This document shows positions 1-64,000 of a stretch of DNA of 64,000 nucleotides, in pieces. The notes below the pieces were generated by a model. The model was not told the DNA's origin. It saw only the letters and a list, made by a program, of their open reading frames with translations, and ran no database searches. The stretch's first letter is position 1, and each line of letters begins with the position of its first letter. A program made the position numbers and the translations under genes. Origin of the DNA: a virus (lineage: Duplodnaviria > Heunggongvirae > Uroviricota > Caudoviricetes); IMG/VR virus record IMGVR_UViG_3300048904_000202, positions 68,007 through 132,006 of that record; one strand, written 5' to 3'.

Positions 1-30
1 CCCGCTGGCTATCCTTTCGAGGATCAGGCG

Positions 31-1221
31 ATGGATCAGATTCGCCGGGTCGCGTCGATGCCGTTCATCCACAAGCACATCGCCGTGATGCCCGACGCCC
101 ATGCCGGCATCGGTTCCACGGTGGGCACGGTGATCGCGACCAAGGGTGCGGTGATCCCGGCGGCCGTGGGCGTCGACATCGGCTGCGGCATGATGGCGAT
201 CAAGACCACGCTTCGGGCAGATCAGCTTCCCGACAACCTCGGGCAGATGCGCGCGGCGATCGAGGCGGCTGTGCCCCATGGGCGTGGTACCCAGCAGCAG
301 ATCAACTCCGGCCGCGATCCCGGCTCGTGGGGCGACATTCCCGAGCAGGTGCGGAAGCGCTGGATCGCCAAGACGCTGCCCAACATGGACTCGCTGTCCA
401 TGCGCTACGACGCGCTGCTCGCCAAGTATCCGAAGCTCAGGATGCACAAGGTCCCGGCTCACCAGTTGGGCACCCTCGGCACCGGCAATCACTTCATCGA
501 AGTTTGCCTCGACGAGAATGACGACGTGTGGCTGATGCTGCACTCGGGCTCGCGCGGCATGGGCAACAAGATCGGCTCATTCTTCATCGAGCAGGCCAAG
601 GAGGACATGGCGCGTCGCCACATGCAGTCCTTCCTTCCCGATGAGGACCTCGCGTTCCTGACCGAGGGTGATCTGCTGTACGACGACTATATGGAGGGTG
701 TCGGGATCGGGCAGGACTTTGCCCGCGAGAACCGTTACGCCATGATGGACGCCGTGGTCGCGGCGCTCAACACGCTGGCCGATCGCAATTACATCCCGCC
801 GTTCGCGCTGACCGAAATGGCGATCAACTGTCATCACAATTACGTGACCAAGGAGTCCCACTTCGGCGAGAACGTGCTGGTTACCCGCAAGGGCGCCGTA
901 CAGGCTCGTGAGGGCACGATGGGGATCATCCCCGGCTCGATGGGTACCGGCAGCTTCATCGTCCGTGGCCTCGGTAACGAACACAGCTTCTGTTCGTGCA
1001 GCCATGGCGCTGGGCGCGTGATGTCGCGGACGCAGGCGAAAAAGATGATTTCGATCCCTGATCACATCATGGCCATGAAGGGCATCGAGGCCCGGCTGGA
1101 TGCCGACATCATTGACGAGAGCCCGGCGGCCTACAAGCCGATCGGTGCGGTGATGGATGCCCAGAGCGATCTTGTCGAGATCGTCGCCCGCCTCCGCCAG
1201 ATCGTGAACGTGAAGGGCTGA
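31..1221 (+). CDS. rtcB: RNA-splicing ligase RtcB (3'-phosphate/5'-hydroxyl ligase)
   Basis: 396-aa ORF; N-terminal MPDAHAGIGSTVG metal-binding signature and overall RtcB-family architecture recognised from the translation. Confidence 0.85.
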   Translation: MDQIRRVASMPFIHKHIAVMPDAHAGIGSTVGTVIATKGAVIPAAVGVDIGCGMMAIKTTLRADQLPDNLGQMRAAIEAAVPHGRGTQQQINSGRDPGSWGDIPEQVRKRWIAKTLPNMDSLSMRYDALLAKYPKLRMHKVPAHQLGTLGTGNHFIEVCLDENDDVWLMLHSGSRGMGNKIGSFFIEQAKEDMARRHMQSFLPDEDLAFLTEGDLLYDDYMEGVGIGQDFARENRYAMMDAVVAALNTLADRNYIPPFALTEMAINCHHNYVTKESHFGENVLVTRKGAVQAREGTMGIIPGSMGTGSFIVRGLGNEHSFCSCSHGAGRVMSRTQAKKMISIPDHIMAMKGIEARLDADIIDESPAAYKPIGAVMDAQSDLVEIVARLRQIVNVKG

Positions 1222-1269
1222 GGCGGGCGGGAATGCCAACTACCATGAGGAGGGAGGTACGGACGAACG

Positions 1270-1701
1270 ATGGAAGTGATTTTGTTCGCCGGTTGGTACA
1301 GCCCAGCGCTGTGCCAGCGGCACCCCGATAAAACATTCGTCTTTGGGGATAACACTCAGCGGTTCGGGATGGGCGGTCAAGCCGTCATCCGCAATGAACC
1401 AAACGCTCTTGGGGTGGCGACCAAGCGCAAACCAGCAATGACCGAGGCAGCGTTCTTCAAGGAAGGTGTCGAGGCTGACATCGACAATGTATTAGCGGAC
1501 CTCGCCAAGGTCTGGGCACAATTGAAAGATGGTGGCACGGTGGTGATCCCGGTCACTACTGACGGAAAGGTGAGCCTAGGGCTCGATCGCGCTCAGCTTC
1601 GAGAGCGTGCACCTTCGGTCTATAAAACGATCGAGATGCATGTCGAAGAGATGGTCGCCAACTACGGCAGTCGCCGGGTCGGGGCGGCTGATGGGCTCTA
1701 A
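1270..1701 (+). CDS. hypothetical protein
   Basis: 143-aa ORF directly downstream of rtcB; stop overlaps next start (ATGGGCTCTAA); no domain recognised. Confidence 0.45.
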   Translation: MEVILFAGWYSPALCQRHPDKTFVFGDNTQRFGMGGQAVIRNEPNALGVATKRKPAMTEAAFFKEGVEADIDNVLADLAKVWAQLKDGGTVVIPVTTDGKVSLGLDRAQLRERAPSVYKTIEMHVEEMVANYGSRRVGAADGL

Positions 1702-2071
1702 GTCACCCCTTACCGTGATGACAGACGATCCCGAAGTCTTGGCGCTCCAAGCCGTGATCAAGGGTCTGCACCATATTGGTGCGAAGAGCCTCCAACCTCG
1801 CCATCTCAAAGTTCTGAGCGCCGTCGAGGTGTGTAAGAAGGGTCTCAAGGTGGAGCCGACGATCACGCAGATCGCGGCCTATGCCGGGCTCGATCCCACC
1901 GAGATTGAGTCCGAGATTGAGATGCTGGTTGAGCGTAGATATCTCATTCAGATCGTGAACACATTCGGTGAATTGAAACTGACCTACAAGATGGGTCCAA
2001 TGGGCGGCACGGCGCTCCGCACCATGCTGGACCGGCGCCGGCCAAGGAAGGAATTGGCGGACGCGCGGTGA
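1691..2071 (+). CDS. putative winged-helix (MarR-like) DNA-binding protein
   Basis: ATG at 1691 overlaps upstream stop; HTH-like segment VEPTITQIAAYAGLDPTEIESEIEMLVERRYL; ORF-track start at 1607 judged too long. Confidence 0.45.
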   Translation: MGSKSPLTVMTDDPEVLALQAVIKGLHHIGAKSLQPRHLKVLSAVEVCKKGLKVEPTITQIAAYAGLDPTEIESEIEMLVERRYLIQIVNTFGELKLTYKMGPMGGTALRTMLDRRRPRKELADAR

Positions 2072-2241
2072 CGGATTCGGTGCCGGCTAACTCCCGGCAC
2101 CGGTGGACATCACTGGTGGACTGATTTGTTCCACATCTCGTGGTCTTTTCGATTGCAATTTGCGACGAACTGGTGTACCATACGTGGCTTCGAGCTTGCG
2201 CTGGGCGCGGCTCCATCTCCACGCCTTATAGGTTCACCTTC

Positions 2242-2601
2242 ATGCTCGTAATTGTGGCAACTGTCGCAAGCGCGCTAGCGCTGCTCAGCGGGCTTCTTGC
2301 CATCGGTAAGGGGCATCACTGGGATTTCAAAACCAAGGACATTTTTTCAGGACGACGCAACGCGGTCCTGTATGTCTGGGTCACCTTCTCCTCGATCTTT
2401 TCGCTGGCGCACCTCGCCCAGCTTTTCACGTACGGCCTCGATTACCACTGGGCCTACCGCTTCGCGGACACCAGCCGGTGGATGATCATCCACACCGGCA
2501 TCGCTCTCCTGCTGATCTCAGCGCATCTGTACATCCTCCGTTCCTTGTCGCGTGAAGGGGCGGGGGACGACTTCCTCTGGGGTCCGAACCGTGTTCGATA
2601 A
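2242..2601 (+). CDS. integral membrane protein
   Basis: 3-4 hydrophobic helices (MLVIVATVASALALLSGLLAIG...); start uncertain (ORF track 2140). Confidence 0.35.
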   Translation: MLVIVATVASALALLSGLLAIGKGHHWDFKTKDIFSGRRNAVLYVWVTFSSIFSLAHLAQLFTYGLDYHWAYRFADTSRWMIIHTGIALLLISAHLYILRSLSREGAGDDFLWGPNRVR

Positions 2602-2995
2602 CTTCTCCAATTCCGAGCTTGGGCATCAGATTTGGGTCGCCACCGGCGGCGCGATGCTGGTTCTTCTCCAGTCGATCCTTTCGGGCACCCGCCGTGTGTG
2701 GTGGCGTCTTATGCTGTCCTGCGTCCTTGGCGCGGGCGGTTCGCTGCTGGCTGGGAGCATCTTCACCGGCTCGAAGTACGTCTACGTCTTCTGTGGCGTC
2801 GCGGCGATCATGAGCGAGAACATCATCTTCGGCCTGTTCAACGCGTCGGAAGAGTTCAAGGCGGCGCCAATCAAGGTGTTCGCCGATCTGTGGCGCATCA
2901 TCATGCCGTCGTTTGGTAAGGGCATCGATCGTCCGTCAGGACTTGGCACTCATCGGGGTGATGGCGAACCCGCTTCGGACGACGCTGCCGGGTAA
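2591..2995 (+). CDS. membrane protein, possibly holin-like
   Basis: Three predicted TM helices plus charged C-tail; GTG 2591 or ATG 2654 are the plausible starts. Confidence 0.35.
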   Translation: MFDNFSNSELGHQIWVATGGAMLVLLQSILSGTRRVWWRLMLSCVLGAGGSLLAGSIFTGSKYVYVFCGVAAIMSENIIFGLFNASEEFKAAPIKVFADLWRIIMPSFGKGIDRPSGLGTHRGDGEPASDDAAG

Positions 2996-3116
2996 CAAGT
3001 TTCATCCTGTTATGGTACATGAGAACGCCTCGGCAGTGATGCCGGGGCGTTTTTCTATTGACAAATCTTAGGGTCGAGTCCAATGGTCCACGAGAGATCA
3101 TCAACAAGGAGGACGA

Positions 3117-3320
3117 ATGGCCCGCGATTCTAAACATGCCCTGAACCGAATAATCGTTTCTCGAATGGGTAACGCCGCCACGCTGGTGATCGCGGGAGCC
3201 AGTATCGTGGACGGCCTGATCGGTATCGTGTCCGTTGGCTTTCTGCTGGGCGGTCTCCGCCATTCGGCTTCGCTCTGGGCAGCGCGGCGCGTCTACAAGC
3301 AAAGCACGCCCGATGTCTGA
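3117..3320 (+). CDS. small membrane protein
   Basis: 67 aa, strong RBS AAGGAGG 7 nt upstream; hydrophobic core; stop overlaps next start (ATGTCTGA). Confidence 0.5.
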   Translation: MARDSKHALNRIIVSRMGNAATLVIAGASIVDGLIGIVSVGFLLGGLRHSASLWAARRVYKQSTPDV

Positions 3321-3963
3321 ACGCTTCTTGATCGCCGACACTCATTTCACACAGGCGTCGATGTGTGCGTTCGCTCGCGACGATGGATCGCCGCTGCGCC
3401 CGTGGGGCCGGCCGGTGCCCGGTTGGAAAACGATGAGCGCGGAAGAGCGGGCGGATTTGCTACCTGAGTTCGAGCGTCGCGCGGCCGAAATGGACGAGGC
3501 AATGGTCGAGAACTGGAATCGAGTCGTCGGTCCAAAAGACAAGGTCGAGCATCTCGGAGACGTTGTAACCGCTCGCCGGCATCTTCCTATTTTGGGACGC
3601 CTGAACGGTAAAAAGCGCTTGCGTCTCGGAAACCACGATCCCTTCCTCAAGGACTACGGTAGGTATTTCGACGAGGTGTCCGCTTATAAAATTATGGACG
3701 ACCTCGTACTAACCCATATTCCAATCCACGAAGACTCTCTTAAAGAGAGGTGGAGGGCATGCGTTCATGGTCATCTTCACGATGGTCGTGTTATGACGTA
3801 CGCACCGGGGGTGAGGGGATCATACGATATGGCTAAGGAGGAAACGGCTGCTTCTGTGCATCCTCGCTACCTCTGCGTGTCGGTGGAACACATTGACTAC
3901 ACGCCCATTTCGCTCGACGACGTGTACGCCCGCATTGCATTGCAGCAGGAGACATTGGGTTGA
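3312..3963 (+). CDS. calcineurin-like metallophosphoesterase (lambda PPase-like)
   Basis: Motifs DTHF, LGDV, GNHD, THIP, HGHLH in canonical order; ATG 3312 overlaps upstream stop. Confidence 0.75.
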
Positions 3964-4421
3964 CGACGACGACGACGAGACGGAAAACGCCAGCGGATGA
4001 TGTTCGTGCTTTTCGAGCCCGGCATGGTCTGACCCAAGCGGCCCTGAACCGCTTGCTGGGGTTCGTATCCAACGACGCTGCGGTGGGGCGTTGGGAGCGC
4101 GTTGGGGCGCCTTACTATGCGACGCTTCTGTTCAAGCTTGTCGACGAACACGGGATCGGCTTGATGAAGGAGATCGCCGAGAAGGGTGATTGGGCGACAC
4201 CGCGTCACGAGGTCCAGAAGTTCCGAGAGCGTCACAAGCTCACGGGGGAGCAACTGGACCGTCTGTTCGGACTCTATTCGAGAGGACGCGCGACGCGACG
4301 TTGGGAAGACCCTTTAGAGCGTGGCGCTCCGAGCTACATCACGATAATGATGGCTTATTGCACCAAGTACGGATGTGATTCGCTCATGTCCGAACTTGAC
4401 GCTTCGACGGGCCGGCGATAG
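3960..4421 (+). CDS. tandem helix-turn-helix protein
   Basis: Two internal repeats FRARHGLTQAALNRLLG / FRERHKLTGEQLDRLFG resembling XRE-type HTH; TTG start overlapping upstream stop. Confidence 0.5.
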   Translation: MTTTTTRRKTPADDVRAFRARHGLTQAALNRLLGFVSNDAAVGRWERVGAPYYATLLFKLVDEHGIGLMKEIAEKGDWATPRHEVQKFRERHKLTGEQLDRLFGLYSRGRATRRWEDPLERGAPSYITIMMAYCTKYGCDSLMSELDASTGRR

Positions 4422-4473
4422 CCTCCGTCGAAGGTGACGCTGGTCTCCTGCGTCCCCTTTCGGAAAGCAGGCC

Positions 4474-4518
4474 TCGGCCCGGCTCGTGAGAAGGCTGGAC
4501 CGGGGCCTGTGATTTTCC
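4474..4518 (+). terminator. putative intrinsic terminator at a convergent gene junction
   Basis: GC-rich imperfect hairpin GGCCCGG...CCGGGGCC followed by TGTGATTTTCC; further hairpins CAACCTCCAGAGGTTG and GTTGA-N10-TCAAC follow between convergent genes. Confidence 0.35.
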
Positions 4519-4554
4519 GACAACCTCCAGAGGTTGATTCCACTGAGTCAACCG

Positions 4555-5347
4555 TCAACGGTTGTCGAAGGCTACGATCATGTTCTGCACCATCTCGCGA
4601 TGATAGGGCGCATCGCTGCACCCGTAGTCCGGCAGACGCCCGACGAGATCGGTATCCCAGTCCAGACCCCATTCGCGCCGATAGGCTACTTCCAGTTCGT
4701 CCCACTTGATGTCCGAAAATAGGGTCGAGAGAACAACGAACAGCCGGCGGACGGCGCCGTAGTTGGCATGGTTCGGATCATCGAAGACTCTCTTCACCGG
4801 AACAGCCTCCGGAAAATCGGTAGGGTGGTGACGTACCACCAGAGCTTGATGTTGTTGACGAAGCTATCCACGCGGGATTCCTTTCGTTCAGGAGAAGGTA
4901 GGGAATGGAGATCGCGCATCTCTCGATCGAGCCTGTGGAAGTGTCCGAGCAGTTCGATGAGATCGCGGCGCTGGACGACACAGCGATCGGCCGGCGCGCC
5001 TCTGGTGCCTTGCTCAGCAGCCTCGTGAAGGCGCTCCAGTACGCGGTGGAACATCAGACCTCGCCTTCGCTCCGGAGCCACACTGACATCGGCGCGAGGC
5101 CGTTGCCGACGATCAGCGTGCGGAACGCGATTGGCCGGCCGGTTTCCAGCATCACCATCATCTCGGAACGCTCCTCATCGGTCAGCGTCCACTCAGCCAT
5201 GAAGCACGGATAGATCACCTCGCCCGAAGGCAGGTCATCACGCATCACGCGGGCAGCCGGCTCGACCAGCATATCGCCAGTGGCGCCGACGCGACGTACT
5301 GTCAGAGTACCGCAATCCTCGTCCGACCAACCGGCCGGCTTGCCCAT
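4555..5347 (-). pseudogene. possible frameshift-disrupted gene
   Basis: Three consecutive minus-strand ORFs (5054-5347, 4794-5081, 4555-4839) overlap by 28 and 46 nt in different frames, each with protein-like composition. Confidence 0.3.
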
Positions 5348-5559
5348 GGGGAATAGTGATTCGGCGCATCGGGGTGAGCGCCGATGTCAGACGGAAGCAT
5401 TGGGGACCTCGTAAGCTGGAACGACCTCGATACCGGGGAAGAGCTTCTTCCACCGCTTGAGGGCGCGGGGACCGGGCGCGAACAGCTTGTACGGGCCGGG
5501 ATTCGGTTTGGAGGGGATCGTCGCGATGAACCGCCTCAGATCGTGGATCGTGAGGTCCA

Positions 5560-5901
5560 TCACAGCAGCACCGGCCGGCGGCGCGGCCGTTTGTCCTCAG
5601 GCTCGCGTGGCGGCTCCGGGATGAACTCGACGAAGCCGTCGTCGATCATCCACTCATCGGTGCGGTGGTGGCGACGGATGCGGACCCCGCTGGCGGAGCC
5701 CATCTTGCGAAGCTCCTCGAATTGCCGGTGCGTCATCTTGTAGATCGGCGGTGGCGCGGGCTCGCAAATGAACTGCCTGCGCCATTCGTCGGGTGACATC
5801 CGCTCCCGTGCCTCGCTGGCAGTGATGAGCTTGTCGTACCCGCCGAACCATCGCGCCGCAGCAGCGATCTTGGCCTGCTCCTCTCTGGTCGTGATGATCA
5901 C
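5560..5901 (-). CDS. hypothetical protein
   Basis: 113-aa ORF; ATGA overlap with upstream gene; a 58-aa ORF (about 5387-5560) follows with a TGATG overlap. Confidence 0.45.
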   Translation of the reverse strand: MIITTREEQAKIAAAARWFGGYDKLITASEARERMSPDEWRRQFICEPAPPPIYKMTHRQFEELRKMGSASGVRIRRHHRTDEWMIDDGFVEFIPEPPREPEDKRPRRRPVLL

Positions 5902-6146
5902 TGCGGCACCATGGGAGTGATCTCATCGAGCGCGCCGGGGATGCCGAGGAACCCGTAGACGAACTGGAACACCGGGCGGCGCGGTTCGATCGTCGCGCTC
6001 GGGTCCATGACGCAGGTCTGGATTTCCTTGGCGAGGCTTTCGATCCGCTGCATGGTCACCTTCACCTCGACGTTCTCGACGAGGTGCGGGACGCCATTGA
6101 ACATGACGATCGTGCCGGGCGTGGCGCGGAAAGGTTCGACGCTCAC
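5898..6146 (-). CDS. hypothetical protein
   Basis: GTG start overlapping upstream stop (GTGA); ORF-track start at 6236 would overlap neighbour. Confidence 0.4.
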   Translation of the reverse strand: MSVEPFRATPGTIVMFNGVPHLVENVEVKVTMQRIESLAKEIQTCVMDPSATIEPRRPVFQFVYGFLGIPGALDEITPMVPQ

Positions 6147-6496
6147 TGCTCGATCCTCTTCACACGCGCCGCCAGCAGCGGCTTGACGCGCTCGATGCGG
6201 GCGATCGTATCGGCCTTGGTCGGCGCAAACTTCCATGCGGCGAACCCGGTCAGCGCCAGCAGCGTGGCGTCAACAACCTCATACTGGCGATTGATCTGGT
6301 AGGTAGGGGTCGACTTGCGCTCGGCCAGATCATCCGCCGTCGCGGCGATGCAGGACGAGAGGTAGATTAGGTTGGTCTCCTGTGTGTCGATCTGGTTGGC
6401 GAGATCGAGGAGTTCGTTGGTGCGTCGACCGCTCAACCCGCTGGTCTCCCTTTCGAGAGTGACGGCAAGCTGGCGGAGTTTGGCTGCGAGGCTCAA
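6143..6496 (-). CDS. hypothetical protein
   Basis: 117-aa ORF with 4-nt overlaps at both ends. Confidence 0.45.
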   Translation of the reverse strand: MSLAAKLRQLAVTLERETSGLSGRRTNELLDLANQIDTQETNLIYLSSCIAATADDLAERKSTPTYQINRQYEVVDATLLALTGFAAWKFAPTKADTIARIERVKPLLAARVKRIEQ

Positions 6497-7050
6497 AGCG
6501 CGATCCTTTCGATCGGACGCGGGTCCATCTGGAAATCCCGTTCGCCCCAGACGGCGCGCGGTCGGTGGATGGGCGCGGTGTCGTTGTTGAAGAGGTACTG
6601 CGTCGTCGGCGGTGTCCGGCTTGGACAGGCGATCAGCTTGACCTCGAAGTCGGTAGAACAGCGGATGACTCTACGACCGAAACGAGCGTTCTCATGTTCC
6701 GCCGAGAAGTCCTCGATCCACCAAAGACCACCACGCCACTCGACTGTCGTCCCGGCGACCCCGCGACGCTCCAGCATCAGTTGATGAAGCGATCGGAACT
6801 TAGTGTCGTCGATGAACACCTGAACCGTTGCGACTCGCTCGATGCGGCGCGCGGTGTGCCGTTCACTGATCTCGAACTCGCCGACCGCCGTAACCAGATC
6901 GGTGAGGGACATGCTCCGTCCGTCCGCGAGCGCCCAATCGCCGACCACAAGCTTCGCGATCTTCATCTCCGCGTCGTAATAGCGGCCGAGCAGCGCCTTC
7001 ATCTCCTCGCGATGGCGGCGGCGCTTGTTGCGTCCGTAGCGGCTGCTCAC
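6493..7050 (-). CDS. hypothetical protein
   Basis: 185-aa ORF, ATGA overlaps both sides. Confidence 0.5.
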   Translation of the reverse strand: MSSRYGRNKRRRHREEMKALLGRYYDAEMKIAKLVVGDWALADGRSMSLTDLVTAVGEFEISERHTARRIERVATVQVFIDDTKFRSLHQLMLERRGVAGTTVEWRGGLWWIEDFSAEHENARFGRRVIRCSTDFEVKLIACPSRTPPTTQYLFNNDTAPIHRPRAVWGERDFQMDPRPIERIAL

Positions 7051-7568
7051 AGAACGTCGCCCGGCCGGCGAAGCCCAGAGAGGTAAGGCCCGCCGGTATA
7101 GTAGCGCGACGCATCGATCGCCTGCTCACGGCGGCGGCGCTTCATCTCAATCTTGTCCATTGCGTTCTGGAACCGGGGCGGGAGCGATACGACGATCGGG
7201 CCATCCTCGCGGCCCCACATGATCGGCGTCTGAATGGAGATGAGCGCGCCGAGCGCCTTGAGTGCTTCGATCAGCTTCACATCCTGATCGGTCAGCATGG
7301 CGTCGGCATCGCGGAGCATCCGGTTGATGTCGTCGATCGACATGGTCTTTTGCGTGCCGTCCGTCTTGGTCACTGTCCCGGCGAACATCGTCTTGTCGCA
7401 ATCGCTGGTCAGTTCGATCTTGTCGCCAAGCTCGAACCCTTCGACGCGACCGATCGGGAACTCGGCGGGGATCGTGCGGTAGGGCTCAGAAAGCCTCTTG
7501 ACGAGATCAAGAAAAGCGTCCGGCTCCGGCACTTGCGACTCGACAAATGGGTCATTTTCGGGTATCAT
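7047..7568 (-). CDS. hypothetical phage-like protein
   Basis: Start revised to ATG (MIPENDPFVE) downstream of promoter motif B; ORF-track start at 7763 would read through the promoter. Confidence 0.5.
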   Translation of the reverse strand: MIPENDPFVESQVPEPDAFLDLVKRLSEPYRTIPAEFPIGRVEGFELGDKIELTSDCDKTMFAGTVTKTDGTQKTMSIDDINRMLRDADAMLTDQDVKLIEALKALGALISIQTPIMWGREDGPIVVSLPPRFQNAMDKIEMKRRRREQAIDASRYYTGGPYLSGLRRPGDVL

Positions 7569-7602
7569 TATGGCTCTACATCGGGGTCTAAGATGATGAT
7601 CC

Positions 7603-7641
7603 CTGCTAGCACCTGCTGAACGAAAGTCAAGCGAAACTAAC
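7603..7641 (-). promoter_or_regulatory. motif-B promoter (GTTAGTTTCGCTTGACT-N16-TAGCAG) for the 7568-5387 operon
   Basis: Reverse complement carries the same GTTAGTTTCGCTTGAC element seen at 30.6, 31.1, 32.6 and 59.7 kb. Confidence 0.4.
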
Positions 7642-7890
7642 CCCGAATGGGGTGCAAATGGGGTGCAAATCCGGCTTTGTTCTGGGTAGCGGCAGGGGTT
7701 TTCAGGAGAGAAACCGAGGGGAGAAGGGCCTTTTAGGCCAAAAACACTGCCTCCCGAAGGCAAGAGCCGTCAAAGTGAATCACTCCAGCGGCTCTCAAAA
7801 TTGGCGGTTTTCTGCGGGTTTCAGGAGAGGTGCTTCTGAGGCCTGTCTTACTGCACCCCAAATGGGGTGCAAATGGGGTGCAACATTTAG
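7641..7890. repeat. att-like region with nested direct repeats (candidate integrase arm-type sites)
   Basis: Two copies of CCCCRAATGGGGTGCAAATGGGGTGCAA (7641-7676, 7855-7890) bracket two copies of GGGTTT(T)CAGGAGAG (7696-7712, 7816-7830); gene-free, abuts integrase 3' end. Confidence 0.5.
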
Positions 7891-9296
7891 GCCGCTTTGA
7901 GGTGCTTCACCGCGTCCTCGGCGGTCTTTTTCGTTTTGGCGCGCCGGGCATTCCGGGCAGCGTTGATCTGTTTGCGGCGCTTCTCGGCCGCAGCTTCGCG
8001 CTCTTCGGCCGTCATGCCCTGTGCCACGTTGAGACGGGTGAAGTGATCCGGCTGTACGTCGAGGCCGGCTCGCTCGACGATTGTCAGCTTGCCTTTCTCG
8101 CCATTCGCGACGGCGAACTTGGCGCACCACGCGTCGGCCGCCGCATTCACTTCGTCCCAGATATCGGTCAGACCTGCCTTCACCGATGCCATCTTCTTGG
8201 GGTTGTAGTGCTTGTAGATCGCGCTGGTTGAGTTCTCGCCGATATGCCCCATGAGGCGGCTGATCTGCGTCTCGTCGCACTCGTTCCATTCCAACATCGA
8301 CGCTACCGTGTGACGGATCGTCTTCGGCACCACGTCCGGTCCGAAGCCGAGAACCTCGCGCATCGTGTTCCAACGGGTGGTCAGGCGCTTGAACCGATTG
8401 CCGTCCTCATCTTTGACCCACGGGCCGGTCCAGCCCTCCATCAGGGCGCTGATGCCGGAGATCGCCGGCACGACGGGGTTGCGCTTCTTCGTGAGCGGGG
8501 CGTCCTTGGGCTGGAGATCGAGCAGATCGAACTCAGGCTTGAACTGATCCTCGACGATGAACTTGAGCGCCGCCTCCGGGCGCATCGCCGTTGCGAGTTG
8601 GAGCAGGATGAAGTGCCAAAGCGGTTCGTCCGAGCGTGCAAACCCGATCATCGCTGAAAGCTCGGCCATGGACAGGACTCGGTCGCGGCGCTTTGGCTTG
8701 ATCTTGCTCGTGAGCTTCTTGCCCGGACCGGGAGCGATAGTGGCGCGCTTCTCTTCAACCGCGTGGTTCAACGCCGCCATGATGATCTGGATATTCTTCT
8801 TGAGCGAGGCGTCGGCCAGCCCTGCGGAAGAGTTGCTGTACTCCTTGCCCTTCCAGACGATCGAGTAGCTGTGCGGCTTCGAGCGCCACCGATGCCAACG
8901 CGCCCATACAGCCGGCGTCAGTTCGGTGAACTTGCAGGCGATACCTGCTTCATCCTGTTTGAGAAACGCGATGAAGGAACGCAGGATCGAGGAGATCGCG
9001 CCAGTTTCCTGTTCGTCGATCGTTTCGCACCCATGCTCATCGTAATAGCGAAGCAGTTCGACGACGACCGATACCTCGGCGTCGTTGTTCTTGGGTGCGT
9101 GCGCGTTGATCCGCGTTAGATGCGCCTCAATGACCTGCTTGGCTTCGGCTACATCCCGGCAACGAGTGCTTCGATACCGATTGCGTCGTTTGTCGGGGTC
9201 GTACCACGCGATCTGCCAGATGTCGGGGGACGCGCCGTCGTCTCGCTTGTCGAGCCAGTAGTCTCCGACGATATGGGGGCTGTCTTCTCGTGCCAC
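7887..9296 (-). CDS. int: tyrosine-type site-specific integrase (P4-like)
   Basis: 469 aa; N-terminal arm-binding-like segment (YWLDKR...WQIAWYD), R..HxxR block (IRHTVASML), catalytic Tyr context YKHYNP; GTG start with GAGGAGA RBS. Confidence 0.9.
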   Translation of the reverse strand: MAREDSPHIVGDYWLDKRDDGASPDIWQIAWYDPDKRRNRYRSTRCRDVAEAKQVIEAHLTRINAHAPKNNDAEVSVVVELLRYYDEHGCETIDEQETGAISSILRSFIAFLKQDEAGIACKFTELTPAVWARWHRWRSKPHSYSIVWKGKEYSNSSAGLADASLKKNIQIIMAALNHAVEEKRATIAPGPGKKLTSKIKPKRRDRVLSMAELSAMIGFARSDEPLWHFILLQLATAMRPEAALKFIVEDQFKPEFDLLDLQPKDAPLTKKRNPVVPAISGISALMEGWTGPWVKDEDGNRFKRLTTRWNTMREVLGFGPDVVPKTIRHTVASMLEWNECDETQISRLMGHIGENSTSAIYKHYNPKKMASVKAGLTDIWDEVNAAADAWCAKFAVANGEKGKLTIVERAGLDVQPDHFTRLNVAQGMTAEEREAAAEKRRKQINAARNARRAKTKKTAEDAVKHLKAA

Positions 9297-9448
9297 TTGC
9301 GTTTCATCTCCTCATTTACAGCCGTCGAGAGGAGTTCCAGTAGCCCAAGCTCGACCAACATCTTGATCTCGGCGTTGCCGATGTTGGTGCCGCCTTCATT
9401 GCGGAGGGCGCGGCGAATCTTCTTCTCGATGTCGGCGTAGGTGTGCAT
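9149..9448 (-). CDS. possible small leaderless ORF upstream of int
   Basis: ATG sits right after TTGACA-N17-TAGTCA promoter; only the first ~50 codons lie outside int, the rest overlaps int in another frame. Confidence 0.25.
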   Translation of the reverse strand: MHTYADIEKKIRRALRNEGGTNIGNAEIKMLVELGLLELLSTAVNEEMKRKWHEKTAPISSETTGSTSETTARPPTSGRSRGTTPTNDAIGIEALVAGM

Positions 9449-9496
9449 ACACTCTGACTAACTCATCAGGGTGCAGGTGTCAACTCTGCCTCAACA

Positions 9497-9808
9497 CTAG
9501 GTCCGAGATAGCGACCGGCGACCACGCCCGGTCGCCTGTGCATAGTCGGGCGTGATGCCGTACTCGGCGAGGACACGCTGGAGCCTGCGGGTGGTAGTCA
9601 GACCAACCGGACCGAGATACCCATCGGCGCTGCCGAGGTTCTGGGACAGCAGAATATCCACCGCGATCACCAGCCGCTTCTCACGGCCAGCGGGAAGGGC
9701 GTCGATCGCCGCTTGGCTCTCCCGCGCGATCCGATCGAGATCGTTGTCGCGCTTCTGGCTCTCAACGCGGATTTCCTCGGCAATGATGTCGCCTTCTTCG
9801 TATTCCAT
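9497..9808 (-). CDS. hypothetical protein
   Basis: 103-aa ORF; TGATG overlap with an upstream 48-aa ORF (about 9809-9955). Confidence 0.45.
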   Translation of the reverse strand: MEYEEGDIIAEEIRVESQKRDNDLDRIARESQAAIDALPAGREKRLVIAVDILLSQNLGSADGYLGPVGLTTTRRLQRVLAEYGITPDYAQATGRGRRSLSRT

Positions 9809-9950
9809 CAGGCGGCGTCCTCCCAGCCTTGGGCGATGCGGCGAAGTTCATCTGCGATCTCCTTGTGGCTCAACACCTCCAGCGCGCTATTGCACGCCAG
9901 ATCGACTTCCTCGCCGAGCTTGATGACGGCCTCTGCGTAGCTCGTGTCCA

Positions 9951-10148
9951 TCACGTGCTTCCCAACAGCGCATCAGTGGACATCGCTTCGATCTCATCGA
10001 TCTTTCGGGCGCGGACGATCTCGGCGGCAAAGTACAAAAGCGCTTCCGCCGGCACATCGATAGATGCTCCGTTGCGGCTGATCGTAATGATTCCGGTGGC
10101 GTCGCTGTTGCCCGCGAAGCTTGTATCTTCAAGGTTCCATGTCTTCAC
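9951..10148 (-). CDS. hypothetical protein
   Basis: 65-aa ORF, 4-nt overlap with upstream gene. Confidence 0.4.
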   Translation of the reverse strand: MKTWNLEDTSFAGNSDATGIITISRNGASIDVPAEALLYFAAEIVRARKIDEIEAMSTDALLGST

Positions 10149-10435
10149 AAGGCCATCTCCGCCGTGATGTCTCCGTAGCGCTCACTGATGGCCTTCACGA
10201 CCTTCCAGTTGAATGAATCCCAGCGTTTCGGGTGGATATTACGCGACTGACCGGTGCGGAGGTGAACCTGCCGGAACGTGGTCTCGCCCGGTGCGCGGTC
10301 CTCCTTATCCTTCTTGATCAGATTTATCGCGCTGTCGCCATCCGCCGGCCAGCATTCATCGAAGCGGAGCATGTCGAGTGGGAAGTCGCCACGACCCTCG
10401 ACGGTGAAGTCGGTCATATCAGCGCGGGGCGTCAT
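10145..10435 (-). CDS. hypothetical protein
   Basis: 96-aa ORF, ATGA overlap. Confidence 0.45.
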   Translation of the reverse strand: MTPRADMTDFTVEGRGDFPLDMLRFDECWPADGDSAINLIKKDKEDRAPGETTFRQVHLRTGQSRNIHPKRWDSFNWKVVKAISERYGDITAEMAL

Positions 10436-10968
10436 GCGACTGCCGGCGTGTAGCCGGCCTCCTCTGCTTCATCAGCACGGTCGCGGGCGAAGCTTAGCGC
10501 GTCCGAGCGCTCCTTGAAGCCGCCACGGACGAAACCCTGCCCGAGGAACACCGCGTGGGTACCATCGGCCTGCTCCTGCACGCTGTAGCCCTGCGCTTCG
10601 ATCAGTCGGGTAGCGGCGCGGTCGAGTTCGGCGCGAGCGGTCGAGACCTGCTGCTGACGCTTCTTATCGGCAGCCGCTGCGATCTCCGCCTTGCGAGCTT
10701 CGATGTCCTTCTGTCGCTGCTCTTCGGAATCGAACGCGGTGATCGAAAAGCGCACGTAGTGACTGTCCTCGCCGCCCTGATAGCTGTCGATGAACTTCAC
10801 GTGGATGTTCTGGTCGAACAATTCCCAGCTATCGAAATACCAATCGGTGGACAACGGTTCGCCGGTCTCCTCCGCGAACGCGCGGGCGAAGGTGGCGATC
10901 TCTTCGTCGAGCGCTTCCCGCTGGCGCCAGTGGCCCCAGATTTCCTGCGACTTGAGGATACCCATTAT
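10432..10968 (-). CDS. hypothetical protein
   Basis: Start revised to MGILKSQ (TAATGG overlap); acidic 178-aa protein. Confidence 0.5.
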   Translation of the reverse strand: MMGILKSQEIWGHWRQREALDEEIATFARAFAEETGEPLSTDWYFDSWELFDQNIHVKFIDSYQGGEDSHYVRFSITAFDSEEQRQKDIEARKAEIAAAADKKRQQQVSTARAELDRAATRLIEAQGYSVQEQADGTHAVFLGQGFVRGGFKERSDALSFARDRADEAEEAGYTPAVA

Positions 10969-11384
10969 GCGGTCTCCCGCGCGGCGGCGGCGATGTCGAA
11001 GACGCGCTTGAAGCGCTCCTTGATCTCGTCGTAGCTCTTGCCGCCGCTGATCATCGCACGGGCTTCCGCGCCGAGCGCCGGATCGACGCCAGTCAGGTCT
11101 TCGGCGAGGGCGCGAGCGAGATGGCGTTCCGGGATCGCGCCGGGGATATTCCAGCCCATCATCGAGCCGATCTCCATCGCCATACGCTCGGCGGTCGAGA
11201 CGCCAAGCTTCTGGTTGAGCCGCCAGACTTGATTGTCGATGGTCTCGTTCGGGAGCGCCGGCCACTTGTCGAGGTCGGCCGGGTAGTACCCGGTCTCGCC
11301 ATCCTTGATCACGATCAGCGTGCCCTCGGACGGATGCTTGGCAAAGCAGATTTCCGGAAGCGGCTTGTATTTGGGCTCAGTCAT
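10965..11384 (-). CDS. hypothetical protein
   Basis: 139-aa ORF starting immediately after GAATCAGGGAGACACAGACG leader. Confidence 0.55.
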   Translation of the reverse strand: MTEPKYKPLPEICFAKHPSEGTLIVIKDGETGYYPADLDKWPALPNETIDNQVWRLNQKLGVSTAERMAMEIGSMMGWNIPGAIPERHLARALAEDLTGVDPALGAEARAMISGGKSYDEIKERFKRVFDIAAAARETA

Positions 11385-11787
11385 CGTCTGTGTCTCCCTG
11401 ATTCGTTTGCAATAAAGCCCACGTAGGACGAATCTTTTGGTCAGTCAACAGGGAAATCCACTTTTCCAAGCGAGCGACGATCTTAGCGTGCCCTTTCTCT
11501 GCTTCGCCCCACGTCTCGTAGCGGTCGAGCAGGAGCAGGTGTTCTCCTTCCGCGTTCTGAATCGAGACCTCGCGACCGTCGTCCTCGTGGAAAACCATCG
11601 TCTCGTACAGACGCGGCGCCCGGCCGATGGCATGATCGATGCCGAGGAATACGGTAGAGACCCAGAAGCCATAATCGAGATCAGTACGAGCGACCTTGCG
11701 GTCGGCGGTTTCAAACCAACGCGCCCACGCCATTAGGTCGTCCTCAGGGATAGCAAGCTTTCCCATGAGGATGTATTGGCCGGTCAT
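11377..11787 (-). CDS. hypothetical protein
   Basis: 136-aa ORF; its 3' end is encoded by the promoter cassette. Confidence 0.5.
   Translation of the reverse strand: MTGQYILMGKLAIPEDDLMAWARWFETADRKVARTDLDYGFWVSTVFLGIDHAIGRAPRLYETMVFHEDDGREVSIQNAEGEHLLLLDRYETWGEAEKGHAKIVARLEKWISLLTDQKIRPTWALLQTNQGDTDDD
11385..11450 (-). promoter_or_regulatory. conserved promoter-leader cassette (TTGACT-N17-TACGTG ... GAATCAGGGAGACAC)
   Basis: rc reads GTTGACTGACCAAAAGATTCGTCCTACGTG...ACGAATCAGGGAGACACAGACGATG; overlaps the last 25 codons of the upstream gene. Confidence 0.5.
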
Positions 11788-11954
11788 TCGGCTGTCCTGA
11801 TCTCAATCTTGACGTGTCGGCGAGGCTTTGGGCCGGTGATCTGACCGATACGTTGCTTACTAATACCGTACTCTTTGGCGAGGGATACCAACGACTCACC
11901 GGCGGCGCGACGTGTCTTGATTGTTTCGTTTCTGGCTCGGGTGTCTGACATCAG
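11784..11954 (-). CDS. small HTH protein (56 aa)
   Basis: Below ORF-track cutoff; TGATG and ATGA overlaps with neighbours; LVSLAKEYGISKQRIGQI resembles a resolvase/sigma-r4-type HTH. Confidence 0.35.
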   Translation of the reverse strand: MMSDTRARNETIKTRRAAGESLVSLAKEYGISKQRIGQITGPKPRRHVKIEIRTAE

Positions 11955-12397
11955 TGCGTCCGGGTGTTCGGGTCCAGCTTGCGCTTCGCCATACCTACAC
12001 GCAGCCGGGCTTTGATCTCCTTAACCAGCGGGAGATTGTTGATCTCGATCTGGGCGGCGCGGATCGACTTCGCTTCGAGCGGGAACATCTCGGTGCGGGT
12101 TCCGCCGGACTCGCGAGTCGCCTTGATCCAAAAGTACGGCATCTTGGTGATGCCGTGGAGGGCGAGCGCCGTCGCGGCGACGAGTGGGAAGTTATGAGTG
12201 ATGATGCCCTCGACGATGGTCGCCTGTAACGCTCCGATCGCGCCTGACGGCATGGTCAGGATCGCGGAGAACTGCGCCATCACCGCGTCCTTGTGTAGCG
12301 CCTTGTCATCGACGATGAAGAACCCCTGAAACTCATCGAGGTGCGGTAGCACTACGGCGCCGTAGCCGATGGTGTTGGGCGGGATGTCTCCCATCAT
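11951..12397 (-). CDS. hypothetical protein
   Basis: 148-aa ORF, overlaps both neighbours by 4 nt. Confidence 0.5.
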   Translation of the reverse strand: MMGDIPPNTIGYGAVVLPHLDEFQGFFIVDDKALHKDAVMAQFSAILTMPSGAIGALQATIVEGIITHNFPLVAATALALHGITKMPYFWIKATRESGGTRTEMFPLEAKSIRAAQIEINNLPLVKEIKARLRVGMAKRKLDPNTRTH

Positions 12398-12759
12398 CTG
12401 ACTCCGTATTTTTCGAATCGCTCAATGTACCGGTCTAATAGGTCCCTAGTGTATTGCTCGCGCCTTGCAGGCCAGTCTACTCCATTAGGATTGGCTGGTT
12501 TTTCAATCAATCGTTGGATCGCTGTGCGCAGAGCGCCAATCTCAGTGTTAAGACGATGACGGTGATGGTGTTCCGCCTTCCATGCGACCGCCTTATCGCG
12601 ATGATGGGACGGATTCTTGGCCTTATAGTCTCGTTGCCTCTCTTGCATCGTTATGACGTGTTGAGCGCCAATCTGCGCCATCCATTCGAGGTCGGACAGG
12701 CTGGTGCGATCCTTGAGAGCGGCGAGTACCTCTTCGGCCGCACGACGTTTGCCTTTCAT
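12394..12759 (-). CDS. hypothetical protein
   Basis: 121-aa His/Arg-rich ORF. Confidence 0.5.
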   Translation of the reverse strand: MKGKRRAAEEVLAALKDRTSLSDLEWMAQIGAQHVITMQERQRDYKAKNPSHHRDKAVAWKAEHHHRHRLNTEIGALRTAIQRLIEKPANPNGVDWPARREQYTRDLLDRYIERFEKYGVR

Positions 12760-13121
12760 TCAGCATCGTCCAGCGGTTCCGGGCGATGGTCGGGCTTGTT
12801 CTCGTCGATTGTATCCGTATCGTCGTAGACGTGCCAGACCGCATCTTCCTGAGTGTATTGGACATCCTTTAGGCGCGATCCGAGCTTCGTGTATTCGAGC
12901 CGCGCGATCCGCACCTCTCCCGTCACGTCGACCGGAACCACCATGCGGGCGAAATCGACCGCTTCGGCGAAGGTACGGAAGTCTCCCGTCTTCTGGAACT
13001 GGTGTTCCTCCACATAATCGAACAGGGCTTCGCCTTCCTTCCAACCACGCTTCGCCGCGAGCGCGTATCCGTCCGCTTCTGGGTTCCACGAGACGACGTA
13101 GGGGTTAAGCGGCCGGCTCAT
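12756..13121 (-). CDS. hypothetical protein
   Basis: Start revised to MSRPLNPYVV (ATGA overlap). Confidence 0.45.
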   Translation of the reverse strand: MSRPLNPYVVSWNPEADGYALAAKRGWKEGEALFDYVEEHQFQKTGDFRTFAEAVDFARMVVPVDVTGEVRIARLEYTKLGSRLKDVQYTQEDAVWHVYDDTDTIDENKPDHRPEPLDDAE

Positions 13122-13499
13122 AGCGGGACGTTCCATCCCTTGCGCTCGAACTGCCACGCATCCGCCGTGAAGTCGGTGGTATAGGCGACCTTATTCCTCT
13201 TGAAAGCCCACACCGGGCCGCCACCGGTGCGGAAGGTGTTGGCGATCTCCGTTGCCGGCATTTCACGGTAGAACCCGATACGAATCAGGATCGTTCGACA
13301 CGCGTCGATCATTCGCCGGTCGCGGTTGTCCTCGGCGGCCCGCTCGACATCAAACAGCACCGACAGCATGTCCCAAGTGTGCCCCTCATCGTTCTCGAAC
13401 TCGATGTCGAGTTGGTATTCGAGTTCCTGTATCAGGAACTCGGGGGCTTCGGACTGGATGAGCGCGATGGCGTCTTGGCGAGTGATGATCTCAGGCAAC
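13118..13499 (-). CDS. hypothetical protein
   Basis: Start revised to TTG overlapping upstream stop. Confidence 0.4.
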
Positions 13500-13703
13500 G
13501 ACTTCGACCTTCTCCTCGGGATGGAAGAGTTCGAAGCTGCGCCCGCCAGCAAACACCACCAATCTGGCACACCTATCCGCGTGTCCGGGAAGCGCCATTC
13601 GCCATTTCCGTGTAACCTTGTTCGCGGTGACGCATACCGGGCCGCCGCCATCTAGCTTGATGCGCTGACCCACCTTCACGTCCTTGGCGGCGACCATTGT
13701 CAT
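13491..13703 (-). CDS. hypothetical protein
   Basis: 70-aa ORF, ATGA overlap. Confidence 0.45.
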   Translation of the reverse strand: MTMVAAKDVKVGQRIKLDGGGPVCVTANKVTRKWRMALPGHADRCARLVVFAGGRSFELFHPEEKVEVVA

Positions 13704-14143
13704 TAGGCCAGCACCTTCACGTCGGCGCGATATCCGCCTTCGCGCGTCCAGAGTGGAACGTTGCTGCCCTCGCCATAGCCTTCGATAAAGTGCATCCTGC
13801 CGGCGTTCACGTAGACCGTAACGTTGCCGAAAAGGTCGCGATTCGAGTCACCACGCCAGCGGATATAGAAGTCGAAGATGCCGCGTCCATTCGGGTCGAG
13901 TTCGACGCCGGCACGAAAGTCCGACCAAAAGCCATAGTCGTGCAGATCGGTGTCGTTGAAGTCGTCGGCATGGTTGGTAACCAGCGCCGCGTTGATCGAC
14001 GTAGGCTTACTGGTGTCCTCGATGTTGCACCGGATGCCGGGCTCCAACAGAATGCTGTTGAAGGGAGGACCTGAGTCACCGCCCTCGTGCAAGGCGCACA
14101 TCTTGATGATCTCGATCTGCTCAGGCGTGGGCTTGAACTTCAT
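13703..14143 (-). CDS. hypothetical protein
   Basis: 146-aa ORF beginning right after CGACAGGGAGACACAAC leader. Confidence 0.55.
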   Translation of the reverse strand: MKFKPTPEQIEIIKMCALHEGGDSGPPFNSILLEPGIRCNIEDTSKPTSINAALVTNHADDFNDTDLHDYGFWSDFRAGVELDPNGRGIFDFYIRWRGDSNRDLFGNVTVYVNAGRMHFIEGYGEGSNVPLWTREGGYRADVKVLA

Positions 14144-14208
14144 GTTGTGTCTCCCTGTCGTTGCTGACGCGAATCATCTAGGACAAATCTTATGGTCTTG
14201 TCAAGTGG
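14144..14208 (-). promoter_or_regulatory. conserved promoter-leader cassette
   Basis: rc: CTTGACAAGACCATAAGATTTGTCCTAGATGATTCGCGTCAGCAACGACAGGGAGACACAACATG in a 65-nt intergenic spacer. Confidence 0.5.
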
Positions 14209-14430
14209 TCATACGCCTTGCTTGATAAGCTCGGCCAGACGCTTTTCTCCGGCAGGGAGAATGTAAGCGGAACCGATTTGCCAACCGGTCAAGCCCCGTT
14301 TTTGGAGGTAACAATACTGGCTGTAGAACGGCTTGTGTCTGAACGGTTGCTTCGCCATCTGGAGCAAGCGGCGCTCCCGGAGCGGGGACATGGCCGTAGT
14401 GCGGTATTCATCCTCTTCGACCGGTCTCAC
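14209..14430 (-). CDS. small conserved protein, paralog of 26961-27187
   Basis: 73 aa; shares RERRLLQxAK...YSQYxxLQxxGLTGWQIGxAYILPAGExRLAxLIxQGV with the 27.0-kb copy. Confidence 0.5.
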   Translation of the reverse strand: MRPVEEDEYRTTAMSPLRERRLLQMAKQPFRHKPFYSQYCYLQKRGLTGWQIGSAYILPAGEKRLAELIKQGV

Positions 14431-14636
14431 ACATCGTCTCCTTTGGATTCGTCAGCAGGTAATCCAGCCGAAGCCATGAGGCGCGAGACAAGGCTATTGA
14501 AGCGCTCCTTCTCCCAAGCAGCGTATGCCACAGGATCAGCGATATTAACGCCGTCCTCGGCTGCCTCGCGGCGGCGTTCGCGCTTGATCTTGGCGAGTTG
14601 TCGGGCGCGGCCGATGCTACCGTTCATGCCCATCAC
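14427..14636 (-). CDS. hypothetical protein
   Basis: 69-aa ORF, 4-nt overlaps. Confidence 0.45.
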   Translation of the reverse strand: MMGMNGSIGRARQLAKIKRERRREAAEDGVNIADPVAYAAWEKERFNSLVSRLMASAGLPADESKGDDV

Positions 14637-14876
14637 TCGTCTCCATCCGACCTTGGTTTCGGCATAGAACCATCGAACGATTGCTCAAAAACACGTGCCC
14701 GAGAAAGATGCGGTACGTATGAATGTTGATCTCGACCAACACCGTTTCTCTTGCATGATCCACCCTTCGGCGCTCCGCATTTCGGGCACGCGACGCTCGC
14801 GATGATCATGGCGTAACCCTCGTCCACATTGGTCCCGAATCGTCGAGCCAGCCGGGTTCTGAAATCATTCATCGCT
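14633..14876 (-). CDS. small zinc-ribbon protein
   Basis: Start revised to MNDFRTRL (ATGAATGA overlap); CPKCGAPKGGSC motif. Confidence 0.45.
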
Positions 14877-15157
14877 ATCGTCGTCCATAATGTCCTCGTC
14901 GAGATCGTCCTTCCATGCCTCGTCGGCCTGATATCTCGCCCGTGCCTGCCGGCGGCGCAAGTCGCGATGATCGTCGGCGCGGCGCTCGGCTTGCCGCGTC
15001 CGTATCTCGCGATCGTACCAGCCGGCATCGACCGGCTTGGGGAGGGGACGAGGCGTCGCTTTGGCGGCCGGACGCTTCTGGCAGCACGCCGGGCTAGCGA
15101 AGAGGAAGACGGAGGCCGTGGCGAGTGATGCGGCGATGAAGAAGGCGCGGCTCATGC
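14865..15157 (-). CDS. secreted small protein
   Basis: Start revised to MSRAFFIAASLATASVFLFASPACC (signal peptide) with ATGA overlap. Confidence 0.45.
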
Positions 15158-15511
15158 TGCCACCGCCTCCTCGATCTTGCGCCAGCGTTCGAGCTTGGCA
15201 TCCTCGGGAGGGACATGTGAGGTCGCGACCGACGCCGAGATGGTGACGTAATCGCTCGGCCCGTATCCGGTCGGGTGACCGATGCAGGTGAAGCGATAGT
15301 CGAAACCATCGGGCATGACGCCGTGGGCGAGTTGCGCTTTGACGCGCTCGACCCAGCGGCCGTAGGTCTCGATCAGGACGGTGAGATAGGTGCCGTTGCG
15401 CCATTGGATCGTGATGTCCACCGGCACCTCGGGCAGCGCCTGCTTGATCGCGAACGACAATGACGACAGCGCGCCATGGATCGCGAGCATCGGGATTTCG
15501 GAATTTTTCAT
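15152..15511 (-). CDS. hypothetical protein
   Basis: Start revised to MKNSEIPML preceded by AAAAGGAGG RBS. Confidence 0.5.
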   Translation of the reverse strand: MKNSEIPMLAIHGALSSLSFAIKQALPEVPVDITIQWRNGTYLTVLIETYGRWVERVKAQLAHGVMPDGFDYRFTCIGHPTGYGPSDYVTISASVATSHVPPEDAKLERWRKIEEAVAA

Positions 15512-15513
15512 GG

Positions 15514-16779
15514 TCACGCTGCCTCCTTTTCCTGAGTGATGATCTTCTCCAGCTTGCACCGATTCAAGCGCGTCTCCTTGACGCCCTTGTACTCGGCATG
15601 GTCCTTGACGGTCCCGACCAGTTTGACCCGATCGCCGCGACCGATCCCCTCGACGTTGACGCCGCCGGCCGAGGTCATCCACGACAGCTTCTCGCCCTTG
15701 TCGGTGAAGAAGGTGTAGACCGAGCAATCTCCGAAACGATCGGCCGGCAGTGCGCGGATAAAATCCACGACCGCCTCGACAGTGATGCGCTCGCCGGGTT
15801 TGCCGACATGCTGCGACGCCGGGCGGTCGGTGCCTTCCTTGGCGCGCCGCTCCGCCTCCAGCTTGCGGCCCAGAGCCCGCTCGTATGCCGGCACCGCAGA
15901 GCAGACATAGCCCATGCGGTTCGCCTTCACGTCGGTCGCCGCGAGGAAAAGCTTGAGATTGTGGAGGTAGTCGGACGGGCCGGGGACAAGCGTCTCTCCC
16001 CACGCGATCACCGCGTCGGCTCGCTCGTAGTGCTTCTGCTCATTGGCACGAAGCTCCGCAACCAGCGCGTTGTAGCGAGCCCGCTCATCCTTCGTGAATC
16101 CTACCTGATTGGTGGCGTACAGAAGAGCGACACGACCCTGCGTGGTGTCGCCGAAGTCGTGTCCGCCGCTCTTTGGAGCCCAGCCCCAAAGGTCGATCGC
16201 CGCAGAGGTCGCGGCCAGAAGCTCGCGAGGGATGCGCCACCAGTCACGGTAGGACGAAAAGCCCCAGCCGTCGTCCTTTTCGCCGTTGTTGTCGAGGCTC
16301 TTGGCCCACTGGAAAATCCACAGCGCCTTCTCGGGCGTGTCGATCCCTAGATAGTCGCGCAGGCAGGTGCGGCCGACGATGACCATTTTATCGTCCTCGC
16401 GGACGATGAAGCCATGGGCGCGGTCGCGGGCCGTATTGCAATGCTCGCAGGTGCCGGCCCAAGCTCGGCCGAGTTCGCCCACCGAGTCGTCGATGCCGGG
16501 CACCTTGTCCACGATCACACCGCCGGCCTCGCGAGTCAGGCGCGCCATCAGCGTGTGGTTGCCCACGCGCGGAGCTTCGCCTTCGACGGTCACGTCGATG
16601 AACCACTCGGTGTACTTCTTCTTCTCGCCGAAGAAGTTGATGGTCTCGCGCTCCTCGCCGCGCGGTTCCGCGAACGAGTAGGTGATGACGTGACCATAGC
16701 CGGCCGCCTTCTTGACCAGCTTGTCCAGCTTGGCCTTGGCAGCTTCCTCGTAGTCGGCCCTGATCGTAATCGTGGTCAT
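15514..16779 (-). CDS. hypothetical protein (421 aa)
   Basis: Long ORF starting directly after GAATCAGGGAGACACGCT leader. Confidence 0.6.
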   Translation of the reverse strand: MTTITIRADYEEAAKAKLDKLVKKAAGYGHVITYSFAEPRGEERETINFFGEKKKYTEWFIDVTVEGEAPRVGNHTLMARLTREAGGVIVDKVPGIDDSVGELGRAWAGTCEHCNTARDRAHGFIVREDDKMVIVGRTCLRDYLGIDTPEKALWIFQWAKSLDNNGEKDDGWGFSSYRDWWRIPRELLAATSAAIDLWGWAPKSGGHDFGDTTQGRVALLYATNQVGFTKDERARYNALVAELRANEQKHYERADAVIAWGETLVPGPSDYLHNLKLFLAATDVKANRMGYVCSAVPAYERALGRKLEAERRAKEGTDRPASQHVGKPGERITVEAVVDFIRALPADRFGDCSVYTFFTDKGEKLSWMTSAGGVNVEGIGRGDRVKLVGTVKDHAEYKGVKETRLNRCKLEKIITQEKEAA

Positions 16780-16861
16780 AGCGTGTCTCCCTGATTCGCT
16801 CGTTGCGACTCAGGTAGGACAAATCTTAGGTAGTGTCAACCGTTCACGTGTTCGACCGCCT
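16780..16861 (-). promoter_or_regulatory. conserved promoter-leader cassette
   Basis: rc: GTTGACACTACCTAAGATTTGTCCTACCTGAGTCGCAACGAGCGAATCAGGGAGACACGCTATG. Confidence 0.5.
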
Positions 16862-17065
16862 TTAGACGGCCTTTGGCCTTGGGTCGCCGCTGAGAATTAC
16901 GAACGGGTCATGGGTGCCGCTGCTGTTCAGTTCGTAAGCCACTTCCATAACCTCGTAGCTATTACCGTCGGCTAGATATACGATTTCCCGCACACGTGGT
17001 ACAGCAGGCGCGTGCATATCGCCGATCCATGAGTGTCCTTGCCGCATCAATTTAATCGCTATCAT
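16862..17065 (-). CDS. hypothetical protein
   Basis: 67-aa ORF between promoter cassette and an AT-rich spacer (17066-17147). Confidence 0.4.
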   Translation of the reverse strand: MIAIKLMRQGHSWIGDMHAPAVPRVREIVYLADGNSYEVMEVAYELNSSGTHDPFVILSGDPRPKAV

Positions 17066-17147
17066 GCTGCCCTCATTTATTATTTAAGCTCGTTTAGTAC
17101 ACATGTCCCTAAAGAGGTCAACGCGATTACATCAAATGGCGTAGCGT

Positions 17148-17912
17148 TTACCCGAACTTCCAGTGACGATGTTCATAATTGGCCTTGGCGATCTGTCCAA
17201 TGCGAGAGGCTGAAACGCCGGCATGACGGGCAACTTCCTCGACTGGCACGTTGTCGACATACACCATGCGAGCGATGAGAACATCCCGGCGAAAATTGTC
17301 GGCATAGGCTCCTCGCTTAGCCGGCGGGAGGATCGGCAGGTTGGATTTTATGGCCTTCTTCACCTTGGTCACGACAGTTTTTACGGTTGGCGGCGCAGGG
17401 CTCCGGTTCGCCTCGATGCGCTTCTTGTTGAGATCGCGTCGGTATAGCCGCTGCGCCTGTCCACCGGACGCATTCAGGAGAATGTGTAGCTTGTGATGAG
17501 GTACGCCCGTCTCTTCAATCAACTTTTCGATATCGCGCAAGACGACGTATCTCTTGGCGATCTCTTTGCGGCGGAGTGACGACAACCGGGTGAGCTTCGG
17601 AGGGGTAGGGGTAGGGGGCTCCGCCATCATCGAAGCGTTTGTTTCCGTCGTTTCGGCGACGATGTGCGGCGGCGAGTTTGGTGCTTCCGGTATCTCTCGG
17701 ATGATGCGCCGCAGTCGGGCGCCGACGTTTCGTCGTGTATGTCCGTTCATCCGGGTGGTCATTGCGTAATGAAAGGTCTTCTCAGCATCGTGAAGCCGGA
17801 AGGTTACTGTCTGGTGGCCGGCGCCGTCGCGTCCTCGATCGAGAACCTTGGCACCTGAGGAATACAGGATGCCCATAATCTCGGCTTCAAGTTCTCGCGC
17901 TGCTACGCTCAC
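17148..17912 (-). CDS. DNA-binding protein with C-terminal sigma-70 region-4-like HTH
   Basis: GTG start with GGAGG RBS; C-terminus VLIARMVYVDNVPVEEVARHAGVSASRIGQIAKA resembles sigma region 4 / LuxR HTH. Confidence 0.55.
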   Translation of the reverse strand: MSVAARELEAEIMGILYSSGAKVLDRGRDGAGHQTVTFRLHDAEKTFHYAMTTRMNGHTRRNVGARLRRIIREIPEAPNSPPHIVAETTETNASMMAEPPTPTPPKLTRLSSLRRKEIAKRYVVLRDIEKLIEETGVPHHKLHILLNASGGQAQRLYRRDLNKKRIEANRSPAPPTVKTVVTKVKKAIKSNLPILPPAKRGAYADNFRRDVLIARMVYVDNVPVEEVARHAGVSASRIGQIAKANYEHRHWKFG

Positions 17913-17916
17913 CCAA

Positions 17917-18234
17917 TTACCTCCTCTCGTTCGAATCCTGTTCCCGACGCTCGCGCATCCTGCGTTCTCGGCCGGTCTCAGGTCGCGGATTGTTCTCTAA
18001 TGGACGATCCCACGGCGGAGCAACTGGTGGAAGTTCGCTCCAAGGAGTCCGTTCGCCAGTGAGGATGGCAATCATTTCCAGCCGTGTCTTCTCATAATCT
18101 GGTTCGACTTGGAGAGCCGTCACGGCGGCTTCCCTAATCGCTCTCGCGACGCGTCCCCGGCTGGACGCCTGATCGTCTCCGAAGGAGGAGATGACCGCCT
18201 CCTCCAAGACTTCTCCGACAATCGACCGGGTCAT
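17917..18234 (-). CDS. hypothetical protein
   Basis: 105-aa ORF, ATGA overlap. Confidence 0.45.
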   Translation of the reverse strand: MTRSIVGEVLEEAVISSFGDDQASSRGRVARAIREAAVTALQVEPDYEKTRLEMIAILTGERTPWSELPPVAPPWDRPLENNPRPETGRERRMRERREQDSNERR

Positions 18235-18452
18235 AATTTCAAGTGTTCCCCGTTACAGGCCTTGGTCAACCAGAGCGCTCCGATGACCGGTGGGTGTTGA
18301 TGCCATGGTTCTCCACAGACCTCGCACAAACAGTTCTGATCTGTCCGCCTACACTCACAAGCATCGAACCTGATGCGGTCTTCCTCCGACAGCAGATGAT
18401 AGGCATTGCCATTATGGTCATGCTGTTGTCGGAGGTCGAAAGGTATCATCAA
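18231..18452 (-). CDS. Cys-rich small protein
   Basis: 73 aa with CECRRTDQNCLCEVCGEPWHQH cluster; ATGA overlap with nadV. Confidence 0.45.
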   Translation of the reverse strand: MMIPFDLRQQHDHNGNAYHLLSEEDRIRFDACECRRTDQNCLCEVCGEPWHQHPPVIGALWLTKACNGEHLKL

Positions 18453-19945
18453 GCCGGCGTCGCCGGTTGTGACCGCCAGAAGCGGGCGGCCTCGCGGACC
18501 TGCTCGAAGGTAGGCGGGTTCACCAACTCGCCGTTCTCAAAGCTGGTCTGCAACCAATCCCGCTCGCCGGACTGGAGTTCGTCCGGATGGATCGTGACAA
18601 ACGTCTCGTACGGCTCCGGAAAATGGTCAACCGTCCGGCGGACGACCGCGAAACGGCCGGCCTTTGACCGCTTGGACGGATCGGTAGCGACTTCCTTGCG
18701 GATCGCGAAGACGTCGCCGTCGATCGTCACCTCCGATGCCTTCAAGGCGAAGCGATGCGTATCGCGCTCGACCTCGTGCATCATCAAACCGCCACCGGAG
18801 CCGAACACGAGATTGTCGACCGACCACTTACGATAAGCGACGCGCTGGAGAATGCGGCGAAGGGACTCTTCGTTGATCCCGTCGCCTTGAATTAGCCGCA
18901 CGTAAGCCGGCAGTACGCGGTAACCCTTCTCGTTCATCATCCAGCCGGTGTGCTTACCGATCAGATCGAGACAGTGACCGACGTTGTCGACTGGATCGCC
19001 CGAGTCTGGCCGCAAAACCAGCGACATGTTCGAGTCGATCAGCTTCTCCCGTAGACCACAACCGCCCTTGTTCTGCGGCGTCAGCCACATGTTGATCGCG
19101 TTGTCCTGATCGTAGGTATCGATCACAACCGAGACCGGATAGCGACCGCCGAGCGGATTAACCTCTTGGCCGAACTGCTCGATGATGTGTTCGAAGAACG
19201 CCTGCTCGTTGTCCTTGCCCCACGACGTAGTCACCGAGTGTTCCGACGCCGGGATCGAATATCCGAGCATCGCGTCGGTGCGATAAGTGTGCTGGCCGAA
19301 CAGGATACCCATAAGGTTATCGGTCACTTGGAAGTTGACCAGATGAGCCATACCGGAGACCGCTGCGTCCTCAGTGGTGCGGCAACCGCGTGCCGAGAAG
19401 TCGACGACCTTGAACTCGGCCGTACCTTCGGTGCCGGTTTCGGCCAGATACCGCTCGATCAGCCGCCACCAGCGCATGCCACGCGTCGCGATCGTGGTGG
19501 GCATCCAGCAGCGCATGAGGAGCGTTTCGACCGTGATGCACAGGCCGGCGCAGTCCGGATCGAGCGACTCGACCGTCGCTAGGACCGTGCCCTGTGGAAC
19601 GACGACGCCTTCCGGAAGCTGCTTGACGCGCATCGGCAGCTTTCCGCCATGACGTTCCCAGACGATCATAGCCGTATCGGCATCGAACGGCACGCCGTGT
19701 GCCGGCAGGAACTTGGCGGCGTGGTTGATGAATTTCGGCGTCCAAAGCTGGGTCAGGAAGTACCGAAGCGTGTAGGTATTGCCGAACCACATGACTTCAT
19801 TGAACTCACCACCCTTCCGGGCTTCGAGATAGCCGTACTCTGCGGTCAGGCCGGGATGTTGGAACTTCCAGTGGGACGCCTTGTAGGTGTCCTTGTTCAT
19901 GATCGGCTGCGTCAGAAGCTCGCCGATATTATCAATATATTCCAT
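18449..19945 (-). CDS. nadV: nicotinamide phosphoribosyltransferase (NadV/NAMPT)
   Basis: 498 aa; N-terminal NKDTYKASHWKFQ (DSYK-type motif) and NAMPT-like length; AAGGGAG RBS. Confidence 0.85.
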   Translation of the reverse strand: MEYIDNIGELLTQPIMNKDTYKASHWKFQHPGLTAEYGYLEARKGGEFNEVMWFGNTYTLRYFLTQLWTPKFINHAAKFLPAHGVPFDADTAMIVWERHGGKLPMRVKQLPEGVVVPQGTVLATVESLDPDCAGLCITVETLLMRCWMPTTIATRGMRWWRLIERYLAETGTEGTAEFKVVDFSARGCRTTEDAAVSGMAHLVNFQVTDNLMGILFGQHTYRTDAMLGYSIPASEHSVTTSWGKDNEQAFFEHIIEQFGQEVNPLGGRYPVSVVIDTYDQDNAINMWLTPQNKGGCGLREKLIDSNMSLVLRPDSGDPVDNVGHCLDLIGKHTGWMMNEKGYRVLPAYVRLIQGDGINEESLRRILQRVAYRKWSVDNLVFGSGGGLMMHEVERDTHRFALKASEVTIDGDVFAIRKEVATDPSKRSKAGRFAVVRRTVDHFPEPYETFVTIHPDELQSGERDWLQTSFENGELVNPPTFEQVREAARFWRSQPATPA

Positions 19946-19957
19946 GTCGGCTCCCTT

Positions 19958-21047
19958 CTAAATGGTCAGATCGCGGAACGAGTTCAGGTAGAACTCGAAC
20001 GGATTGTAATGATCCTCGAACAGCATCGAGCGGACCACCTCGTCGGTATTCCACCACCGTGCCTGCCGGGCATCGTCGGCGCCCTTCACGATAGGACGCG
20101 GCAGCGATGCCGGGATCAGCAGGCCGAACGCCATCGAGAAGGTGACTTCGCGGTTCGAGCGCCACGGGTTGTCCAGCATCTTCTCGCCGCGTATCCACGA
20201 CGCGAGCGTGTCGCGGGTGATGAAGTCGTTGTGTTCGACGATGCCGGTTTCCTGATCGACCTCGTCGAGCGCCGCGTCGAGGAAGGTCTGGTAGGCGCGC
20301 TTGTGTCCGCCGGGCGATGCCCAGAGACCCTTGCCGGGCATACGATCGCGCTGCACGAGGCAGACGGCGCCGGCATGGAACATCCACATGTCAGCACACG
20401 GGAACTGCTGCGGATCGCCGGTGTAGGGATTGGGCTGGAACTCGGTCAGATAGTTTTTCATGAACTTGTACTCGTCGCGCATGAGCGCGAACTGAGCCGT
20501 GTTCACCCACTGGCGCAGGAACAGATAGGTGCCCTGCGGAATGATCTGGACCTCCGAGCGGTAGATGCACTCGACCGCCGCTGCTGGGTCCCCGGCGTCG
20601 TAGATCGTGTTGCGGATGTCGGTGGCCGAGACCAGAGAATCGGTCGCACCGGTGACAGCCTGCGTCGAGACCGAATCCCAGCCTCGGAATAGCTTGAGGT
20701 AGTAGGACGATCCGTCCTTGGAGAAGCCGACCAGCGCAATGCGGGGCTCGTGATCGAACGACAGGCGCTTGGCCTGCTCGGTCACGACCTTCTGCACGTC
20801 GCGCACCCAGAGCAGGTCGTTGGCGCGGTCCTCGATCCCGAAGATGAATACGCGATCGTTCTCGGCCGGCGTGAGCGACGCTCGGATCATCTGGCTCACC
20901 TCGTCGAAGGTGTGCGGGTTCTTGAAGTGTGGCGCTTCGTTGACCGATCCGATGGTCACGAATGTATATTGTGCCGCGACCAAGCCGGCGCGGATGTTAG
21001 CGATATGAGCGCTGGTGGGTGGCCGCATCCGGCCTGCGAAAACGCAG
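19958..21047 (-). CDS. nadM: bifunctional NMN adenylyltransferase / Nudix hydrolase (NadM-Nudix-like)
   Basis: TTG start after CTAGGGAGACACAAC; N-terminal GRMRPPTSAHIANI resembles the GRFQPFHxGH nucleotidyltransferase motif; C-terminal degenerate Nudix box GGHKRAYQTFLDAALDEVDQETGI. Confidence 0.7.
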
Positions 21048-21069
21048 ATATCGTGCAAGTTGTGTCTCC

Positions 21070-21531
21070 CTAGTTGTTGGCGATGATGTTCACTTCGATG
21101 CCGAAGCTCTCTTCGAACTTTTTGGCGAGTTCGCGGAGCGTCTTTCGGGCATCGTTCTCGTTGCCGCCAGCAGGTCCAAGCTGGATGTAGGAGGCAACCC
21201 ACGAGGTATTCTCGATGCATACACGGAGGATCGCCTTTTCCAGATTGGTCAAGGGCTCCGCCAGCGTCAGCATGTAGACCATTTCACAAAGGCCCGTGGA
21301 TGCCTCCATGATCGCCTCGCGATTCCAGCCTTCCTTTAGGAGGATCGCTAGCGGGTCTGTCGGGTCTTCCGGCTCGCGCTCCGGGAGATCGCTAATTTGT
21401 GCAAGGCCCCACATCATGGCCTCAAGTTCTTTGGTCTGGAGGCGCAGCCTCGCGTGATTCTCGGTCATATGCACTCCTAAGTTGAGTGCGAGTAGCAGCG
21501 CCCAGCCATTTTTGCTAGTGGGAATGAGCAT
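21070..21531 (-). CDS. hypothetical protein
   Basis: 153-aa ORF; stop TAG overlaps the nadM leader; a 56-aa ORF (about 21534-21704) lies upstream. Confidence 0.45.
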   Translation of the reverse strand: MLIPTSKNGWALLLALNLGVHMTENHARLRLQTKELEAMMWGLAQISDLPEREPEDPTDPLAILLKEGWNREAIMEASTGLCEMVYMLTLAEPLTNLEKAILRVCIENTSWVASYIQLGPAGGNENDARKTLRELAKKFEESFGIEVNIIANN

Positions 21532-21703
21532 TGACAGAAAAGAAGCTAAATCTCGATCGGCTCGCCGGTGAGCATGACATCGATGATTTCGGCGTCCTCG
21601 GAGGAATAGCCGACATGCGGCAGAACTTCCTCGATAAGGAGCTTGGCTGTCTCATCATCCTCTGCTTCCACCTCGTAGCGGACCATGACCTCGAAGGTTT
21701 TCA

Positions 21704-22036
21704 TCAAACCGCCACCACGCGATAGAAGTCGAAATCGTCGTAGAGGTAGTTCATCGAGAACCGAACCTCGTCGAGGTCGGCGTCGACCATCTCAAGATCG
21801 TCAACCTTGTTCTCGATGTCGTGCTTAATGTCATTCTCTTCCGGCTTGGTCAGGCCGGCGAGCCATGCACGAGTCTTTGTGACGATCGCGGTACGTTCGC
21901 GCTCGATGTCCTCCTCGGAGGTCGTGTTGTCGAACTCGCCGATCGCGGAGGCGTGGGCGGCGATACGGATTTCGTACTTCCACCGGTGGCCGTTGGCGGC
22001 GACGCCGGCCAGTGCTGCGGCTCCCATCGGCATCAG
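21704..22036 (-). CDS. hypothetical protein
   Basis: Start revised to MPMGAAAL (TGATG overlap); ORF-track start lies beyond the promoter cassette. Confidence 0.4.
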   Translation of the reverse strand: MMPMGAAALAGVAANGHRWKYEIRIAAHASAIGEFDNTTSEEDIERERTAIVTKTRAWLAGLTKPEENDIKHDIENKVDDLEMVDADLDEVRFSMNYLYDDFDFYRVVAV

Positions 22037-22284
22037 TGACACGCTCCTGCATAGTTGCCAGAGGTAATCATCTCGCCGATGTCTCCCGCCAGCACAAGAC
22101 CGGTGGTTTCGTCGGTGAGCGTTCCGCCCGCTTTGGCGATAACGCCCTTGAGCGCCTCGATCACCATATCGCCGCCGAAGTCGGACGAAAGTTCGGCGAT
22201 CGTCTGATCGCCCGCCCTGTTCGTTTTCACCAGCGAACGGACACCGCCGTCTACACGGATGAGGAATTTGCCTTTGAAGTACAT
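22033..22284 (-). CDS. hypothetical protein
   Basis: 83-aa ORF beginning right after GAATCGGGAGACGCAGCGAC leader. Confidence 0.5.
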   Translation of the reverse strand: MYFKGKFLIRVDGGVRSLVKTNRAGDQTIAELSSDFGGDMVIEALKGVIAKAGGTLTDETTGLVLAGDIGEMITSGNYAGACH

Positions 22285-22365
22285 GTCGCTGCGTCTCCCG
22301 ATTCGTTTTCGTCGAGTCCGTGTAGGACAAATGTTCGAGTCGGGTCAACGGATTTTTAAGTCCAC
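22285..22365 (-). promoter_or_regulatory. conserved promoter-leader cassette
   Basis: rc: CGTTGACCCGACTCGAACATTTGTCCTACACGG...ACGAATCGGGAGACGCAGCGACATG. Confidence 0.45.
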
Positions 22366-22382
22366 AATGGGTACTTATGGGC

Positions 22383-22802
22383 TTATCCCCACTTCTCCTT
22401 GAAATCATCGTGCAGCTTGGTCTCGCTGCGATTTGCCCGCCGGTGAGACCAGACGCCGGCCGCAATAAAACCGGCGGCGAGGAAAGGGACGAAGATGGCC
22501 CGATGGCCGATGTTCGCCGGGTTGGCGAGCAAGGAGATAACGTTGCCGGCGACTAGCAGGCCGCCGACCATGAACAGCATCATCGAGAACGGGCGATCGG
22601 CGGCGCCTTCCGACGCTTTCTTCGCATCGGCTCGATAGGCGAAGGCTGTATAGAACCCAGCGGAGAACGCTTTGATCGTGTCGTCGTTATCGGGGAACTC
22701 TCCCGCCGCGATCCGACGTTTGAGTTCACGTACACCCGCCGTGCGACGCTCTGCGTCCATGCGCTCGGCCAGTTTTTCGAAATAGCCCTTCTTCTCAGTC
22801 AT
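22383..22802 (-). CDS. membrane protein
   Basis: 139 aa with two C-terminal TM helices. Confidence 0.5.
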   Translation of the reverse strand: MTEKKGYFEKLAERMDAERRTAGVRELKRRIAAGEFPDNDDTIKAFSAGFYTAFAYRADAKKASEGAADRPFSMMLFMVGGLLVAGNVISLLANPANIGHRAIFVPFLAAGFIAAGVWSHRRANRSETKLHDDFKEKWG

Positions 22803-23136
22803 AATACTCCTTTCTCACTGCGTCACCCAGCGGGTGGAGTTGCCAGTATTCGTCCGCGCCGATCTCGCGCCACGGCATGCCGTAGTGGGCTGCGATCGGT
22901 GGCATGATATGTTCGAGCAGTGCCTTCTTCTTGTCGCGCCAAATGAAACCGGTCTGAACCGCGAGCGATCCATCGAGCCCGAAGATGTCATAACCGATGT
23001 CGTAGGCGATCTGCGTCAACGGGCTAACGTGGTGACCGAGCGGTACCTTAACGAAGCCTTCCCCGCGCCGCTTGGGAACGAGGATGTTGACCTCGTAAGT
23101 ATCCGGACGCGCCAATACCAATAGTTCTTTCATCAA
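22795..23136 (-). CDS. hypothetical protein
   Basis: 113-aa ORF, TGATGATG overlap with the 772-aa gene. Confidence 0.5.
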   Translation of the reverse strand: MMKELLVLARPDTYEVNILVPKRRGEGFVKVPLGHHVSPLTQIAYDIGYDIFGLDGSLAVQTGFIWRDKKKALLEHIMPPIAAHYGMPWREIGADEYWQLHPLGDAVRKEYYD

Positions 23137-25451
23137 CGCCGCCGGTGCTTTTGATCGATACCGTCCTCGTCGTACTCAGCCCAATTCGAGTGATCGGCGA
23201 AACTTCGATTACCGTGGCCGCCGGTCCGGATGACCCAACCAGTCGAACGAGCGTCTGACATGTCTGGTAGCTCAGGCGCGGTCAGCCGGTTGCGGATGCG
23301 CGCGAGCGCCCGCTTCGACAGCGCGACCCGGACGCCGAAGTCCAACTGGTGCCATGGATTCTGGAGCCGCCATTCGAGCGGATCGATCCGATCGAGGATC
23401 GAGTTGCCGGTATAGGCGTCATCCATGCCGGGGTTCCACATGCGCAGAAACAGTGGCAACTCATCCACCGGTACGCCGGTAATCTCGGCCAAGTCTTCGG
23501 GACAGCCGGGACGGACCTGCAAGGCGTAAGTCGATCGGGTGTCGTCGAAGTAGCAGAGGTATGCACCGCCGCGCGATTGCGTCCAGCCGTTGCTCAAGGT
23601 GATCTGCGAGTCGGACATGTAGCCCCATTCGTACAAGCGATCGGTGCCCTTCTCCTTGGTCCACGCCTCGATGTCGATTAGGCGCGAGAAAGTATAGCGG
23701 TCCCAGCCGGTCCAGATTTTGTGAGCGTCCACATTTTTTTCGCCGAACCAGTCCTCGCCAGTCTCGATATTGGCGTCGAAGGCACGCGTGCCGGCGGGGC
23801 GCTTGTGTTCGATATGCTCGCCCTCGGGAAAGCAAGCATAACGCAGCACGTTGTCGATGTTCGCTTCGACGCGCTCGCGGTACCATTTGAGGATGCCGGG
23901 ACGCTCGCGTACGAACTCATCATCGGCGGCGCGCTGGATGCCTCGGGCAAAGTTCGATCGAGCGATGAACTTGCGATCCGCGTCGATCTGCTCGCGGGTG
24001 CCGAAGTTGGTCGCGTTCACCGCATCCACTGGATAGGCACGGACACCTTCCGGGAGCTTTATGCCGAAGGTCGTGTTGACGCCTTTCTCCGTGGCCGGAA
24101 GGTGCGAGATCGCGTTGTCAGTACGGACGGGGACATCCTTGCGGCCCCACGTCTCGCCCTTCTCGACCGGCTTGCTCAAGAGGTAGGGCTTTTCGGTCGC
24201 CACGCCGCCATGGGCGAGTAGGTTCAGGGCCTGCTCGGGCACGAGGTGACCGTAGCGCTCCTCCAGCCACTTGTTGCGGCCGAAATTGTGCTTCTGGTTG
24301 CCATATGGCTTGCCCACATCCTTCTCGGTCAGCGCACCGGTACGAACGTCGTCCACGGCTAGCGGCGCGAGGCGTAGCGGCTCATATCCGGTAATCGGCA
24401 GATTGGCGTTGACGGCCGCCGAGAGGAGGACGTTCTGGTCCTCCAGTCGAAGCATCTCGGTGGTGTAAGAAAGCTGGCGCTGTGGGAACGGCTGGTTCCA
24501 ATACTTTTCGACCAGCAAGTCAAACACCTGAACCAGCCACGCCGCCGTGACGATCTCCAACTCGCCAAGCTTGGCAAACTCGAAGAACTCCGGCTGGTGT
24601 CCGACCAGACCCTTCTCGTGGCTCTGGCGGTACTTGTCGTGATACGGATCGCCCTTCTCATTGTAGCCGATGTTGAGCTTGTCGTAGGGAAACCAGTTCT
24701 TGCCCACGCGCCGACTATGCTCACGATCCGGGCGGCGCGACATCTGCCGGGCGAACGGATGCGTGTATTCTGGCACGTCGGTGATCAGCAGCAGGTTGCC
24801 GCCGTTCCGCAGCGCGATGGCGAAATAGCTCTGGAGTTCGTCGGGGTCGCGGACAAGGTTCAGCGACATGCCACTCGGCATCGAACAGGCGTGTTCAACG
24901 AGGCTGTTGACGTTCCAGTACGAATACATGACCGGGTTGTAGAGCGGACGCACCTCGGGAGGATCAATCTCGCCGGTGAGGAACTGATCAGTCCGCATCC
25001 GGTCGGCCGACTTGAGCGCGTCATTGCGGACCTGCGCGACGTAGGCGTCCTTGCTCAGGAACTCTCCGATCGCGTCGCCGTCACATCCGATATGGACCAG
25101 CGCCTTGCGAAGCTGCTCGCGGTAGGTGTCTGCCGCTTCGAGGATCGTCACGTCTTTGATGAGCTTCTTGAACTCACGGACCTTCGAGATGTAGTCGAAG
25201 ACGTAATCCTCGTCGGCGTCGATCTCGGCGATCGACATCGTGGCCTTCTTGAAATACCACGACGAGATGTCGGCCAGCAGCAGGTAGGCGGTGACCAGAG
25301 TTGGGTCGAGTGTCATCGACTCCTTGATCTCGTCGTTCGCCTGCTGGAGGTTGCGCTTTCCCCAATCGTAGCTCTCGGAGTTCGGGTCCATGCCGATCAA
25401 CTCGAACCACAGGGTGATAGCCCTGTTAAAATGTTCTGCCGAGGTGATCAT
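23133..25451 (-). CDS. large ORFan protein (772 aa)
   Basis: Longest ORF in the window; no Walker or other motif recognised; preceded by a variant promoter-leader. Confidence 0.65.
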   Translation of the reverse strand: MITSAEHFNRAITLWFELIGMDPNSESYDWGKRNLQQANDEIKESMTLDPTLVTAYLLLADISSWYFKKATMSIAEIDADEDYVFDYISKVREFKKLIKDVTILEAADTYREQLRKALVHIGCDGDAIGEFLSKDAYVAQVRNDALKSADRMRTDQFLTGEIDPPEVRPLYNPVMYSYWNVNSLVEHACSMPSGMSLNLVRDPDELQSYFAIALRNGGNLLLITDVPEYTHPFARQMSRRPDREHSRRVGKNWFPYDKLNIGYNEKGDPYHDKYRQSHEKGLVGHQPEFFEFAKLGELEIVTAAWLVQVFDLLVEKYWNQPFPQRQLSYTTEMLRLEDQNVLLSAAVNANLPITGYEPLRLAPLAVDDVRTGALTEKDVGKPYGNQKHNFGRNKWLEERYGHLVPEQALNLLAHGGVATEKPYLLSKPVEKGETWGRKDVPVRTDNAISHLPATEKGVNTTFGIKLPEGVRAYPVDAVNATNFGTREQIDADRKFIARSNFARGIQRAADDEFVRERPGILKWYRERVEANIDNVLRYACFPEGEHIEHKRPAGTRAFDANIETGEDWFGEKNVDAHKIWTGWDRYTFSRLIDIEAWTKEKGTDRLYEWGYMSDSQITLSNGWTQSRGGAYLCYFDDTRSTYALQVRPGCPEDLAEITGVPVDELPLFLRMWNPGMDDAYTGNSILDRIDPLEWRLQNPWHQLDFGVRVALSKRALARIRNRLTAPELPDMSDARSTGWVIRTGGHGNRSFADHSNWAEYDEDGIDQKHRRR

Positions 25452-25530
25452 GCTGTCTCCGAGTCTCCCTGTGAGTGTTGATTTTGACTAGGCGTTAGCT
25501 GCATTGGTGTCAAGGAGCACTAACCTGCGC
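25452..25530 (-). promoter_or_regulatory. variant promoter-leader (TTGACA-N17-TAGTCA ... ACAGGGAGACTCGGAGACAGC)
   Basis: rc: CCTTGACACCAATGCAGCTAACGCCTAGTCAAAATCAACACTCACAGGGAGACTCGGAGACAGCATG. Confidence 0.4.
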
Positions 25531-25660
25531 TTGTAGGCAACCGCCTCGCGCTTGGTGCCATAATCGGGCGACAAGATCGAGCGATTGGCGATGGCGTTGT
25601 CGTACACCACCCAGCGGCCGGCGCTGTTGCGGGCGACGTGCATACCGTGTGACCTACCCA

Positions 25661-25894
25661 TCAGCCGTGTCCCAGATTCTTGAGATCGAACAGCGAGACA
25701 CCGTAGGTCTCGTAGACGTGATCGCACAGATCGTCCTTGGCCGCGCGGAACTTGTCCCACAGCGGCTTGTCGGCTGCCTTGAGCGCTTCGTATTCCGCGC
25801 CGGGCGTCCGGCACTTGTTCATGGCCGTCACGTTGTCGATGAACGCCTGATGGGCGGCGCGGACGTTCTGTACCGCCTGCTTTCCGTCGATCAC
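25661..25894 (-). CDS. hypothetical protein
   Basis: GTG start overlapping upstream stop (GTGA); a 57-aa ORF (about 25488-25661) follows. Confidence 0.35.
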   Translation of the reverse strand: MIDGKQAVQNVRAAHQAFIDNVTAMNKCRTPGAEYEALKAADKPLWDKFRAAKDDLCDHVYETYGVSLFDLKNLGHG

Positions 25895-26196
25895 CAGCGT
25901 CCTCCCTGCCGCCAGAACTCGAAGTTCTCGGGGAATGAGCGACCACCGGGGCACGGCCGGCCGCCAGCCTGCGTTGCGACCATCCACGCCTTGAACGCCG
26001 GATAGTCACGATGCTCGCGGGCACGCTGCTCGATCTTGTTGCGCTCGGTCGCGGCGAGCCAGTCGCGGAAGCCCTCGGCCTCGACCATCAGACGGACACA
26101 GCCTTGCCGGTAGACCTGATAGGCGGCGAACGCCGGATGTTCATTGTCACCCGGACGGATCGCGCCATGTATCGGCGGTAGTGCGGCGGCGGACAT
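25891..26196 (-). CDS. hypothetical protein
   Basis: Start revised to MSAAALPPIHG right after GGGAGACACGATTTGGAT leader. Confidence 0.45.
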   Translation of the reverse strand: MSAAALPPIHGAIRPGDNEHPAFAAYQVYRQGCVRLMVEAEGFRDWLAATERNKIEQRAREHRDYPAFKAWMVATQAGGRPCPGGRSFPENFEFWRQGGRW

Positions 26197-26275
26197 ATCC
26201 AAATCGTGTCTCCCTGATTCGTTGCGTGCGAATCGTCTAGGACGAATCTTTGGGCTTGTCAACTGACCACCTTGT
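26197..26275 (-). promoter_or_regulatory. conserved promoter-leader cassette with GATTCG/CGAATC hairpin
   Basis: rc: GTTGACAAGCCCAAAGATTCGTCCTAGACGATTCGCACGCAACGAATCAGGGAGACACGATTTGGATATG. Confidence 0.5.
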
Positions 26276-26445
26276 AGAAAGACCGGCCGGCACCTTTTTA
26301 GGGCACCAACCGGTCCTCTCATTCGTTCTACACGCAGCACAGCAACTACAGGAGTTATCATGCTGGTTGAAATGGTCGCAGGCGGGCTCGCCGCTCAAGG
26401 GTTTCGCGATATGTTGATCGCTTTGGCGCGTATTCTCCTGCGTGT

Positions 26446-26640
26446 CTAAATCTCGGAAAGCAGCTTCTGCATGTCGGTCGGGACATCCTCTGTCACCGTG
26501 TCGCCGTTCAACAGGTTGAGGTTTCTTGCCACCTGCTGAGCCTCGTCGTCCAAATCATGGGAACTCACCTCGATCGGCTTTGCCTGACCAAGCGTGTACA
26601 CCACCACAAATTTGCCGTCGATCGGCGTCACAAAATACAT
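26446..26640 (-). CDS. hypothetical protein
   Basis: 64 aa with strong RBS GGAGGACTGA. Confidence 0.5.
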   Translation of the reverse strand: MYFVTPIDGKFVVVYTLGQAKPIEVSSHDLDDEAQQVARNLNLLNGDTVTEDVPTDMQKLLSEI

Positions 26641-26706
26641 TCAGTCCTCCAGTGTCCGGCACCAAATGCACTAACACAACGGAGGTTCCGAGTTAAGTAG
26701 GAATAA

Positions 26707-26964
26707 CTAAGCCGCCTCCCGGCTCTCGGCGAAGGACATCTCGTCGATAAGCTCGACATCAGCTTCGGTCTCCAGCCAAGCGCGAGCGCCGCAGCGGAGT
26801 TGTGAGCCGTCATAGATAAACCGGCTTGGGCCGTTAATCGTCACCTCTCGGGCGTATCGGCTAGGGCCGCCCCGTCCGTCGCGGACGATATAGACTGGAC
26901 GGTTGCCGCCGTCCTTGGCGTTCATAGCGACGTTCTGCTTGTTGACGTGGATGATGGTGGTCAT
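26707..26964 (-). CDS. hypothetical protein
   Basis: Start revised to MTTIIHVNKQN (ATGA overlap). Confidence 0.45.
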   Translation of the reverse strand: MTTIIHVNKQNVAMNAKDGGNRPVYIVRDGRGGPSRYAREVTINGPSRFIYDGSQLRCGARAWLETEADVELIDEMSFAESREAA

Positions 26965-27187
26965 ACGCCTTGCTCGATCAGCGCGGCCAGACGCTCCTCT
27001 CCGGCCGGCAGGATGTAGGCGGTACCGATCTGCCACCCGGTCAAGCCTTCACGCTGGAGGTGGTAATATTGGCTGTAGAGCGCCTTGTGGTTGGCCGGAA
27101 GCTTCGCCAGTTGCAGCAGGCGACGCTCCCGGAGCAGAGACATGCGGGTGATCCGGTGGGTGTCAGGATCGCGATCGATCGGACTCA
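26961..27187 (-). CDS. small conserved protein, paralog of 14209-14430
   Basis: GTG start in GTGA overlap with the zinc-ribbon gene; about 80 percent nt identity to the 14.2-kb copy. Confidence 0.45.
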
Positions 27188-27343
27188 CCGTGCGTTTCCC
27201 TTGTACGGTCGCGTCTTGGTCCGCGAACATTTGCTACGTTTGCCGGTCGGCCACAGGCCGATCTTGTTGATCTTCCCACACCGTGCGCAAACTACCTTGT
27301 TCGCTCGCAGCGGTAGTATCTGGGCATGGAAGACGTGATTCAT
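27184..27343 (-). CDS. small zinc-ribbon protein (52 aa)
   Basis: Below ORF cutoff; ATGA overlap with AAA+ stop; CARCGKINK...KCSRTK motif. Confidence 0.4.
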
Positions 27344-28566
27344 GCCGCGAGCAGCATCTGGCGCATCTCGGCACCCGACATCGACACGTCGGTCGAGACG
27401 GCGAAATTGCTCGGGTCCTTCCCGAAGAGGGCCGCCATGCGCTGAAACTCCGAAAAGCCGAGGTCGCGCAACTCGATCGCCATATCGAAACGGCCCGGCC
27501 GGCGGAGCGCTTCGTCGAGGCGCTCGGGATGGTTCGTTGTCGCGATCGTCATGAGGCCGTCAGGCGCGATCAGGCCGTCGAGGATGTTGAGCATCGCCGA
27601 GAGCGTCACCGGCTTCTTGGGGCCGTCAGGTCCTTCTTCGCCTGTCGGGGCAGGGTTTTGCGCCGGCACGTTCCGATTGGTGTTCGCGCCGGCCGCGTCG
27701 AAGTCCTCCAGCACGAGAAGCTTTTTGTTCCAGTCCTGCCCATTCGCGACGAGATCGGTAAGCACCTGATCGCTGTCCACCGAACCGAGGTTCAGATAGT
27801 AGATCGAGCGGCCGAGGGCGGACGCCAGCGCGTGAATGAGAGACGATTTACCATTGCCCGGCGGTCCGTAGAGCAGCACGCCGATGCGGTGAGGAAGACC
27901 GAGGCGGTGGTTCTCTTCACGCTTGGTCGAGAACTCCGCGAGGCGGTTGAGGATCATATTCGCCGCGTCGTCTGCGGTGAATATGGTATCCATGCTCCGC
28001 AAGGGCAGCTTGCCGGCGCGATTCCACCACGAGCCCGAGTTGATGTAGAGCGGGACGGAGGTAAACTCTTCGTCCGAGGTACCCGCCATGCGCTTCACGT
28101 CCTCGGCGAAAGCCTCGACCACCCTCTTCGATCGTGTGAAGAACGTGACCTCGGTGTGTTCCTTGAACTTCGAGGTGTTGTCCGCTTCCTCGCGCTGGCG
28201 ATGTACCAACACGAGATGGCGGCGATAGAAACCGATGTGCGTACCATAGCCGACAGCAAGGCCGTGGTGCTTGGTCTGGTAATCTTCTTCGATCGAGTCC
28301 CACTTCTCCTCGGCCGAATAGTTGAAGTTGCGAGCGGTCTTCTGCCACACGACATTCTTCGTCACGTAGCGGACCACGGCGTCATAGTCCGGAAGGTCGT
28401 TGTTCCAACGGACCTCTACCGTGACGCACTTCTTGAGGAAGCCCCAGAGCTTCATCGGTACCGACCGCATCAGGTAAGTCGCGGTGGTCGCCGGCCCGGC
28501 GACGAGGGCCGCCTGCATGATCTGGTTGTGCTGGACCATGCTGGACAGAGAGGCGAACAGGCTCAT
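27340..28566 (-). CDS. BCS1-like AAA+ ATPase
   Basis: Walker A LLYGPPGNGKSSLIHALA, Walker B LLVLEDFDA, sensor region SAMLNILDG, TTNHPERLDEALRRPGRFD; about 190-aa N-terminal BCS1_N-like domain; start revised to MSLFASL. Confidence 0.8.
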   Translation of the reverse strand: MSLFASLSSMVQHNQIMQAALVAGPATTATYLMRSVPMKLWGFLKKCVTVEVRWNNDLPDYDAVVRYVTKNVVWQKTARNFNYSAEEKWDSIEEDYQTKHHGLAVGYGTHIGFYRRHLVLVHRQREEADNTSKFKEHTEVTFFTRSKRVVEAFAEDVKRMAGTSDEEFTSVPLYINSGSWWNRAGKLPLRSMDTIFTADDAANMILNRLAEFSTKREENHRLGLPHRIGVLLYGPPGNGKSSLIHALASALGRSIYYLNLGSVDSDQVLTDLVANGQDWNKKLLVLEDFDAAGANTNRNVPAQNPAPTGEEGPDGPKKPVTLSAMLNILDGLIAPDGLMTIATTNHPERLDEALRRPGRFDMAIELRDLGFSEFQRMAALFGKDPSNFAVSTDVSMSGAEMRQMLLAA

Positions 28567-28568
28567 GG

Positions 28569-28790
28569 TCAGTCCTTGATGCTCAGGGTGATCTCGCGGG
28601 GTGTGCCCGTGAAGCCGCCATTCGACGCTGCGTTCGAGGCGGCCGAGCGGGTGTTTAATATGCGTGCACCTTCGAGCGTATCGCTCAGCGATACGCGGGC
28701 GGTGTAGGCTCCCGGACTGGTCGCCTTGCGGGTCGAGACGAACTTGCCGTCGTCGGTCTGAAATACAAAATGAGCCAAGATCAGCCCCAC
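28569..28790 (-). CDS. hypothetical protein
   Basis: 73 aa, GTG start overlapping upstream stop. Confidence 0.35.
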   Translation of the reverse strand: MGLILAHFVFQTDDGKFVSTRKATSPGAYTARVSLSDTLEGARILNTRSAASNAASNGGFTGTPREITLSIKD

Positions 28791-29285
28791 TTGATGAGAT
28801 TGTTGATTGGATCGAGGTCGAGCGGGAAGAACTCGCGTTGGGTGGCGATCTTCTTCTTTTCAACCAGTTTGCGGCACTTGCGGGCGCAGTCCGTGGTTCC
28901 TACGAAACCTTCGAACACCGCCAGAACATCCGCCTCGAAATCGAGCAGCATGGCCTCGTTTCGCATGGCACCGGCGGCCTCACCGTAGCGGTCCCAATCT
29001 GCGAAATAACGCCGCCAAGGGACGCTGTTATCCACCGCCCATTCGAGGGCGAATGTATCAACGCCGCGAGCGCATCCGGCACCGAGTTCGACGATCGGGC
29101 CGAACCTCTCGCCGAAGTGAATCGAGTCAAGATGACCGTTGACGTACCCTCGGTCCTTGATTTCCCGGCCACCGGTGACAGCTATGCGAAAACCTACTGG
29201 GTCCGGAAAGGAAGCAGGTAGCGACCTCCCGACCTGCAAGATATTCTCCAGATCGTAGAAGCTCAGCGGCTTGAGTTTCACCGCG
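28781..29285 (-). CDS. SLOG-fold (DprA/DUF2493-like) protein
   Basis: GTG start in GTGA overlap; motifs AVTGGREIKD and GAGCARGVDTFALEWAV resemble DprA/LOG-like Rossmann proteins. Confidence 0.55.
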
Positions 29286-29448
29286 TCACCACGTGGAGTA
29301 GGTCGAGCAAGATGCAGGTCCCGATGAATCCAGCAATCGTCAGCACCAAAATGGTCGCGACAATCGTCACCGGATCGCGCGGAGGCCATCCACCGGGGTC
29401 GGCCGAGCGGCCGGCGACCACAGCCAGCGTTGTGAGTGCGGGGTTCAT
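29283..29448 (-). CDS. small membrane protein (55 aa)
   Basis: Below ORF cutoff; fills the gap 29286-29449; two hydrophobic helices. Confidence 0.35.
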
Positions 29449-29449
29449 C

Positions 29450-29998
29450 CTACTTCTCGATGAGGGTAAGAGGACCGGCCACGCCGTCCTTTATTGACGC
29501 GAAGGTGTCGCTTTCGATCACGGCGATGCCATTGAAGCCGCGCCCGGTGTAAACCGGCCATCCCTTGTAGGTGTACGCCCAGCGCTCGCCTGTGGTGGTG
29601 CGTCCCTTGTCGGGGCAAATATACTCGTCGTCGAGGCGATCGAACTCGCGTTCGGACATGAGAATGACGACCGTCTTCTTCGAACCCTTGGACGGTAGCA
29701 ATCGATCGACTCGATGCGTGGCCGAGGACAGGACCTCGATTTGCTCACACGCCTGCAACCAAGAAGCTGTGCGGCGCTTGGCTTCATTGGCCGCCTTCTG
29801 CTCCGCAAACCAGAGCTTGCGGAGCAGGTGGGCGATGCCGCGCGGATGGAGACCGAACAGCGTCCGGCTCAGCCACGTCGGCTTCTTCTCGATCTGGCGC
29901 GCGACAACGGCCACGTCCACGCTGTTAAACGGCATCGTAGCGGTGTTGTGGCTTGGGCCGGTGTCGGCCAGATCAGAGAGATCGGGAAGGGGCATCAG
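29450..29998 (-). CDS. hypothetical protein
   Basis: Start revised to MPLPDLSDL (TGATG overlap). Confidence 0.5.
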   Translation of the reverse strand: MMPLPDLSDLADTGPSHNTATMPFNSVDVAVVARQIEKKPTWLSRTLFGLHPRGIAHLLRKLWFAEQKAANEAKRRTASWLQACEQIEVLSSATHRVDRLLPSKGSKKTVVILMSEREFDRLDDEYICPDKGRTTTGERWAYTYKGWPVYTGRGFNGIAVIESDTFASIKDGVAGPLTLIEK

Positions 29999-30291
29999 TT
30001 GGCTCGCGAAGTGAAGAGGATGCTCGCCGCCAGAACGGCGCTGATGAAAATCGCGGCGCGGATGAGCCACGGATAGAACCGTTGCCAAATCTGCTGCTTC
30101 TGCCGCTGGCGACCGACCATCAACTCGTAGAGCATGGCCTGATTTTCGAAGGTCGTATGAAGCGTGCCAGAGATTTCGAAGGAGCCCTTCTCCAACGAAA
30201 CCTTGGGGAGGATTCTGACGGCTGGATTCGTGATCTCCAGCTTGAGCGTCTTCAACTCGTAAACCTGTCCGTCGATGACCATGTCAGGCAT
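29995..30291 (-). CDS. membrane-anchored protein (C-terminal TM)
   Basis: 98 aa ending in WLIRAAIFISAVLAASILF. Confidence 0.5.
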   Translation of the reverse strand: MPDMVIDGQVYELKTLKLEITNPAVRILPKVSLEKGSFEISGTLHTTFENQAMLYELMVGRQRQKQQIWQRFYPWLIRAAIFISAVLAASILFTSRAN

Positions 30292-30568
30292 AGGTCACCG
30301 TCCGTTCGGCGCGGGCGAAGCGTGGTTGCTGCTGATCAGCCCCGATCATTTCCAGCCACTCAGAAAGAGGGCGATTGAAAGTCAGGTCGGGGTAACCGAC
30401 CGGGGAATAATCCACGGTCGGATCAGCATCCGCCTCACGCATCGTGATCTTTGTGACCTCGTAGAATTTCCCCGAGGCAACGTGCTTCCACGCGGTGCCT
30501 ACATAGAGCCCGGTGAGAAGACGGTTGCGCTGGGAGAGTTCTTCGAGAGAGGGGCGTTCGGCCGCCAT
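30284..30568 (-). CDS. hypothetical protein
   Basis: 94 aa, preceded by a motif-B promoter and ACGGAGACGAGAAC leader. Confidence 0.5.
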   Translation of the reverse strand: MAAERPSLEELSQRNRLLTGLYVGTAWKHVASGKFYEVTKITMREADADPTVDYSPVGYPDLTFNRPLSEWLEMIGADQQQPRFARAERTVTYA

Positions 30569-30635
30569 GTTCTCGTCTCCGTGTTGTCAGTTTAACTCGG
30601 CTGAAATAGCCTCAAAGTCAAGCGAAACTAACACT
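30569..30635 (-). promoter_or_regulatory. motif-B promoter (GTTAGTTTCGCTTGACT)
   Basis: rc: GTTAGTTTCGCTTGACTTTGAGGCTATTTCAGCCGAGTTAAACTGACAACACGGAGACGAGAACATG. Confidence 0.4.
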
Positions 30636-31145
30636 TCAACCCAAATAGATGGCGCGCTCGTGTTGGCGCCGATCGACGAGGCCGGCCTTGCCATGATTGG
30701 TCCACCGCAAGAACTCGTCGGCGGCTGCCTTATAGTTGCCGGCGCGGTGGTATTTCAGGAGCGTAGAGGTTTCTTCGGCGTGGAGCCCGCAGTTGAACGC
30801 GAAGCTGACAAGGGCATCGAACTGGTTCTGCGAGGTGGGTGCACCACCTGCGATAAGGTGTTCGACACCATGCTCGAAGAACGCGACATTGGCCGCGAAA
30901 AGCTGCTCGGCGATGGCGAGGGTGATGACCGTCTTCGGGCCGACATCTCGTCCCGTATGCCCCCATCCAATGGTCCAAACTCCTTCGGAGTCCAGATACG
31001 CCGTGAGGGCCGGCTGACCGTGCGGAAGAAGGACGGTATGGCCGTTGACCATCTTGCCGCCGGTCTCGAAACCCTTGAGGTAGAGGGTCATCGTTTGGGT
31101 GATATGCATGGCAGTTATGATTAACCATGACCGCCAGAAAGTCAA
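30636..31145 (-). CDS. phage lysozyme (glycoside hydrolase family 24 endolysin)
   Basis: GH24 signature ...FETGGK...TIGWGHTG...; true start probably ATG near 31107 downstream of motif-B promoter TTGACT-N16-TAATCA (31146-31165). Confidence 0.8.
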   Translation of the reverse strand: MTFWRSWLIITAMHITQTMTLYLKGFETGGKMVNGHTVLLPHGQPALTAYLDSEGVWTIGWGHTGRDVGPKTVITLAIAEQLFAANVAFFEHGVEHLIAGGAPTSQNQFDALVSFAFNCGLHAEETSTLLKYHRAGNYKAAADEFLRWTNHGKAGLVDRRQHERAIYLG

Positions 31146-31151
31146 GCGAAA

Positions 31152-31424
31152 CTAACTCTTTGGGAAGCTAGGTGGCTTCGGCAAGGTAGGCTCCGGCTTA
31201 TCCGGGTCAGGCGTCAGGCGACACTTGCCAGAGCAGTGCGGGACCGGCTGTTCCTTACTCGACTGCAACATGCATTTCCCCGGCGGACAAATCGCACTGA
31301 GTGGCGGTTCACGCCTCTCCATCTTGCCGAACGTCCGAACCGGAGTCGGGGAATTGATGCGGATGGAAAGCGTGGGCTTGCTGGGAAGACCGCCTTTTGG
31401 ATTGTAACTGGCACCGTAGGTCAT
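31152..31424 (-). CDS. proline-rich small protein
   Basis: 90 aa with GGAGAG RBS; Cys/Pro-rich; no signal peptide. Confidence 0.4.
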   Translation of the reverse strand: MTYGASYNPKGGLPSKPTLSIRINSPTPVRTFGKMERREPPLSAICPPGKCMLQSSKEQPVPHCSGKCRLTPDPDKPEPTLPKPPSFPKS

Positions 31425-31447
31425 CGTACTCTCCGGAGGTGCAAAGG

Positions 31448-31476
31448 CCCGGCCCGAGAAGTTCTCGGGCCGGGTG
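31448..31476. other. perfect 14-bp inverted repeat (CCCGGCCCGAGAAC/GTTCTCGGGCCGGG) hairpin
   Basis: Lies right after the SPFH gene stop; not followed by a U-run. Confidence 0.5.
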
Positions 31477-31481
31477 ACTGA

Positions 31482-32303
31482 TCAGTTGACCTTGATGAAG
31501 GGAACCTGACCGCCGCCGGTGTACTGCGGTAGCACACCGTTCCACTTCTCGATCGCGCGCTGCTGGAGGATTTCCGGGTTGGTGCGGAGCGCTTCGCCCT
31601 CGATCTGCGTCGCCTTGGCGTCGGCCTCCGCCTTGGCAACCTTGGCGCGACCGTCTGCTTCGACAGTGGCGACGTTGGCCTGCGCGGCGAGCGCCTGCTG
31701 TTCGTTGGCGATCTTGGCGTTGATCTGACTGAGGATAGATTGCGGGATACGGATCGCTGACGCCCAGTAAAGCTGCTCGATGTGCAGGCCGAGCGGCTCG
31801 AAATAACGTCGCACGTCGCCGAGCGCGCCGTTGATCAGGTTGGTCTTCTGCGGGCCGTAAATCTGCTCGACCGTCATGCGGCTTGCGCGCTCGGCGAGCG
31901 CGGAGCGGACAGCGTTGCGAACCGGGCCGGCGATGATACCTGCCATGTCGGTGCGATACTTCTGGAACAGGATCGGCGCCTTGGTGGGATCGACGCGGTA
32001 GGCGACCGAAACGTCACCGTCGACCGTGAGGCCGGACTGGTCCTGAAACTGGAAGCTCTCGTCGGCATCCTTGCCTTCGGACTTCGTCGCGGTCCACGCA
32101 TAGGTGTTGGTGAACACCGGGTATTCGTAGATCGTGGTGCCGAGCATGGTGAAATAGGTGCCGACCGGGAGCGCGGTGTTCGAGACGCCGGCACTGGAAC
32201 CATATTGCTCAACCTTGACGCCGACATGTCCGGGCGTGACGCGCGAGCAGGCACCGAGCGCCATCGCGGCGACCAGTCCCAAGATGAGGGTAACCTTCTT
32301 CAT
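31482..32303 (-). CDS. SPFH/band-7 (HflC/stomatin-like) lipoprotein
   Basis: Start revised to MKKVTLILGLVAAMALGAC (lipobox LGAC); SPFH core plus C-terminal Ala/Glu-rich coiled coil; ATGA overlap with upstream gene. Confidence 0.75.
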   Translation of the reverse strand: MKKVTLILGLVAAMALGACSRVTPGHVGVKVEQYGSSAGVSNTALPVGTYFTMLGTTIYEYPVFTNTYAWTATKSEGKDADESFQFQDQSGLTVDGDVSVAYRVDPTKAPILFQKYRTDMAGIIAGPVRNAVRSALAERASRMTVEQIYGPQKTNLINGALGDVRRYFEPLGLHIEQLYWASAIRIPQSILSQINAKIANEQQALAAQANVATVEADGRAKVAKAEADAKATQIEGEALRTNPEILQQRAIEKWNGVLPQYTGGGQVPFIKVN

Positions 32304-32533
32304 TTCTTCTTGTCTCCTGTCATTTTTGCCAGCCGGTACAATTTTCGAGCGGCGGTGAAGGTGAGGGCGGGGAGCATGACCGTGAGCGCGATTGCCGCGA
32401 TCAGCGCCCCGTCGTTGTGGAGGTTTGCCAACGCCGGCACCGCGACCCCGATCACGAACACGGTTGCCACCGCGAGCAGGGCGGATAGGCCCCACAGTGC
32501 CAATAGCCGCGAATCGTCATTCATACTGGTCAT
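32300..32533 (-). CDS. small two-TM membrane protein (holin-like or SPFH partner)
   Basis: 77 aa, two hydrophobic helices, basic C-tail; ACGGAGAAATG RBS downstream of a motif-B promoter (32534-32590). Confidence 0.5.
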   Translation of the reverse strand: MTSMNDDSRLLALWGLSALLAVATVFVIGVAVPALANLHNDGALIAAIALTVMLPALTFTAARKLYRLAKMTGDKKK

Positions 32534-32741
32534 TTCTCCGTTGATGGTGCATCGAAACTAACGCTGACAGTCAAAAGGTCAAGCGAAACCTATCTCGCTG
32601 GTTGGTATTCCCAATAGTCTCCGCCGTAAGCTCCAACACGGCGACGCTCGACCGTTTCGAGCCAGATCATGGTGACCTTGTTGTCGGCCCAGCGATCCCA
32701 AACCGGATACCACGCGAACCATCGGTGCCATTCGTACTGCC

Positions 32742-33125
32742 TCAAGCAGACCACCCAGCCGGCGCCGAGCGAAGTTCGATGCCGAACGCGTAATGCTTGT
32801 ATCCGATGCTGATCAGCCCGATCTTGATCTTGGCGAAGCGGAAGTGCCAGCCCGGCGGCGTAGAGCTTTTCAAGCCGTCGTCCGCCACGTTGATGATCGT
32901 GAGCAGGCCGAGGATGTTCCAGACGCGGACCTTGGACCATTCCGTCGTGGTCTGGTTCCAGTGATGGCGGATGCCAATGAACCGTCCCATGTCGCGCGGA
33001 AATGTCCGCCAGTGACCGGCGAGACCATCCTTGGTGTCCCATCGATAGAAGAGGTTGGGAACCTTGATTTCGAAGCCGTCACGATGACCGCGATCGGACA
33101 CCTCACGCGTGAAGCGAGCGAGCAT
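32742..33125 (-). CDS. hypothetical protein
   Basis: Start revised to MLARFTREV with strong RBS GGAAGGGAGA; a Trp-rich about 51-aa ORF may follow (32590-32745). Confidence 0.45.
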   Translation of the reverse strand: MLARFTREVSDRGHRDGFEIKVPNLFYRWDTKDGLAGHWRTFPRDMGRFIGIRHHWNQTTTEWSKVRVWNILGLLTIINVADDGLKSSTPPGWHFRFAKIKIGLISIGYKHYAFGIELRSAPAGWSA

Positions 33126-33141
33126 ATTATCTCCCTTCCTA

Positions 33142-33375
33142 TCAGTCCTGACGATATTCATCGTCGAGTTCGGTGGCGTCGTCCTTGGTCTGGTCGCGGA
33201 TAAACCCATCAACCAGTTTCTGAGCGGCATGGACGCCCTCGTCGGCAGACTTCCAGATCGCCTCTTGCGCCTTGTGAGCAGCACTTGTTTCCACGAGCTT
33301 GCGGGCCTCCCGCAACTCGACCGCCTTGGCTTCGGTCAGGGCCGTCAATAGCCCGGTAAGACGTGCGTGATCCAT
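33142..33375 (-). CDS. hypothetical protein
   Basis: Start revised to MDHARLTGLL (TGATG overlap). Confidence 0.35.
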   Translation of the reverse strand: MDHARLTGLLTALTEAKAVELREARKLVETSAAHKAQEAIWKSADEGVHAAQKLVDGFIRDQTKDDATELDDEYRQD

Positions 33376-33692
33376 CAATCCACCGTGATGGTGCGCGGGT
33401 TGATATCGAGCGAGATTAACCACTCGCGGCACGCCTCGACGCTCTCGAAGCCGTCGAAATTGATCTCGCGAGGATCATCCTGCTCCAACACGTCGTCCTC
33501 GTCTTCCGGCTCGTAGCCGTTGTCGTTGAGCGAGCCGCCAAACTTGTACTCGTCGTCCGCTTCGGACGAGATGTGGGCGCCATAAATGGCGGGCGGACGG
33601 CCGAACTTGTTCATGAACATGTTGTCGATCTCGGAGAAATCGGTACCCGGCTGGGCGATCTGTTCGCCAAAGGCGTTGCTGCGAAAAGGCAT
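33375..33692 (-). CDS. acidic hypothetical protein
   Basis: 105-aa Asp/Glu-rich ORF. Confidence 0.45.
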   Translation of the reverse strand: MPFRSNAFGEQIAQPGTDFSEIDNMFMNKFGRPPAIYGAHISSEADDEYKFGGSLNDNGYEPEDEDDVLEQDDPREINFDGFESVEACREWLISLDINPRTITVD

Positions 33693-33704
33693 GAGAGGCG
33701 AGTC

Positions 33705-34019
33705 CTATCTGTTGGCGATGATCGCGGTGATGATGTTGCGCTTATGGGCACCTTGGTGGTGCTTCACGTCGATGAACCGGAAGTCCGGTACCAGATCGTG
33801 GCGCAGCACGAAGGCTGCCTCAGCGAGATCGCCGAGCGGTTTGAGCGTGATCACCGCACGCAGCAACGGGAACTCGGCCGCGCCGGTATCCGCGAGTTCG
33901 ATTGTCACGGTGTCGGCATCTTGTAGGCTCTTCTTGAGAGCGGATTGAACGAGAACCAACGTGTTGATCGCGGCGCCCATATCGTTGAGGCGCTGTTCGA
34001 ATTTCAATACGCTTGCCAT
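33705..34019 (-). CDS. hypothetical protein
   Basis: 104 aa starting right after GAATCGGGAGACACAAAC leader. Confidence 0.55.
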   Translation of the reverse strand: MASVLKFEQRLNDMGAAINTLVLVQSALKKSLQDADTVTIELADTGAAEFPLLRAVITLKPLGDLAEAAFVLRHDLVPDFRFIDVKHHQGAHKRNIITAIIANR

Positions 34020-34090
34020 GTTTGTGTCTCCCGATTCGTTGATGATGTGTTCGTGTAGGACGAGTCTTATGGTCCGTCAATGCGTACCAA
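34020..34090 (-). promoter_or_regulatory. conserved promoter-leader cassette
   Basis: rc: CATTGACGGACCATAAGACTCGTCCTACACG...CAACGAATCGGGAGACACAAACATG. Confidence 0.5.
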
Positions 34091-34405
34091 GTGGTCATCC
34101 ACAATTGAAAATGCGCCCCGTCCACCGATGATGCTGGCATACACTTCGTCCGCCAGTTCAGGGCGTCGGGCGATGGCGCGACCGGTTTCGTTGATCTGAT
34201 AGTATGGCGCATTGTCGTAAAGCGGTGAGATCGCGGTCGCCCGGATCAATTTGTTGAAGGTGATCCGATGGACGCGGCGGATACCGAAATAGACCATAAT
34301 CCCGTCGACCAATAGAAGGTTGCCATCATCGTCGTCGGAATCGTCCGGCGTTGCTGCCATGTCCTGCAATAGCCGGATCGCGGTGGGAGATAGGACGCTC
34401 ATCAA
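34067..34405 (-). CDS. hypothetical protein
   Basis: 112-aa ORF; 3' end overlaps the promoter cassette. Confidence 0.45.
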   Translation of the reverse strand: MMSVLSPTAIRLLQDMAATPDDSDDDDGNLLLVDGIMVYFGIRRVHRITFNKLIRATAISPLYDNAPYYQINETGRAIARRPELADEVYASIIGGRGAFSIVDDHLVRIDGP

Positions 34406-34734
34406 TAGAGCAGCATCAGGCCAATGTTGTGGCCGATGTCCTGAGCTTGGTGAACGCGGTCGATGTGCGACACGCCGGGGATGTTGATGAAGTGACCGCG
34501 CTGGGGATCGTAGCCGATGCGGTATCCCTTCGCCCGGATCATGGCCATCTTCTCGCTGGTGAGTGGGCTATAGCCGCGTCCCTGCGCCACCCAGAACGAC
34601 CGGGTGCGAATGTAGGGTTTGCCCGTCACGAGCCGGCGCTGTTGGTCGTAACGGTTCACCCAGAAGCCAAGGAAGGCGATCGGTGCGATCACCATGGAGG
34701 GGAACGACAGAACGGTGAGGATTTGCCAGATCAA
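34402..34734 (-). CDS. membrane protein
   Basis: 110 aa with N-terminal TM helices. Confidence 0.5.
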   Translation of the reverse strand: MIWQILTVLSFPSMVIAPIAFLGFWVNRYDQQRRLVTGKPYIRTRSFWVAQGRGYSPLTSEKMAMIRAKGYRIGYDPQRGHFINIPGVSHIDRVHQAQDIGHNIGLMLLY

Positions 34735-35186
34735 GCGTTCAACTCCTCCGCCCGCGTCTCCAGCATCTCGTCGATCTTCCGCAGGAACGGCTTGTCGCCA
34801 TATTGAATAGCGTGTTCGATGTTGGTCAGCGCCATGGTGCCCTCGATCGAGCGCGCCGCCGCCGACATCGCGACGCAGCGCTTACAGTCGCCGGGCTCGG
34901 GAGCGGACTGCCAGTCGGGCTCGACCACCTTGGCCTTCTTCCTCGGTTCCCGCACAAGCTCGACGTGATTGTCGTCACCGAGATCGGTCACCGGATATGC
35001 TTGCTCATCGGCGGCCACTGCGGCGATGCCGGCGATCTGGGCGAACAGGTCGTTGAAGCGCTCCATGAGCGCGTCCTTGTCGGTCGCCCACTCGACGGTC
35101 TCGAAGTTCTTGTCGAGCGCTTTGGCGTCGGCCTGCGTGCCTGCAAGCTGCGGTCCGAGTGGGGTTTGGCAGAGGTAGAATTTCAT
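34731..35186 (-). CDS. hypothetical protein
   Basis: 151-aa ORF, ATGA overlap. Confidence 0.5.
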   Translation of the reverse strand: MKFYLCQTPLGPQLAGTQADAKALDKNFETVEWATDKDALMERFNDLFAQIAGIAAVAADEQAYPVTDLGDDNHVELVREPRKKAKVVEPDWQSAPEPGDCKRCVAMSAAARSIEGTMALTNIEHAIQYGDKPFLRKIDEMLETRAEELNA

Positions 35187-35692
35187 CCTTCCTGCCCCGG
35201 AAACGGCAGGTCGGAGCCGGCGTACTGTTCCTCGCCGTCGTGTAGATCAGGCTCCTCGTCCGGCTCTCGCAGACCGTGAGCGACCTCCCAATCATGGATG
35301 CGATTGGAAACCGCGACCTCAGCCTGATAGCGATGCTCGAAGCCGCGCTGGACGAAGGTGCCATCTGCTGCAAGGATGGCCCACTCGGACGTGCCTGCGG
35401 CCTTGTTCTCGATATATACCACCTTCTCTTCCGGGGCGACGAAAGCATCACCATTGTCATGGATGCGCTCGAAGTTGACGCGATCCGCGTGAAAGGTTGG
35501 CGTAGGGTCCATGCTGAACAGCATGTCTGGGTACTTGGCAGCGAATGCCTCGGCCTTGATGCAAGCTTCGCGGATGGTCGGCGCGCGAAGCTCGATCTGG
35601 GCGTCGTCATCGGCCATGTCACAGGAGACGTTAACGCGCCACATCGGATCGGTGCCGGCGGTCAGCGCGTCGCAGTCGTCTTTGTATGTCAT
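35183..35692 (-). CDS. hypothetical protein
   Basis: Start revised to MTYKDDCDALT after GAATCAGGGAGACGCGCTATC leader; upstream promoter (35693-35765) is a motif-B-like variant. Confidence 0.5.
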   Translation of the reverse strand: MTYKDDCDALTAGTDPMWRVNVSCDMADDDAQIELRAPTIREACIKAEAFAAKYPDMLFSMDPTPTFHADRVNFERIHDNGDAFVAPEEKVVYIENKAAGTSEWAILAADGTFVQRGFEHRYQAEVAVSNRIHDWEVAHGLREPDEEPDLHDGEEQYAGSDLPFPGQEG

Positions 35693-35764
35693 GATAGCGC
35701 GTCTCCCTGATTCGCTGTGATGATTATGCCTAGCCTCAAGCGAAATGAGTGTCAAGCTAGACTG

Positions 35765-36043
35765 TCACTCCGATCCCCAGATGAACACGGCACCGGACGC
35801 AACGACAATGGGCTCGGCTTCGAGATCGAGAGCGAGCTTGGTGCGAAAGACGCGCCAGTCGTCGATGTCGTCCTCGTTGATGATCGCCAGAGGACAGTCG
35901 TCGAGTCGGTAGCGAGCCCACATCGGACCAGCCTCCCGGATCACGATCGCGCGGGCTTCCTCGACGCTCGCCGCCATGACGATTATGTCACCGCTGGCGT
36001 AGCGCTTGAGGGCATTGACCCGGTTCCACTGATAGAGCTTCAT
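35765..36043 (-). CDS. hypothetical protein
   Basis: 92-aa ORF. Confidence 0.45.
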   Translation of the reverse strand: MKLYQWNRVNALKRYASGDIIVMAASVEEARAIVIREAGPMWARYRLDDCPLAIINEDDIDDWRVFRTKLALDLEAEPIVVASGAVFIWGSE

Positions 36044-36327
36044 GCCGGCACCTTTGAGAACTCACCGGGGCGATCGACGCGGTACATCGTGAAGCGTCCT
36101 GTCGCGAGTAGCTTCTGCCACTCCGTCTCACCATCCTCCGGCGTGTTGCCAAGGGACTCGAAGACGTTGATGTCAGCCCAGCGCACCGGCCGGCCGGCGA
36201 CATCGGCCGCGATCGATTTGATCATCGGCAGGATGTCCTTGCGCCAGCGCATCGGTTCGACGCGGACCACGATGACATCCGGCGTGTCCTCTACCGACAG
36301 GTTCATTGTGATGTGCTTGAGTTCCAT
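36040..36327 (-). CDS. hypothetical protein
   Basis: 95-aa ORF, ATGA overlap. Confidence 0.45.
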   Translation of the reverse strand: MELKHITMNLSVEDTPDVIVVRVEPMRWRKDILPMIKSIAADVAGRPVRWADINVFESLGNTPEDGETEWQKLLATGRFTMYRVDRPGEFSKVPA

Positions 36328-36719
36328 CAGACCTTGCCCTCCAGATCAGGAGCGAGGCCGGCAAGGTGATAACCGCGCTGGACGTGGCCGGGGTAGAAGC
36401 GCATCCACACCTTCGACCACACACCGGCGGCGGTCGCCGTCTGGCACTGGTAGATCGCTTGCCGATCGCCGAAGCGATCATAACCAACCACGATGTGCTG
36501 GATGCGGGCAAGGACTGGCTGGCCGCTGCGTTCAACCCATATCACCTCGGTCGGTTGATACGGTAATGCCTCACGCCATTCACGGATCGAGTGCTTGTCC
36601 CCCGGAGCGGCCAAAGCGTCCTCCGGCCCGACTCGATCCCACGTATAGCGGTGTGGGGCGACGGATGCGGGATCAACCTTCTCCTCGATCCAGTTCTTGA
36701 CGGCGCGGGAGTTGCCCAT
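36327..36719 (-). CDS. hypothetical protein
   Basis: 130-aa ORF. Confidence 0.5.
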   Translation of the reverse strand: MGNSRAVKNWIEEKVDPASVAPHRYTWDRVGPEDALAAPGDKHSIREWREALPYQPTEVIWVERSGQPVLARIQHIVVGYDRFGDRQAIYQCQTATAAGVWSKVWMRFYPGHVQRGYHLAGLAPDLEGKV

Positions 36720-36913
36720 CAGGCGGCTGCCTTCGCCTTATTGGCAGCGTTCGCAGCATCGGCGCTCTTGGCGAGGCGCATCAGTTCCGCCTCGGCGATG
36801 CGCTGTCCCTCCGGCGTGCCGTCGCGGATGGCGGCGATCAGCGCGGGCATGATCGCCGCCCACGTCGGAGTCATGTCGATCATACCGACCTTGGTCTTTT
36901 CGGTTACTGCCAT
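36719..36913 (-). CDS. hypothetical protein
   Basis: 64 aa with RBS GGGAGGAAAACC. Confidence 0.5.
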   Translation of the reverse strand: MAVTEKTKVGMIDMTPTWAAIMPALIAAIRDGTPEGQRIAEAELMRLAKSADAANAANKAKAAA

Positions 36914-36925
36914 GGTTTTCCTCCC

Positions 36926-37199
36926 TCAGACGTAGTTGTTGCGGATGAGATAGTCGCTCGCATCGACGCTGCGAGCGAACTCGCGGATCGCGCCGGTCAA
37001 GTGACCAGCCTTCGAGCGGACGTTGACGTAGAAGAGTGTGCGCCCCTCCCGGACCAGTTCGCCGATCAGAGGCTCGGCCTCCTTCATCAAGCGCTCTAGC
37101 TTGTCCATGTAGCGGTCCTCGGCGGCGTTGCGACGCTTCTCGCGGTAAGCCCGCTGGCGCTCGCCGTCTGGATCGTTGTCGAACATGCCCACCATGTGT
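36926..37199 (-). CDS. hypothetical protein
   Basis: Start revised to MVGMFDNDPDG right after GGGAGACAC; preceded by promoter cassette 37200-37262. Confidence 0.45.
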
Positions 37200-37263
37200 C
37201 TCCCGAGTCGTTGCCGATGACGAATCACTAGGATAAATCATTAGGTCCGTCAATAGTCAATTA

Positions 37264-37485
37264 TCACGTCTCTTCTCGTACCATCGCGTCGATAGCCCAC
37301 CTGATACAGGCATATACCTGATCCACCGATTCCAAGCCCAATTCCTTGACCACATCTGTGGGCGAATACCCAGCAGCGAGCCGCGACAGCACCGTCGTCA
37401 CTTCAATTCTGTGGCCGGTTACGGTTGGGCGACATCCACAGATGCCATCGTGTCGACCGACGAGAGGACGTGGCGCGCGGGACAT
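37264..37485 (-). CDS. DUF433-like (antitoxin-type) small protein
   Basis: 73 aa; GHRIEVTTVLSRLAAGYSPTDVVKELGLESVDQVYACIRWA fits the DUF433 pattern (G.RI.V..VL..L..G.S.EEI...YP.L..E.I..AL.YA); start revised. Confidence 0.45.
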   Translation of the reverse strand: MSRAPRPLVGRHDGICGCRPTVTGHRIEVTTVLSRLAAGYSPTDVVKELGLESVDQVYACIRWAIDAMVREET

Positions 37486-37489
37486 CGCG

Positions 37490-37747
37490 TCAGTTGTCCA
37501 GTCGCTCGAACCTATAGCCGGCGGTGTGGTGTTCGCTCGCCGCTGCCGTGGTGATGTAGCGATCGGCCCACTCGCCGCCGCCGGCCTTCGCCAGATCGAC
37601 CGGGCCACCCATCTTCTTCGCCAGCCGGCCGGCGTGTGCTTTGGCCTGCGAGGTCTCCTCGAAGTCCTTGGTGGTGATGTTGGCGCGCTCCAGCGTGGTG
37701 CCGTCGCCGGCACCGTTACCATAATCGTGAAACTCGAACAGTCGCAT
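37490..37747 (-). CDS. hypothetical protein
   Basis: Start revised to MRLFEFHDYG with RBS AAGGAGGAA. Confidence 0.45.
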   Translation of the reverse strand: MRLFEFHDYGNGAGDGTTLERANITTKDFEETSQAKAHAGRLAKKMGGPVDLAKAGGGEWADRYITTAAASEHHTAGYRFERLDN

Positions 37748-37761
37748 GGTTTCCTCCTTTC

Positions 37762-38706
37762 TCAGTGGGGCCGAGGGCCGCCGGCCAGCACATAGCTGAC
37801 TTTCTTGGGCTCGTTGTTGTAGATCGTCGCCGACGAGAACATGTGGGTGATCTCGCCGCGATATTCCCACGGCAGATTGACGATGACGACATCGAAATCG
37901 CCGGTGCCCCGGATGTTGCGGGGAAGATCATAGTCGCCGACTTGCGGCCGGACCAGCGTCTTGCCGTCGATGTTGGCCTTGGCCCAAGTCCGAATTTCAT
38001 CGGCGAACGCCTTTGCCTTGGCGTCCCTATTCTCGATCCACTTGCGCCAGCCGGCTTCACCGATCTCCTCATAGGTGCCGGGCCGAGGCTCGGAGGGCTG
38101 GTAGAAAATGATCGAGAGTTTGCCCGGCTTGGCGTCGCGCGCGGCCTTGATCTTGGCGCGCTCCTCGGCTGCTGCGGCTTCGAGCGGATCGTAAGCCTTG
38201 GCAAGGCCCCGTTCCCTACCCGTGACCGGCGTGTCGATGCCGACGATCGTCCCAAGTTTCCAATTATCGACGCGGAACTGGAAGTGACTGACGAGTCCGT
38301 TGTTCCAACGAATGTCCGCTTCCACGTTGGAAATCTTGCTATTCAGCACTTGGGACCATTTGCGGTCCTGCGGCGTGTACTCGACCAACTTATCACCGGC
38401 CGGGCGGTGGTTGGCGTCGTACTGCTTTTCCATGCGGAAAAGCTTGATCACTTCTCCGGCTTTGAGGGCGCGGAGATATTCGACATCCTTGGCGATCTGT
38501 TCGTGCAGGTCCGCGATGATTTTGTCGGTCAGGGTGTGTTCGTACTCGAACGGCTTGTGGTCATAGCCGGCGCAGTTGCCGTGCGTGTAACCATCTCCGG
38601 GGCGCTGGTAGCCGTGGAGGACCATGAGCTTATCCGCACCAACCTTGAACTCGCCGAAGCAGGCTTGGCAGGTGCCGATATAGTCTTCCGTCGTTTTACG
38701 CTGCAT
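37762..38706 (-). CDS. hypothetical protein (about 315 aa)
   Basis: Start revised to MQRKTTEDY right after GAATCAGGGAGACAACAC leader. Confidence 0.55.
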   Translation of the reverse strand: MQRKTTEDYIGTCQACFGEFKVGADKLMVLHGYQRPGDGYTHGNCAGYDHKPFEYEHTLTDKIIADLHEQIAKDVEYLRALKAGEVIKLFRMEKQYDANHRPAGDKLVEYTPQDRKWSQVLNSKISNVEADIRWNNGLVSHFQFRVDNWKLGTIVGIDTPVTGRERGLAKAYDPLEAAAAEERAKIKAARDAKPGKLSIIFYQPSEPRPGTYEEIGEAGWRKWIENRDAKAKAFADEIRTWAKANIDGKTLVRPQVGDYDLPRNIRGTGDFDVVIVNLPWEYRGEITHMFSSATIYNNEPKKVSYVLAGGPRPH

Positions 38707-38775
38707 GTGTTGTCTCCCTGATTCGCTGTCTATGCGAATCAGGTAGGACAAATCTTTGGGTTCGTCAACAGTTCT
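38707..38775 (-). promoter_or_regulatory. conserved promoter-leader cassette with GATTCG/CGAATC hairpin
   Basis: rc: GTTGACGAACCCAAAGATTTGTCCTACCTGATTCGCATAGACAGCGAATCAGGGAGACAACACATG. Confidence 0.5.
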
Positions 38776-38815
38776 TTTTGCGTATCCGGCGCCGGCTGCT
38801 GTTTACCTTAACGTG

Positions 38816-38992
38816 ATCACCACCACCAGCGGCGCGGACGGATGATGTCTCCTACCACGCACGCCAAGAGGAACACACCGACGAGAGCCCACGGGGTCAC
38901 CGTGACAGCGAACCACACGACGAAGTTAAGCACCAAAAGACCCGCCACGACAAGCACGGCGAGTCCGATAACCATGAAACAGCCTTGGATCA
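38816..38992 (-). CDS. small two-TM membrane protein (58 aa)
   Basis: Below ORF cutoff; ATGA overlap with the thioredoxin stop. Confidence 0.35.
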
Positions 38993-39322
38993 TGACGCTT
39001 TTCCGAGCGCATCGGTGACGAACTGCTCGAAATATTCATCCGACATGGTGCCGGCGCGGCTGGCGAGCGGGACGCCGAGGTCGAAGAACATCAACGTAGG
39101 CGTTCCCTTGATCTGGTACTCGCGCGTCATCTTCGGGCACTTCTCCACATCGATCTCCGCGTAATCGTATCGCCGGCCGGCCTCCTGCTCGATCGCGTCG
39201 TCGATCAGCGGATAGAGCGCGTGACTCGGGCCGCAGAATGACGATGTGAAAAGAACAAGCAGCGGCTTGTCACGACTGGTGAGGACCGACGCGAAATTGT
39301 CGTCGTTGAGATCGATGCTCAT
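38990..39322 (-). CDS. thioredoxin-fold protein with monothiol CGPS motif
   Basis: Thioredoxin-like layout (LVLFTSSFCGPSHALYPLID ... KGTPTLMFF) with the second Cys replaced by Ser. Confidence 0.7.
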   Translation of the reverse strand: MSIDLNDDNFASVLTSRDKPLLVLFTSSFCGPSHALYPLIDDAIEQEAGRRYDYAEIDVEKCPKMTREYQIKGTPTLMFFDLGVPLASRAGTMSDEYFEQFVTDALGKAS

Positions 39323-39624
39323 GCGGTAGCCTTCGCTTTGTCATTGGTCATCGCATCCATCCTCTGATAGAGAAGGTTGTCGATCGCTCTATCCAGCGCG
39401 TCGCGATGATCTCGCGCCCAAGACTGGATGACGTTGCGTTCTAGCGGTGCCTTCTGCCAATTCAACTCGGTGAGGCAGCAGAACAATAATTCTTCGCGCT
39501 TCTTGCCGTAGACAGCAATGTTGTACGCATCGATAGCTTTTTCGCGATCGTCTCCGAGCGAGCGAGTGGATACTCCGCCGTCCGTGTAGACAGACATCAT
39601 GCGGAAGAGGCTGGTCGAAGTCAT
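39319..39624 (-). CDS. hypothetical protein
   Basis: 101-aa ORF, ATGA overlap. Confidence 0.45.
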   Translation of the reverse strand: MTSTSLFRMMSVYTDGGVSTRSLGDDREKAIDAYNIAVYGKKREELLFCCLTELNWQKAPLERNVIQSWARDHRDALDRAIDNLLYQRMDAMTNDKAKATA

Positions 39625-40012
39625 CGGACCGTACCTGTTGTGGTTGTGATGACAACACCACCATTCTCGATCAGCGCCTTGGTCGCGTCAGAGAGTTCGA
39701 AAAGATCGCTCGCAGCGTCCACGTCTTCGGGATAGCCAGCGGCGCTGGGACCCTTGTGGGCGCGTTCATTGGCTTCCCAGCCCGCGCGGAATGCCTCGTT
39801 ACAGGCGTCCTCGATCGCAGCGGTGAGGAGGTCTTTGTTGACGATCCAATCCGTTCCGTCACCAATCGGAATGAGCAGGCACGAGCCCAATTCGATCGCA
39901 AAAACCGTCTGACCTTCGATCATGGTCAAGCACGTCTGATCCAAACCGGCCTCTTCGAGCGTCGCCGAGATGTTCAGGTAGGATGCCATCGGGATGGCAA
40001 TGACCATGTTAT
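39621..40012 (-). CDS. hypothetical protein
   Basis: Start revised to MDNMVIAIP; ORF-track start would overlap neighbour. Confidence 0.45.
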
Positions 40013-40350
40013 CCATCGGTCGGCTCCACGGCGTCGGGGTGCGTGTTGGCGGTGATATAATCCCGCGCCTTTGGCGACGCCCTGACGATATCGTCGTAGC
40101 GAATCTTGGTCGGTACGCCGCCGGTGCCCCAACCGAACCATGTCTGAAATGGTGCCACAGGAAGGTTGGCGCCAAACTGATTCTGGGCGTAATCACCAAT
40201 GATGCGACAATCCTCCTTGGACTGTCCGTAGCTGACAACGTCCACGACGCCGTCGTCGCGCACGCCGACCATGATCATGGCGCGATAGCGATGCTTCTTG
40301 GCGACCGTGCGGAGGGCGTTGACCGACAGCAGTGTGGACGTGTCCGTCAT
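40009..40350 (-). CDS. hypothetical protein
   Basis: 113-aa ORF. Confidence 0.45.
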   Translation of the reverse strand: MTDTSTLLSVNALRTVAKKHRYRAMIMVGVRDDGVVDVVSYGQSKEDCRIIGDYAQNQFGANLPVAPFQTWFGWGTGGVPTKIRYDDIVRASPKARDYITANTHPDAVEPTDG

Positions 40351-40598
40351 CAGATGTTGTCCGGTCGCTCGCCGGGCTGCGGCGCAACGTCGCGACGGGC
40401 CGCCTTGAGAGCCTGACGGGTGAGGTGCGGCAAACGGCCGCCGTGGATGCCGAGGAACGCACCTTCGTCCAGCCCCATACCGACGACTAAACCGCCGAAG
40501 ATACCGTCTGCGATGATGGCGGCTTCGCTCTCGGGGATGCCGTGCTTTGCGGCTTCTTCCGCGATGGCCGCGACCGCGTCGCGAGGGGAGGTGATCAT
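40350..40598 (-). CDS. hypothetical protein
   Basis: 82-aa ORF. Confidence 0.4.
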   Translation of the reverse strand: MITSPRDAVAAIAEEAAKHGIPESEAAIIADGIFGGLVVGMGLDEGAFLGIHGGRLPHLTRQALKAARRDVAPQPGERPDNI

Positions 40599-40721
40599 CT
40601 AAATCCTTTCAGTCGTACACGAAAATTAGGGAGGAGGCGGTGAGATAGATCAACGCCATGACAGCGAGCATGCTCCCGATCGCCAACGGCCGCTGCCGGC
40701 AGAGGCCGATCGCGGCATCCA

Positions 40722-40880
40722 TCAGGGACGGAGTGCTTCGGGACAAAGGAAGCCGCTGAGGCATTGTTTGCACTTGCTGCTGTCATGCGCCGGCTTAGGA
40801 CGCCGACGCACAAGGCTGATGAAGATGGCGACGCCTGAGGCGAGACCAGCGAGAATGATGAGGCCGATGATTACGCTCAT
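40722..40880 (-). CDS. small membrane protein with Cys-rich tail
   Basis: Start revised to MSVIIGLIILAGL (ATGA overlap); tail CKQCLSGFLC. Confidence 0.35.
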   Translation of the reverse strand: MSVIIGLIILAGLASGVAIFISLVRRRPKPAHDSSKCKQCLSGFLCPEALRP

Positions 40881-41296
40881 GCTGTGGGCTCCCGGACGAC
40901 ATTTACTGAGGAAGGCGAGAAGCGCTTCCGATCGTTGAGCGCCGCCAAATAAACCCACACTGTGGGTGAGGCACCGGTCAATTCGATCTTTGAAATTTGC
41001 CCGTATTGATTTGGATATGCGTAATGGGTCGGCGAAATCCGAACGCGATCACCTTCGTTGAGCTTCCCGACGAGTTCCCACTGGCGTGCATGTTCGTCGG
41101 GGCTCGCGTCGGTATTGATCAGAGACTTCTTGAGCTTCAAGACATGAAACGTCGCGCCCGGCGTTTTCTTTGCCAGTCGTTCAGCTTCCTTTTCGGCATT
41201 GTACCGCGACGTGTGCCGGAAGGTAGGCGCTCGGCCCCCTTCTCGAATCACATAGTACGACGGCTTCTCTTCACCGTAGACAGTCTCGATCGGCAC
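40877..41296 (-). CDS. hypothetical protein
   Basis: Start revised to GTG after ACGAATCGCTGGGGGTAAC leader; ORF-track N-terminus is actually promoter sequence (TTGACG-N10-AATCGTCCTACAA at 41297-41362). Confidence 0.45.
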   Translation of the reverse strand: MPIETVYGEEKPSYYVIREGGRAPTFRHTSRYNAEKEAERLAKKTPGATFHVLKLKKSLINTDASPDEHARQWELVGKLNEGDRVRISPTHYAYPNQYGQISKIELTGASPTVWVYLAALNDRKRFSPSSVNVVREPTA

Positions 41297-41574
41297 GTTA
41301 CCCCCAGCGATTCGTTTCGTTGTCGTTTTGTAGGACGATTCCGCAGGTAACGTCAAGCGAGACTCAACATAGACAGAAAATGTGTCAGGGATAGTCGGCT
41401 ATGCGGCTCTTATCGCCTTCTTTTCGGTCTTAGCCTCTCCGCCTCTTGCCGGCGCGACGCAACAGCGCCTTCTCATGTCGCCGGGTGTGGCGGTTGATGA
41501 TCACGTCCGCTGGCTCTTGTTCCTTCTGTGGTGCGTCAAAATAGTCGGCAAGGTTAGCCGACACGATCGAGGTA

Positions 41575-42237
41575 TCATCCACGATTAGTCCTCCCGGCGC
41601 GTCGGCGCGCAGCGCGGTTGTTGGTCGGCTTTACCGGTGGTTGGTAATCGGCCGGTACCTCGATCTTGGGTGCCCGTTCTAGCGCCCGGTCGATCGCAGT
41701 CACCGCCGCGTCTAGGAACTTCGCCGGCCGTCCAGTCAGTGCGGGGAAATGATAGTCCACGACCTTCCAGCGATCCTCGAAGCCGTAGCTTTCGATGTCC
41801 ATAACCACCGCCTTGGCCTTCTTACCTGCCAAGGTTGGATAAAGTGTGTTGTGGACGGTCATTGGAACTGCCGCCAAGGTCGTGAGCGTTCGCGCCTCAG
41901 CGTCTGCGAAATCGGTGAAGATCGGCTGGTGATAGCGAGGATGACTCGGCCACCCTCTGATCGGCGTGACGAACTCGCCCTTGTCCATCCACGCCTTCAT
42001 CATCTCGATCGTGCGCTTCTGGTAGTCGGTCAGGTCGAAACCGGTGACCAGCGACGCGAACTCAGCGATATCATGCTTGGAGGCTTTCGGGTCGGGTTCG
42101 CATTTGCTCAACGACTTCGCGTGATCCGCGACAGAAAGAGGTCTCTCCGTCCACATAGGGCCAATGGACTCAGGGTCCAGCACCACCTTGGTGTCACCGG
42201 GCAGTCTCTTGGCTTCATCGAACGATAGGTAGTTCAC
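41575..42237 (-). CDS. hypothetical protein
   Basis: 220-aa ORF. Confidence 0.5.
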   Translation of the reverse strand: MNYLSFDEAKRLPGDTKVVLDPESIGPMWTERPLSVADHAKSLSKCEPDPKASKHDIAEFASLVTGFDLTDYQKRTIEMMKAWMDKGEFVTPIRGWPSHPRYHQPIFTDFADAEARTLTTLAAVPMTVHNTLYPTLAGKKAKAVVMDIESYGFEDRWKVVDYHFPALTGRPAKFLDAAVTAIDRALERAPKIEVPADYQPPVKPTNNRAARRRAGRTNRG

Positions 42238-42485
42238 GCGTAGACGACCTTCGTGTCGATCGTCTGGCCGACGCAGAACTTCACGCCGGGGAAGCGCGCC
42301 GCCAGCGCCTCGGCCATCTTGCCGGCATATTCGGCGGTGTCCTCGGAGAGGGGCGTGATGGCGTTGCTGATCTCGACCATTCTGCGCTGGATCACGTCAC
42401 GCTTCTTGGGCGGGATCGCGGCGATCTGCACCGGCGACATTTCGGCCTCGGGCGGAACGGCGAAAATGAAATAGACGTTACGCAC
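42234..42485 (-). CDS. hypothetical protein
   Basis: 83-aa ORF. Confidence 0.45.
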   Translation of the reverse strand: MRNVYFIFAVPPEAEMSPVQIAAIPPKKRDVIQRRMVEISNAITPLSEDTAEYAGKMAEALAARFPGVKFCVGQTIDTKVVYA

Positions 42486-43005
42486 CGGAGGGTTGTCCTT
42501 TGTCGATCTTGCGAGCTACCGCGCTAGCGGCGAGAGTAGTGCTTGCGATGTCGCGTAAACGTCCCGGAGACGATGCACAAAGATGGCAGAGACAGTCCGA
42601 GTGAGGCGCGTTAATGCGTCTACCAATGGATATCTGCACCAAACCTTCCCTCAACACAGTTTCGCTCGAAGACGGTGTCAGCGGAGTTGCGGACAACCAT
42701 TCTTCACGTGCTACGACTTCGGCCCAAAGCTGTTTGATGACTTCCCGAACGTCGTCTGGCACGCCGTCCCGGTTGGCGTGGAATGCTGCTTGTTCGAGCG
42801 CCCATTCTTCCGGCGAGTCTGGGATCGTCGCCTTGCTCGCTCTCATCACCCCAAGAGTCGCCGCGCTAAGCTCGGCATACTCTTCCTCGGTGATCGCGAG
42901 CCATCCCTTACCGAGCAGCTTGGCGCCCTCAGCAGTATTGACCGTGAACGGCGTCTCGTCGGTGAAGTGGTAGCGCGACGGATGCTCTGCGGTGCTGGTG
43001 GTCAC
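42478..43005 (-). CDS. hypothetical protein
   Basis: 175-aa ORF. Confidence 0.5.
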   Translation of the reverse strand: MTTSTAEHPSRYHFTDETPFTVNTAEGAKLLGKGWLAITEEEYAELSAATLGVMRASKATIPDSPEEWALEQAAFHANRDGVPDDVREVIKQLWAEVVAREEWLSATPLTPSSSETVLREGLVQISIGRRINAPHSDCLCHLCASSPGRLRDIASTTLAASAVARKIDKGQPSGA

Positions 43006-43286
43006 TGGACGGTCTGCCGATTGAGCCAGTCATAAAACTCCGGCCATTCGGCGGCGGCGTCGCCCTGATCCCAAGCGCGGAGAAACTCAACGGCGTTGGC
43101 GCTATCGTGGTCGGGGTTGACGTACAGCAGCCACTTGACCGCTTGCGCGGCCGTTCCGTGGTCGCCGGCAGGGCGGCCGGTTTTCGCGATCGGCTTACCC
43201 TTTGGTGCGTTCGTTTCAGTGTGCATTAGAATTGAATCCATATTTTGGACGGTCCTCCGACCGTCTGTTGGGTGAGCGTGGCGCAT
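43002..43286 (-). CDS. hypothetical protein
   Basis: 94-aa ORF. Confidence 0.4.
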   Translation of the reverse strand: MRHAHPTDGRRTVQNMDSILMHTETNAPKGKPIAKTGRPAGDHGTAAQAVKWLLYVNPDHDSANAVEFLRAWDQGDAAAEWPEFYDWLNRQTVQ

Positions 43287-44266
43287 CCGTCATTCGCACG
43301 CAGCCACTTGAGGGCGTCGATTTTCGGGATACCTGCGGTGGCACAAGCGGCGATCAAATCAGAGAGCCACATCCCACTAACATCCTGATCGAACAACTGG
43401 TCGATCACGTCGTCTACGGTCTTTTCAGGGAGATGAGAGATGCCTACAAAATTCACCTTGTTGTCGTAGAAGATCGCAACACCTGTTCGATCCTTACCGC
43501 CGGGGTCTATACCGACGACAATCCTACTTCGCTTAGAGATACCATGATGGATCGCGGATGATCCCAAGCCGCCACGGTGGATGAGTTTGGCTTTAGGAAG
43601 GGGTGGGACCACCGCCGGGGTAGGTGATGCGACCGGGGCCGTGACCTTGATGCGATCGTGCTTCGATACCTCGTAGCAGCGACAGTACCTACAATATTCC
43701 GGATTGGTGTGGTGGCACAGTTCGCCCGTGTTTCCATTGATCCGAACCGTGGGCTGCTCGACATACCAGAAGATATTGATCATGTCGGATCGACCGGCTG
43801 GAACTTCACATGCCGGGCTTACACCATCAACGGTCTTATAAGCTCCGATCGGATCGTAGGCACGATCGCGGCGATCAACGGTGAAGTGAGTCACCGAGTT
43901 CATTCCGTCCGATTTATAGATCGAGCGGAACTCGGAGAGCATGGCCTGTTTGTTGTTACCGCACCGCGAAGCGATAGTATCGAACTCGAAGCGCGCCATG
44001 GTGGACATGCTGGTCAGGACACGCAGGGGTTCGGTCGGCGGGAAGAAGCTCAGGCGGCGAGGAGGCTTGGGCAGAGCGCGCCAGATCAGGCGACCGGAAG
44101 CCAACATACCGCTACCCAGCGCAGCGAGGAGCATCGTCGTCACACTCATTGAGGCCGGCGCATGAGTGGCAAGCCAGATCGTCGTCACCATGAAGATGAT
44201 GACCGTTGTCAGTATCCAACGATCGAACCGATCGAAGTTCCGGAAGCCGGTCATCTCGGTGTTCAC
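43226..44266 (-). CDS. membrane protein with C-terminal RuvC-like (GIDPG) segment
   Basis: Two N-terminal TM helices, central Cys cluster (CHHTNPEYCRYCRC), then RIVVGIDPGGKDRTGVAIF resembling RuvC/YqgF motif I. Confidence 0.5.
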   Translation of the reverse strand: MNTEMTGFRNFDRFDRWILTTVIIFMVTTIWLATHAPASMSVTTMLLAALGSGMLASGRLIWRALPKPPRRLSFFPPTEPLRVLTSMSTMARFEFDTIASRCGNNKQAMLSEFRSIYKSDGMNSVTHFTVDRRDRAYDPIGAYKTVDGVSPACEVPAGRSDMINIFWYVEQPTVRINGNTGELCHHTNPEYCRYCRCYEVSKHDRIKVTAPVASPTPAVVPPLPKAKLIHRGGLGSSAIHHGISKRSRIVVGIDPGGKDRTGVAIFYDNKVNFVGISHLPEKTVDDVIDQLFDQDVSGMWLSDLIAACATAGIPKIDALKWLRANDGCATLTQQTVGGPSKIWIQF

Positions 44267-44478
44267 GTGCGGCCCCGCAGTAGGTGAGCCTCTACGAAGT
44301 CCACGACCTCACCAGTCTCGTCGTCCTTACCACGCCACGAGAACTCGTCGCTACCACAAGGACATACGAGCCTTTCGCCGTTTTCGAGTTGGCCGAACTC
44401 GGCGTCCATGTCGACGACCCGATCGCAGCGATTGCAGACGACAATCGACAGGACGCAATCGTTATCGGGCTCGGACAT
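44263..44478 (-). CDS. zinc-ribbon protein
   Basis: 71 aa with CNRCDRV...CPCGSDEF. Confidence 0.45.
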   Translation of the reverse strand: MSEPDNDCVLSIVVCNRCDRVVDMDAEFGQLENGERLVCPCGSDEFSWRGKDDETGEVVDFVEAHLLRGRT

Positions 44479-44535
44479 TGGCGATTGGGCTCCTGATTCG
44501 GTATCTAGTCTGGCTAGAGAATCAGGCCATACATG

Positions 44536-44961
44536 TCAACTCTTACTAACGTCCTTCGAGGATTTCGCGTGTTCGTCGAGCAACGCCTTGACGCAGGCTG
44601 CCCGCGTGTACGCGCTCTTCCAACGGCCGGGGTTCTGGGCAGTCTCATAGCGCCATTCAGGTGTCTTGCCCTGCCGGCGCCACGCAACGACACGGCCACC
44701 GATGTTCGGGCCTTGGAGCGTCGGGAAATGGCTGTAGACCGACCCAATGCGCCGATCATCTACCAGTACGTCGTAGCGATTGAGGCCGGGCTGGTGGTAG
44801 GCACCGTATTCGACTTTCTTGAGAACGGGCTCTGGCATTTCGGCTGCTGTGTCTTCAACCACTTCCAGCACGTCTCCGCACTTGCTGCATTTGTCGTATG
44901 GAGCGTCTCGCCAAGAGGACGCCGTGATCCGGATATAGGTATGATCGCAGATCATGGTCAT
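44536..44961 (-). CDS. hypothetical Cys-containing protein
   Basis: 141 aa; CDHTY...CSKCGDV. Confidence 0.45.
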   Translation of the reverse strand: MTMICDHTYIRITASSWRDAPYDKCSKCGDVLEVVEDTAAEMPEPVLKKVEYGAYHQPGLNRYDVLVDDRRIGSVYSHFPTLQGPNIGGRVVAWRRQGKTPEWRYETAQNPGRWKSAYTRAACVKALLDEHAKSSKDVSKS

Positions 44962-45211
44962 GCTCTCCCTTCCATGATCGCGCGGTAGCGATCCGATTTC
45001 TTGTACTCGTCTTCGTCGAAAACGGGTTCGGGTGGGACGTCCATACGGTCGCAGACCTTTTCGTAGGTCGCCTGCATTTCGTCGAACAGATCGCGGTAGC
45101 TCGGATCGAGCTTTGCCAATTGGTACATGACCTGTCGACAGCCCTTCGCGGACTGGTAAGCACCGGCTGCCTCGCAGGCGACATGCGTGGTCATTTCGTC
45201 AAGACGCATCA
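44958..45211 (-). CDS. hypothetical protein
   Basis: Start revised to MRLDEMTTHV (TGATG overlap). Confidence 0.4.
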
Positions 45212-45433
45212 GGCCGGGACCTGCATCGCCATACGACCGGCCGGCGTCCAGACGACGAAAGCGTCCTTGATCTTCTCGAAGCCACAGCGTCCATCGGCGC
45301 GCTTCATGAAGCCGTTCTCGATCGCCCACAGGATCGTAGGATGACGGGGTTCTTTCGGCTCGAAGTCCTTACCCTCCATCTGCTCAAAAGCTCGCCGCAG
45401 GATGCGGAGGTGCTTTTCGGTCTCGATGCTCAC
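45209..45433 (-). CDS. hypothetical protein
   Basis: GTG start in GTGA overlap; 74 aa. Confidence 0.4.
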   Translation of the reverse strand: MSIETEKHLRILRRAFEQMEGKDFEPKEPRHPTILWAIENGFMKRADGRCGFEKIKDAFVVWTPAGRMAMQVPA

Positions 45434-45663
45434 TGGCGAAGCGCCTCCAGCATGGCGACTTTCTCGGCCTCCAGCTTGTTGGTATCGATGTCGAAGTGCT
45501 TGGCGATCAGCTTGTCCCGGTTGTGATAGGATGGGTAAAGCATGTCGCCCTCGTAGCGCGCGATGACATATCCGTTGGCGCTCAGCCATTCGATAAAGTC
45601 GCCGACGATCTGGTTCGCGCCGCCGAGTGCCTTGATCTTCTCGTGTTCGGGATACTCAGCCAT
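45430..45663 (-). CDS. hypothetical protein
   Basis: 77 aa with perfect RBS AAGGAGGT. Confidence 0.55.
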   Translation of the reverse strand: MAEYPEHEKIKALGGANQIVGDFIEWLSANGYVIARYEGDMLYPSYHNRDKLIAKHFDIDTNKLEAEKVAMLEALRQ

Positions 45664-45776
45664 GGTCCGATACCTCCTTGATCAAGCCACGCTCTTTGAG
45701 CGCTGCAATGGCACGCTTGACACGCTCCGGGCTGATATCGAGTTCCTGCGCCAAGCGATTGATTTCCGCGTCGCGA

Positions 45777-46475
45777 TCATTCGCCATCCTTCGGACCCTC
45801 CAGTTCGAGCGGCATCACCGCACCGGGACCCGACAGGGTAGCTATGCCGGCGCGATGGATGACGCCGTTCATGTAGCCGTGGATTTCGGCCTTGGCCTTC
45901 TCGGTCGTCTCTTCGAGGTGTTCGTCGAATTGTTTGGTGATGAACGGAATCGTGGACGCGAGCTTGGCGCGTGCGACACGGTTCTGCTCCCTCAACTGCG
46001 CCGCCTTGCCCTTGGGCAGGCCGAGGCTCTCGATCATCGCATCAAGTTCATCGAGAGCTTGCAGAGACTCGGCAGCCGACTTCTTCATCTCGTCCGAGAA
46101 TTGGTCGGCGCGCGCGACGGGGTCCGGCAGGCCGGGAATGAGCTTACCGTTGAAGTGTTGGAGAGTGCACGCCACGCCAGAGCCAACGTTTGGTGCGGAG
46201 ACGAACGTTGCCCACTGCGCCTCGGATAATGCCACCTCGATCAGTTCTTCCTTGCCGTAGTACCAGTCATTCGACAGGTTGCGATGAAGCTCGCTGCGGC
46301 GGATGCTGATCGTCATGAAGGCGTTATGACCGAAGTCGCTACCGTACAGGTTGGTGCGGCCAGACACTCGCGACGCCCCGATCTGGCAAAACGCGGGATG
46401 CCGCGTCACCGACTCGTCCAAGCGGCCGGGACCGATTTCGGTCGTGGTGATGGGCTCTTCGATGTGGCGTGCCAC
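45777..46475 (-). CDS. hypothetical protein (232 aa)
   Basis: GTG start right after CAGCAGGGAGACACATTAA leader. Confidence 0.5.
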   Translation of the reverse strand: MARHIEEPITTTEIGPGRLDESVTRHPAFCQIGASRVSGRTNLYGSDFGHNAFMTISIRRSELHRNLSNDWYYGKEELIEVALSEAQWATFVSAPNVGSGVACTLQHFNGKLIPGLPDPVARADQFSDEMKKSAAESLQALDELDAMIESLGLPKGKAAQLREQNRVARAKLASTIPFITKQFDEHLEETTEKAKAEIHGYMNGVIHRAGIATLSGPGAVMPLELEGPKDGE

Positions 46476-46560
46476 TTAATGTGTCTCCCTGCTGACGGCT
46501 AATCAGCCGTGATTCGTTTAAGATGAGAATCGTGTAGGACGAATCTTATGGTTCGTCAAG
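46476..46560 (-). promoter_or_regulatory. conserved promoter-leader cassette with two hairpins
   Basis: rc: GCTTGACGAACCATAAGATTCGTCCTACACGATTCTCATCTTAAACGAATCACGGCTGATTAGCCGTCAGCAGGGAGACACATTAAGTG. Confidence 0.5.
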
Positions 46561-46777
46561 CGATCTCGTTGCCGTTTTTGTCGATCGTGACTTTACCGTT
46601 CGAGGTCCATTCTCGGGAACCCTCGACGTACACCTTGTGGTAGGTGCGGTTGATCGCGCGTTCCGAAACGTTGCGATCATCGTTCGGGTCCGCACGATTG
46701 AGCATGTTGTAGCCCATCGCATCATGGCTTCGGCAATAGAAACGCGCCGTCTTGTTGTGTTTGATCGACCACGCCAT
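46556..46777 (-). CDS. hypothetical protein
   Basis: 73-aa ORF. Confidence 0.4.
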   Translation of the reverse strand: MAWSIKHNKTARFYCRSHDAMGYNMLNRADPNDDRNVSERAINRTYHKVYVEGSREWTSNGKVTIDKNGNEIA

Positions 46778-46847
46778 GAAGTCGTGGCCGACGACATCGT
46801 CGTTCGGGTGCGTCTGGGCGTGATATCGGGCGGGAGATTGCTATGCA

Positions 46848-47255
46848 TTAGCGCACTCCTTTCACGGCGCGACGCGGCGCTTTTCCAAGCATCCGCTGGA
46901 GCGACAGGCTTTGCGGCTTCTGCCGGCCGCGCGGCCAGCCGAAGTGAGGTTCGATGACCTCGTGAAACATCTTGTCGACATCAGGTGGTGGAAGAGGTTT
47001 GGAGGCCTCTCGGGCATCCATCTGCTCGCGGGTCTCGAACTGGTCGTGACCACATTCCGGCTTCCACCGGTAGGTCCAGTCGCGCAGGTTGATCGGGTCC
47101 TGCCCGATGTCGCGAGCGCAGTCGACGCAATACCAGCTATGCGAGCCGTGATTGTAGTACAGTGCCGGCTCGGCCTGACACCGCTGGCGGTTGCACGCAC
47201 CGCCCTCGTGGCCCTTGTTGGGCTTGTCCGGGCCATTGTAGTCGCCATAGGCCAT
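46848..47255 (-). CDS. Cys-rich (putative zinc-binding) protein
   Basis: 135 aa; CNRQRC...CVDC...C. Confidence 0.45.
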   Translation of the reverse strand: MAYGDYNGPDKPNKGHEGGACNRQRCQAEPALYYNHGSHSWYCVDCARDIGQDPINLRDWTYRWKPECGHDQFETREQMDAREASKPLPPPDVDKMFHEVIEPHFGWPRGRQKPQSLSLQRMLGKAPRRAVKGVR

Positions 47256-47653
47256 CAGCGGGCTCCCGAAAGGGCGAGGCGGCGGCGCGTCGTGATGTTG
47301 TCGGCCAGCCGGCGGGCGCGCTCGCGGTGATGCTCGGTCACGGTCGTGTGATAGTCGTCGATGTCCATGATCTCGAAGGCGATGTCTTCGATCTCTTCGT
47401 CCGAGAAGCCCGGCGCGACAATCTCGTCGGCGATCCGATCGACCAGCGCCTGCTCCTGCTCATTTGACAGGCCGACGTTTAGACCGATCGTGATCTTGGC
47501 GACGCAGATGCCATTCACACCGTCCACGGCACGGCTGTAGATGAACGCGGTTGGTTGCGTCCGCGAGTCCGTGACGCCGGAGCGTGTGAAACGTAGCGGC
47601 CGGGTCAGATCGAACTCGACCGAAGCCTTGCTGTTGGGGTTCACTTCCATCAC
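47255..47653 (-). CDS. hypothetical protein
   Basis: 132-aa ORF. Confidence 0.45.
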   Translation of the reverse strand: MMEVNPNSKASVEFDLTRPLRFTRSGVTDSRTQPTAFIYSRAVDGVNGICVAKITIGLNVGLSNEQEQALVDRIADEIVAPGFSDEEIEDIAFEIMDIDDYHTTVTEHHRERARRLADNITTRRRLALSGAR

Positions 47654-47868
47654 CGTATCACCACTACCGCAAGGGCACCTGCCGGCGCGTCACCAGCGAT
47701 GAGGCGACCGTTCTCTCGAACGAACCGCTTCTCGACCGATACCGTCGTGTCGAAAAGCTCGCCGACGAAATCGGAACGCACTGTTCCGACGACCATGTCA
47801 GCGGGCATCTTTTGAAGAGCGGCGATCAAGGCGCCCACATTAGCGATGGGCATCAGCCGCGCCCCCAT
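47650..47868 (-). CDS. hypothetical protein
   Basis: 72-aa ORF. Confidence 0.4.
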   Translation of the reverse strand: MGARLMPIANVGALIAALQKMPADMVVGTVRSDFVGELFDTTVSVEKRFVRENGRLIAGDAPAGALAVVVIR

Positions 47869-48230
47869 TGACGCAGGAGAAAGTCGCGGTGACCCTTGAC
47901 CTGTTCCACGAATTGATCGGGATCGAGACCGTCGCGGTCGACGAGGTCGAAGATCAGCTTGAGCGTGTCGATCGCCGCCTTGCCCTGAAAGATCGTCAGC
48001 ATCTCCGCGTTGAACGGGATCGGGTTCTCGACGCGGGCGGGCGCACCGGCTTCCAGCGACAGCTTTACCTCGTCCACCGTGGGGAACACCTCGCCGAACA
48101 CCTTCGAGCCTTTGGGCTGATACTGGAACCCTCCGAACACGGTGCTGATCGTGCCGACAACCTTGTTGTCGAGCTTGACGCGGATGCCTCCCAAAAAGTC
48201 TTCGTAGGTGATCAAAATGTGTCTCCCTGT
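47853..48230 (-). CDS. hypothetical protein
   Basis: TTG start 6 nt after GGGAGA in CAACAGGGAGACACATT leader. Confidence 0.45.
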   Translation of the reverse strand, partial: TGRHILITYEDFLGGIRVKLDNKVVGTISTVFGGFQYQPKGSKVFGEVFPTVDEVKLSLEAGAPARVENPIPFNAEMLTIFQGKAAIDTLKLIFDLVDRDGLDPDQFVEQVKGHRDFLLRQWGRG

Positions 48231-48300
48231 TGACGACCGCTGGCCGTGATTCGTTCCTGATGTGACTCGTCTAGGACGAATCTTAGGTATCGTCAAGCGG
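48231..48300 (-). promoter_or_regulatory. conserved promoter-leader cassette
   Basis: rc: CCGCTTGACGATACCTAAGATTCGTCCTAGACGAGTCACATCAGGAACGAATCACGG...CAACAGGGAGACACATTTTG. Confidence 0.5.
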
Positions 48301-48685
48301 CCTTTTTCATCTGCCGCAAATAGTCCGCCGCGTAGCCTCGCATGATCTTCCGTTCCGCCTCAAGAAGCTCTTCTTCTCGGCGAGCCCGCGCCAGACGCAT
48401 GGCCTGTCGCTCCATGTGTTTCAACGTCAGGGTGGCTGGCACCGTCGCCGAGAAGTTTGCGATAATGTTGCCGAGGCCGCCGAAGAACGTGTCACGCATG
48501 TCGTAGACCATAAACTCGATTCGGGTCGGTGAATGGATCACAACGTCATAGGCGAACCACGTCAACTCGGCCGGCTTATTCGCAAGGAAAACACCTCGAA
48601 AGTCATAGGAACTGCTTGTGAAGTGAGGTGTCTCTTCCGCGTAGAGGGTGAAGGGGAATAGCTGTTGGGGTTTGCTCCTGCTCAT
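48293..48685 (-). CDS. hypothetical protein
   Basis: 130-aa ORF. Confidence 0.45.
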   Translation of the reverse strand: MSRSKPQQLFPFTLYAEETPHFTSSSYDFRGVFLANKPAELTWFAYDVVIHSPTRIEFMVYDMRDTFFGGLGNIIANFSATVPATLTLKHMERQAMRLARARREEELLEAERKIMRGYAADYLRQMKKAA

Positions 48686-49404
48686 ACATCCTCCTTCGCT
48701 TTGATCTCGGCGATCAGCGCCGCTCCCCGCTGCTCCATAAAAGCCTTCGCTTTCGCTCGCGTTCCGGTCTGTTGTTCCAGCCGATCGGCGAGCTTGCGCA
48801 GGTTGTCGTAGCGGCGTTGCATGGCCGGTGGCATCTGCGAATACATGGACGGCACGGGTGCCTTCTCGTCGCGCAGAGGCTTGTCGAAGTGCAGGCTATA
48901 GACCTGATTGAAGGCGACAAACATGTCGCCGACGAACCGCTCCAGCGCGTGAGCCCATACCGGGTCGATCTTCCCGGCCGGGGCGCGGAACATCATCGCG
49001 ACGCCATAGGCACCCTCGAACGTGTCGAGGAGATAGTTGTCGAGTTGGTGGTAGCCGTAGTCGCTCCGGCCGCCGTACTTGCACAACAGGTCGATATGCT
49101 CGGCGCGATATAGGCGCTCGCGGCGCTCCAGTTCGTTCTCGATCCGAATCGTGCGTGCGAAGTCGTCGTCGCGGTTCCACTCCGCATCCATCCGCGCCAG
49201 ATCGGAGATGTTGATCGGACCATCGAAGTCCTTGGTGAGCTTGTGTGCTGGGACGACACAGCCCTTGCGGTTCCACACGTAGTTCGTGCCGCTGTCGGTG
49301 AAGATGCTGTACAGCGCGACCGGCCGCGACGGATAGAGCGTCGGGTAGGTCAGCATCATCTCACGGACCAGCACGTCCACCTTGTTCAGAGGTGCGTCGT
49401 TCAC
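48682..49404 (-). CDS. hypothetical protein (about 240 aa)
   Basis: GTG start in GTGA overlap with upstream 79-aa gene; ORF-track version (364 aa) reads through that gene and the promoter. Confidence 0.45.
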   Translation of the reverse strand: MNDAPLNKVDVLVREMMLTYPTLYPSRPVALYSIFTDSGTNYVWNRKGCVVPAHKLTKDFDGPINISDLARMDAEWNRDDDFARTIRIENELERRERLYRAEHIDLLCKYGGRSDYGYHQLDNYLLDTFEGAYGVAMMFRAPAGKIDPVWAHALERFVGDMFVAFNQVYSLHFDKPLRDEKAPVPSMYSQMPPAMQRRYDNLRKLADRLEQQTGTRAKAKAFMEQRGAALIAEIKAKEDV

Positions 49405-49640
49405 AGGCCATGCTCCCCACGGACGCGCTTGCCGAACGAGATGCCGTCCGCGATCCACATGCGAGGGCGTTGATCTTTTAGGTAGGCGCACATGACGCTC
49501 TCGTTCTCGTACACCAGCCGCTTGTTGTCCTCGGTGAGGAGCGGCGTGTTGTCGAAGATGTAGTAGTGATAACCCTCGCCGCGATACAGCGTGACCAGCG
49601 GTTCGACCTTCTGGATGCGGGCGTTGATCTCGTTGAGCGT
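49401..49640 (-). CDS. hypothetical protein
   Basis: 79 aa starting right after GAATCAGGGAGACACCAC leader. Confidence 0.45.
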   Translation of the reverse strand, partial: TLNEINARIQKVEPLVTLYRGEGYHYYIFDNTPLLTEDNKRLVYENESVMCAYLKDQRPRMWIADGISFGKRVRGEHGL

Positions 49641-49710
49641 CATGTGGTGTCTCCCTGATTCGTCCTGATGCGAATCGTCTAGGACAAATCTTAGGGTGCG
49701 TCAAGCGTCT
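49641..49710 (-). promoter_or_regulatory. conserved promoter-leader cassette with GATTCG/CGAATC hairpin
   Basis: rc: GACGCTTGACGCACCCTAAGATTTGTCCTAGACGATTCGCATCAGGACGAATCAGGGAGACACCACATG. Confidence 0.5.
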
Positions 49711-49886
49711 TTCTTCGTCGGTCGTGGGATCACCACGTCCGCCGGAATGATGCGTTCGTGCCGGGAGACGAAGCAAGCCTTTTCATGGGTGTCCCATGTC
49801 TCCTTGGAGATAAAGGACTTGTTGCAGAACTGGCACCAGTAACTACGACCGCCCATTGTACCGCCGGCCATAGCGATCGGAATCAA
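49701..49886 (-). CDS. small zinc-finger-like protein
   Basis: 61 aa; CQFCNKSF...HEKAC. Confidence 0.35.
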   Translation of the reverse strand: MIPIAMAGGTMGGRSYWCQFCNKSFISKETWDTHEKACFVSRHERIIPADVVIPRPTKKDA

Positions 49887-50067
49887 ATCGACGCAGATCG
49901 AGGCCGCGACGGCGCAGACGCGATGCGATGACCGAGCAGCGCTTGGGCTCCATGGCGAGCGCGGCAGCGGCGCGGTGGATGCTGTCGTGCTTGTTGAACT
50001 CTTCCGCGAAGGTGGTCGGGATGAAGGTGCGGCCGTCGTCGGCGTGATAGATGGAGGGCTGGGGCAT
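49843..50067 (-). CDS. hypothetical protein
   Basis: 74-aa ORF. Confidence 0.35.
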   Translation of the reverse strand: MPQPSIYHADDGRTFIPTTFAEEFNKHDSIHRAAAALAMEPKRCSVIASRLRRRGLDLRRFDSDRYGRRYNGRS

Positions 50068-50080
50068 TTTTTACTCCGGA

Positions 50081-50458
50081 TTAAATGAGGCCGAGCGCGG
50101 CTTTGGTCGAGGTGAGGTACCGGTCACGCTGCTTGGGTTCGAGACTAGACCACCAGACTTTGATGTGGTCGCCATGCGTGGAGCCGTTGAAGGCGTAGGC
50201 CAATTCCATGGTGGCCTGTTCGAGGTCGATCGTCTTCATGTTGGCGAAGAGCGCAGCCAGCTTTCCGTACTCGGTGTCTTCCGGCTTGGTCCACGCATAG
50301 AGATCGGCACGAGGCGGATCGCAATCGCCCTGTCTCAGAGACTTGGCTTCGGCCATCTGGCGTGACATGTTCGAGTAGGACTGAGCTTGCGCATTGAGGC
50401 CATCGACGATCGCGTCGCGGCGACGGGTGGTCAGGCTTTCGGTGATGAAGATGGGCAT
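50081..50458 (-). CDS. hypothetical protein
   Basis: 125-aa ORF. Confidence 0.45.
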   Translation of the reverse strand: MPIFITESLTTRRRDAIVDGLNAQAQSYSNMSRQMAEAKSLRQGDCDPPRADLYAWTKPEDTEYGKLAALFANMKTIDLEQATMELAYAFNGSTHGDHIKVWWSSLEPKQRDRYLTSTKAALGLI

Positions 50459-50459
50459 A

Positions 50460-50681
50460 TTATTTCCAATCTGATGCGATGCCGGCGACCGGGCGGCCGT
50501 AGGCGTCTTCCTTGATGCCGGGGCGCGGACCGTCCTTTGGGAAGTCGATCCAGTTCGGGTCGTCGATGCTGCCGAACCCGTTGACGTTGACCTGCGGCAC
50601 CGGGTCGTTTCGCACTGGGATGCGAACGCAGGTGAAAGGCGGTTCGGTCCCGATCTGGAGCCATGCGTTGGTGAGGATCAT
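50460..50681 (-). CDS. hypothetical protein
   Basis: 73-aa ORF. Confidence 0.4.
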   Translation of the reverse strand: MILTNAWLQIGTEPPFTCVRIPVRNDPVPQVNVNGFGSIDDPNWIDFPKDGPRPGIKEDAYGRPVAGIASDWK

Positions 50682-50682
50682 G

Positions 50683-50973
50683 TCAGAGCCACTTCGTCTT
50701 ATGGGCGAAGCCCTCCGCTACGGGAGGCAGTCCGGCCGCGACATTTTTCCGGCAACGTTTGCAGTTACCCTCCGTGCCGGGCGCGCCACGGAAGATGGAA
50801 AAGGCCTCGCCGTCAGAGCGGTTCCACCCATATCCGCACATGGGGAGGAGGCTTCCGTCCTCCATCATCGCGTAGGTGTGGCTGGCGCGTTGCATGCCAT
50901 AAGCCGATGCGTTGCGGCAGGAGCCGGAGCGATAACCGACGACGCCGGGCGGGTATGTGATAGTATCGGTCAT
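50683..50973 (-). CDS. Cys-rich small protein
   Basis: Start revised to MTDTITYPPG; CKRCRKN motif. Confidence 0.4.
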   Translation of the reverse strand: MTDTITYPPGVVGYRSGSCRNASAYGMQRASHTYAMMEDGSLLPMCGYGWNRSDGEAFSIFRGAPGTEGNCKRCRKNVAAGLPPVAEGFAHKTKWL

Positions 50974-51278
50974 TCGACAGCCTCGATCTTGCAACGCATC
51001 CAGTGGTTCTTGAGAGCGCGGTAGGAGCCGGCATCGAGCGCCACGACTTGTTCCCACTCGCCGTCATGGCCGATCAGCACGTCGGCCTGATGTTCTTTGA
51101 TCTCACCGTTGACTTCGACCCGGCCGGCGAGAGACGCACGGAGCAAGACGAGTTCGACACCGACGCGTCCGCGCTCGAAGAAGACAGGCTCGCAGAAGTG
51201 AGCGCGGTTCTTGCTGTCGTGCCGGATCAGGCGGAGGCCGATCGCGTCGGCGTGGAGGTGATCGCCGGTGATGCTCAT
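50970..51278 (-). CDS. hypothetical protein
   Basis: Start revised to MSITGDHLHA (ATGA overlap). Confidence 0.4.
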   Translation of the reverse strand: MSITGDHLHADAIGLRLIRHDSKNRAHFCEPVFFERGRVGVELVLLRASLAGRVEVNGEIKEHQADVLIGHDGEWEQVVALDAGSYRALKNHWMRCKIEAVE

Positions 51279-51544
51279 GCGATCAGTCCTGCGTCGGTGA
51301 GCCACGTCTTCCATGCCCGCTGTACGGCACGGCGCGCGCCTGCCTTGCTGGACACGAGTCCGTGGCCCTTGGTGTGCCATTTGGTTGAGACGCCTCGGAC
51401 ATTGTACGCCCAGCCCGAGCCGTCGCTGCGTTCGACAATGCTCGCGATCGAGACCTCGCCGAGGAACGCGGTGGAGCAGTTGAGCCCACCGCCGCTGATA
51501 TATTCATCGTCCCAGCGCAGCCGCAGGTTGGCGGGAATGCTCAT
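51275..51544 (-). CDS. hypothetical protein
   Basis: 89-aa ORF. Confidence 0.4.
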   Translation of the reverse strand: MSIPANLRLRWDDEYISGGGLNCSTAFLGEVSIASIVERSDGSGWAYNVRGVSTKWHTKGHGLVSSKAGARRAVQRAWKTWLTDAGLIA

Positions 51545-52311
51545 GGTGCGCTGTCTCCGGTCGGATTGGGGACGAACCGGCCGCCCATGCGACGCGCTTG
51601 CGTGTCGGCGGCTTGGGTGATGTGAGGCGCCACAGTGGCTATGGACAGAGCTTCGAGCCGGTTAGCTACCGCGTCCATGAATTGACTGTATTCCGGGTCG
51701 AGATTGTCTCGCGCTTGCATCCGGCATTGTGCCGCAAGGTCCTGCGTCTCGTATTGGTCGAAGCGACCACCGGGCGTCCGCTTCTCATCGCTCGGTGTGC
51801 CGTCGGTTGTCATACCCCGGTGCGGATAGGCCGGCAGCAGGAGATGGATGATCCGGTCGGCGGCGCGGCGGCTGATCTGCGCCATGTGGCTACCGCTCGT
51901 GCTGTTCGCGTCCTTGATGAAATCGAGACCGGCTTGCAGGACGACGCGCTTGATCTGTTCGGTTGCCCAATGCTCGCGTTCGCGGGTGTCGATCTGCGGC
52001 TTGAGGGATGTCATCTTGGCAATGATGTCCTTGGCGAAATAGCTGGCGTTCACGGACGACATGACCCTGCCCAAGTAGGCGAGTGATGCATCTTGCACCG
52101 CGTCCGTGATGTGCCCGTCGAGGTCCACGATCGTGTCCTCGCGCTCCTGTAACGCCCGGCCGAGTTTGATCGCGGCGAGCGGTCCCTGAACGAACGGGCT
52201 GGTATCATAGACACCGTCGAGGATATCGGCGCGCGGACAGGCGCTGGGTGGCAGCGGGCCATGCTTAGCGACATGCTCGCGGGCGCGCTTGAAGTCAGGG
52301 TCGATGCTCAT
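51541..52311 (-). CDS. hypothetical protein (256 aa)
   Basis: Long ORF, 4-nt overlaps. Confidence 0.5.
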   Translation of the reverse strand: MSIDPDFKRAREHVAKHGPLPPSACPRADILDGVYDTSPFVQGPLAAIKLGRALQEREDTIVDLDGHITDAVQDASLAYLGRVMSSVNASYFAKDIIAKMTSLKPQIDTREREHWATEQIKRVVLQAGLDFIKDANSTSGSHMAQISRRAADRIIHLLLPAYPHRGMTTDGTPSDEKRTPGGRFDQYETQDLAAQCRMQARDNLDPEYSQFMDAVANRLEALSIATVAPHITQAADTQARRMGGRFVPNPTGDSAP

Positions 52312-52694
52312 GCGGTCCTCGGAAAGTCGTAGTTAGGGCGGTGGTCGTCACCCCACGACACGGAACTGACCAGTCGGCCATCCGGCTCGTAAGAGTGGCG
52401 GGCGAAGAAGTATCGGATGTTCACATGCCAATGCGGGTAGGATTCGCTCGGCGTCTGGATCAGGATCGAGACATATGGGTCACCCCAACGAGCGGCCTCG
52501 TCCTCGGCGAACCGATGGGCGTAAGCATTGCAGTCAAAAAGACCTTGGAACGACCACTTGTTCTCGACCCATTCATTGTGGGTATTGTGAGCCAGTACCC
52601 AGACGGCCGTGTGATCAAAGGGCTGCGGTACGCCTAGGAACGGCGGTAGTTGCGGAAGCGCCCGATCATAGCCGGGCAAAGTTGTTAGACTCAC
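52308..52694 (-). CDS. hypothetical protein
   Basis: 128-aa ORF. Confidence 0.45.
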   Translation of the reverse strand: MSLTTLPGYDRALPQLPPFLGVPQPFDHTAVWVLAHNTHNEWVENKWSFQGLFDCNAYAHRFAEDEAARWGDPYVSILIQTPSESYPHWHVNIRYFFARHSYEPDGRLVSSVSWGDDHRPNYDFPRTA

Positions 52695-53182
52695 GCGGCG
52701 TACTCAGTTGCGTATTCCGACGATCTCCACCACGCGAGCGGCGACTTGAAAGCGTTATAGCGTTCGAAGAGGATGTCTTCGGGGATACGATGGTCCTCGG
52801 GACGTGTCCGGTTACGCTCCGCCAGCAAGGGAAGAGGGCGGTCGAACACCACCAACCGAACAGGCAAGTTCAAGCGCTCGGCATAAGAGATGAACGGCGC
52901 GACTGCCGGCTGATCTATTCCGGTATCGGTGACCGCCCAAGAAGGCTCCGGCCAATAGAACAACGCGTTGAGCATTGCTTGTGTCACGACGGCGCTGCAC
53001 TCCGCACGATCGAACTCGCTGGCGTGATAAGCCTTCCGTGATCCGAACAGACACTCGCGAAAGCGGTCACGTTCCAAGCGCAGTGTGGACGCCGCAAGGT
53101 TGGCGTCGGCCCATGTTGACTTACCGGCGCCGGGGCAGCCGATCGTGATCGTCAGGCCGTTGTAGCGATCACCGTGGATCAT
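52691..53182 (-). CDS. polynucleotide 5'-kinase (T4 Pnk kinase-domain-like, no phosphatase domain)
   Basis: LTITIGCPGAGKSTWADAN nearly identical to T4 Pnk P-loop (ILTIGCPGSGKSTWAREF), followed by RLERDRFRE and conserved downstream blocks; ends after about 160 aa. Confidence 0.75.
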   Translation of the reverse strand: MIHGDRYNGLTITIGCPGAGKSTWADANLAASTLRLERDRFRECLFGSRKAYHASEFDRAECSAVVTQAMLNALFYWPEPSWAVTDTGIDQPAVAPFISYAERLNLPVRLVVFDRPLPLLAERNRTRPEDHRIPEDILFERYNAFKSPLAWWRSSEYATEYAA

Positions 53183-53326
53183 GACGGTCCTCATAGATCG
53201 AGTTGGCGGGACGGATCACCCAGCCGAACATGTTGGCGAGTTGGCGGCGCATCCATGGGGTCGATTCACGTGATGTGGCGGCGACGACTTGGTCCCACGA
53301 GGAGCCTTGGGATTTGGCAGTGATGG

Positions 53327-53620
53327 TCATGCCGCGAGTTCCCGCAGGTATGTGATGACCGCTGGGTTTCCTTTCCCACCGAACCGATCGTTTTCTTCGT
53401 AGATCATCCGACGAACATGTCGCGGTATCTCAGTATCGTTGGCAGTGGCGACATTGAGTTCCTTCATGATGCGACCCATGGCGCAGAAACAAACAGCTTC
53501 GGGCGAGGAGCTAGTAACGCGTTCACCTAGAGCGTTCGCGGCCAGATAGCCGGCGATGTGCTTGTCCGGATTGGCTTCCAGCCAGTCGGCGGCCCGGAGA
53601 ATAGCTTCCTTGTTCATGCC
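53327..53620 (-). CDS. paralog family member P5 (MNKEAIxRAADWLEANPDK...CFCAxGRI...YLRELAA)
   Basis: 97 aa; start ATGAACAAGGAAGC in ATGA overlap with P4 stop; a 57-aa ORF fills 53197-53330. Confidence 0.55.
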   Translation of the reverse strand, partial: GMNKEAILRAADWLEANPDKHIAGYLAANALGERVTSSSPEAVCFCAMGRIMKELNVATANDTEIPRHVRRMIYEENDRFGGKGNPAVITYLRELAA

Positions 53621-53955
53621 GCGAGCCTCCGCAGGTGCGCGACGACCGCCGGGTTTCCATTCGGCCACACGTTATTAGTCGGAATCAAATCGCGATCGTT
53701 GACGCGCCAGATATCCATGGATTGCTCTTTATCGAGCCCCACCGCGCGGTTGATGGTGTCGTAGCTTCTCGTACCGGGCGGTGAATCCACATTGGCTTCC
53801 AGAGCAATTCTCCCGAGGGCGCAAAAGCATTCCGCCAATGGTGATGTAGGTGAACACCGCTGACCAAGGACATCGATCGCCAGCGATCCGGCGATGTGCT
53901 TGTCCGGATTGGCTTCCAGCCAGTCGGCGGCGCGGAGGATAGCTTCCTTGTTCAT
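53614..53955 (-). CDS. paralog family member P4
   Basis: 113 aa; ORF-track start (54129) extends into the upstream gene, so start revised to MNKEAILRAADW. Confidence 0.55.
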   Translation of the reverse strand: MNKEAILRAADWLEANPDKHIAGSLAIDVLGQRCSPTSPLAECFCALGRIALEANVDSPPGTRSYDTINRAVGLDKEQSMDIWRVNDRDLIPTNNVWPNGNPAVVAHLRRLAA

Positions 53956-54704
53956 ACGAAATACGGTGTCCTGTCCTTGAACCCGTTGAGTGCCTTGGTC
54001 TCGCGAATGTATTCGTAGAGCTTGGCAAGTAGGTCCGGGTCGTGTTGGCGAGGATCGATGCGCGCGGTGAGGATCGCGTCGATCGCTTCGATGTTCTGGG
54101 CGGCGAGTTCGTCCCTGCCGCAAAAGCAATCGGGGATGCGGGCATATTCCTCTGCGACCGCCGGCACCTCAAAGAGGCGGCAGAGTTCTAGAATTTCGGT
54201 CTTCGAGAAGACATTGATCGGCTGGACCGACACGCTCTTGGCGAGTGCGGTATAGGTTCCCAACGCCTTCTCGGTGTTGTTCATTGTCCCTACGACCCAG
54301 AAGTTCTCACCGGGGTCGCGCACCGTGACCTTGACGCTACCGAACTCATCGACCGCGACGTGGTTTAGCGCCCGCAGGTGCAAGTCAGCCCAGCGCTGTG
54401 GGTCGAAGTTCCCGCCGAGTGGCGACAGACATTCTACCTTGGCGGACGGGCAATGCCGCGCCAGCCACCACAGAATGTTGGCCTCGAACCAAGTGGGCTT
54501 ACGCCGTTGGTGATCCGCATAGTGGATGCCCCAGACGCGATCGGCGATTCCCATAATCTCCGCCGCCTCATAGACGAGAGTGAAGGCGATGATGCTGTCG
54601 GTGCCGGACAGGCCCATGAGGAGGCCGGGGACCGGGGTCTGCGACATTCGCATTTTCGCGACGAGACGATCCCGCGCGCGGAGGAATTTGTCAGCGACGC
54701 TCAT
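53952..54704 (-). CDS. NadE-like PP-loop ATP pyrophosphatase (NH3-dependent NAD+ synthetase-like)
   Basis: LLMGLSGTDSIIAF matches NadE LVLGISGGQDS; later VVGTMNNTEKALGTYT matches NadE VVGTDHAAEAITGFFT; start revised to MSVADKF (ATGA overlap with P3). Confidence 0.55.
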   Translation of the reverse strand: MSVADKFLRARDRLVAKMRMSQTPVPGLLMGLSGTDSIIAFTLVYEAAEIMGIADRVWGIHYADHQRRKPTWFEANILWWLARHCPSAKVECLSPLGGNFDPQRWADLHLRALNHVAVDEFGSVKVTVRDPGENFWVVGTMNNTEKALGTYTALAKSVSVQPINVFSKTEILELCRLFEVPAVAEEYARIPDCFCGRDELAAQNIEAIDAILTARIDPRQHDPDLLAKLYEYIRETKALNGFKDRTPYFV

Positions 54705-55078
54705 GCCGCGAGCTTCCGCAGGTACGGGATCACATCCGGATTGCCGCGCCATAGCGGCTTCTCGGCGGTCTCCATGGTGTCCACGTCATAACGTTCATTG
54801 ATCGCATCATTGAGCTTGACGATCGCGGCGAACTGCGTGCCGTCGAGGCCGGAGATGTGGTAGAACCACCGGCGGTTGTCGCGATCGACGCCGTGCATGG
54901 AAGTCGGGGCCTCGCCACACTCCTTGGCAATGCGACCGATGGCGCAGAAGCACTCGGCGTCAGGGTGGTTGGGACCAACATAGTCACCGGCGGCGTTGGC
55001 CGCGTAGAAGGCGGCCATGTGCTTGTCGGGGTTCGCTTCCAGCCAGTCGGCGGCGCGGCGGATAGCTTCCTTGTTCAT
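54701..55078 (-). CDS. paralog family member P3
   Basis: 125 aa; shared N-terminus MNKEAIRRAADWLEANPDKH, CFCAIGRI, C-terminus YLRKLAA. Confidence 0.55.
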   Translation of the reverse strand: MNKEAIRRAADWLEANPDKHMAAFYAANAAGDYVGPNHPDAECFCAIGRIAKECGEAPTSMHGVDRDNRRWFYHISGLDGTQFAAIVKLNDAINERYDVDTMETAEKPLWRGNPDVIPYLRKLAA

Positions 55079-55410
55079 GCGAGTAATTCCCTGAGGGTGG
55101 CGGCCATGTATCGGGCGGCGGTTTTTGGCGGCATCGCCTCGACGACGGCGTCGTTGATCTCGGTCAGCCTATCCAAAGTCTCGAAGGACAGGCCGGTGAC
55201 GCGAGGAAACAGTTCTTGGGGCCGGTGTGCGACTGTCGCCTTGACGCCAGTCTCGTGAATCAATCGACCTACCGTGCAAAAACACACGGCGAGGCTTCCG
55301 GTCGGTCCTGTCCTGCGGCCCTCCGCAGTGCGGGCGAAATCACCGGCAAGCAGCTTGTCGGGGTTACGCTCGATCCAGTCGGCGGCGCGGCGGATTGCTT
55401 CGACGTTCAC
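55075..55410 (-). CDS. paralog family member P2 (most diverged)
   Basis: 111 aa; GTG start in GTGA overlap; MNVEAIRRAADWIERNPDK...CFCTVGRL...LRELLA. Confidence 0.55.
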   Translation of the reverse strand: MNVEAIRRAADWIERNPDKLLAGDFARTAEGRRTGPTGSLAVCFCTVGRLIHETGVKATVAHRPQELFPRVTGLSFETLDRLTEINDAVVEAMPPKTAARYMAATLRELLA

Positions 55411-55685
55411 GCGGTCACCTTGGCATTGTCGAGGAGGGCGATCATGTTCCGAAGCGCCATGGCATGGCGTTCGAAATAGCCCAGTCGGAGCATATTGAAG
55501 TCCCGCTCCCGGATGTAGAATCCGACACTAGACGAGAAGGCACTCCGCTCTGCTATGGCGATAATGTTGTTCGCCATCTGCGTGTGGGCGCGGCTGTTAC
55601 GTCCCTTGTCTTCGGCGTCGGTAAGCATCTGCTCCAACGCCTCACGGTCGTTCGCGGCGTAATCTCTGGGATCATAATATTTCAC
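55407..55685 (-). CDS. hypothetical protein
   Basis: GTG start in GTGA overlap with upstream stop; ORF-track start overlaps neighbour by 100 nt. Confidence 0.4.
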   Translation of the reverse strand: MKYYDPRDYAANDREALEQMLTDAEDKGRNSRAHTQMANNIIAIAERSAFSSSVGFYIRERDFNMLRLGYFERHAMALRNMIALLDNAKVTA

Positions 55686-56074
55686 GCCGCGAGCCTTTCC
55701 TTGATGTGTGAGGCGTAGACCGCTTTGCCCCGGATGCGACCGCGCGCCGCCGGGTGGACGATCTGGATATGCGGTGTCGCCCACCGGCGAAGATGTGCGG
55801 CGACCTTCTCGCCCATCGCGACAACCGTCCAGCCGGCGCGGTGTGCCTGATCGACGACATCGCCGCTGCGGACGCGCGGCAGTTCGATCGCGTCAGGGTG
55901 GTCGCCGAACAGGTTGAAGAATTGGACACACGTCGTGTCGGTCGGATCGATCCCGAGCGGCTTGAGCGCGTCGAAGAGTTGTTTGGCTGCCAGACCGCCG
56001 TCCTGCCACGTGATGTTCTTGGCGTGGGCGGTTGGGGAGGGCTTCTCTCCTACGAAGAAGTATCGCTGGGTCAT
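55682..56074 (-). CDS. small protein with UDG-superfamily-like motifs
   Basis: 130 aa; FFVGEKPS (cf. GE[AG]PG) and IVHPAARG (cf. HPAA/HPSP); ends ...KERLAA like the paralog family. Confidence 0.4.
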   Translation of the reverse strand: MTQRYFFVGEKPSPTAHAKNITWQDGGLAAKQLFDALKPLGIDPTDTTCVQFFNLFGDHPDAIELPRVRSGDVVDQAHRAGWTVVAMGEKVAAHLRRWATPHIQIVHPAARGRIRGKAVYASHIKERLAA

Positions 56075-56385
56075 GCCGCGAGTTTCCGCAGATACGTGAT
56101 GACGGTCGTCTTGCTGCTGGCAGTGTCGTTCATGGACCAGATGTCCGAGGACTGGTCAAAGGTCAGACCGGCAGCCTTCTGGATAGGCTCATAGCCGCTG
56201 ATGCGGGGGATCACATGGACGCCGGCTTCCTTCGCAATGCGGCCGAGCGCGCAGAAACATGTCGCTCGTGAAGATGTCGGCGAGACGGGAGTTCCGAGGT
56301 CCGTAGTCGCTAGGTCCCCTGTGATATGCTTGTCGGGATTTGCTTCCAGCCAGTCGGCAGCGCGGAGAATGGCGTCACGGTTCAA
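56071..56385 (-). CDS. paralog family member P1
   Basis: 104 aa; TTG start in TTGA overlap; MNRDAILRAADWLEANPDKH...CFCALGRI...YLRKLAA. Confidence 0.55.
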   Translation of the reverse strand: MNRDAILRAADWLEANPDKHITGDLATTDLGTPVSPTSSRATCFCALGRIAKEAGVHVIPRISGYEPIQKAAGLTFDQSSDIWSMNDTASSKTTVITYLRKLAA

Positions 56386-56738
56386 AGGTGGCTCCCTTCG
56401 TTAAGATCATTGAGGAGGCTGGCGAACTTCTCCGCCCAGCGCAGGCCGCGAAGGGTGGGTTCGAACCGGGCGACAATACCGTTACCGGGCAAGAAGTGCG
56501 GGTCGAGGATGCGCCGCGAACGCGGGTCCCATTCGGTCACCAACACCTTCTTGCCCTCGAAGTTGGTGCAACCGGGGTAGCTGATCATCGACACGAACAG
56601 GTCGCCGACTGGCTTAACCGTCTCGACGACGAAGTTGTCCGGCGTCGGTGCAGGTCCGGGCTGGTTGGCCGGCGGGTCCCAGATCGTGCGATTGCCGGCG
56701 GCCGAGCGCAGACCAGCGGAAGCGAACAGGCTGCCCAT
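56382..56738 (-). CDS. hypothetical protein
   Basis: 118-aa ORF. Confidence 0.45.
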   Translation of the reverse strand: MGSLFASAGLRSAAGNRTIWDPPANQPGPAPTPDNFVVETVKPVGDLFVSMISYPGCTNFEGKKVLVTEWDPRSRRILDPHFLPGNGIVARFEPTLRGLRWAEKFASLLNDLNEGSHL

Positions 56739-57031
56739 CAGACGAGACTCCTCAGCGAGGTAGCCAGCGCCTCACGCTCCTTGGTGAGGGTGAGGGCCTC
56801 TTGTGCCCTGTTGCTTCCCTGACGGCGGGCCTCACGGGCCCAATCCTCGTGGTCGTTCCATTCCCTGAGGTGACGCCGTTGTTCGTCCCTCGCCGATTCG
56901 ATCAGGCGATCCAGTTCTGCGATCCGCTGTTGGATGCCGGCACGAGCCGCCGCCAACACGTCCGCCGAGAGTCCCGTCCGAGCTACAACAGGGGTGGGAG
57001 CGCTGTTGCGGCGCTTTCTGAGCGGCCACAT
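56738..57031 (-). CDS. hypothetical protein
   Basis: Start revised to MWPLRKRR (TAATG overlap); a 59-aa ORF fills 57031-57210. Confidence 0.4.
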   Translation of the reverse strand: MWPLRKRRNSAPTPVVARTGLSADVLAAARAGIQQRIAELDRLIESARDEQRRHLREWNDHEDWAREARRQGSNRAQEALTLTKEREALATSLRSLV

Positions 57032-57209
57032 TACGCCGGCACCATACCGGGCTGAGCGACGATGATCTCGACGCCGTGGGGCACCGTGATATCCTGTCCG
57101 CGATCGTACTGGCGCTGAGCGTCGGCGCACAGACGGACGCGCTCGAACAGGCCTTCACGGGTGACGGGGTTTGGTCCGGGGAACCGGAGCATGACGTTGC
57201 CGGTACGCA

Positions 57210-57842
57210 TCAGTCACAACCCCGGCACGAGAAGTCGATCGTGCCACGCGCCAGCTTGGTGCCGAGAAGCGCGTCCATCTTGTCCCAGAACTCGTCGTAG
57301 GAGTGGTAGTGATTGATCCACCACGGTTCATCATCGGTGGTTGACCAGCGCATAGCGTCGCTGATCATGTCGTCGTAGGGGACGCCGGCATCGCGAGCGA
57401 AATTGCGCAACCACAACATGGCTTCGAAATGTGCGGATCGGCTGTCAGAGCCGGCAGGCGCGGTTTGTTCGGGTGCCGCAAGCGCTACATCGGACGGTGC
57501 GAATGCCGGATGATCCCAGACGTGGCGCAGCGTTGAAATCTGGCCGGGATTGAGCAGCATGAGGAAGCGCTCGCCCTTGCGGACATTGCACTTGAGGTAC
57601 GGATCGACGACGCCGAGCGCGTGACGAGTGGTCATGCCCGAGTGGCGGTCACCACCATGCGGCGCGGCGACGGCCGTACCGTCTTCGAGCAGACCGATCG
57701 GACAGCCGGGTTTCAGTTCCTCGGCGGCGGTGACGGGCTCGACCGCGATGTGGATCGCGTCGCGCTTGACGGTGTGATCGATGATGCATCCCAGCACGCG
57801 TAGGGCGTCGGTGTCGGGTGTGCGGGTGTCGGCGGATGCCAT
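57210..57842 (-). CDS. hypothetical protein (210 aa)
   Basis: ORF with 1-nt overlaps at both ends. Confidence 0.5.
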   Translation of the reverse strand: MASADTRTPDTDALRVLGCIIDHTVKRDAIHIAVEPVTAAEELKPGCPIGLLEDGTAVAAPHGGDRHSGMTTRHALGVVDPYLKCNVRKGERFLMLLNPGQISTLRHVWDHPAFAPSDVALAAPEQTAPAGSDSRSAHFEAMLWLRNFARDAGVPYDDMISDAMRWSTTDDEPWWINHYHSYDEFWDKMDALLGTKLARGTIDFSCRGCD

Positions 57843-59116
57843 TAAATGCCTCCTTCTTGAGCTATGTCCCAGCGCCGGCCGGCGCGAGGATCGGGTTTCT
57901 TTTCAGGCGGAGCGCCTCGTTGATCATTGGCGCCGCGTTGGTATTTCGCCTTGGACGCTTCGATCAGGTCCTTGGTGTCCTTGAGCATTTTGCGCTTGCC
58001 TATCTGGAAGTGCGGGTGATCGGGCTCGCGGCGGCGCGCCTCTTCCTCGGAGATGAACTCGCGCTTGGGCTTGGCGGCTAGACGTTCGCGCTCGCGCTCC
58101 AGCCACGCGTCGTTCTCGGCGTCGCGGGCCGCCTGCTGCTCACGCAACCGGTTCTCGCGGACCTGCTCCTCGACATCGGGATCGTCCTTGAACGCATCGA
58201 CGATGATCCGCGCGATCCGCGACGAGGCAGGACCGGCGGCCGCCAGTTCGTTACAGGCGTCGATCGCGTGATCGAGACGATTATGGGCGTGGATGCGGTT
58301 GCGCTCACCACGCTCCATCATCGGTTCGCGCGCCTTGCGGTTGAAGATGATATAGGGCGCGGACACCTGTTCCTCGCCCTTAGGCATGAAGCGGACCTCA
58401 TAGTCGCCGGCCCGGTAGTGGACCTCGCCGAGCGCCGGTTTTGGATCAGGCGCGATCTCGTAGAAATAGAGAGCGTCGCGCTCCGCATCATAGATCGAGG
58501 GGTAAATGACGGGCTGGCCGTTATCGTCGATCGCGACATAGAGGCCGCGTTCGTCGAGGATCGTCACCGCGTACTGGTTGACGAGATGTGGGAGATCGCC
58601 CGTCTGGTTGTTTCCACCCCGCGCCGCTCGGCCGCGCCTCTTCGCCTCGTTGGTGATGCAGCGCCAGACCTGCGCGATCGGGTTCGTGCCATCGACACAA
58701 ATCTGAAAGCGACTGGTGTTGAACCCATAGCGCGGCATCCGCTTCTGCGCCTTGGGACCGGGCTTGCCGGCCGTGGGCTTGTTCCTCGATCCCTTGGGCC
58801 GGCCGCGACCGCGCTTGGGGGTTTCGTCAGTGGCCGCAGGAGTCGCGGGATTGCCATAAGTCGATGAGCCAGATGGCGGCGCCTTAGTGGTCTTCGTGAC
58901 ATAGACCGCGAGGGACGCGTCGTTCGCCACAGTATCACGGGTGATCTTCTTCATCCCGCGCCGTGCGGACGCTTCGTCGGCGAAACCACGGATACGGCGT
59001 TCGCTGCCATAGAGCGGCTGGCGGTTGATCGTATGGACCTCGACCCAGTACGGATTCGCACTGGCCGGCACATGCACGAGCCGGTGGAGTCCATCACTGG
59101 TTAGGGGTTCACTCAC
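57842..59116 (-). CDS. AT-hook DNA-binding protein next to the iteron array (candidate replication initiator or regulator)
   Basis: 424 aa; GTG start; PKRGRGRPKGSRNKP AT-hook; first gene of the leftward block, about 200 bp from the iterons. Confidence 0.55.
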   Translation of the reverse strand: MSEPLTSDGLHRLVHVPASANPYWVEVHTINRQPLYGSERRIRGFADEASARRGMKKITRDTVANDASLAVYVTKTTKAPPSGSSTYGNPATPAATDETPKRGRGRPKGSRNKPTAGKPGPKAQKRMPRYGFNTSRFQICVDGTNPIAQVWRCITNEAKRRGRAARGGNNQTGDLPHLVNQYAVTILDERGLYVAIDDNGQPVIYPSIYDAERDALYFYEIAPDPKPALGEVHYRAGDYEVRFMPKGEEQVSAPYIIFNRKAREPMMERGERNRIHAHNRLDHAIDACNELAAAGPASSRIARIIVDAFKDDPDVEEQVRENRLREQQAARDAENDAWLERERERLAAKPKREFISEEEARRREPDHPHFQIGKRKMLKDTKDLIEASKAKYQRGANDQRGAPPEKKPDPRAGRRWDIAQEGGI

Positions 59117-59149
59117 GATTGCGACTCACGGCTCCGATGTTGATGGAGA

Positions 59150-59185
59150 CTAACTATCCATGATTCGGTGATGCGTCAAGCTGCA
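59150..59185 (-). promoter_or_regulatory. leftward promoter TTGACG-N17-TAGTTA
   Basis: rc: GCTTGACGCATCACCGAATCATGGATAGTTAGTC upstream of the AT-hook gene. Confidence 0.4.
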
Positions 59186-59324
59186 TGTGAAACCGGGTTC
59201 GGGTCGAGAATGCCTGAAATGCGCGCTCGCCGGGATCATCACTCGCTGGGTGGCAGGTTATCCATTTTTATCACAACAGGTCGGCCGCGAATTGAGGTTC
59301 CGATATGCCGGGTTGCCATGGTGC

Positions 59325-59434
59325 CGTGATGACATGAGGCCGTGATGGTCAGTTGCGCGTGATGATGATGGCCGTGATGGCGCGTTGGGCGTGATGATTT
59401 GTGGAAATGAAGGGGTAAATAGTGGGGCGTGATG
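59325..59434. repeat. iteron array: six copies of (G/C)CGTGATG(A/G) at 15-17 bp spacing (candidate origin of replication or operator array)
   Basis: CGTGATG begins at 59325, 59341, 59358, 59373, 59390 and 59428; located in the gene-free divergent region. Confidence 0.6.
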
Positions 59435-59589
59435 GGTTGGGTGGGATGCAAAAACCGCAGAAATCCGCCATTTTCTAGCTTTTTCCGGGCTTTCTTACAC
59501 CGCGCTCCAACTTTTCCTTTTCCATTGCATCAGTCCGCCGGTGAATTGGGGTAGCGGTTACCGGTGCCCTGTGCGGTCAGCGAGGCCCT

Positions 59590-59660
59590 GATGTGGGTAC
59601 TTCTCTATTCTACTTTCTTTTATAAAAGAGATAAATATATACACATACACACAAGACTGG
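59590..59660. other. AT-rich block (possible DNA-unwinding element)
   Basis: TTCTCTATTCTACTTTCTTTTATAAAAGAGATAAATATATACACATACACACAAG inside a genome that is otherwise over 60 percent GC. Confidence 0.45.
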
Positions 59661-59744
59661 AGCGAGACCGGCCGCAGAGCTAGGGTTCCGCTCCGAACCT
59701 GTTTATTATCCCGACACCATATCGCAGAGAAAAGCCGGAACGAG

Positions 59745-59830
59745 CCGATTTCGCTTGATCCGAGGGCGTTAGTCTGGCTAACCATTGGTCCATCGAGACT
59801 AACAGTCAGCCTCGATCAACACTCAGGATC
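59745..59830 (+). promoter_or_regulatory. rightward motif-B-like promoter for the plus-strand operon
   Basis: GATTTCGCTTGATCC (plus strand) matches the TTTCGCTTGAC core of motif B; about 90 nt upstream of the first plus gene. Confidence 0.35.
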
Positions 59831-59841
59831 ACATCACGGCT

Positions 59842-60183
59842 ATGGATCAGCACGGCTACATTCTCAAGGGCAACAGCAAGACGGCGCCCACTGACTACAT
59901 CCCCTCCCTCATCGGTGTCGACGAAACACAGACCAACGCCAGCCGGGGCGACCCCTATTTCGAACGGGTAGACATCGCCGATCGCCGGATCAGCAGTCTG
60001 TCGGTTTCGCGCTGGGTCAGCTACGATAGCTTGCCGCTCGAATACCGCGATCCGATCCTCGCCGTCCAGTCACCGCACGGCGCCTATTACATCCCGGCCA
60101 GCGAGCTTCACGAGATCGCCGCGTTCCACCACGATGATGACACCATCGAGATGCTGGCGGCGCTCAAGGTGCTGCCCCGGTGA
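59842..60183 (+). CDS. hypothetical protein
   Basis: 113-aa ORF, first gene of the rightward block. Confidence 0.45.
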   Translation: MDQHGYILKGNSKTAPTDYIPSLIGVDETQTNASRGDPYFERVDIADRRISSLSVSRWVSYDSLPLEYRDPILAVQSPHGAYYIPASELHEIAAFHHDDDTIEMLAALKVLPR

Positions 60184-60500
60184 CCATCCCGGCCGAAGAA
60201 ATGCTTCGGGTCGCAACCGAGGCGAACATCCTCAAGATCATGGGTGAGCGGCAAATCCGCTCGCTGACGATCGATTATATCCCGGCGCGTGGGCAGATCA
60301 TCGTCCCTCGATTGGATGAAGATGACGACAGCCTCACCGCGCCGCGCCCGACCATCTATCCGCTGACCTATCACCTCGAAGACGCTGTGTTCGGCGTCGT
60401 CCTGTATGTGGCCCTGACCTGTCAGGGGAAGGTCATCGTCAATCCGTTCCCGTTCGATAGTTGGGAACACTTGGCGACGTGCGGCATCGTCAAACGCTGA
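60180..60500 (+). CDS. hypothetical protein
   Basis: GTG start in GTGA overlap. Confidence 0.45.
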   Translation: MTIPAEEMLRVATEANILKIMGERQIRSLTIDYIPARGQIIVPRLDEDDDSLTAPRPTIYPLTYHLEDAVFGVVLYVALTCQGKVIVNPFPFDSWEHLATCGIVKR

Positions 60501-60510
60501 GAGGACCCCT

Positions 60511-60819
60511 ATGGCGAACGAGAACATCGCCGAGCGCGAGGAACGCCGAAACACCTTCTATCGCATCGGCGGCTTCCGCCATTTCCGCGAGGTCAGGGTG
60601 CCGTTGCTGCGTCGCTACATCGACGCGGACCACAATGTCATGGAGTTTGAGCCGATCTATCCGGACCAGCCGGAATATCACGGTTACGCGCCATTCGACT
60701 TTCGTCTCGCGTTCTTGACCGTCGAGAGCGACGTGTTGGCGTGCGTGGTATCGGGCGGCTTGGTCATCGTCGATCCATGGTTGTGGGAAGGGTACGACAA
60801 CCTTCCGTTCCATCGCTGA
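60511..60819 (+). CDS. hypothetical protein
   Basis: 102 aa with RBS GAGAGGA. Confidence 0.5.
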   Translation: MANENIAEREERRNTFYRIGGFRHFREVRVPLLRRYIDADHNVMEFEPIYPDQPEYHGYAPFDFRLAFLTVESDVLACVVSGGLVIVDPWLWEGYDNLPFHR

Positions 60820-61259
60820 TGTTTAGCTTTCCGGTCACAGTACCGTTCCGCGATCCGGAAGGTGTGTTTCCCGTGGACCTATCGATTTGCGTCGACAATG
60901 TCCTCAAGGTTACCCCTCTTGACAAAGATCATAGTTTTGGTGTAGAGTCTGACACACTCTACTCCTGCCTGCCGTCCTGCGAGATACTTTTCGAGGACGG
61001 CCGCAAACTCCCGGTCATGGAAACGGCGGCGACGATCAATCGCTACCTCGACCTGTACCGGCAGATCGAGAGCTTCTACACAGCGCCGGCCACGCCCGCT
61101 CGAAGTTCAGCACAAGGCATCCGCTCCCAGCATTTGCGAACCGAACGGCCTGACGCCGTGCGGGTCCACCCGCTGACCGGAGCGACGGAGGGAGTAGTCG
61201 TCCCTCTCTTTGGCCGAACCTCCCCATGCGCTTCATCGGAGGCATCGACCCCGGACTAA
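60819..61259 (+). CDS. hypothetical protein
   Basis: Start revised to MFSFPVTVPF (TGATG overlap). Confidence 0.4.
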   Translation: MFSFPVTVPFRDPEGVFPVDLSICVDNVLKVTPLDKDHSFGVESDTLYSCLPSCEILFEDGRKLPVMETAATINRYLDLYRQIESFYTAPATPARSSAQGIRSQHLRTERPDAVRVHPLTGATEGVVVPLFGRTSPCASSEASTPD

Positions 61260-61795
61260 CCGGGGCGCTCGCCGTCCTCGATTTCGACCTAGCCTGCCTG
61301 CACCTCTGGGACACCCCGACTGTCTCGGTGCAGGTAGGCGACAAGGTACGCAAACGCGTTGACCCTATCGCCTGTGCCGAGGCGGTAGGGCGTTTCCCAT
61401 TGGACTCCTCGCTGATCGAGAATGTCCACTCAACACCGAACGACGGTCACGCCGGTGCCTTCACCTTTGGCAAGGCGACCGGGATCATGATCGGTGTCTT
61501 TGCCGGGCTCGACTTCCCGCTCGGCAGCGTCGCTCCCGCAAAGTGGAAAATGGCGATGCAGGTTCCGGCCGACAAAGGCGATGCCATGCGTCGAGCCTCA
61601 GAAATGTTCCCGCGCTGTACCAAGGCTTGGGCACGCAAAATGGACAACGGTCGCGCCGAGGCGGCCATCATCGCGCTCTTCCACGCGATCTCGCTGGGTC
61701 TCCAACCCACCCGCCCGTTCGACCTCGGTCTCGTGAACGGGAAACCCTTCATCTCCTCCCCACCGAAAGCGCCCCGTCGTGCCCGAACTCACTAA
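61226..61795 (+). CDS. RuvC-like Holliday junction resolvase (phage-type)
   Basis: MRFIGGIDPGLTGALAVL matches RuvC motif I (GIDPG..G.A); 189 aa; sits just before the terminase genes. Confidence 0.75.
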   Translation: MRFIGGIDPGLTGALAVLDFDLACLHLWDTPTVSVQVGDKVRKRVDPIACAEAVGRFPLDSSLIENVHSTPNDGHAGAFTFGKATGIMIGVFAGLDFPLGSVAPAKWKMAMQVPADKGDAMRRASEMFPRCTKAWARKMDNGRAEAAIIALFHAISLGLQPTRPFDLGLVNGKPFISSPPKAPRRARTH

Positions 61796-62324
61796 CCGTC
61801 GTCAGGAACTGTTTGCCCGTCATCTCGGCGAAGGCGACCACACCATGACGCAGGCGCTGGCCTACGAACTGGCCGGTTACACACCGTCAGCCTCGAACGC
61901 GAGCGTCTTGGCCAACAAGCCGGAGATCGCGGAGCGCATCAAGGAAATCCGCGCCGAGAAGGAACGTCGTGAACTGGAGTTCCGCGTCCGCCTCCACGAA
62001 GCCGGTCTCGACGAGAAAGACCCCGAGACAGCCAAGCGCGTCGTGATCGAATGGAACGACAATGTCGTTCGCGACATGCTGTCCGAGAACGCCCGGCTCG
62101 CACAGGTTGCGGGACAGTTTCAGGCAGCCAAGGAGTCGATCAAGCTGATCGGCGACAGCCTCGGTACCTTCGATAAGGCGACCGCCGCCGACAACAAGAA
62201 ACTCCCGGCGCCGGCCGGCAGCCCGCTTCAAGTCAGTTTCAATCTCAACGGCGCGCTCGAAGGCGCTGCCGCGTCCGTCGAAGAACCGGCCGACGACAAT
62301 CCGCTGGCTCCCCGAAAGAAGTAA
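61779..62324 (+). CDS. terminase small subunit
   Basis: N-terminal LTNRRQELFARHLGEGDHTMTQALAYELAGYTPSASNASVLANKPEI fits the TerS HTH-type N-domain; GTG start overlapping ruvC-like stop. Confidence 0.7.
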   Translation: MPELTNRRQELFARHLGEGDHTMTQALAYELAGYTPSASNASVLANKPEIAERIKEIRAEKERRELEFRVRLHEAGLDEKDPETAKRVVIEWNDNVVRDMLSENARLAQVAGQFQAAKESIKLIGDSLGTFDKATAADNKKLPAPAGSPLQVSFNLNGALEGAAASVEEPADDNPLAPRKK

Positions 62325-62327
62325 CTC

Positions 62328-64000
62328 GTGTCCGAGACAGCAGAACAGAAAAAGGACCGACTGCGTACCAGTGAAAAGCTCCTCAAGGCGCTTTCCGCTG
62401 AGGTAGAAGAATGCCTCGATCGTGGAAAGCCCATGTCCGAGAAGGCGTACAAGCAGTTGGTCGCGATCAGCGGCACGACAAACTTGGACGGCCAGATGCT
62501 CGCGCTGGACCATTTCATGGAAGAGACCGAGCGCGAACTTACCGAGGTTTGGACCGGTCTGGCGAAGAACTCATACCACCACTTCTACGAGTGGATGGCG
62601 CGAAACGAAGGCGACGACGAGGAAGGCTACACCATGTCGCCGCACCAGCGGCTGATCGGTGATCTGCTCATGTCGTCGGCGTCGAAGGAGACCATGCGGT
62701 TCATGCTCTCCATGCCGCCGGGCCACTGCAAGTCGACCCATTCCTCGCACCACTTCCCTGCGTGGTGGATCGGCCGCAACCCGCGCCGCATCTTCCTGCA
62801 AGCCGGCCACAGTCAGGACTTCGTGTCGAACGAGCTTGGCGCCAAGGTCAAGTCGATCATCGACAGCGAGGATTACACCGCCGTCTTCCCGACGATCAAA
62901 GTCCGCTCCGACATGCGAGCCAAGGACTATTGGGGGCTCACCAACAAGAAGGGCAAGTACGTCGCCAAGGGCGCGGGGCAGGGCATTTCTGGCTTCCGTG
63001 GTCACTATGGAATGGTCGACGATCCCTACGCCAGCCGCGAACACGCTGAAAGCGCCACGATCCGCGAGAAGGTGTTCAAGTGGTATTCAGACGATTTTAG
63101 CACCCGACTTCTGCCGGGCTCGCCGCTGGGAATTATTATGACCCGGTGGCACTCTGATGACCTCTGCGGACGTATTACAGATCGCGAAGCAAAAGAACTT
63201 TTGGAGGCCCAAGAAAAGGCGCAAAAACTTCTCCTCGAAAATATCGCGGAAAACGAGCCGCTTAGGGGCCGTTACCGTTTCGAGATAATTAATCTCCCGG
63301 CGATCTGCGAAGACGAGGACGATGTTCTAGGCCGCGCGGTTGGCGAACCTTTGTGGCCCGAGGTGTTCAATCTCGATGCTCTGACAAATCTTCGAGCAGA
63401 CATGACGGGGCCGTCGTGGAACTCCCTCTATCAGGGAACGCCCATCGACATCTCCGGCGGCGTCGTCGCGGGCGACTGGTTCAAGCGCTACACGAAGCTG
63501 CCCGGCACGATGGAAGGCAACGCGCCGACCAACCAAATCCGGCGCACGACGGTGTCGGTCGACGCGGCCAACACGGCGAAGGAACGTAGCGACTACACGG
63601 TCATCACGGTCTGGATCGAGGACATGGTGAAGAACCACTACCTCGTCGATGTGGTCCGCAAGCAGATCGAGCTTCCCGAACTGACGACCGAAATCGCTCG
63701 CGTCTGCAAACGCTACAACGCCGACGCGCTGCTGGTCGAAGCCAAGGGTAACGGTCTCGCCTACATCCAGTCGAAGCGCGATGGCGGAGCCCCGGCGCCG
63801 ATCATCTCGATCGAGGTGGGGCAGGCGTCGAAGCAGTTCCGTTTCGACGAAGTGTCGCCGATGATCGAGGGTGGTCAGGTCTATTTGCCCGAGCGCGCCT
63901 CGTGGCTGCCGGACTATGAGAAGGAACTGATCGGCTTCCCGAACGCGAAGTACGACGACCAAGTCGACTCGACCTCGCAGTACCTGAAATGGGCCAAGGG
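62328..64000 (+). CDS. terminase large subunit (partial, continues beyond window end)
   Basis: Open frame without a stop to position 64000, hence absent from the ORF track; Walker A-like LSMPPGHCKST, later TDDP/nuclease-region-like blocks; GTG 62328 sits in frame 3 nt after the TerS stop, or ATG 62433. Confidence 0.8.
   Translation, partial: MSETAEQKKDRLRTSEKLLKALSAEVEECLDRGKPMSEKAYKQLVAISGTTNLDGQMLALDHFMEETERELTEVWTGLAKNSYHHFYEWMARNEGDDEEGYTMSPHQRLIGDLLMSSASKETMRFMLSMPPGHCKSTHSSHHFPAWWIGRNPRRIFLQAGHSQDFVSNELGAKVKSIIDSEDYTAVFPTIKVRSDMRAKDYWGLTNKKGKYVAKGAGQGISGFRGHYGMVDDPYASREHAESATIREKVFKWYSDDFSTRLLPGSPLGIIMTRWHSDDLCGRITDREAKELLEAQEKAQKLLLENIAENEPLRGRYRFEIINLPAICEDEDDVLGRAVGEPLWPEVFNLDALTNLRADMTGPSWNSLYQGTPIDISGGVVAGDWFKRYTKLPGTMEGNAPTNQIRRTTVSVDAANTAKERSDYTVITVWIEDMVKNHYLVDVVRKQIELPELTTEIARVCKRYNADALLVEAKGNGLAYIQSKRDGGAPAPIISIEVGQASKQFRFDEVSPMIEGGQVYLPERASWLPDYEKELIGFPNAKYDDQVDSTSQYLKWAK

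Follow-up and report, generated by a model that had tools for sequence, protein, structure and literature searches.

An expanded array of DUF6197-like genes in the accessory operon of a probable Lacusarx-like siphophage

DUF6197 (PF19698) is a family of small proteins, about 100–130 aa in length, that occur in phages and Actinobacteria and have no known function; the DUF6197 literature provided one genome announcement and no functional evidence. Several copies per phage and fused tandem domains are both found in the canonical family. Cluster A15 Gordonia phages contain tandem two-domain DUF6197 genes, which are related to single-domain genes by indel, and carry more than one DUF6197 gene of no known function per genome (e.g. 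Nebulosus gp47 and gp72; PMC10586128). Two other systems are relevant to the locus reported here. The Tad1, Tad2 and Acb2 sponges, together with other small multi-copy counter-defence genes, are small, soluble, phage-restricted and located in accessory regions, as are the proteins described below. The ssrA (tmRNA) tag ends in L-A-A-COOH, as do four of our five proteins.

The window analyzed here is a 64,000-nt stretch of viral DNA (IMGVR_UViG_3300048904_000202:68007-132006). It contains five minus-strand paralogs (P1–P5) of 96–125 aa, which resemble one another in their N-terminus, CFC core, ND motif and LRxLAA end. The paralogs lie in a run of nine genes whose junctions are 4-nt start/stop overlaps. 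Between 56385 and 53327, every one of the nine successive junctions is of this type (TTGA, ATGA or GTGA), in agreement with a first-pass annotation in which each stop codon overlapped the next start. The genes of the array and its immediate neighbors are as follows.

56382..56738, minus strand: upstream gene directly preceding the array, 118 aa; phrog_13501 (unknown function), E 5e-12
56071..56385, minus strand: P1, DUF6197-like, 104 aa; TTG start within a TTGA overlap with the upstream stop; ends ...YLRKLAA
55682..56074, minus strand: UDG-superfamily mini protein, 130 aa; FVGEKPS...HPAARG...HIKERLAA; weak Pfam UDG match
55407..55685, minus strand: interleaved 92-aa ORF; GTG start within a GTGA overlap
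55075..55410, minus strand: P2, the most divergent copy, 111 aa; GTG start; ends ...LRELLA; family HMM E 2e-27
54701..55078, minus strand: P3, 125 aa; ends ...YLRKLAA; ortholog P0006
53952..54704, minus strand: NadE-like PP-loop enzyme, 250 aa, SGTDS motif; phrog_11189 'NAD synthetase', E 8e-42
53614..53955, minus strand: P4, 113 aa; ends ...HLRRLAA; modelled
53327..53617, minus strand: P5, the shortest copy, 96 aa; ends ...YLRELAA; modelled
52691..53194, minus strand: AAA_33 kinase-only protein downstream of the array, 167 aa; P-loop TIGCPGAGKSTWA; Pfam AAA_33, E 1e-15

The paralogs are real genes. The JGI gene set has exact counterparts of P3 and P4, a product that differs from P1 only in the translated start codon, and P5 in its 96-aa form; GC3 is 0.70–0.81 for P1–P3, the paralogs present in the crude gene set. 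The ORF list and an alignment with 29 invariant columns sustain the original description of five paralogs with conserved termini and motifs. These columns include M1, N2, D11, W12, N16, P17, D18, K19, C43, F44, C45, G48, R49, E53, N86, D87, L99 and R100. The spans first given for P1–P4 were correct, and that of P5 ran one codon too far (to 53620 instead of 53617). P1 matches the family HMM with E 1.2e-37, and P2 is the outlier, with an ...RELLA terminus and without the GNP motif. A word-indexed search returned 85 family homologs, and an exhaustive search of metagenomes (E≤1e-3) returned 2,970 cluster representatives. The family is nearly phage-exclusive: a search of 185,579 species genomes matched two short contigs, both from a single Sphingomonas MAG, and nothing else.

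Profile comparisons indicate that the array family is a divergent ‘DWLEANPDKH’ subfamily of DUF6197. Aligned by hhalign against three bona fide DUF6197 proteins, the 84-sequence family alignment scores 97.4% (E 1e-11), and against 60 such proteins the values are 98.7% and E 2e-16 over 110 columns. The first-pass annotation had placed the proteins in no known domain, a view that these matches overturn. P1 alone matches Pfam DUF6197 directly (E 1e-3, 19.8 bits, profile positions 10–110 of 111), P2–P5 have no match to it at E≤0.1, and direct PF19698 matches at E<0.01 were obtained for 6 of the 84 relatives. Because none of the five paralogs reaches the Pfam gathering threshold of 24.6 bits, membership rests on the profile–profile comparison. 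No match to the array family was found in PHROGs, PADLOC or NCBIfam, nor by tblastn of P4 against a cultured-phage collection or of P3 against a plasmid collection.

The subfamily and DUF6197 have their motifs in the same order. After the N-terminal helix come P-x-K-[W/H]-x-x-G and A-x-C-F-C-x-x-G, then N-D, and the C-terminal helix ends in L(R/K)xAA, or L/F-(R/K)-x-A-A in its more general form. Both groups have CFC..G, ND and L(R/K)xAA. C45, G48, N86 and D87, which do not vary among P1–P5, show little or no variation in the 84-sequence alignment, and the corresponding columns are also conserved in every domain of P0171, a fusion of three DUF6197 domains, and in the canonical sets A3 and A5. 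Cys45, Gly48 and Asn86-Asp87 are conserved superfamily-wide, whereas Asp11, Trp12, Asn16, Arg49 and Glu53 are conserved subfamily-wide. The subfamily differs in having DWLEANPDKH where canonical members have P-x-x-W-T-Q-G, in the residues after the Cys (GR...E versus GA...R), and in stopping directly after LAA. Compared with the canonical, Pfam-positive DUF6197 genes of A15 Gordonia phages, which are present in two copies and whose hosts are Actinobacteria, the window has five interleaved copies and an alphaproteobacterial host.

The window phage appears to be a large Lacusarx-like siphophage of Sphingomonadales. The TerL of a related contig, L001, is 68% identical to that of Sphingobium phage Lacusarx, and for Nampt the identity is 60%. 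Multi-copy arrays are common in related phage contigs, with two family copies in L001, five in L004, six in L007, five in L008, four in L010 and at least three in L015. The 118-aa upstream protein is 55% identical to an ORF ending at L001 position 10004 (called gene 9666–10004), which directly precedes both family copies of that contig. Relatives show diversification, in that both the copy number (two in L001 versus five in the window) and the interleaved genes differ. Paralog types P2 and P3 are old, having closer orthologs in other phages: P2 has the orthologs P0005 and P0016, and a neighbor-joining tree places it nearest P0005.

AlphaFold2 models of P4 (pLDDT 94.4, pTM 0.89) and P5 (pLDDT 96.8) have the same architecture, with helices at residues 3–15, 46–53, 65–72, 76–87 and 103–112 in P4 and a C-terminal helix at 86–95 of 96 in P5. 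The predicted compact fold common to the five proteins consists of an N-terminal helix, a short β-hairpin region, a strand-to-helix junction formed by CFCAxGR with its Cys, and three more helices; the conserved termini would be the first and last helices of this fold. The variable parts are the β-hairpin region and two indel-rich loops (about 55–64 and 88–102 in P4). No fold match to the paralog models was found among solved structures in the PDB libraries searched. Foldseek matches in BFVD (probability 0.96–1.0, with TM only 0.5–0.6) are to uncharacterized proteins of Caulobacter phage Lullwater, Achromobacter phage Motura (two) and others. These phages also match canonical DUF6197 by tblastn, an agreement at the level of the phage, not gene by gene.

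In both models Cys45 is at the strand-to-helix junction, a classic place for a low-pKa thiol. Together with the near-invariance of Cys45, Gly48 and Asn86-Asp87 in the subfamily and in canonical DUF6197, this position raises the idea that the paralogs act not as binders but as small enzymes or redox proteins, with a CxC Cys at the N-terminus of helix 2 and Asn-Asp as catalytic partners. We consider this improbable. The paralogs have no fold or sequence similarity to known Cys-dependent enzymes, and 96–125 aa with highly variable surroundings would be unusual for enzymes. In some canonical domains Lys takes the place of the first CFC Cys, and a CxC disulfide is therefore not a universal feature.

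The LAA terminus is present in P1, P3, P4 and P5, while P2 ends in LLA, and two other window proteins, the UDG-like protein and an AAA+ protein (27340–28566), also end in LAA. The first-pass annotation took the LAA terminus to mimic the ssrA degron and to suggest deliberately short-lived ClpXP or ClpAP substrates. On this reading, which would extend to the UDG-like and AAA+ proteins, action would be timed early in infection. ClpX reportedly recognizes the ssrA tag chiefly through its C-terminal LAA-COOH (Flynn et al. 2001, 2003). Ala-Ala termini are enriched in the window, where 12 of 129 crude gene calls have them and 1.3 would be expected. Of the 22 sequences in the nearest clade (P0001–P0017, P0039 and the five window paralogs), 21 end exactly in [LI]AA, the exception being P2. 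The enrichment of such termini is, however, weak or absent in related loci (one non-family case in L001, three in L007, none in L008), and across the wider family [LIVM]AA is the terminus of only 21 of 189 representatives, almost all from the nearest clade, the others extending the helix. Canonical DUF6197 domains end in ...LRKAA, often with further residues.

These comparisons show that ...LRxLAA belongs to the C-terminal helix motif of the whole family, L(R/K)K(L)AA, and that the stop codon cuts this motif off in the window clade. In most relatives the sequence continues past it, and the LAA tail is unlikely to have been added as a mimic of ssrA. ssrA tags are unstructured and appended, whereas the paralog tail is predicted to form the last turn of a conserved helix, well packed and helical to the penultimate residue (pLDDT 96–98), so that both P4 (103–112 of 113) and P5 (86–95 of 96) end in helix where an exposed, unstructured tail would be expected of a degron. 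The position of the stop codon is also independently constrained by the ATGA overlap and the upstream Shine–Dalgarno-like codons. Tails in the UDG-like family include ERLAA in four unrelated homologs and ERLAT, ERLAS, EVLA or longer forms in others, indicating that ERLAA is inherited within that family and is no junction scar. We regard the degron reading as unlikely: the normal C-terminal helix of the family, together with gene-overlap signals, accounts for the LAA ending, which cannot be shown to be a degradation tag. Copies that end in LAA may have a lifetime timed by ClpXP, but the sequence can be explained without it.

The codons for the LR[KRE]LAA end double as a purine-rich Shine–Dalgarno-like element 8–13 nt upstream of the next start and also supply the ATGA stop/start overlap. 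AGGA- or GGAG-like elements precede each (A/G)TGA in the window and in L001, L012 and L015. The codons CTC GCG GCA TGA are identical in the four window copies and vary synonymously in other phages.

A repeat search of the window identified a 97-nt 5′ repeat in five copies and a 63-nt 3′ repeat in four. The junction pattern CGGRRRCTCGCGGCATGA occurs four times (0.04 expected), at the 3′ ends of P1, P3, P4 and P5 only. It is absent from the ends of P2, the NadE-like gene and the 92-aa ORF, and the UDG-like 3′ end has only CTCGCGGC and GTGA in common with it. The statement that each junction reuses the same sequence was therefore too broad, and holds for those four paralog ends. The sequence is merely the 3′ coding end of the paralogs.

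Repeats that flank variable middles could also be read as dedicated sites at which recombination would shuffle the intervening genes as cassettes in a programmed way; these genes differ between the window and L001. The ends of the copies do look homogenized within the window genome: at identical-residue codons, 11 of 63 comparisons differ synonymously in the first 24 codons versus 50 of 103 elsewhere (Fisher p=6e-5, with non-independent paralog pairs counted as independent). This low divergence lends modest support to gene conversion between paralogs, although constraint on translation initiation can also give low synonymous divergence near start codons. The junction itself is a paralog's own coding end, and non-family genes have no repeats at their 3′ ends. 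The UDG-like tail is a trait of its own family, neither a recombinase nor a reverse transcriptase accompanies the array, and the only integrase-like gene is 45 kb away. Ordinary homologous recombination or gene conversion among tandem paralogs is sufficient for the data, and programmed shuffling is very doubtful.

The array is in an accessory operon beside RNA-repair and NAD genes. The interleaved NadE-like, UDG-like and 92-aa genes were described correctly at the outset, as supported by phrog_11189 for the first and by PF03167 among the 89 homologs of the second, several of which carry that annotation already. The 92-aa ORF has no match in Pfam, PHROGs, NCBIfam or PADLOC. The NadE-like protein matches Pfam NAD_synthase and NCBIfam nadE below threshold, and is 56% identical to the product of an L001 gene (12794–13537) annotated as PF02540; its SGTDS presumably stands where PP-loop enzymes have SGGxDS. 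The downstream AAA_33 protein matches phrog_505 ‘polynucleotide kinase’ (E 7e-18), and we take its P-loop to resemble that of T4 Pnk. AAA_33 genes also occur near family members in L008 and L012 and are thus recurrent neighbors; an AAA_33 kinase, an RNA ligase or RlaP is found near family members in other phages. The window also encodes RtcB, Nampt and Nmnat-NUDIX, and NARP2 provides the comparison for the Nampt and Nmnat pair (bioRxiv 10.1101/2024.02.11.579819).

The NAD-related neighbors suggest a further alternative, that the paralogs are signal sponges or other direct inhibitors of NAD-linked defense (Thoeris, CBASS, Pycsar, DSR). They are small, soluble, multi-copy and almost phage-exclusive, and a nucleotide pocket might be built from their invariant W, R, D, N and E residues. 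The NARP2-like pair and the RNA-repair genes resemble the setting of sponge genes, and a NadE-like gene is inside the array. Yet NAD genes are not consistently adjacent: the NadE-like gene of L001 is 2 kb from its array, L004, L007 and L010 have no NAD gene near theirs, and the Nampt/Nmnat pair of the window is 33 kb off. The commonest array neighbor is the RNA-repair-type kinase, not an NAD enzyme. PADLOC and PHROG provide no link, and neither by fold nor by sequence do the paralogs resemble a solved structure in the libraries searched, which presumably include the sponges Tad1, Tad2 and Acb2. Genomic context alone hints at anti-defense, and we consider the sponge reading, like other direct inhibition of NAD-linked defense, improbable.

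Our preferred reading, to which we assign a probability of roughly 60%, is that the array is an expanded DUF6197-superfamily gene family in a long, translationally coupled accessory operon, and that its copies are likely a panel of binding proteins. A panel of binders is the most likely function because the polar site is kept while the β-hairpin region and loops vary. The invariant polar residues would form one putative functional site, retained in every copy. The copies, made together, may be small cytoplasmic binding, or possibly thiol-dependent, proteins aimed at variant host targets or ligands in host take-over or counter-defense; a counter-defense role is plausible, although the argument from genomic context is weak, because phage accessory genes cluster anyway. 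Domain fusions of the family were not informative as to function, and the two- and three-domain DUF6197 proteins suggest that several modules may act jointly. A far more speculative extension, which we think has little chance of being correct in full, is that DUF6197-fold proteins constitute a large unrecognized class of phage take-over or counter-defense effectors. Such effectors would use the invariant Cys/Asn-Asp site, would cover variant host targets through arrays of 2–6 diversified copies or fused multi-domain proteins and, in the window clade, would have a lifetime set by LAA and ClpXP.

The array between 53327 and 56385 contains five small paralogous genes on the minus strand (P1–P5), interleaved with three other genes and followed directly by a kinase gene:

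56071-56385, minus strand: P1, TTG start, 104 aa
55682-56074, minus strand: mini UDG-superfamily protein, 130 aa, FVGEKPS...HPAARG...HIKERLAA
55075-55410, minus strand: P2, GTG start, 111 aa
54701-55078, minus strand: P3, 125 aa
53614-53955, minus strand: P4, 113 aa
53327-53617, minus strand: P5, 96 aa
52691-53194, minus strand: kinase-only AAA_33 protein, P-loop TIGCPGAGKSTWA

The P5 boundary was previously placed at 53620, one codon too long, and is corrected here to 53617. The five products align end to end with 29 invariant columns, located in an N-terminal MN.xAI.RAADW.E.NPDK segment, a core A.CFC..GR...E segment, an Asn-Asp pair and a C-terminal LR.L.A segment. The five paralogs with conserved termini are real and were described accurately. 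P2 is the outlier, ending in RELLA and lacking the GNP motif. The interleaved genes also match their earlier description as a NadE-like enzyme, a mini UDG-like protein and a 92-aa ORF. The NadE-like enzyme matches phrog_11189 (E 8e-42) and contains the sequence SGTDS, which is read as a PP-loop motif. At 130 aa, the UDG-like protein looks smaller than the usual uracil-DNA glycosylases; it has 89 metagenomic homologs of ~105–220 aa (most 110–140), only some of which reach the Pfam UDG models. The 92-aa ORF has no match in any library scanned.

The first-pass annotation could not place the paralogs in any known domain. Profile–profile comparison corrects this, and on that basis we place them in the DUF6197 superfamily (Pfam PF19698) as a divergent subfamily. 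None of the five matches a PHROG, NCBIfam or PADLOC model, and the Pfam DUF6197 match of P1 (E 1e-3, 19.8 bits; cut-off 24.6) is sub-threshold but runs end to end. A profile search of a word-indexed database yielded 85 relatives; at E<=1e-3, 2,970 cluster representatives came from an exhaustive search. Scans of 84 relatives gave no match in PHROGs, NCBIfam or PADLOC and only sub-threshold DUF6197 in Pfam, with direct DUF6197 matches for 6 of the 84. One metagenomic relative, P0019, lies on a phage contig that carries three Pfam-positive DUF6197 genes ~6 kb away, whose products have the same motif order (A.CFC..GA, WND, ...KKAA). In profile–profile comparison, the 84-sequence alignment scores 97.4% (E 1e-11) against these three proteins and 98.7% (E 2e-16, 110 columns) against a set of 60 Pfam-positive DUF6197 proteins. 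The window subfamily has DWLEANPDKH in place of the canonical P..WTQG. P4 had no match in the cultured-phage collection (megablast of DNA, tblastn of protein), nor did P3 in the plasmid collection. The paralogs form a new branch, below the Pfam threshold, of a known family without known function. A literature search for DUF6197, PF19698 and IPR045677 found only a genome announcement, which notes two DUF6197 copies plus a tandem two-domain variant in cluster A15 Gordonia phages (PMC10586128).

AlphaFold2 models of P4 (pLDDT 94.4, pTM 0.89) and P5 (pLDDT 96.8, pTM 0.89) agree with each other. The predicted fold begins with a helix (residues 3–15) and a short β-hairpin region, followed by a strand ending at C43-F44, a helix spanning 46–53/54 and two more helices; the C-terminal helix reaches the penultimate residue. 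The only structural neighbors are predicted models of uncharacterized proteins from phages of Caulobacter, Achromobacter, Acidovorax, Rhizobium, Gordonia and Mycobacterium, several of which also have canonical DUF6197 genes according to tblastn. Cys45, Gly48 and Asn86-Asp87 are invariant or nearly so across the superfamily, whereas the hairpin and loop regions vary. The invariant cysteine raises the alternative of a small cysteine enzyme, which we consider distinctly improbable. A C-X5-R phosphatase-like loop (C43...R49) was rejected because the Arg position is not conserved in canonical DUF6197. A DNA-mimic anti-restriction protein was likewise rejected, the paralogs having pI values of 5.5–7.8 and not being strongly acidic.

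In a DNA repeat search of the array, a 5' repeat of 97 nt appeared five times, a 3' repeat of 63 nt four times and a core repeat of 44 nt three times. For the pattern CGGRRRCTCGCGGCATGA, 0.04 occurrences would be expected and four are present, each of which is simply the 3' end of a paralog's coding sequence (P1, P3, P4 and P5). Because P2, the 92-aa ORF and the NadE-like gene lack it at their 3' ends, the claim that each junction reuses the same sequence holds for those four paralogs and is otherwise overstated. A feature common to all nine consecutive junctions in the 56385–53327 run is a 4-nt stop/start overlap (TTGA, ATGA or GTGA).

The LAA C-termini had been proposed to mimic the ssrA degron. 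Ends of the [LIVM]AA type occur in 21 of 189 family representatives, nearly all within the clade closest to the window (P0001–P0017 and P0039). Other representatives extend the helix past LAA (e.g. LRKLAARI, LRELAASC and LRNLADQIEKNAR), and P0171, a three-domain relative, has ...LRKAAKML, ...LRKAADGC and ...FRKAAMSF, one in each domain. Since the longer tails and the P0171 domains contain an LRKAA-type stretch, LR(K)(L)AA is an internal family motif, with the stop codon placed directly after it in the window clade. The tail codons have a second role for the following gene: CTG CGG A/G.. forms a GGAG/GGAA-like element 8–13 nt upstream of its start, and GCA TGA forms the ATGA overlap. This Shine–Dalgarno-like/ATGA arrangement is retained by relatives in other phages, with changes at synonymous positions. 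An inherited helix motif under translational-coupling constraints is thus a simpler explanation of the tail than degron mimicry.

Proteolysis of the paralogs timed by the LAA tail is correspondingly unlikely. Ala-Ala termini are in excess among crude window gene calls (12 of 129 against 1.3 expected), which favors it, whereas the high-confidence helical prediction for the tail argues against a free degron, although ClpX might still recognize it. The Ala-Ala excess is partly tied to (A/G)TGA overlaps; among professionally called genes it is weaker in the phage loci L001 and L007 and absent in L008. Alanine is the last residue in 21% of the crude calls, and the proteins ending in Ala-Ala include integrase-like, AAA+, kinase and 421-aa proteins. 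The ERLAA end of the UDG-like protein is inherited within its own family, where four homologs on unrelated contigs end in ERLAA and others in ERLAT, ERLAS, EVLA or longer forms; a recombination scar at the junction was rejected on these grounds, and the tail does not speak for a design shared with the paralogs. Taken jointly, the family assignment and this account of the shared termini and junctions are highly probable. The LAA and junction features have ordinary explanations and do not point to a new mechanism.

Multiple copies are the rule in this family: two adjacent copies in L001, five in L004, six in L007, five in L008 (three canonical and two window-type), four in L010 and at least three in L015. 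L001 is syntenic with the window, with a 424-aa gene and a phrog_13501 gene followed by the array; there the two copies lack interleaved genes, and the NadE-like gene, 56% identical to that of the window, is found 2 kb beyond them. P2 and P3 are each closer to an ortholog on another contig (P0005 and P0006, respectively) than to any window paralog, and the paralog types are therefore old. In P0171, a metagenomic protein of 525 aa, a ~140-aa unannotated N-terminal region precedes three DUF6197 domains in tandem (Pfam E 4e-49, three stretches); this single polypeptide corresponds to a gene array in fused form. Longer relatives contain no other Pfam domain, and canonical DUF6197 matches are all single-domain.

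The ends of the window copies look homogenized. At codons for identical residues in P3, P4 and P5, synonymous differences number 11 of 63 in the first 24 codons against 50 of 103 elsewhere (Fisher p=6e-5; pairs non-independent), and for the two L001 copies the count is 0 of 17. Four window copies have the identical sequence CTC GCG GCA TGA, which varies in other phages. These patterns fit gene conversion between the tandem paralogs, unequal recombination between them, or a nucleotide constraint on translation-initiation regions. The suggestion that the junctions act as recombination points thereby gains modest support; a dedicated mechanism of cassette shuffling at the junctions gains none and is very unlikely. 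A diversity-generating retroelement was rejected because the middle regions are far too divergent, and no reverse transcriptase match was found among the proteins scanned, which cover part of the window.

Several genes elsewhere in the window bear on its setting:

31-1221, plus strand: RtcB, phrog_1075, E 2e-137
7887-9296, minus strand: tyrosine-integrase-like protein, 469 aa, phrog_1, E 2e-25
18449-19945 and 19958-21220, minus strand: adjacent genes, one for Nampt (phrog_448, E 1e-120) and one for an Nmnat-like cytidylyltransferase–NUDIX fusion (phrog_395, E 2e-45; Pfam NUDIX)

An AAA+ protein is also encoded. The AAA_33 kinase after the array resembles T4 polynucleotide kinase. An AAA_33 kinase, RNA ligase or RlaP gene near family members recurs in three other phage lineages; RNA-repair-type genes lie near DUF6197-like genes at 825-2602 in L012, 5992-6486 in L008 and 10418-11392 in L015. 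An adjacent Nampt and Nmnat pair defines the NAD+ reconstitution pathway NARP2 (bioRxiv 10.1101/2024.02.11.579819), and the window pair is of this type. The NadE-like gene within the array brings the phage's NAD-synthesis genes to three. A role of the paralogs as a sponge for NAD-derived signals is quite unlikely. The evidence that the array sits in a counter-defense or host-take-over neighborhood is circumstantial. Pfam and PHROGs gave nothing significant for large ORFs of 772, 424, 364 and 346 aa (23133-25451, 57842-59116, 48682-49776 and 43226-44266, all minus strand). The 424-aa protein has a weak, sub-threshold EAD1 match; its gene heads the array operon and is conserved in the syntenic position in L001. 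Scans of the window found no tRNA, tmRNA or Rfam family, and promoter and terminator predictions were no better than in shuffled sequence.

The L001 TerL shares 68% identity with its counterpart in Sphingobium phage Lacusarx and 64–67% with those of two Erythrobacter phages; the window Nampt shares 57–61% identity with the Nampt of the same three phages. Among 185,579 species genomes, family matches are confined to two short contigs of one Sphingomonas MAG. From these identities and contigs, the source is a Lacusarx-like siphophage of Sphingomonadales, probably of about 164 kb. The cultured type phage Lacusarx (record positions 97750-130138) is organized alike: one strand carries a RuvC-like gene and TerL, the opposite strand a long divergent operon of small genes. 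This syntenic 32 kb has no DUF6197-like family member, and the family is therefore accessory in the lineage. At the edge of the L001 locus (20202-20354, contig Ga0540621_0000027), a faint precomputed NADAR-DarT1 match could mark another ADP-ribosylation-related counter-defense gene in this sister phage.

The predicted compact fold is conserved, fused multi-domain relatives exist and the array genes have putative coupled co-expression. We suggest that every copy would keep one functional site while its surroundings vary, and that the copies would jointly form a set of small proteins in the cytoplasm, most likely binding proteins but possibly thiol-dependent ones, aimed at host targets or ligands. 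This functional part of the explanation is tentative; for the explanation as a whole, family and junctions together with function, we estimate a probability of roughly 60%. The assignment gives a family to sequences left unannotated by profile libraries. Multiple DUF6197 copies had already been noted in other phages; such arrays are seen repeatedly in large alphaproteobacterial phages too, not in actinophages alone. With its abundance, near restriction to phages, confident models, few invariant polar residues and lack of a solved structure, the family is a reasonable and tractable target for structure determination and anti-defense screens.

What the first reader, a model, noticed from the sequence alone, without database searches (positions are those of the whole stretch)
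59325..59660. Iteron array plus AT-rich block in the divergent control region: candidate replication origin
Six copies of (G/C)CGTGATG(A/G) occur within 110 bp, starting at 59325, 59341, 59358, 59373, 59390 and 59428, with 15-17 bp spacing. A 70-bp AT-rich tract (59590-59660) follows in a genome that is over 60 percent GC. The array lies between the leftward promoter TTGACG-N17-TAGTTA (about 59150-59185) and the rightward motif-B promoter (about 59745). The adjacent first leftward gene (57842-59116) encodes an AT-hook protein, RGRGRPKG. The geometry is that of an iteron-type origin with its initiator. Alternatively it could be an operator array of the lysis/lysogeny switch.
Basis: seen in the sequence. 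Interest (0 to 1): 0.7.

Follow-up and report, generated by a model that had tools for sequence, protein, structure and literature searches.

The report
Conserved GTGATG array plus AT-rich block
The repeats and the AT-rich block are real and conserved in about 13 related large virulent phages of sphingomonad bacteria, so this is a genuine protein-docking DNA element, but the sequence cannot decide between a replication origin and a transcription or packaging control site.

Summary
Six exact CGTGATG copies lie on the + strand at the stated coordinates. They sit on an 8-bp lattice of about 12 units (59301-59397, plus 59428). The chance of six copies in 110 bp is about 5e-14 per position. The AT block 164 bp to the right is the lowest-GC stretch of the 64-kb window.

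The window comes from a Lacusarx-like, phiCbK-related phage with long terminal repeats. Its relatives are reported as virulent. About 13 distinct relatives keep the same layout, although their DNA is only about 70% identical even in genes. The layout is a few inverted copies, 5-10 direct GTGATG copies, a spacer, the genome's only strongly AT-rich element, a hairpin with a T-run, and a sigma70-type promoter.

The neighbouring AT-hook protein belongs to a small orphan family that is always encoded within 2 kb of the array. It has no detectable initiator fold.

Smaller clusters of the same motif lie after terL and upstream of phoH. Together with this array they bracket the packaging operon and the terminal repeat, in this phage too.

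No conserved DnaA boxes were found and GC skew is uninformative. A lysis/lysogeny switch is not supported, and the site is not a genome terminus.

My estimates are: regulatory nucleoprotein array about 0.38, replication origin about 0.30, packaging or terminal-repeat processing about 0.15.

The parts
59301..59397 (+). Main tandem array of about 12 units on an 8-9 bp lattice. Five are exact CGTGATG (59325, 59341, 59358, 59373, 59390), alternating with degenerate units such as CGATATG, CGGGTTG, CATGGTG, CATGAGG and CGCGTTG. A 32-bp super-repeat is present.
   Evidence: conserved in about 13 phages
59428..59434 (+). Sixth exact CGTGATG copy, the right-hand outlier of the array.
59237..59243 (-). 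Inverted, degenerate copy (AGTGATG on the minus strand) to the left of the array. Relatives carry 1-3 intergenic inverted copies at this position.
   Evidence: (I6)
59151..59179 (-). Leftward sigma70-like promoter TTGACG-N17-TAGTTA. A GTGATG copy (59168-59173) lies in its spacer.
   Evidence: In L050 a copy also lies between a TTGACA and the gene start. Promoter function is inferred, not shown.
59448..59479 (.). 32-bp element GCAAAAACCGCAGAAATCCGCCATTTTCTAGC (A-run, short hairpin, T-run). It is present in the opposite orientation in Lacusarx and L017.
   Evidence: by direct comparison of the sequences
59533..59551 (+). Conserved spacer block GTCCGCCGGTGAATTGGGG (consensus CGCYRGTGAATCGG), about 50 bp left of the AT block.
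59598..59652 (.). AT-rich block (24% GC). It is the lowest-GC DNA of the window. It sits at -241 to -248 from the ATG of the rightward gene in 12 of 13 phages. Its conserved core is TTATWAAAAGWATATAATATAC.
59657..59709 (+). GC-rich hairpin (CTGGAGCG...CGCTCCG) followed by a T-run (TGTTTATTAT). A hairpin plus T-run 45-70 nt after the AT block is seen in all nine relatives folded.
   Evidence: Shuffle z-scores are weak and there is no consensus structure.
59755..59803 (+). Rightward alphaproteobacterial sigma70-type promoter region (TTGATC-N16-GCTAAC, and GGCTAACC...GAGACTAAC aligned with TTGAC-N16/17-GCTAAC in relatives).
   Evidence: Function is inferred.
59832..59856 (-). Inverted copy CATCACGGC ten bases before the ATG of the rightward gene, plus a degenerate second copy CAGCACGGC 16 bp on.
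   Evidence: D7, I1, I14. Not conserved in relatives.
57842..59116 (-). First leftward gene, encoding a 424-aa protein. It has an N-terminal beta-beta-beta-alpha domain (res 6-72), a disordered basic linker with the AT-hook RGRGRPKG (about res 77-130), a conserved core (131-350, motif NPIAQVWxC) and a C-terminal long helix. It belongs to an orphan family.
59842..60183 (+). First rightward gene (113 aa), conserved in the clade. It heads the operon with RuvC (61226-61795), TerS (61779-62324) and TerL.

Best explanation
The array is a multi-site docking platform for one sequence-specific DNA-binding protein. The heptamer (C)GTGATG is laid out on an 8-bp lattice, so many copies of the protein would bind side by side and cooperatively.

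I think its most likely use is control of transcription at the boundary between the long leftward operon and the rightward packaging operon. In this reading the bound array would repress or activate the flanking promoters. The unique AT-rich block 164 bp away would be the activator-dependent promoter or melting element. It has a TATAAT-like core and no -35, and is followed by a hairpin and a T-run.

The same protein would act at two smaller motif clusters. One lies after terL, ahead of the terminal-repeat genes. The other lies ahead of phoH, portal and the structural genes. These are the other two boundaries between transcription units around the packaging and terminal-repeat segment.

The best candidate binder is the neighbouring AT-hook protein, which would then regulate its own operon.

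Shown: the array, its lattice, its conservation, selection on the core, the second and third motif sites, and the linkage of the gene to the array. Inferred: that a protein binds, which protein it is, and the effect on transcription.
For: (1) The core is under selection. In 13 phages the GTGATG core is invariant while the spacers between copies differ, for example L050 against L054.

(2) Spacings cluster at 8, 14-17, 23-25 and 31-32 bp. In the window the units are contiguous at 8 bp. From my own knowledge, this is the pattern of cooperative tandem binders such as MetJ (8 bp) or omega (7 bp).

(3) Single copies overlap promoter-type positions. One lies in the leftward promoter spacer at 59168-59173, one lies 10 nt before the rightward ATG, and one lies between TTGACA and the gene start in L050.

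(4) Motif clusters occur only at three non-coding regions, each followed by an operon: this site, the post-terL gap and the phoH upstream region. Of 20 Lacusarx intergenic regions, these three hold 9, 3 and 6 copies and the others hold 0-2.

(5) Orientation is consistent. CATCAC lies on the sense strand of the operon that follows: the leftward operon here, the terminal-repeat genes, and phoH.

(6) The AT block keeps a fixed distance (-241 to -248) from the ATG of the downstream gene. It is conserved in sequence, not just in composition, with a TATAAT-like core and a hairpin plus T-run after it.

(7) The gene for the AT-hook family lies within 2 kb of the array in every phage examined.
Against: - Most copies lie 120-280 bp from the leftward promoter and about 320-450 bp from the rightward one, so they do not act as simple operators.
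- An array of 10-13 units is large for a regulator.
- The AT block is unique in the genome, whereas promoters of one class usually recur.
- It has no -35, and the strict promoter scan finds nothing.
- The promoter assignments rest on consensus only.
- No ribbon-helix-helix or helix-turn-helix fold was found in the neighbouring protein.
- Nothing here measures binding or transcription.
Confidence: 0.38

Rival explanations
1. Replication origin. An initiator, possibly the AT-hook protein, would oligomerise on the GTGATG array, bend the A/T-tract spacer and melt the unique AT-rich block. Replication forks would then leave in both directions, co-oriented with the divergent operons. The smaller clusters would be auxiliary or autoregulatory sites, as crr is for P4 or oriR for SPP1.
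For: - A tandem direct-repeat array lies next to the only strongly AT-rich DNA of the window and of the whole 130-kb Lacusarx genome.
- The architecture and internal distances are conserved in 13 phages.
- The site lies between divergent operons.
- A DNA-binding-type gene is linked to it.
- A cis element present once per genome fits an origin better than a promoter class.
- No origin is known for phiCbK-like phages, which are reported to replicate as episomes.
- From my own knowledge, short-motif arrays next to AT tracts between divergent promoters are typical of SV40, of P4 ori/crr and of the lactococcal c2 origin.
Against: - No conserved DnaA boxes (1 mismatch or fewer) in 13 intergenic regions.
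- The AT block is 164 bp from the array rather than abutting it.
- The replication genes lie 50-80 kb away in Lacusarx.
- Cumulative GC skew peaks here instead of reaching a minimum, although skew follows coding strand in these phages.
- The motif clusters flanking the terminal repeat are not predicted by this reading.
Confidence: 0.3
2. Packaging or terminal-repeat processing site. The motif clusters, together with the GGGACCC arrays, would be recognition sites for the small terminase or an accessory protein. That protein would mark the segment from the packaging operon to the right boundary of the terminal repeat, for concatemer cutting or for duplication of the repeat.
For: - The site lies 2.4 kb upstream of terS, at the head of the RuvC-TerS-TerL operon.
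- Motif clusters occur only between this site and the phoH upstream region. They bracket the packaging genes and the terminal-repeat region in Lacusarx, in XM05, in uncultured relatives and in the window's own phage.
- Site 2 lies at the approximate right boundary of the Lacusarx repeat.
- CATCAC copies accompany GGGACCC arrays in both boundary regions.
- From my own knowledge, oppositely oriented clusters of a short motif resemble the hexamers of P1 pac.
Against: - The main array is not at a terminus. In phiCbK the left end lies in terL codon 652, and in Lacusarx the doubled-coverage region starts after terL, about 4 kb to the right of the array.
- The post-terL gap, the likely boundary, has only 1-3 copies and has its own different arrays.
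- No binding by TerS was tested.
Confidence: 0.15
3. Leader-RNA or antitermination element, or a small RNA gene. The AT block would be a promoter, and the repeats (CAUCACG in the leftward transcript) or the hairpin plus T-run to the right would act at the RNA level.
For: - CATCAC lies on the sense strand ahead of three long operons.
- A hairpin plus T-run follows the AT block in all nine phages folded.
Against: - No Rfam hit.
- RNAalifold finds no consensus structure.
- Single-sequence z-scores are only -0.3 to -1.9, and one is +0.8.
- Copy spacing and number vary freely, as expected for DNA sites.
Confidence: 0.06
4. Centromere-like partition site for an episomal form of the phage. A centromere-binding protein would coat the 8-bp lattice.
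For: - The dense short-period array resembles plasmid centromeres such as parC and the omega heptads (my own knowledge).
- phiCbK-like phages are reported as stably inherited episomes.
Against: - No ParA, ParM or TubZ-type gene was found next to the site or among the large ORFs checked.
- Lacusarx gave no lysogens.
Confidence: 0.05

Closest known systems
Iteron-type and viral short-repeat origins: lambda ori/O, SPP1 oriL+oriR/G38P, P4 ori+crr/alpha, the SV40 core origin and the lactococcal c2 origin (my own knowledge)
   Same: - Tandem copies of a short motif in a fixed orientation lie near an AT-rich tract.
- The site lies between divergent transcription units, next to a gene for a DNA-binding-type protein.
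- Auxiliary motif clusters occur kilobases away, as in P4 crr and SPP1 oriR.
   Different: - The unit is 7-8 bp on an 8-bp lattice, not a 17-22 bp iteron.
- The AT block is 164 bp away.
- There are no DnaA boxes.
- The neighbouring protein shows no initiator, helicase or primase features.
- Replication was not tested.
Tandem-operator and centromere arrays of small cooperative binders: MetJ 8-bp metboxes, omega heptads (WATCACW) of pSM19035, ParR/parC (my own knowledge)
   Same: - Contiguous 7-8 bp units occur in direct and inverted orientation, 5-13 per array.
- The arrays lie near promoters.
- The core ATCAC is even shared with the omega heptad.
- The gene next to the array could be autoregulated.
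   Different: - No ribbon-helix-helix protein was identified.
- The neighbouring protein is 300-460 aa with a different predicted fold.
- Most units lie far from the promoters.
- No partition NTPase was found.
Central transcriptional control region of phage phi29 (p4/p6 complex between divergent early and late promoters) (my own knowledge)
   Same: - The host is a virulent phage.
- Multiple binding sites for a phage protein lie between divergent operons of different temporal class.
- A higher-order nucleoprotein complex with bent DNA switches the promoters.
   Different: - The motif, the protein family and the number of sites are different.
- The temporal classes are only inferred here.
P1 pac and T7 concatemer-junction elements (my own knowledge)
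   Same: - Short motif clusters in opposite orientation lie near terminase genes.
- Motif sites lie on both sides of the terminal repeat.
   Different: The main array lies about 4 kb from the inferred boundary of the repeat, and no cleavage or terminase-binding data exist.

Membership tests
Iteron-type replication origin | Several same-orientation repeats that can bind an initiator | tested here: met
   There are 6 exact and about 6 degenerate units on an 8-bp lattice, conserved in 13 phages. Binding itself was not tested.
Iteron-type replication origin | AT-rich unwinding element directly beside the repeats | tested here: inconclusive
   A unique AT block exists. It is 164 bp from the array, and its position is fixed relative to the downstream gene.
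Iteron-type replication origin | Adjacent gene for a recognisable initiator (Rep, O, DnaA-like, primase-helicase) | tested here: not met
Iteron-type replication origin | Host-factor sites (DnaA boxes) | tested here: not met
   TTATCCACA with 1 mismatch or fewer is found in only 2 of 13 intergenic regions, at unrelated positions.
Iteron-type replication origin | Supports autonomous replication, or is the site of earliest DNA synthesis | not testable with these tools
   This needs a plasmid assay or marker-frequency data. GC skew is dominated by coding strand.
Operator or UAS array of a transcription regulator | Binding sites overlapping or close to the regulated promoters | tested here: inconclusive
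   One copy lies in the leftward promoter spacer and one before the rightward ATG. The bulk of the array is 120-450 bp from the consensus promoters.
Operator or UAS array of a transcription regulator | The same motif at other regulated operons (a regulon) | tested here: met
   Clusters lie ahead of the terminal-repeat genes and ahead of phoH and the structural genes, and in no other intergenic region of Lacusarx.
Lysis/lysogeny switch | Temperate phage with repressor, Cro-type genes and an integrase flanking the operators | tested here: not met
   The cultured relative is reported as virulent. No repressor-type domain was found in the flanking genes. The only recombinase-like ORF is 50 kb away.
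pac/cos packaging site | Coincides with or adjoins the physical genome end | tested here: not met
   By literature and synteny, the terminal repeat starts at or after the 3' end of terL, about 4 kb to the right. Site 2, not this site, lies near a repeat boundary.
AT-hook protein | R-G-R-P core in a basic, disordered segment | tested here: met
   KRGRGRPKGSRNK lies in a segment with pLDDT below 50. An RGRP core is kept in window, P0002, XM05 and L010, and lost in Lacusarx, L012 and L013.
AP2 / integrase-arm type DNA-binding domain (N-terminal domain of the 424-aa protein) | Three-stranded sheet packed on one helix, with similarity to solved AP2 domains | tested here: inconclusive

The most novel reading that the evidence does not exclude
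The three GTGATG clusters are the main array with the AT block, the post-terL cluster and the phoH-upstream cluster. Together with the GGGACCC arrays they would form one system that brackets the packaging operon and the long terminal repeat. That system would serve as the so far unknown cis apparatus of phiCbK/Lacusarx-type phages for genome maintenance. It would be an origin, possibly coupled to a centromere or to the machinery that duplicates and delimits the 7-20 kb terminal repeat, and it would be run by an orphan AP2-like/AT-hook protein family.
Probability: 0.15. Interest if true: 0.75.

Novelty: new variant of a known kind. Interest (0 to 1): 0.5.

Why it matters
No replication origin, packaging signal or temporal switch has been mapped for the phiCbK-like or Lacusarx-like large siphophages. 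Recent work reports that such phages persist as replicating episomes whose origin is unknown.

This element is the most conspicuous conserved non-coding feature of the clade. It comes with a defined motif, a candidate binding protein and two satellite sites. That makes the question directly testable by EMSA or ChIP, a plasmid origin assay, marker-frequency sequencing and transcription start site (TSS) mapping.

If it proves to be only a regulatory array, it is still a clean new example of a multi-site switch in a virulent phage. It would also give a first function to an orphan protein family.

Tried and rejected
- **RNA and tRNA scans.** An Rfam scan of the whole window and a tRNA scan found nothing.
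- **Small RNA after the AT block.** RNAalifold gave no consensus structure, and single folds are not better than shuffles.
- **GC skew as an origin test.** Rejected as uninformative, because skew follows coding strand in the window and in the whole Lacusarx genome.
- **DnaA and CtrA boxes.** Neither is conserved. Only Lacusarx has a perfect TTAA-N7-TTAA in the AT block.
- **Family and sequence searches for the 424-aa protein and neighbours.** Pfam, PHROGs and PDB sequence searches found no family.
- **Structure prediction.** The first AlphaFold model, from a 4-sequence alignment, was too poor to use. The 49-sequence model was good but found no confident structural relative.
- **Motif scan of IMG/VR.** A scan for three closely spaced CGTGATG copies returned mostly unrelated coding repeats. 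Only clade members combine an array with an AT block.
- **Covariation test between protein and motif.** Not possible, because the motif is identical in all relatives.
- **Metagenome scan with PhoH.** It returned one locus, already represented.
- **Source contig look-up.** Looking up P0001 failed, but the RuvC look-up recovered the same phage.
- **attP reading.** Considered and dropped. The AT block is conserved across phages of different host genera and the clade is virulent.
- **Inverted copies in XM05-like phages.** The leftmost ones are not binding sites in their own right. They encode the WSDGIH motif and the start codon of the AT-hook gene.

Full report
**1. The observation.**
The window holds 27 copies on both strands against 15.5 +/- 3.7 in shuffles. 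No other place has four or more GTGATG copies within 150 bp. Six same-strand copies in 110 bp has a Poisson probability of about 5e-14 per position.

The array is larger and more regular than described. Units with 5 of 7 matches fill an 8-bp lattice at 59301, 59309, 59317, 59325, 59333 and 59341. The lattice continues at 59358, 59373, 59381 and 59390. TRF reports periods of 8, 16 and 32, and there is a 32-bp super-repeat of 83-86% identity.

The AT tract 59590-59660 is 31% GC, with a core at 24%, in a window of 59.9% GC. It is the lowest 71-mer and the only 60-mer below 30%. The TTGACG-N17-TAGTTA leftward promoter-like site and the RGRGRPKG AT-hook in the 424-aa ORF are both present.

**2. Where the window comes from.**
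The DNA and proteins match Sphingobium phage Lacusarx and Erythrobacter phages XM05 and vB_EliS-L02, at about 70% nucleotide identity and only in genes. These are 130-152 kb phiCbK-like siphophages.

Lacusarx is reported as virulent. It has a roughly 10.5-kb direct terminal repeat that starts right after terL. In phiCbK the left terminus lies in terL codon 652.

Gene content places the window at the equivalent of Lacusarx 79.5-119 kb (RtcB, a recombinase-like ORF, NAPRTase, NUDIX, AAA/BCS1, SPFH). The region studied is the divergent point between a roughly 54-kb leftward block of mostly small genes and the rightward operon. That operon holds a 113-aa gene, two or three small genes, RuvC, TerS and TerL.

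**3. Comparative anatomy.**
I read the homologous intergenic region in the following phages:
- XM05, Lacusarx and vB_EliS-L02;
- six or seven distinct IMG/VR contigs;
- one Logan contig.

Together with the window this makes about 13 distinct phages. All share the same order of parts:
- 1-3 intergenic inverted copies (CATCAC);
- 5-10 direct GTGATG copies;
- a spacer with A/T tracts and a conserved block CGCYRGTGAATCGG;
- a 50-55 bp AT-rich block at -241 to -248 from the ATG of the 113-aa gene (12 of 13 phages);
- a GC-rich hairpin followed by a T-run;
- an alphaproteobacterial sigma70-type promoter (TTGAC-N16/17-GCTAAC-like) at -60 to -30.

Motif density in these regions is 10-15 per kb, against 1.2-2 per kb in the flanking DNA. 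The logo of 61 direct copies is kkGsgC-GTGATG-r. Spacings cluster at 8, 14-17, 23-25 and 31-32 bp. Between close relatives such as L050 and L054 the cores are kept while the spacers change. This is the signature of a protein-binding array.

In whole genomes the AT block is unique. It is the only 60-mer below 27% GC in Lacusarx, and it holds almost the only pure A/T runs of 12 nt or more in Lacusarx and XM05.

One caution applies. In XM05-like phages the two leftmost "inverted copies" are coding, covering the WSDGIH motif and the start codon of the AT-hook gene. In the window the 59092 copy is also coding.

**4. Further motif sites.**
Lacusarx has a second array of six CCATCACGsC copies, with a roughly 32-bp period, at record positions 17-185. 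It lies just right of the terminal repeat and upstream of phoH, portal and the structural genes.

XM05 and all clade members with a PhoH locus have a cluster there too, of the form [CATCAC x3-6][GTGATG x2-3]. It often abuts a 16-18 nt patch AAAAAWTATATAATAT, which matches the core of the site-1 AT block. PhoH loci outside the clade lack it.

A third, minor cluster of 1-3 CATCAC copies, always in that orientation, follows a GGGACCC array in the 1.4-1.5 kb non-coding gap after terL in every member examined.

A Logan contig 100% identical to window 53902-64000 extends 7.9 kb past the window. It shows both extra sites in this very phage:
- CATCAC x3 at about 64.35 kb in window-equivalent coordinates;
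- five CATCACGG copies interleaved with GGGACCC at about 71.5-71.8 kb.

In Lacusarx, of 20 intergenic regions only these three hold clusters, with 9, 6 and 3 copies. The others hold 0-2. The motif therefore marks three non-coding regions that bracket the packaging operon and the terminal repeat. In each, CATCAC lies on the sense strand of the operon that follows. For the main array, that operon is the leftward one.

**5. The neighbouring protein.**
The 424-aa protein is a weak but clear homologue of Lacusarx gp112 (E 1e-11) and XM05_140 (E 2e-8).

The family is small. It has 4 clusters in the 5.8-billion-protein set and 54 representatives in the 1.84-billion-protein library. No member has a Pfam domain.

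Its gene is the first leftward gene in most phages. In vB_EliS-L02 it lies 1.9 kb away.

AlphaFold with 49 sequences gives a mean pLDDT of 79. The model has these parts:
- an N-terminal beta-beta-beta-alpha domain with pLDDT above 90;
- a disordered basic linker carrying the AT-hook;
- a conserved alpha/beta core;
- a long C-terminal helix.

The protein is therefore a plausible DNA binder of unknown class. Nothing marks it as an initiator.

**6. Tests bearing on function.**
*Origin.* No conserved DnaA boxes were found. GC skew follows coding strand and the cumulative skew peaks here, so it neither supports nor refutes an origin. The replication genes lie far away, and no origin-binding protein is recognisable among them.

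*RNA.* There is no Rfam hit, no consensus structure and only weak z-scores.

*Packaging.* The main array is about 4 kb from the inferred boundary of the repeat. The two satellite clusters do lie in the two boundary regions.

*Transcription.*
- One copy lies in the leftward promoter spacer, and one lies just before the rightward ATG.
- A copy lies in a similar promoter position in L050.
- The AT block has a conserved TATAAT-like core, no -35 and a fixed distance to the downstream gene.
- The strict sigma70 scan calls nothing.

**7. Verdict.**
The element is real, conserved and almost certainly a multi-site protein-binding array coupled to a unique AT-rich element. Its function is not settled by sequence.

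I rank a regulatory nucleoprotein array first (0.38). It would control the leftward and packaging operons and, through the satellite clusters, the terminal-repeat and structural operons. This reading accounts for the three-site distribution, the orientation rule, the promoter-overlapping copies and the gene-locked position of the AT block.

A replication origin is a close second (0.30). It best explains why the AT block is unique in the genome and why the main array is so large.

A role in packaging or terminal-repeat processing is third (0.15). It is the reading that specifically predicts motif clusters at both boundaries of the repeat.

I found no description of this element in the Lacusarx, vB_EliS-L02, phiCbK, CtrA or pseudolysogeny papers.

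Noticed in passing
L180 10148-11536 (window-equivalent about 64.05-65.44 kb); Lacusarx L006 19462-21019; XM05 L001 12007-13526: The 1.4-1.5 kb non-coding gap after terL, the likely left boundary of the terminal repeat, carries its own conserved set of arrays. These are GGGACCC/GGGTCCC x3-7 at a period of about 24 bp, CtrA-like TTAACC/GGTTAA clusters, and GCCATTTT-containing repeats of 22-45 bp. GGGACCC also recurs in the phoH-upstream site, so it marks both repeat boundaries.
   Followed up: partly
window 59448-59479 vs L002 6655-6690 and L017: A roughly 30-bp element, GAAAATGGCGGATTTCTGCsGTTTTT (A-run, short hairpin, T-run), is present in the spacer in opposite orientation in the window and in Lacusarx/L017. 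That suggests an orientation-independent DNA site or a weak bidirectional terminator.
   Followed up: partly
window 54701-55078, 55075-55410, 56071-56385 (all minus strand): Three paralogous small genes (104-125 aa, 38-42% identical, all starting ...AIRRAADWxExNPDK) lie within 1.7 kb. Their function is unknown.
   Followed up: partly
window 7887-9296 (minus strand): A 469-aa ORF has weak tyrosine-recombinase (Phage_integrase, SAM-like) matches, in a phage clade reported as virulent. Lacusarx has the same (gp175, 'XerS').
   Followed up: no
window 59768-59803: In the window, the -35 TTGAC that is conserved in all relatives' rightward promoter is replaced by CTAACC. This creates the palindrome GTTAG-N5-CTAAC and a repeated GAGACTAAC (also at 59146-59154 near the leftward promoter). 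It may be a lineage-specific regulatory site.
   Followed up: no
window 17045-17115: This is the second-lowest GC stretch of the window (35% GC, containing ATTTATTATTTAA), in the gap between ORFs ending at 16779 and 17148.
   Followed up: no
XM05 L001 7241-7312: The deposited XM05_140 CDS seems to start too far downstream. The reading frame continues upstream to (V)MAGRGSLSKRTPLPIWSDGIH, matching the N-termini of homologues. Part of the annotated intergenic region is therefore coding.
   Followed up: yes
L111 9370-9460 (IMG/VR contig 3300008695_000043): An unrelated phage contig carries five CTCGTGATGAG-type copies in a short stretch. This may be an independent use of a similar motif. The context was not examined.
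   Followed up: no
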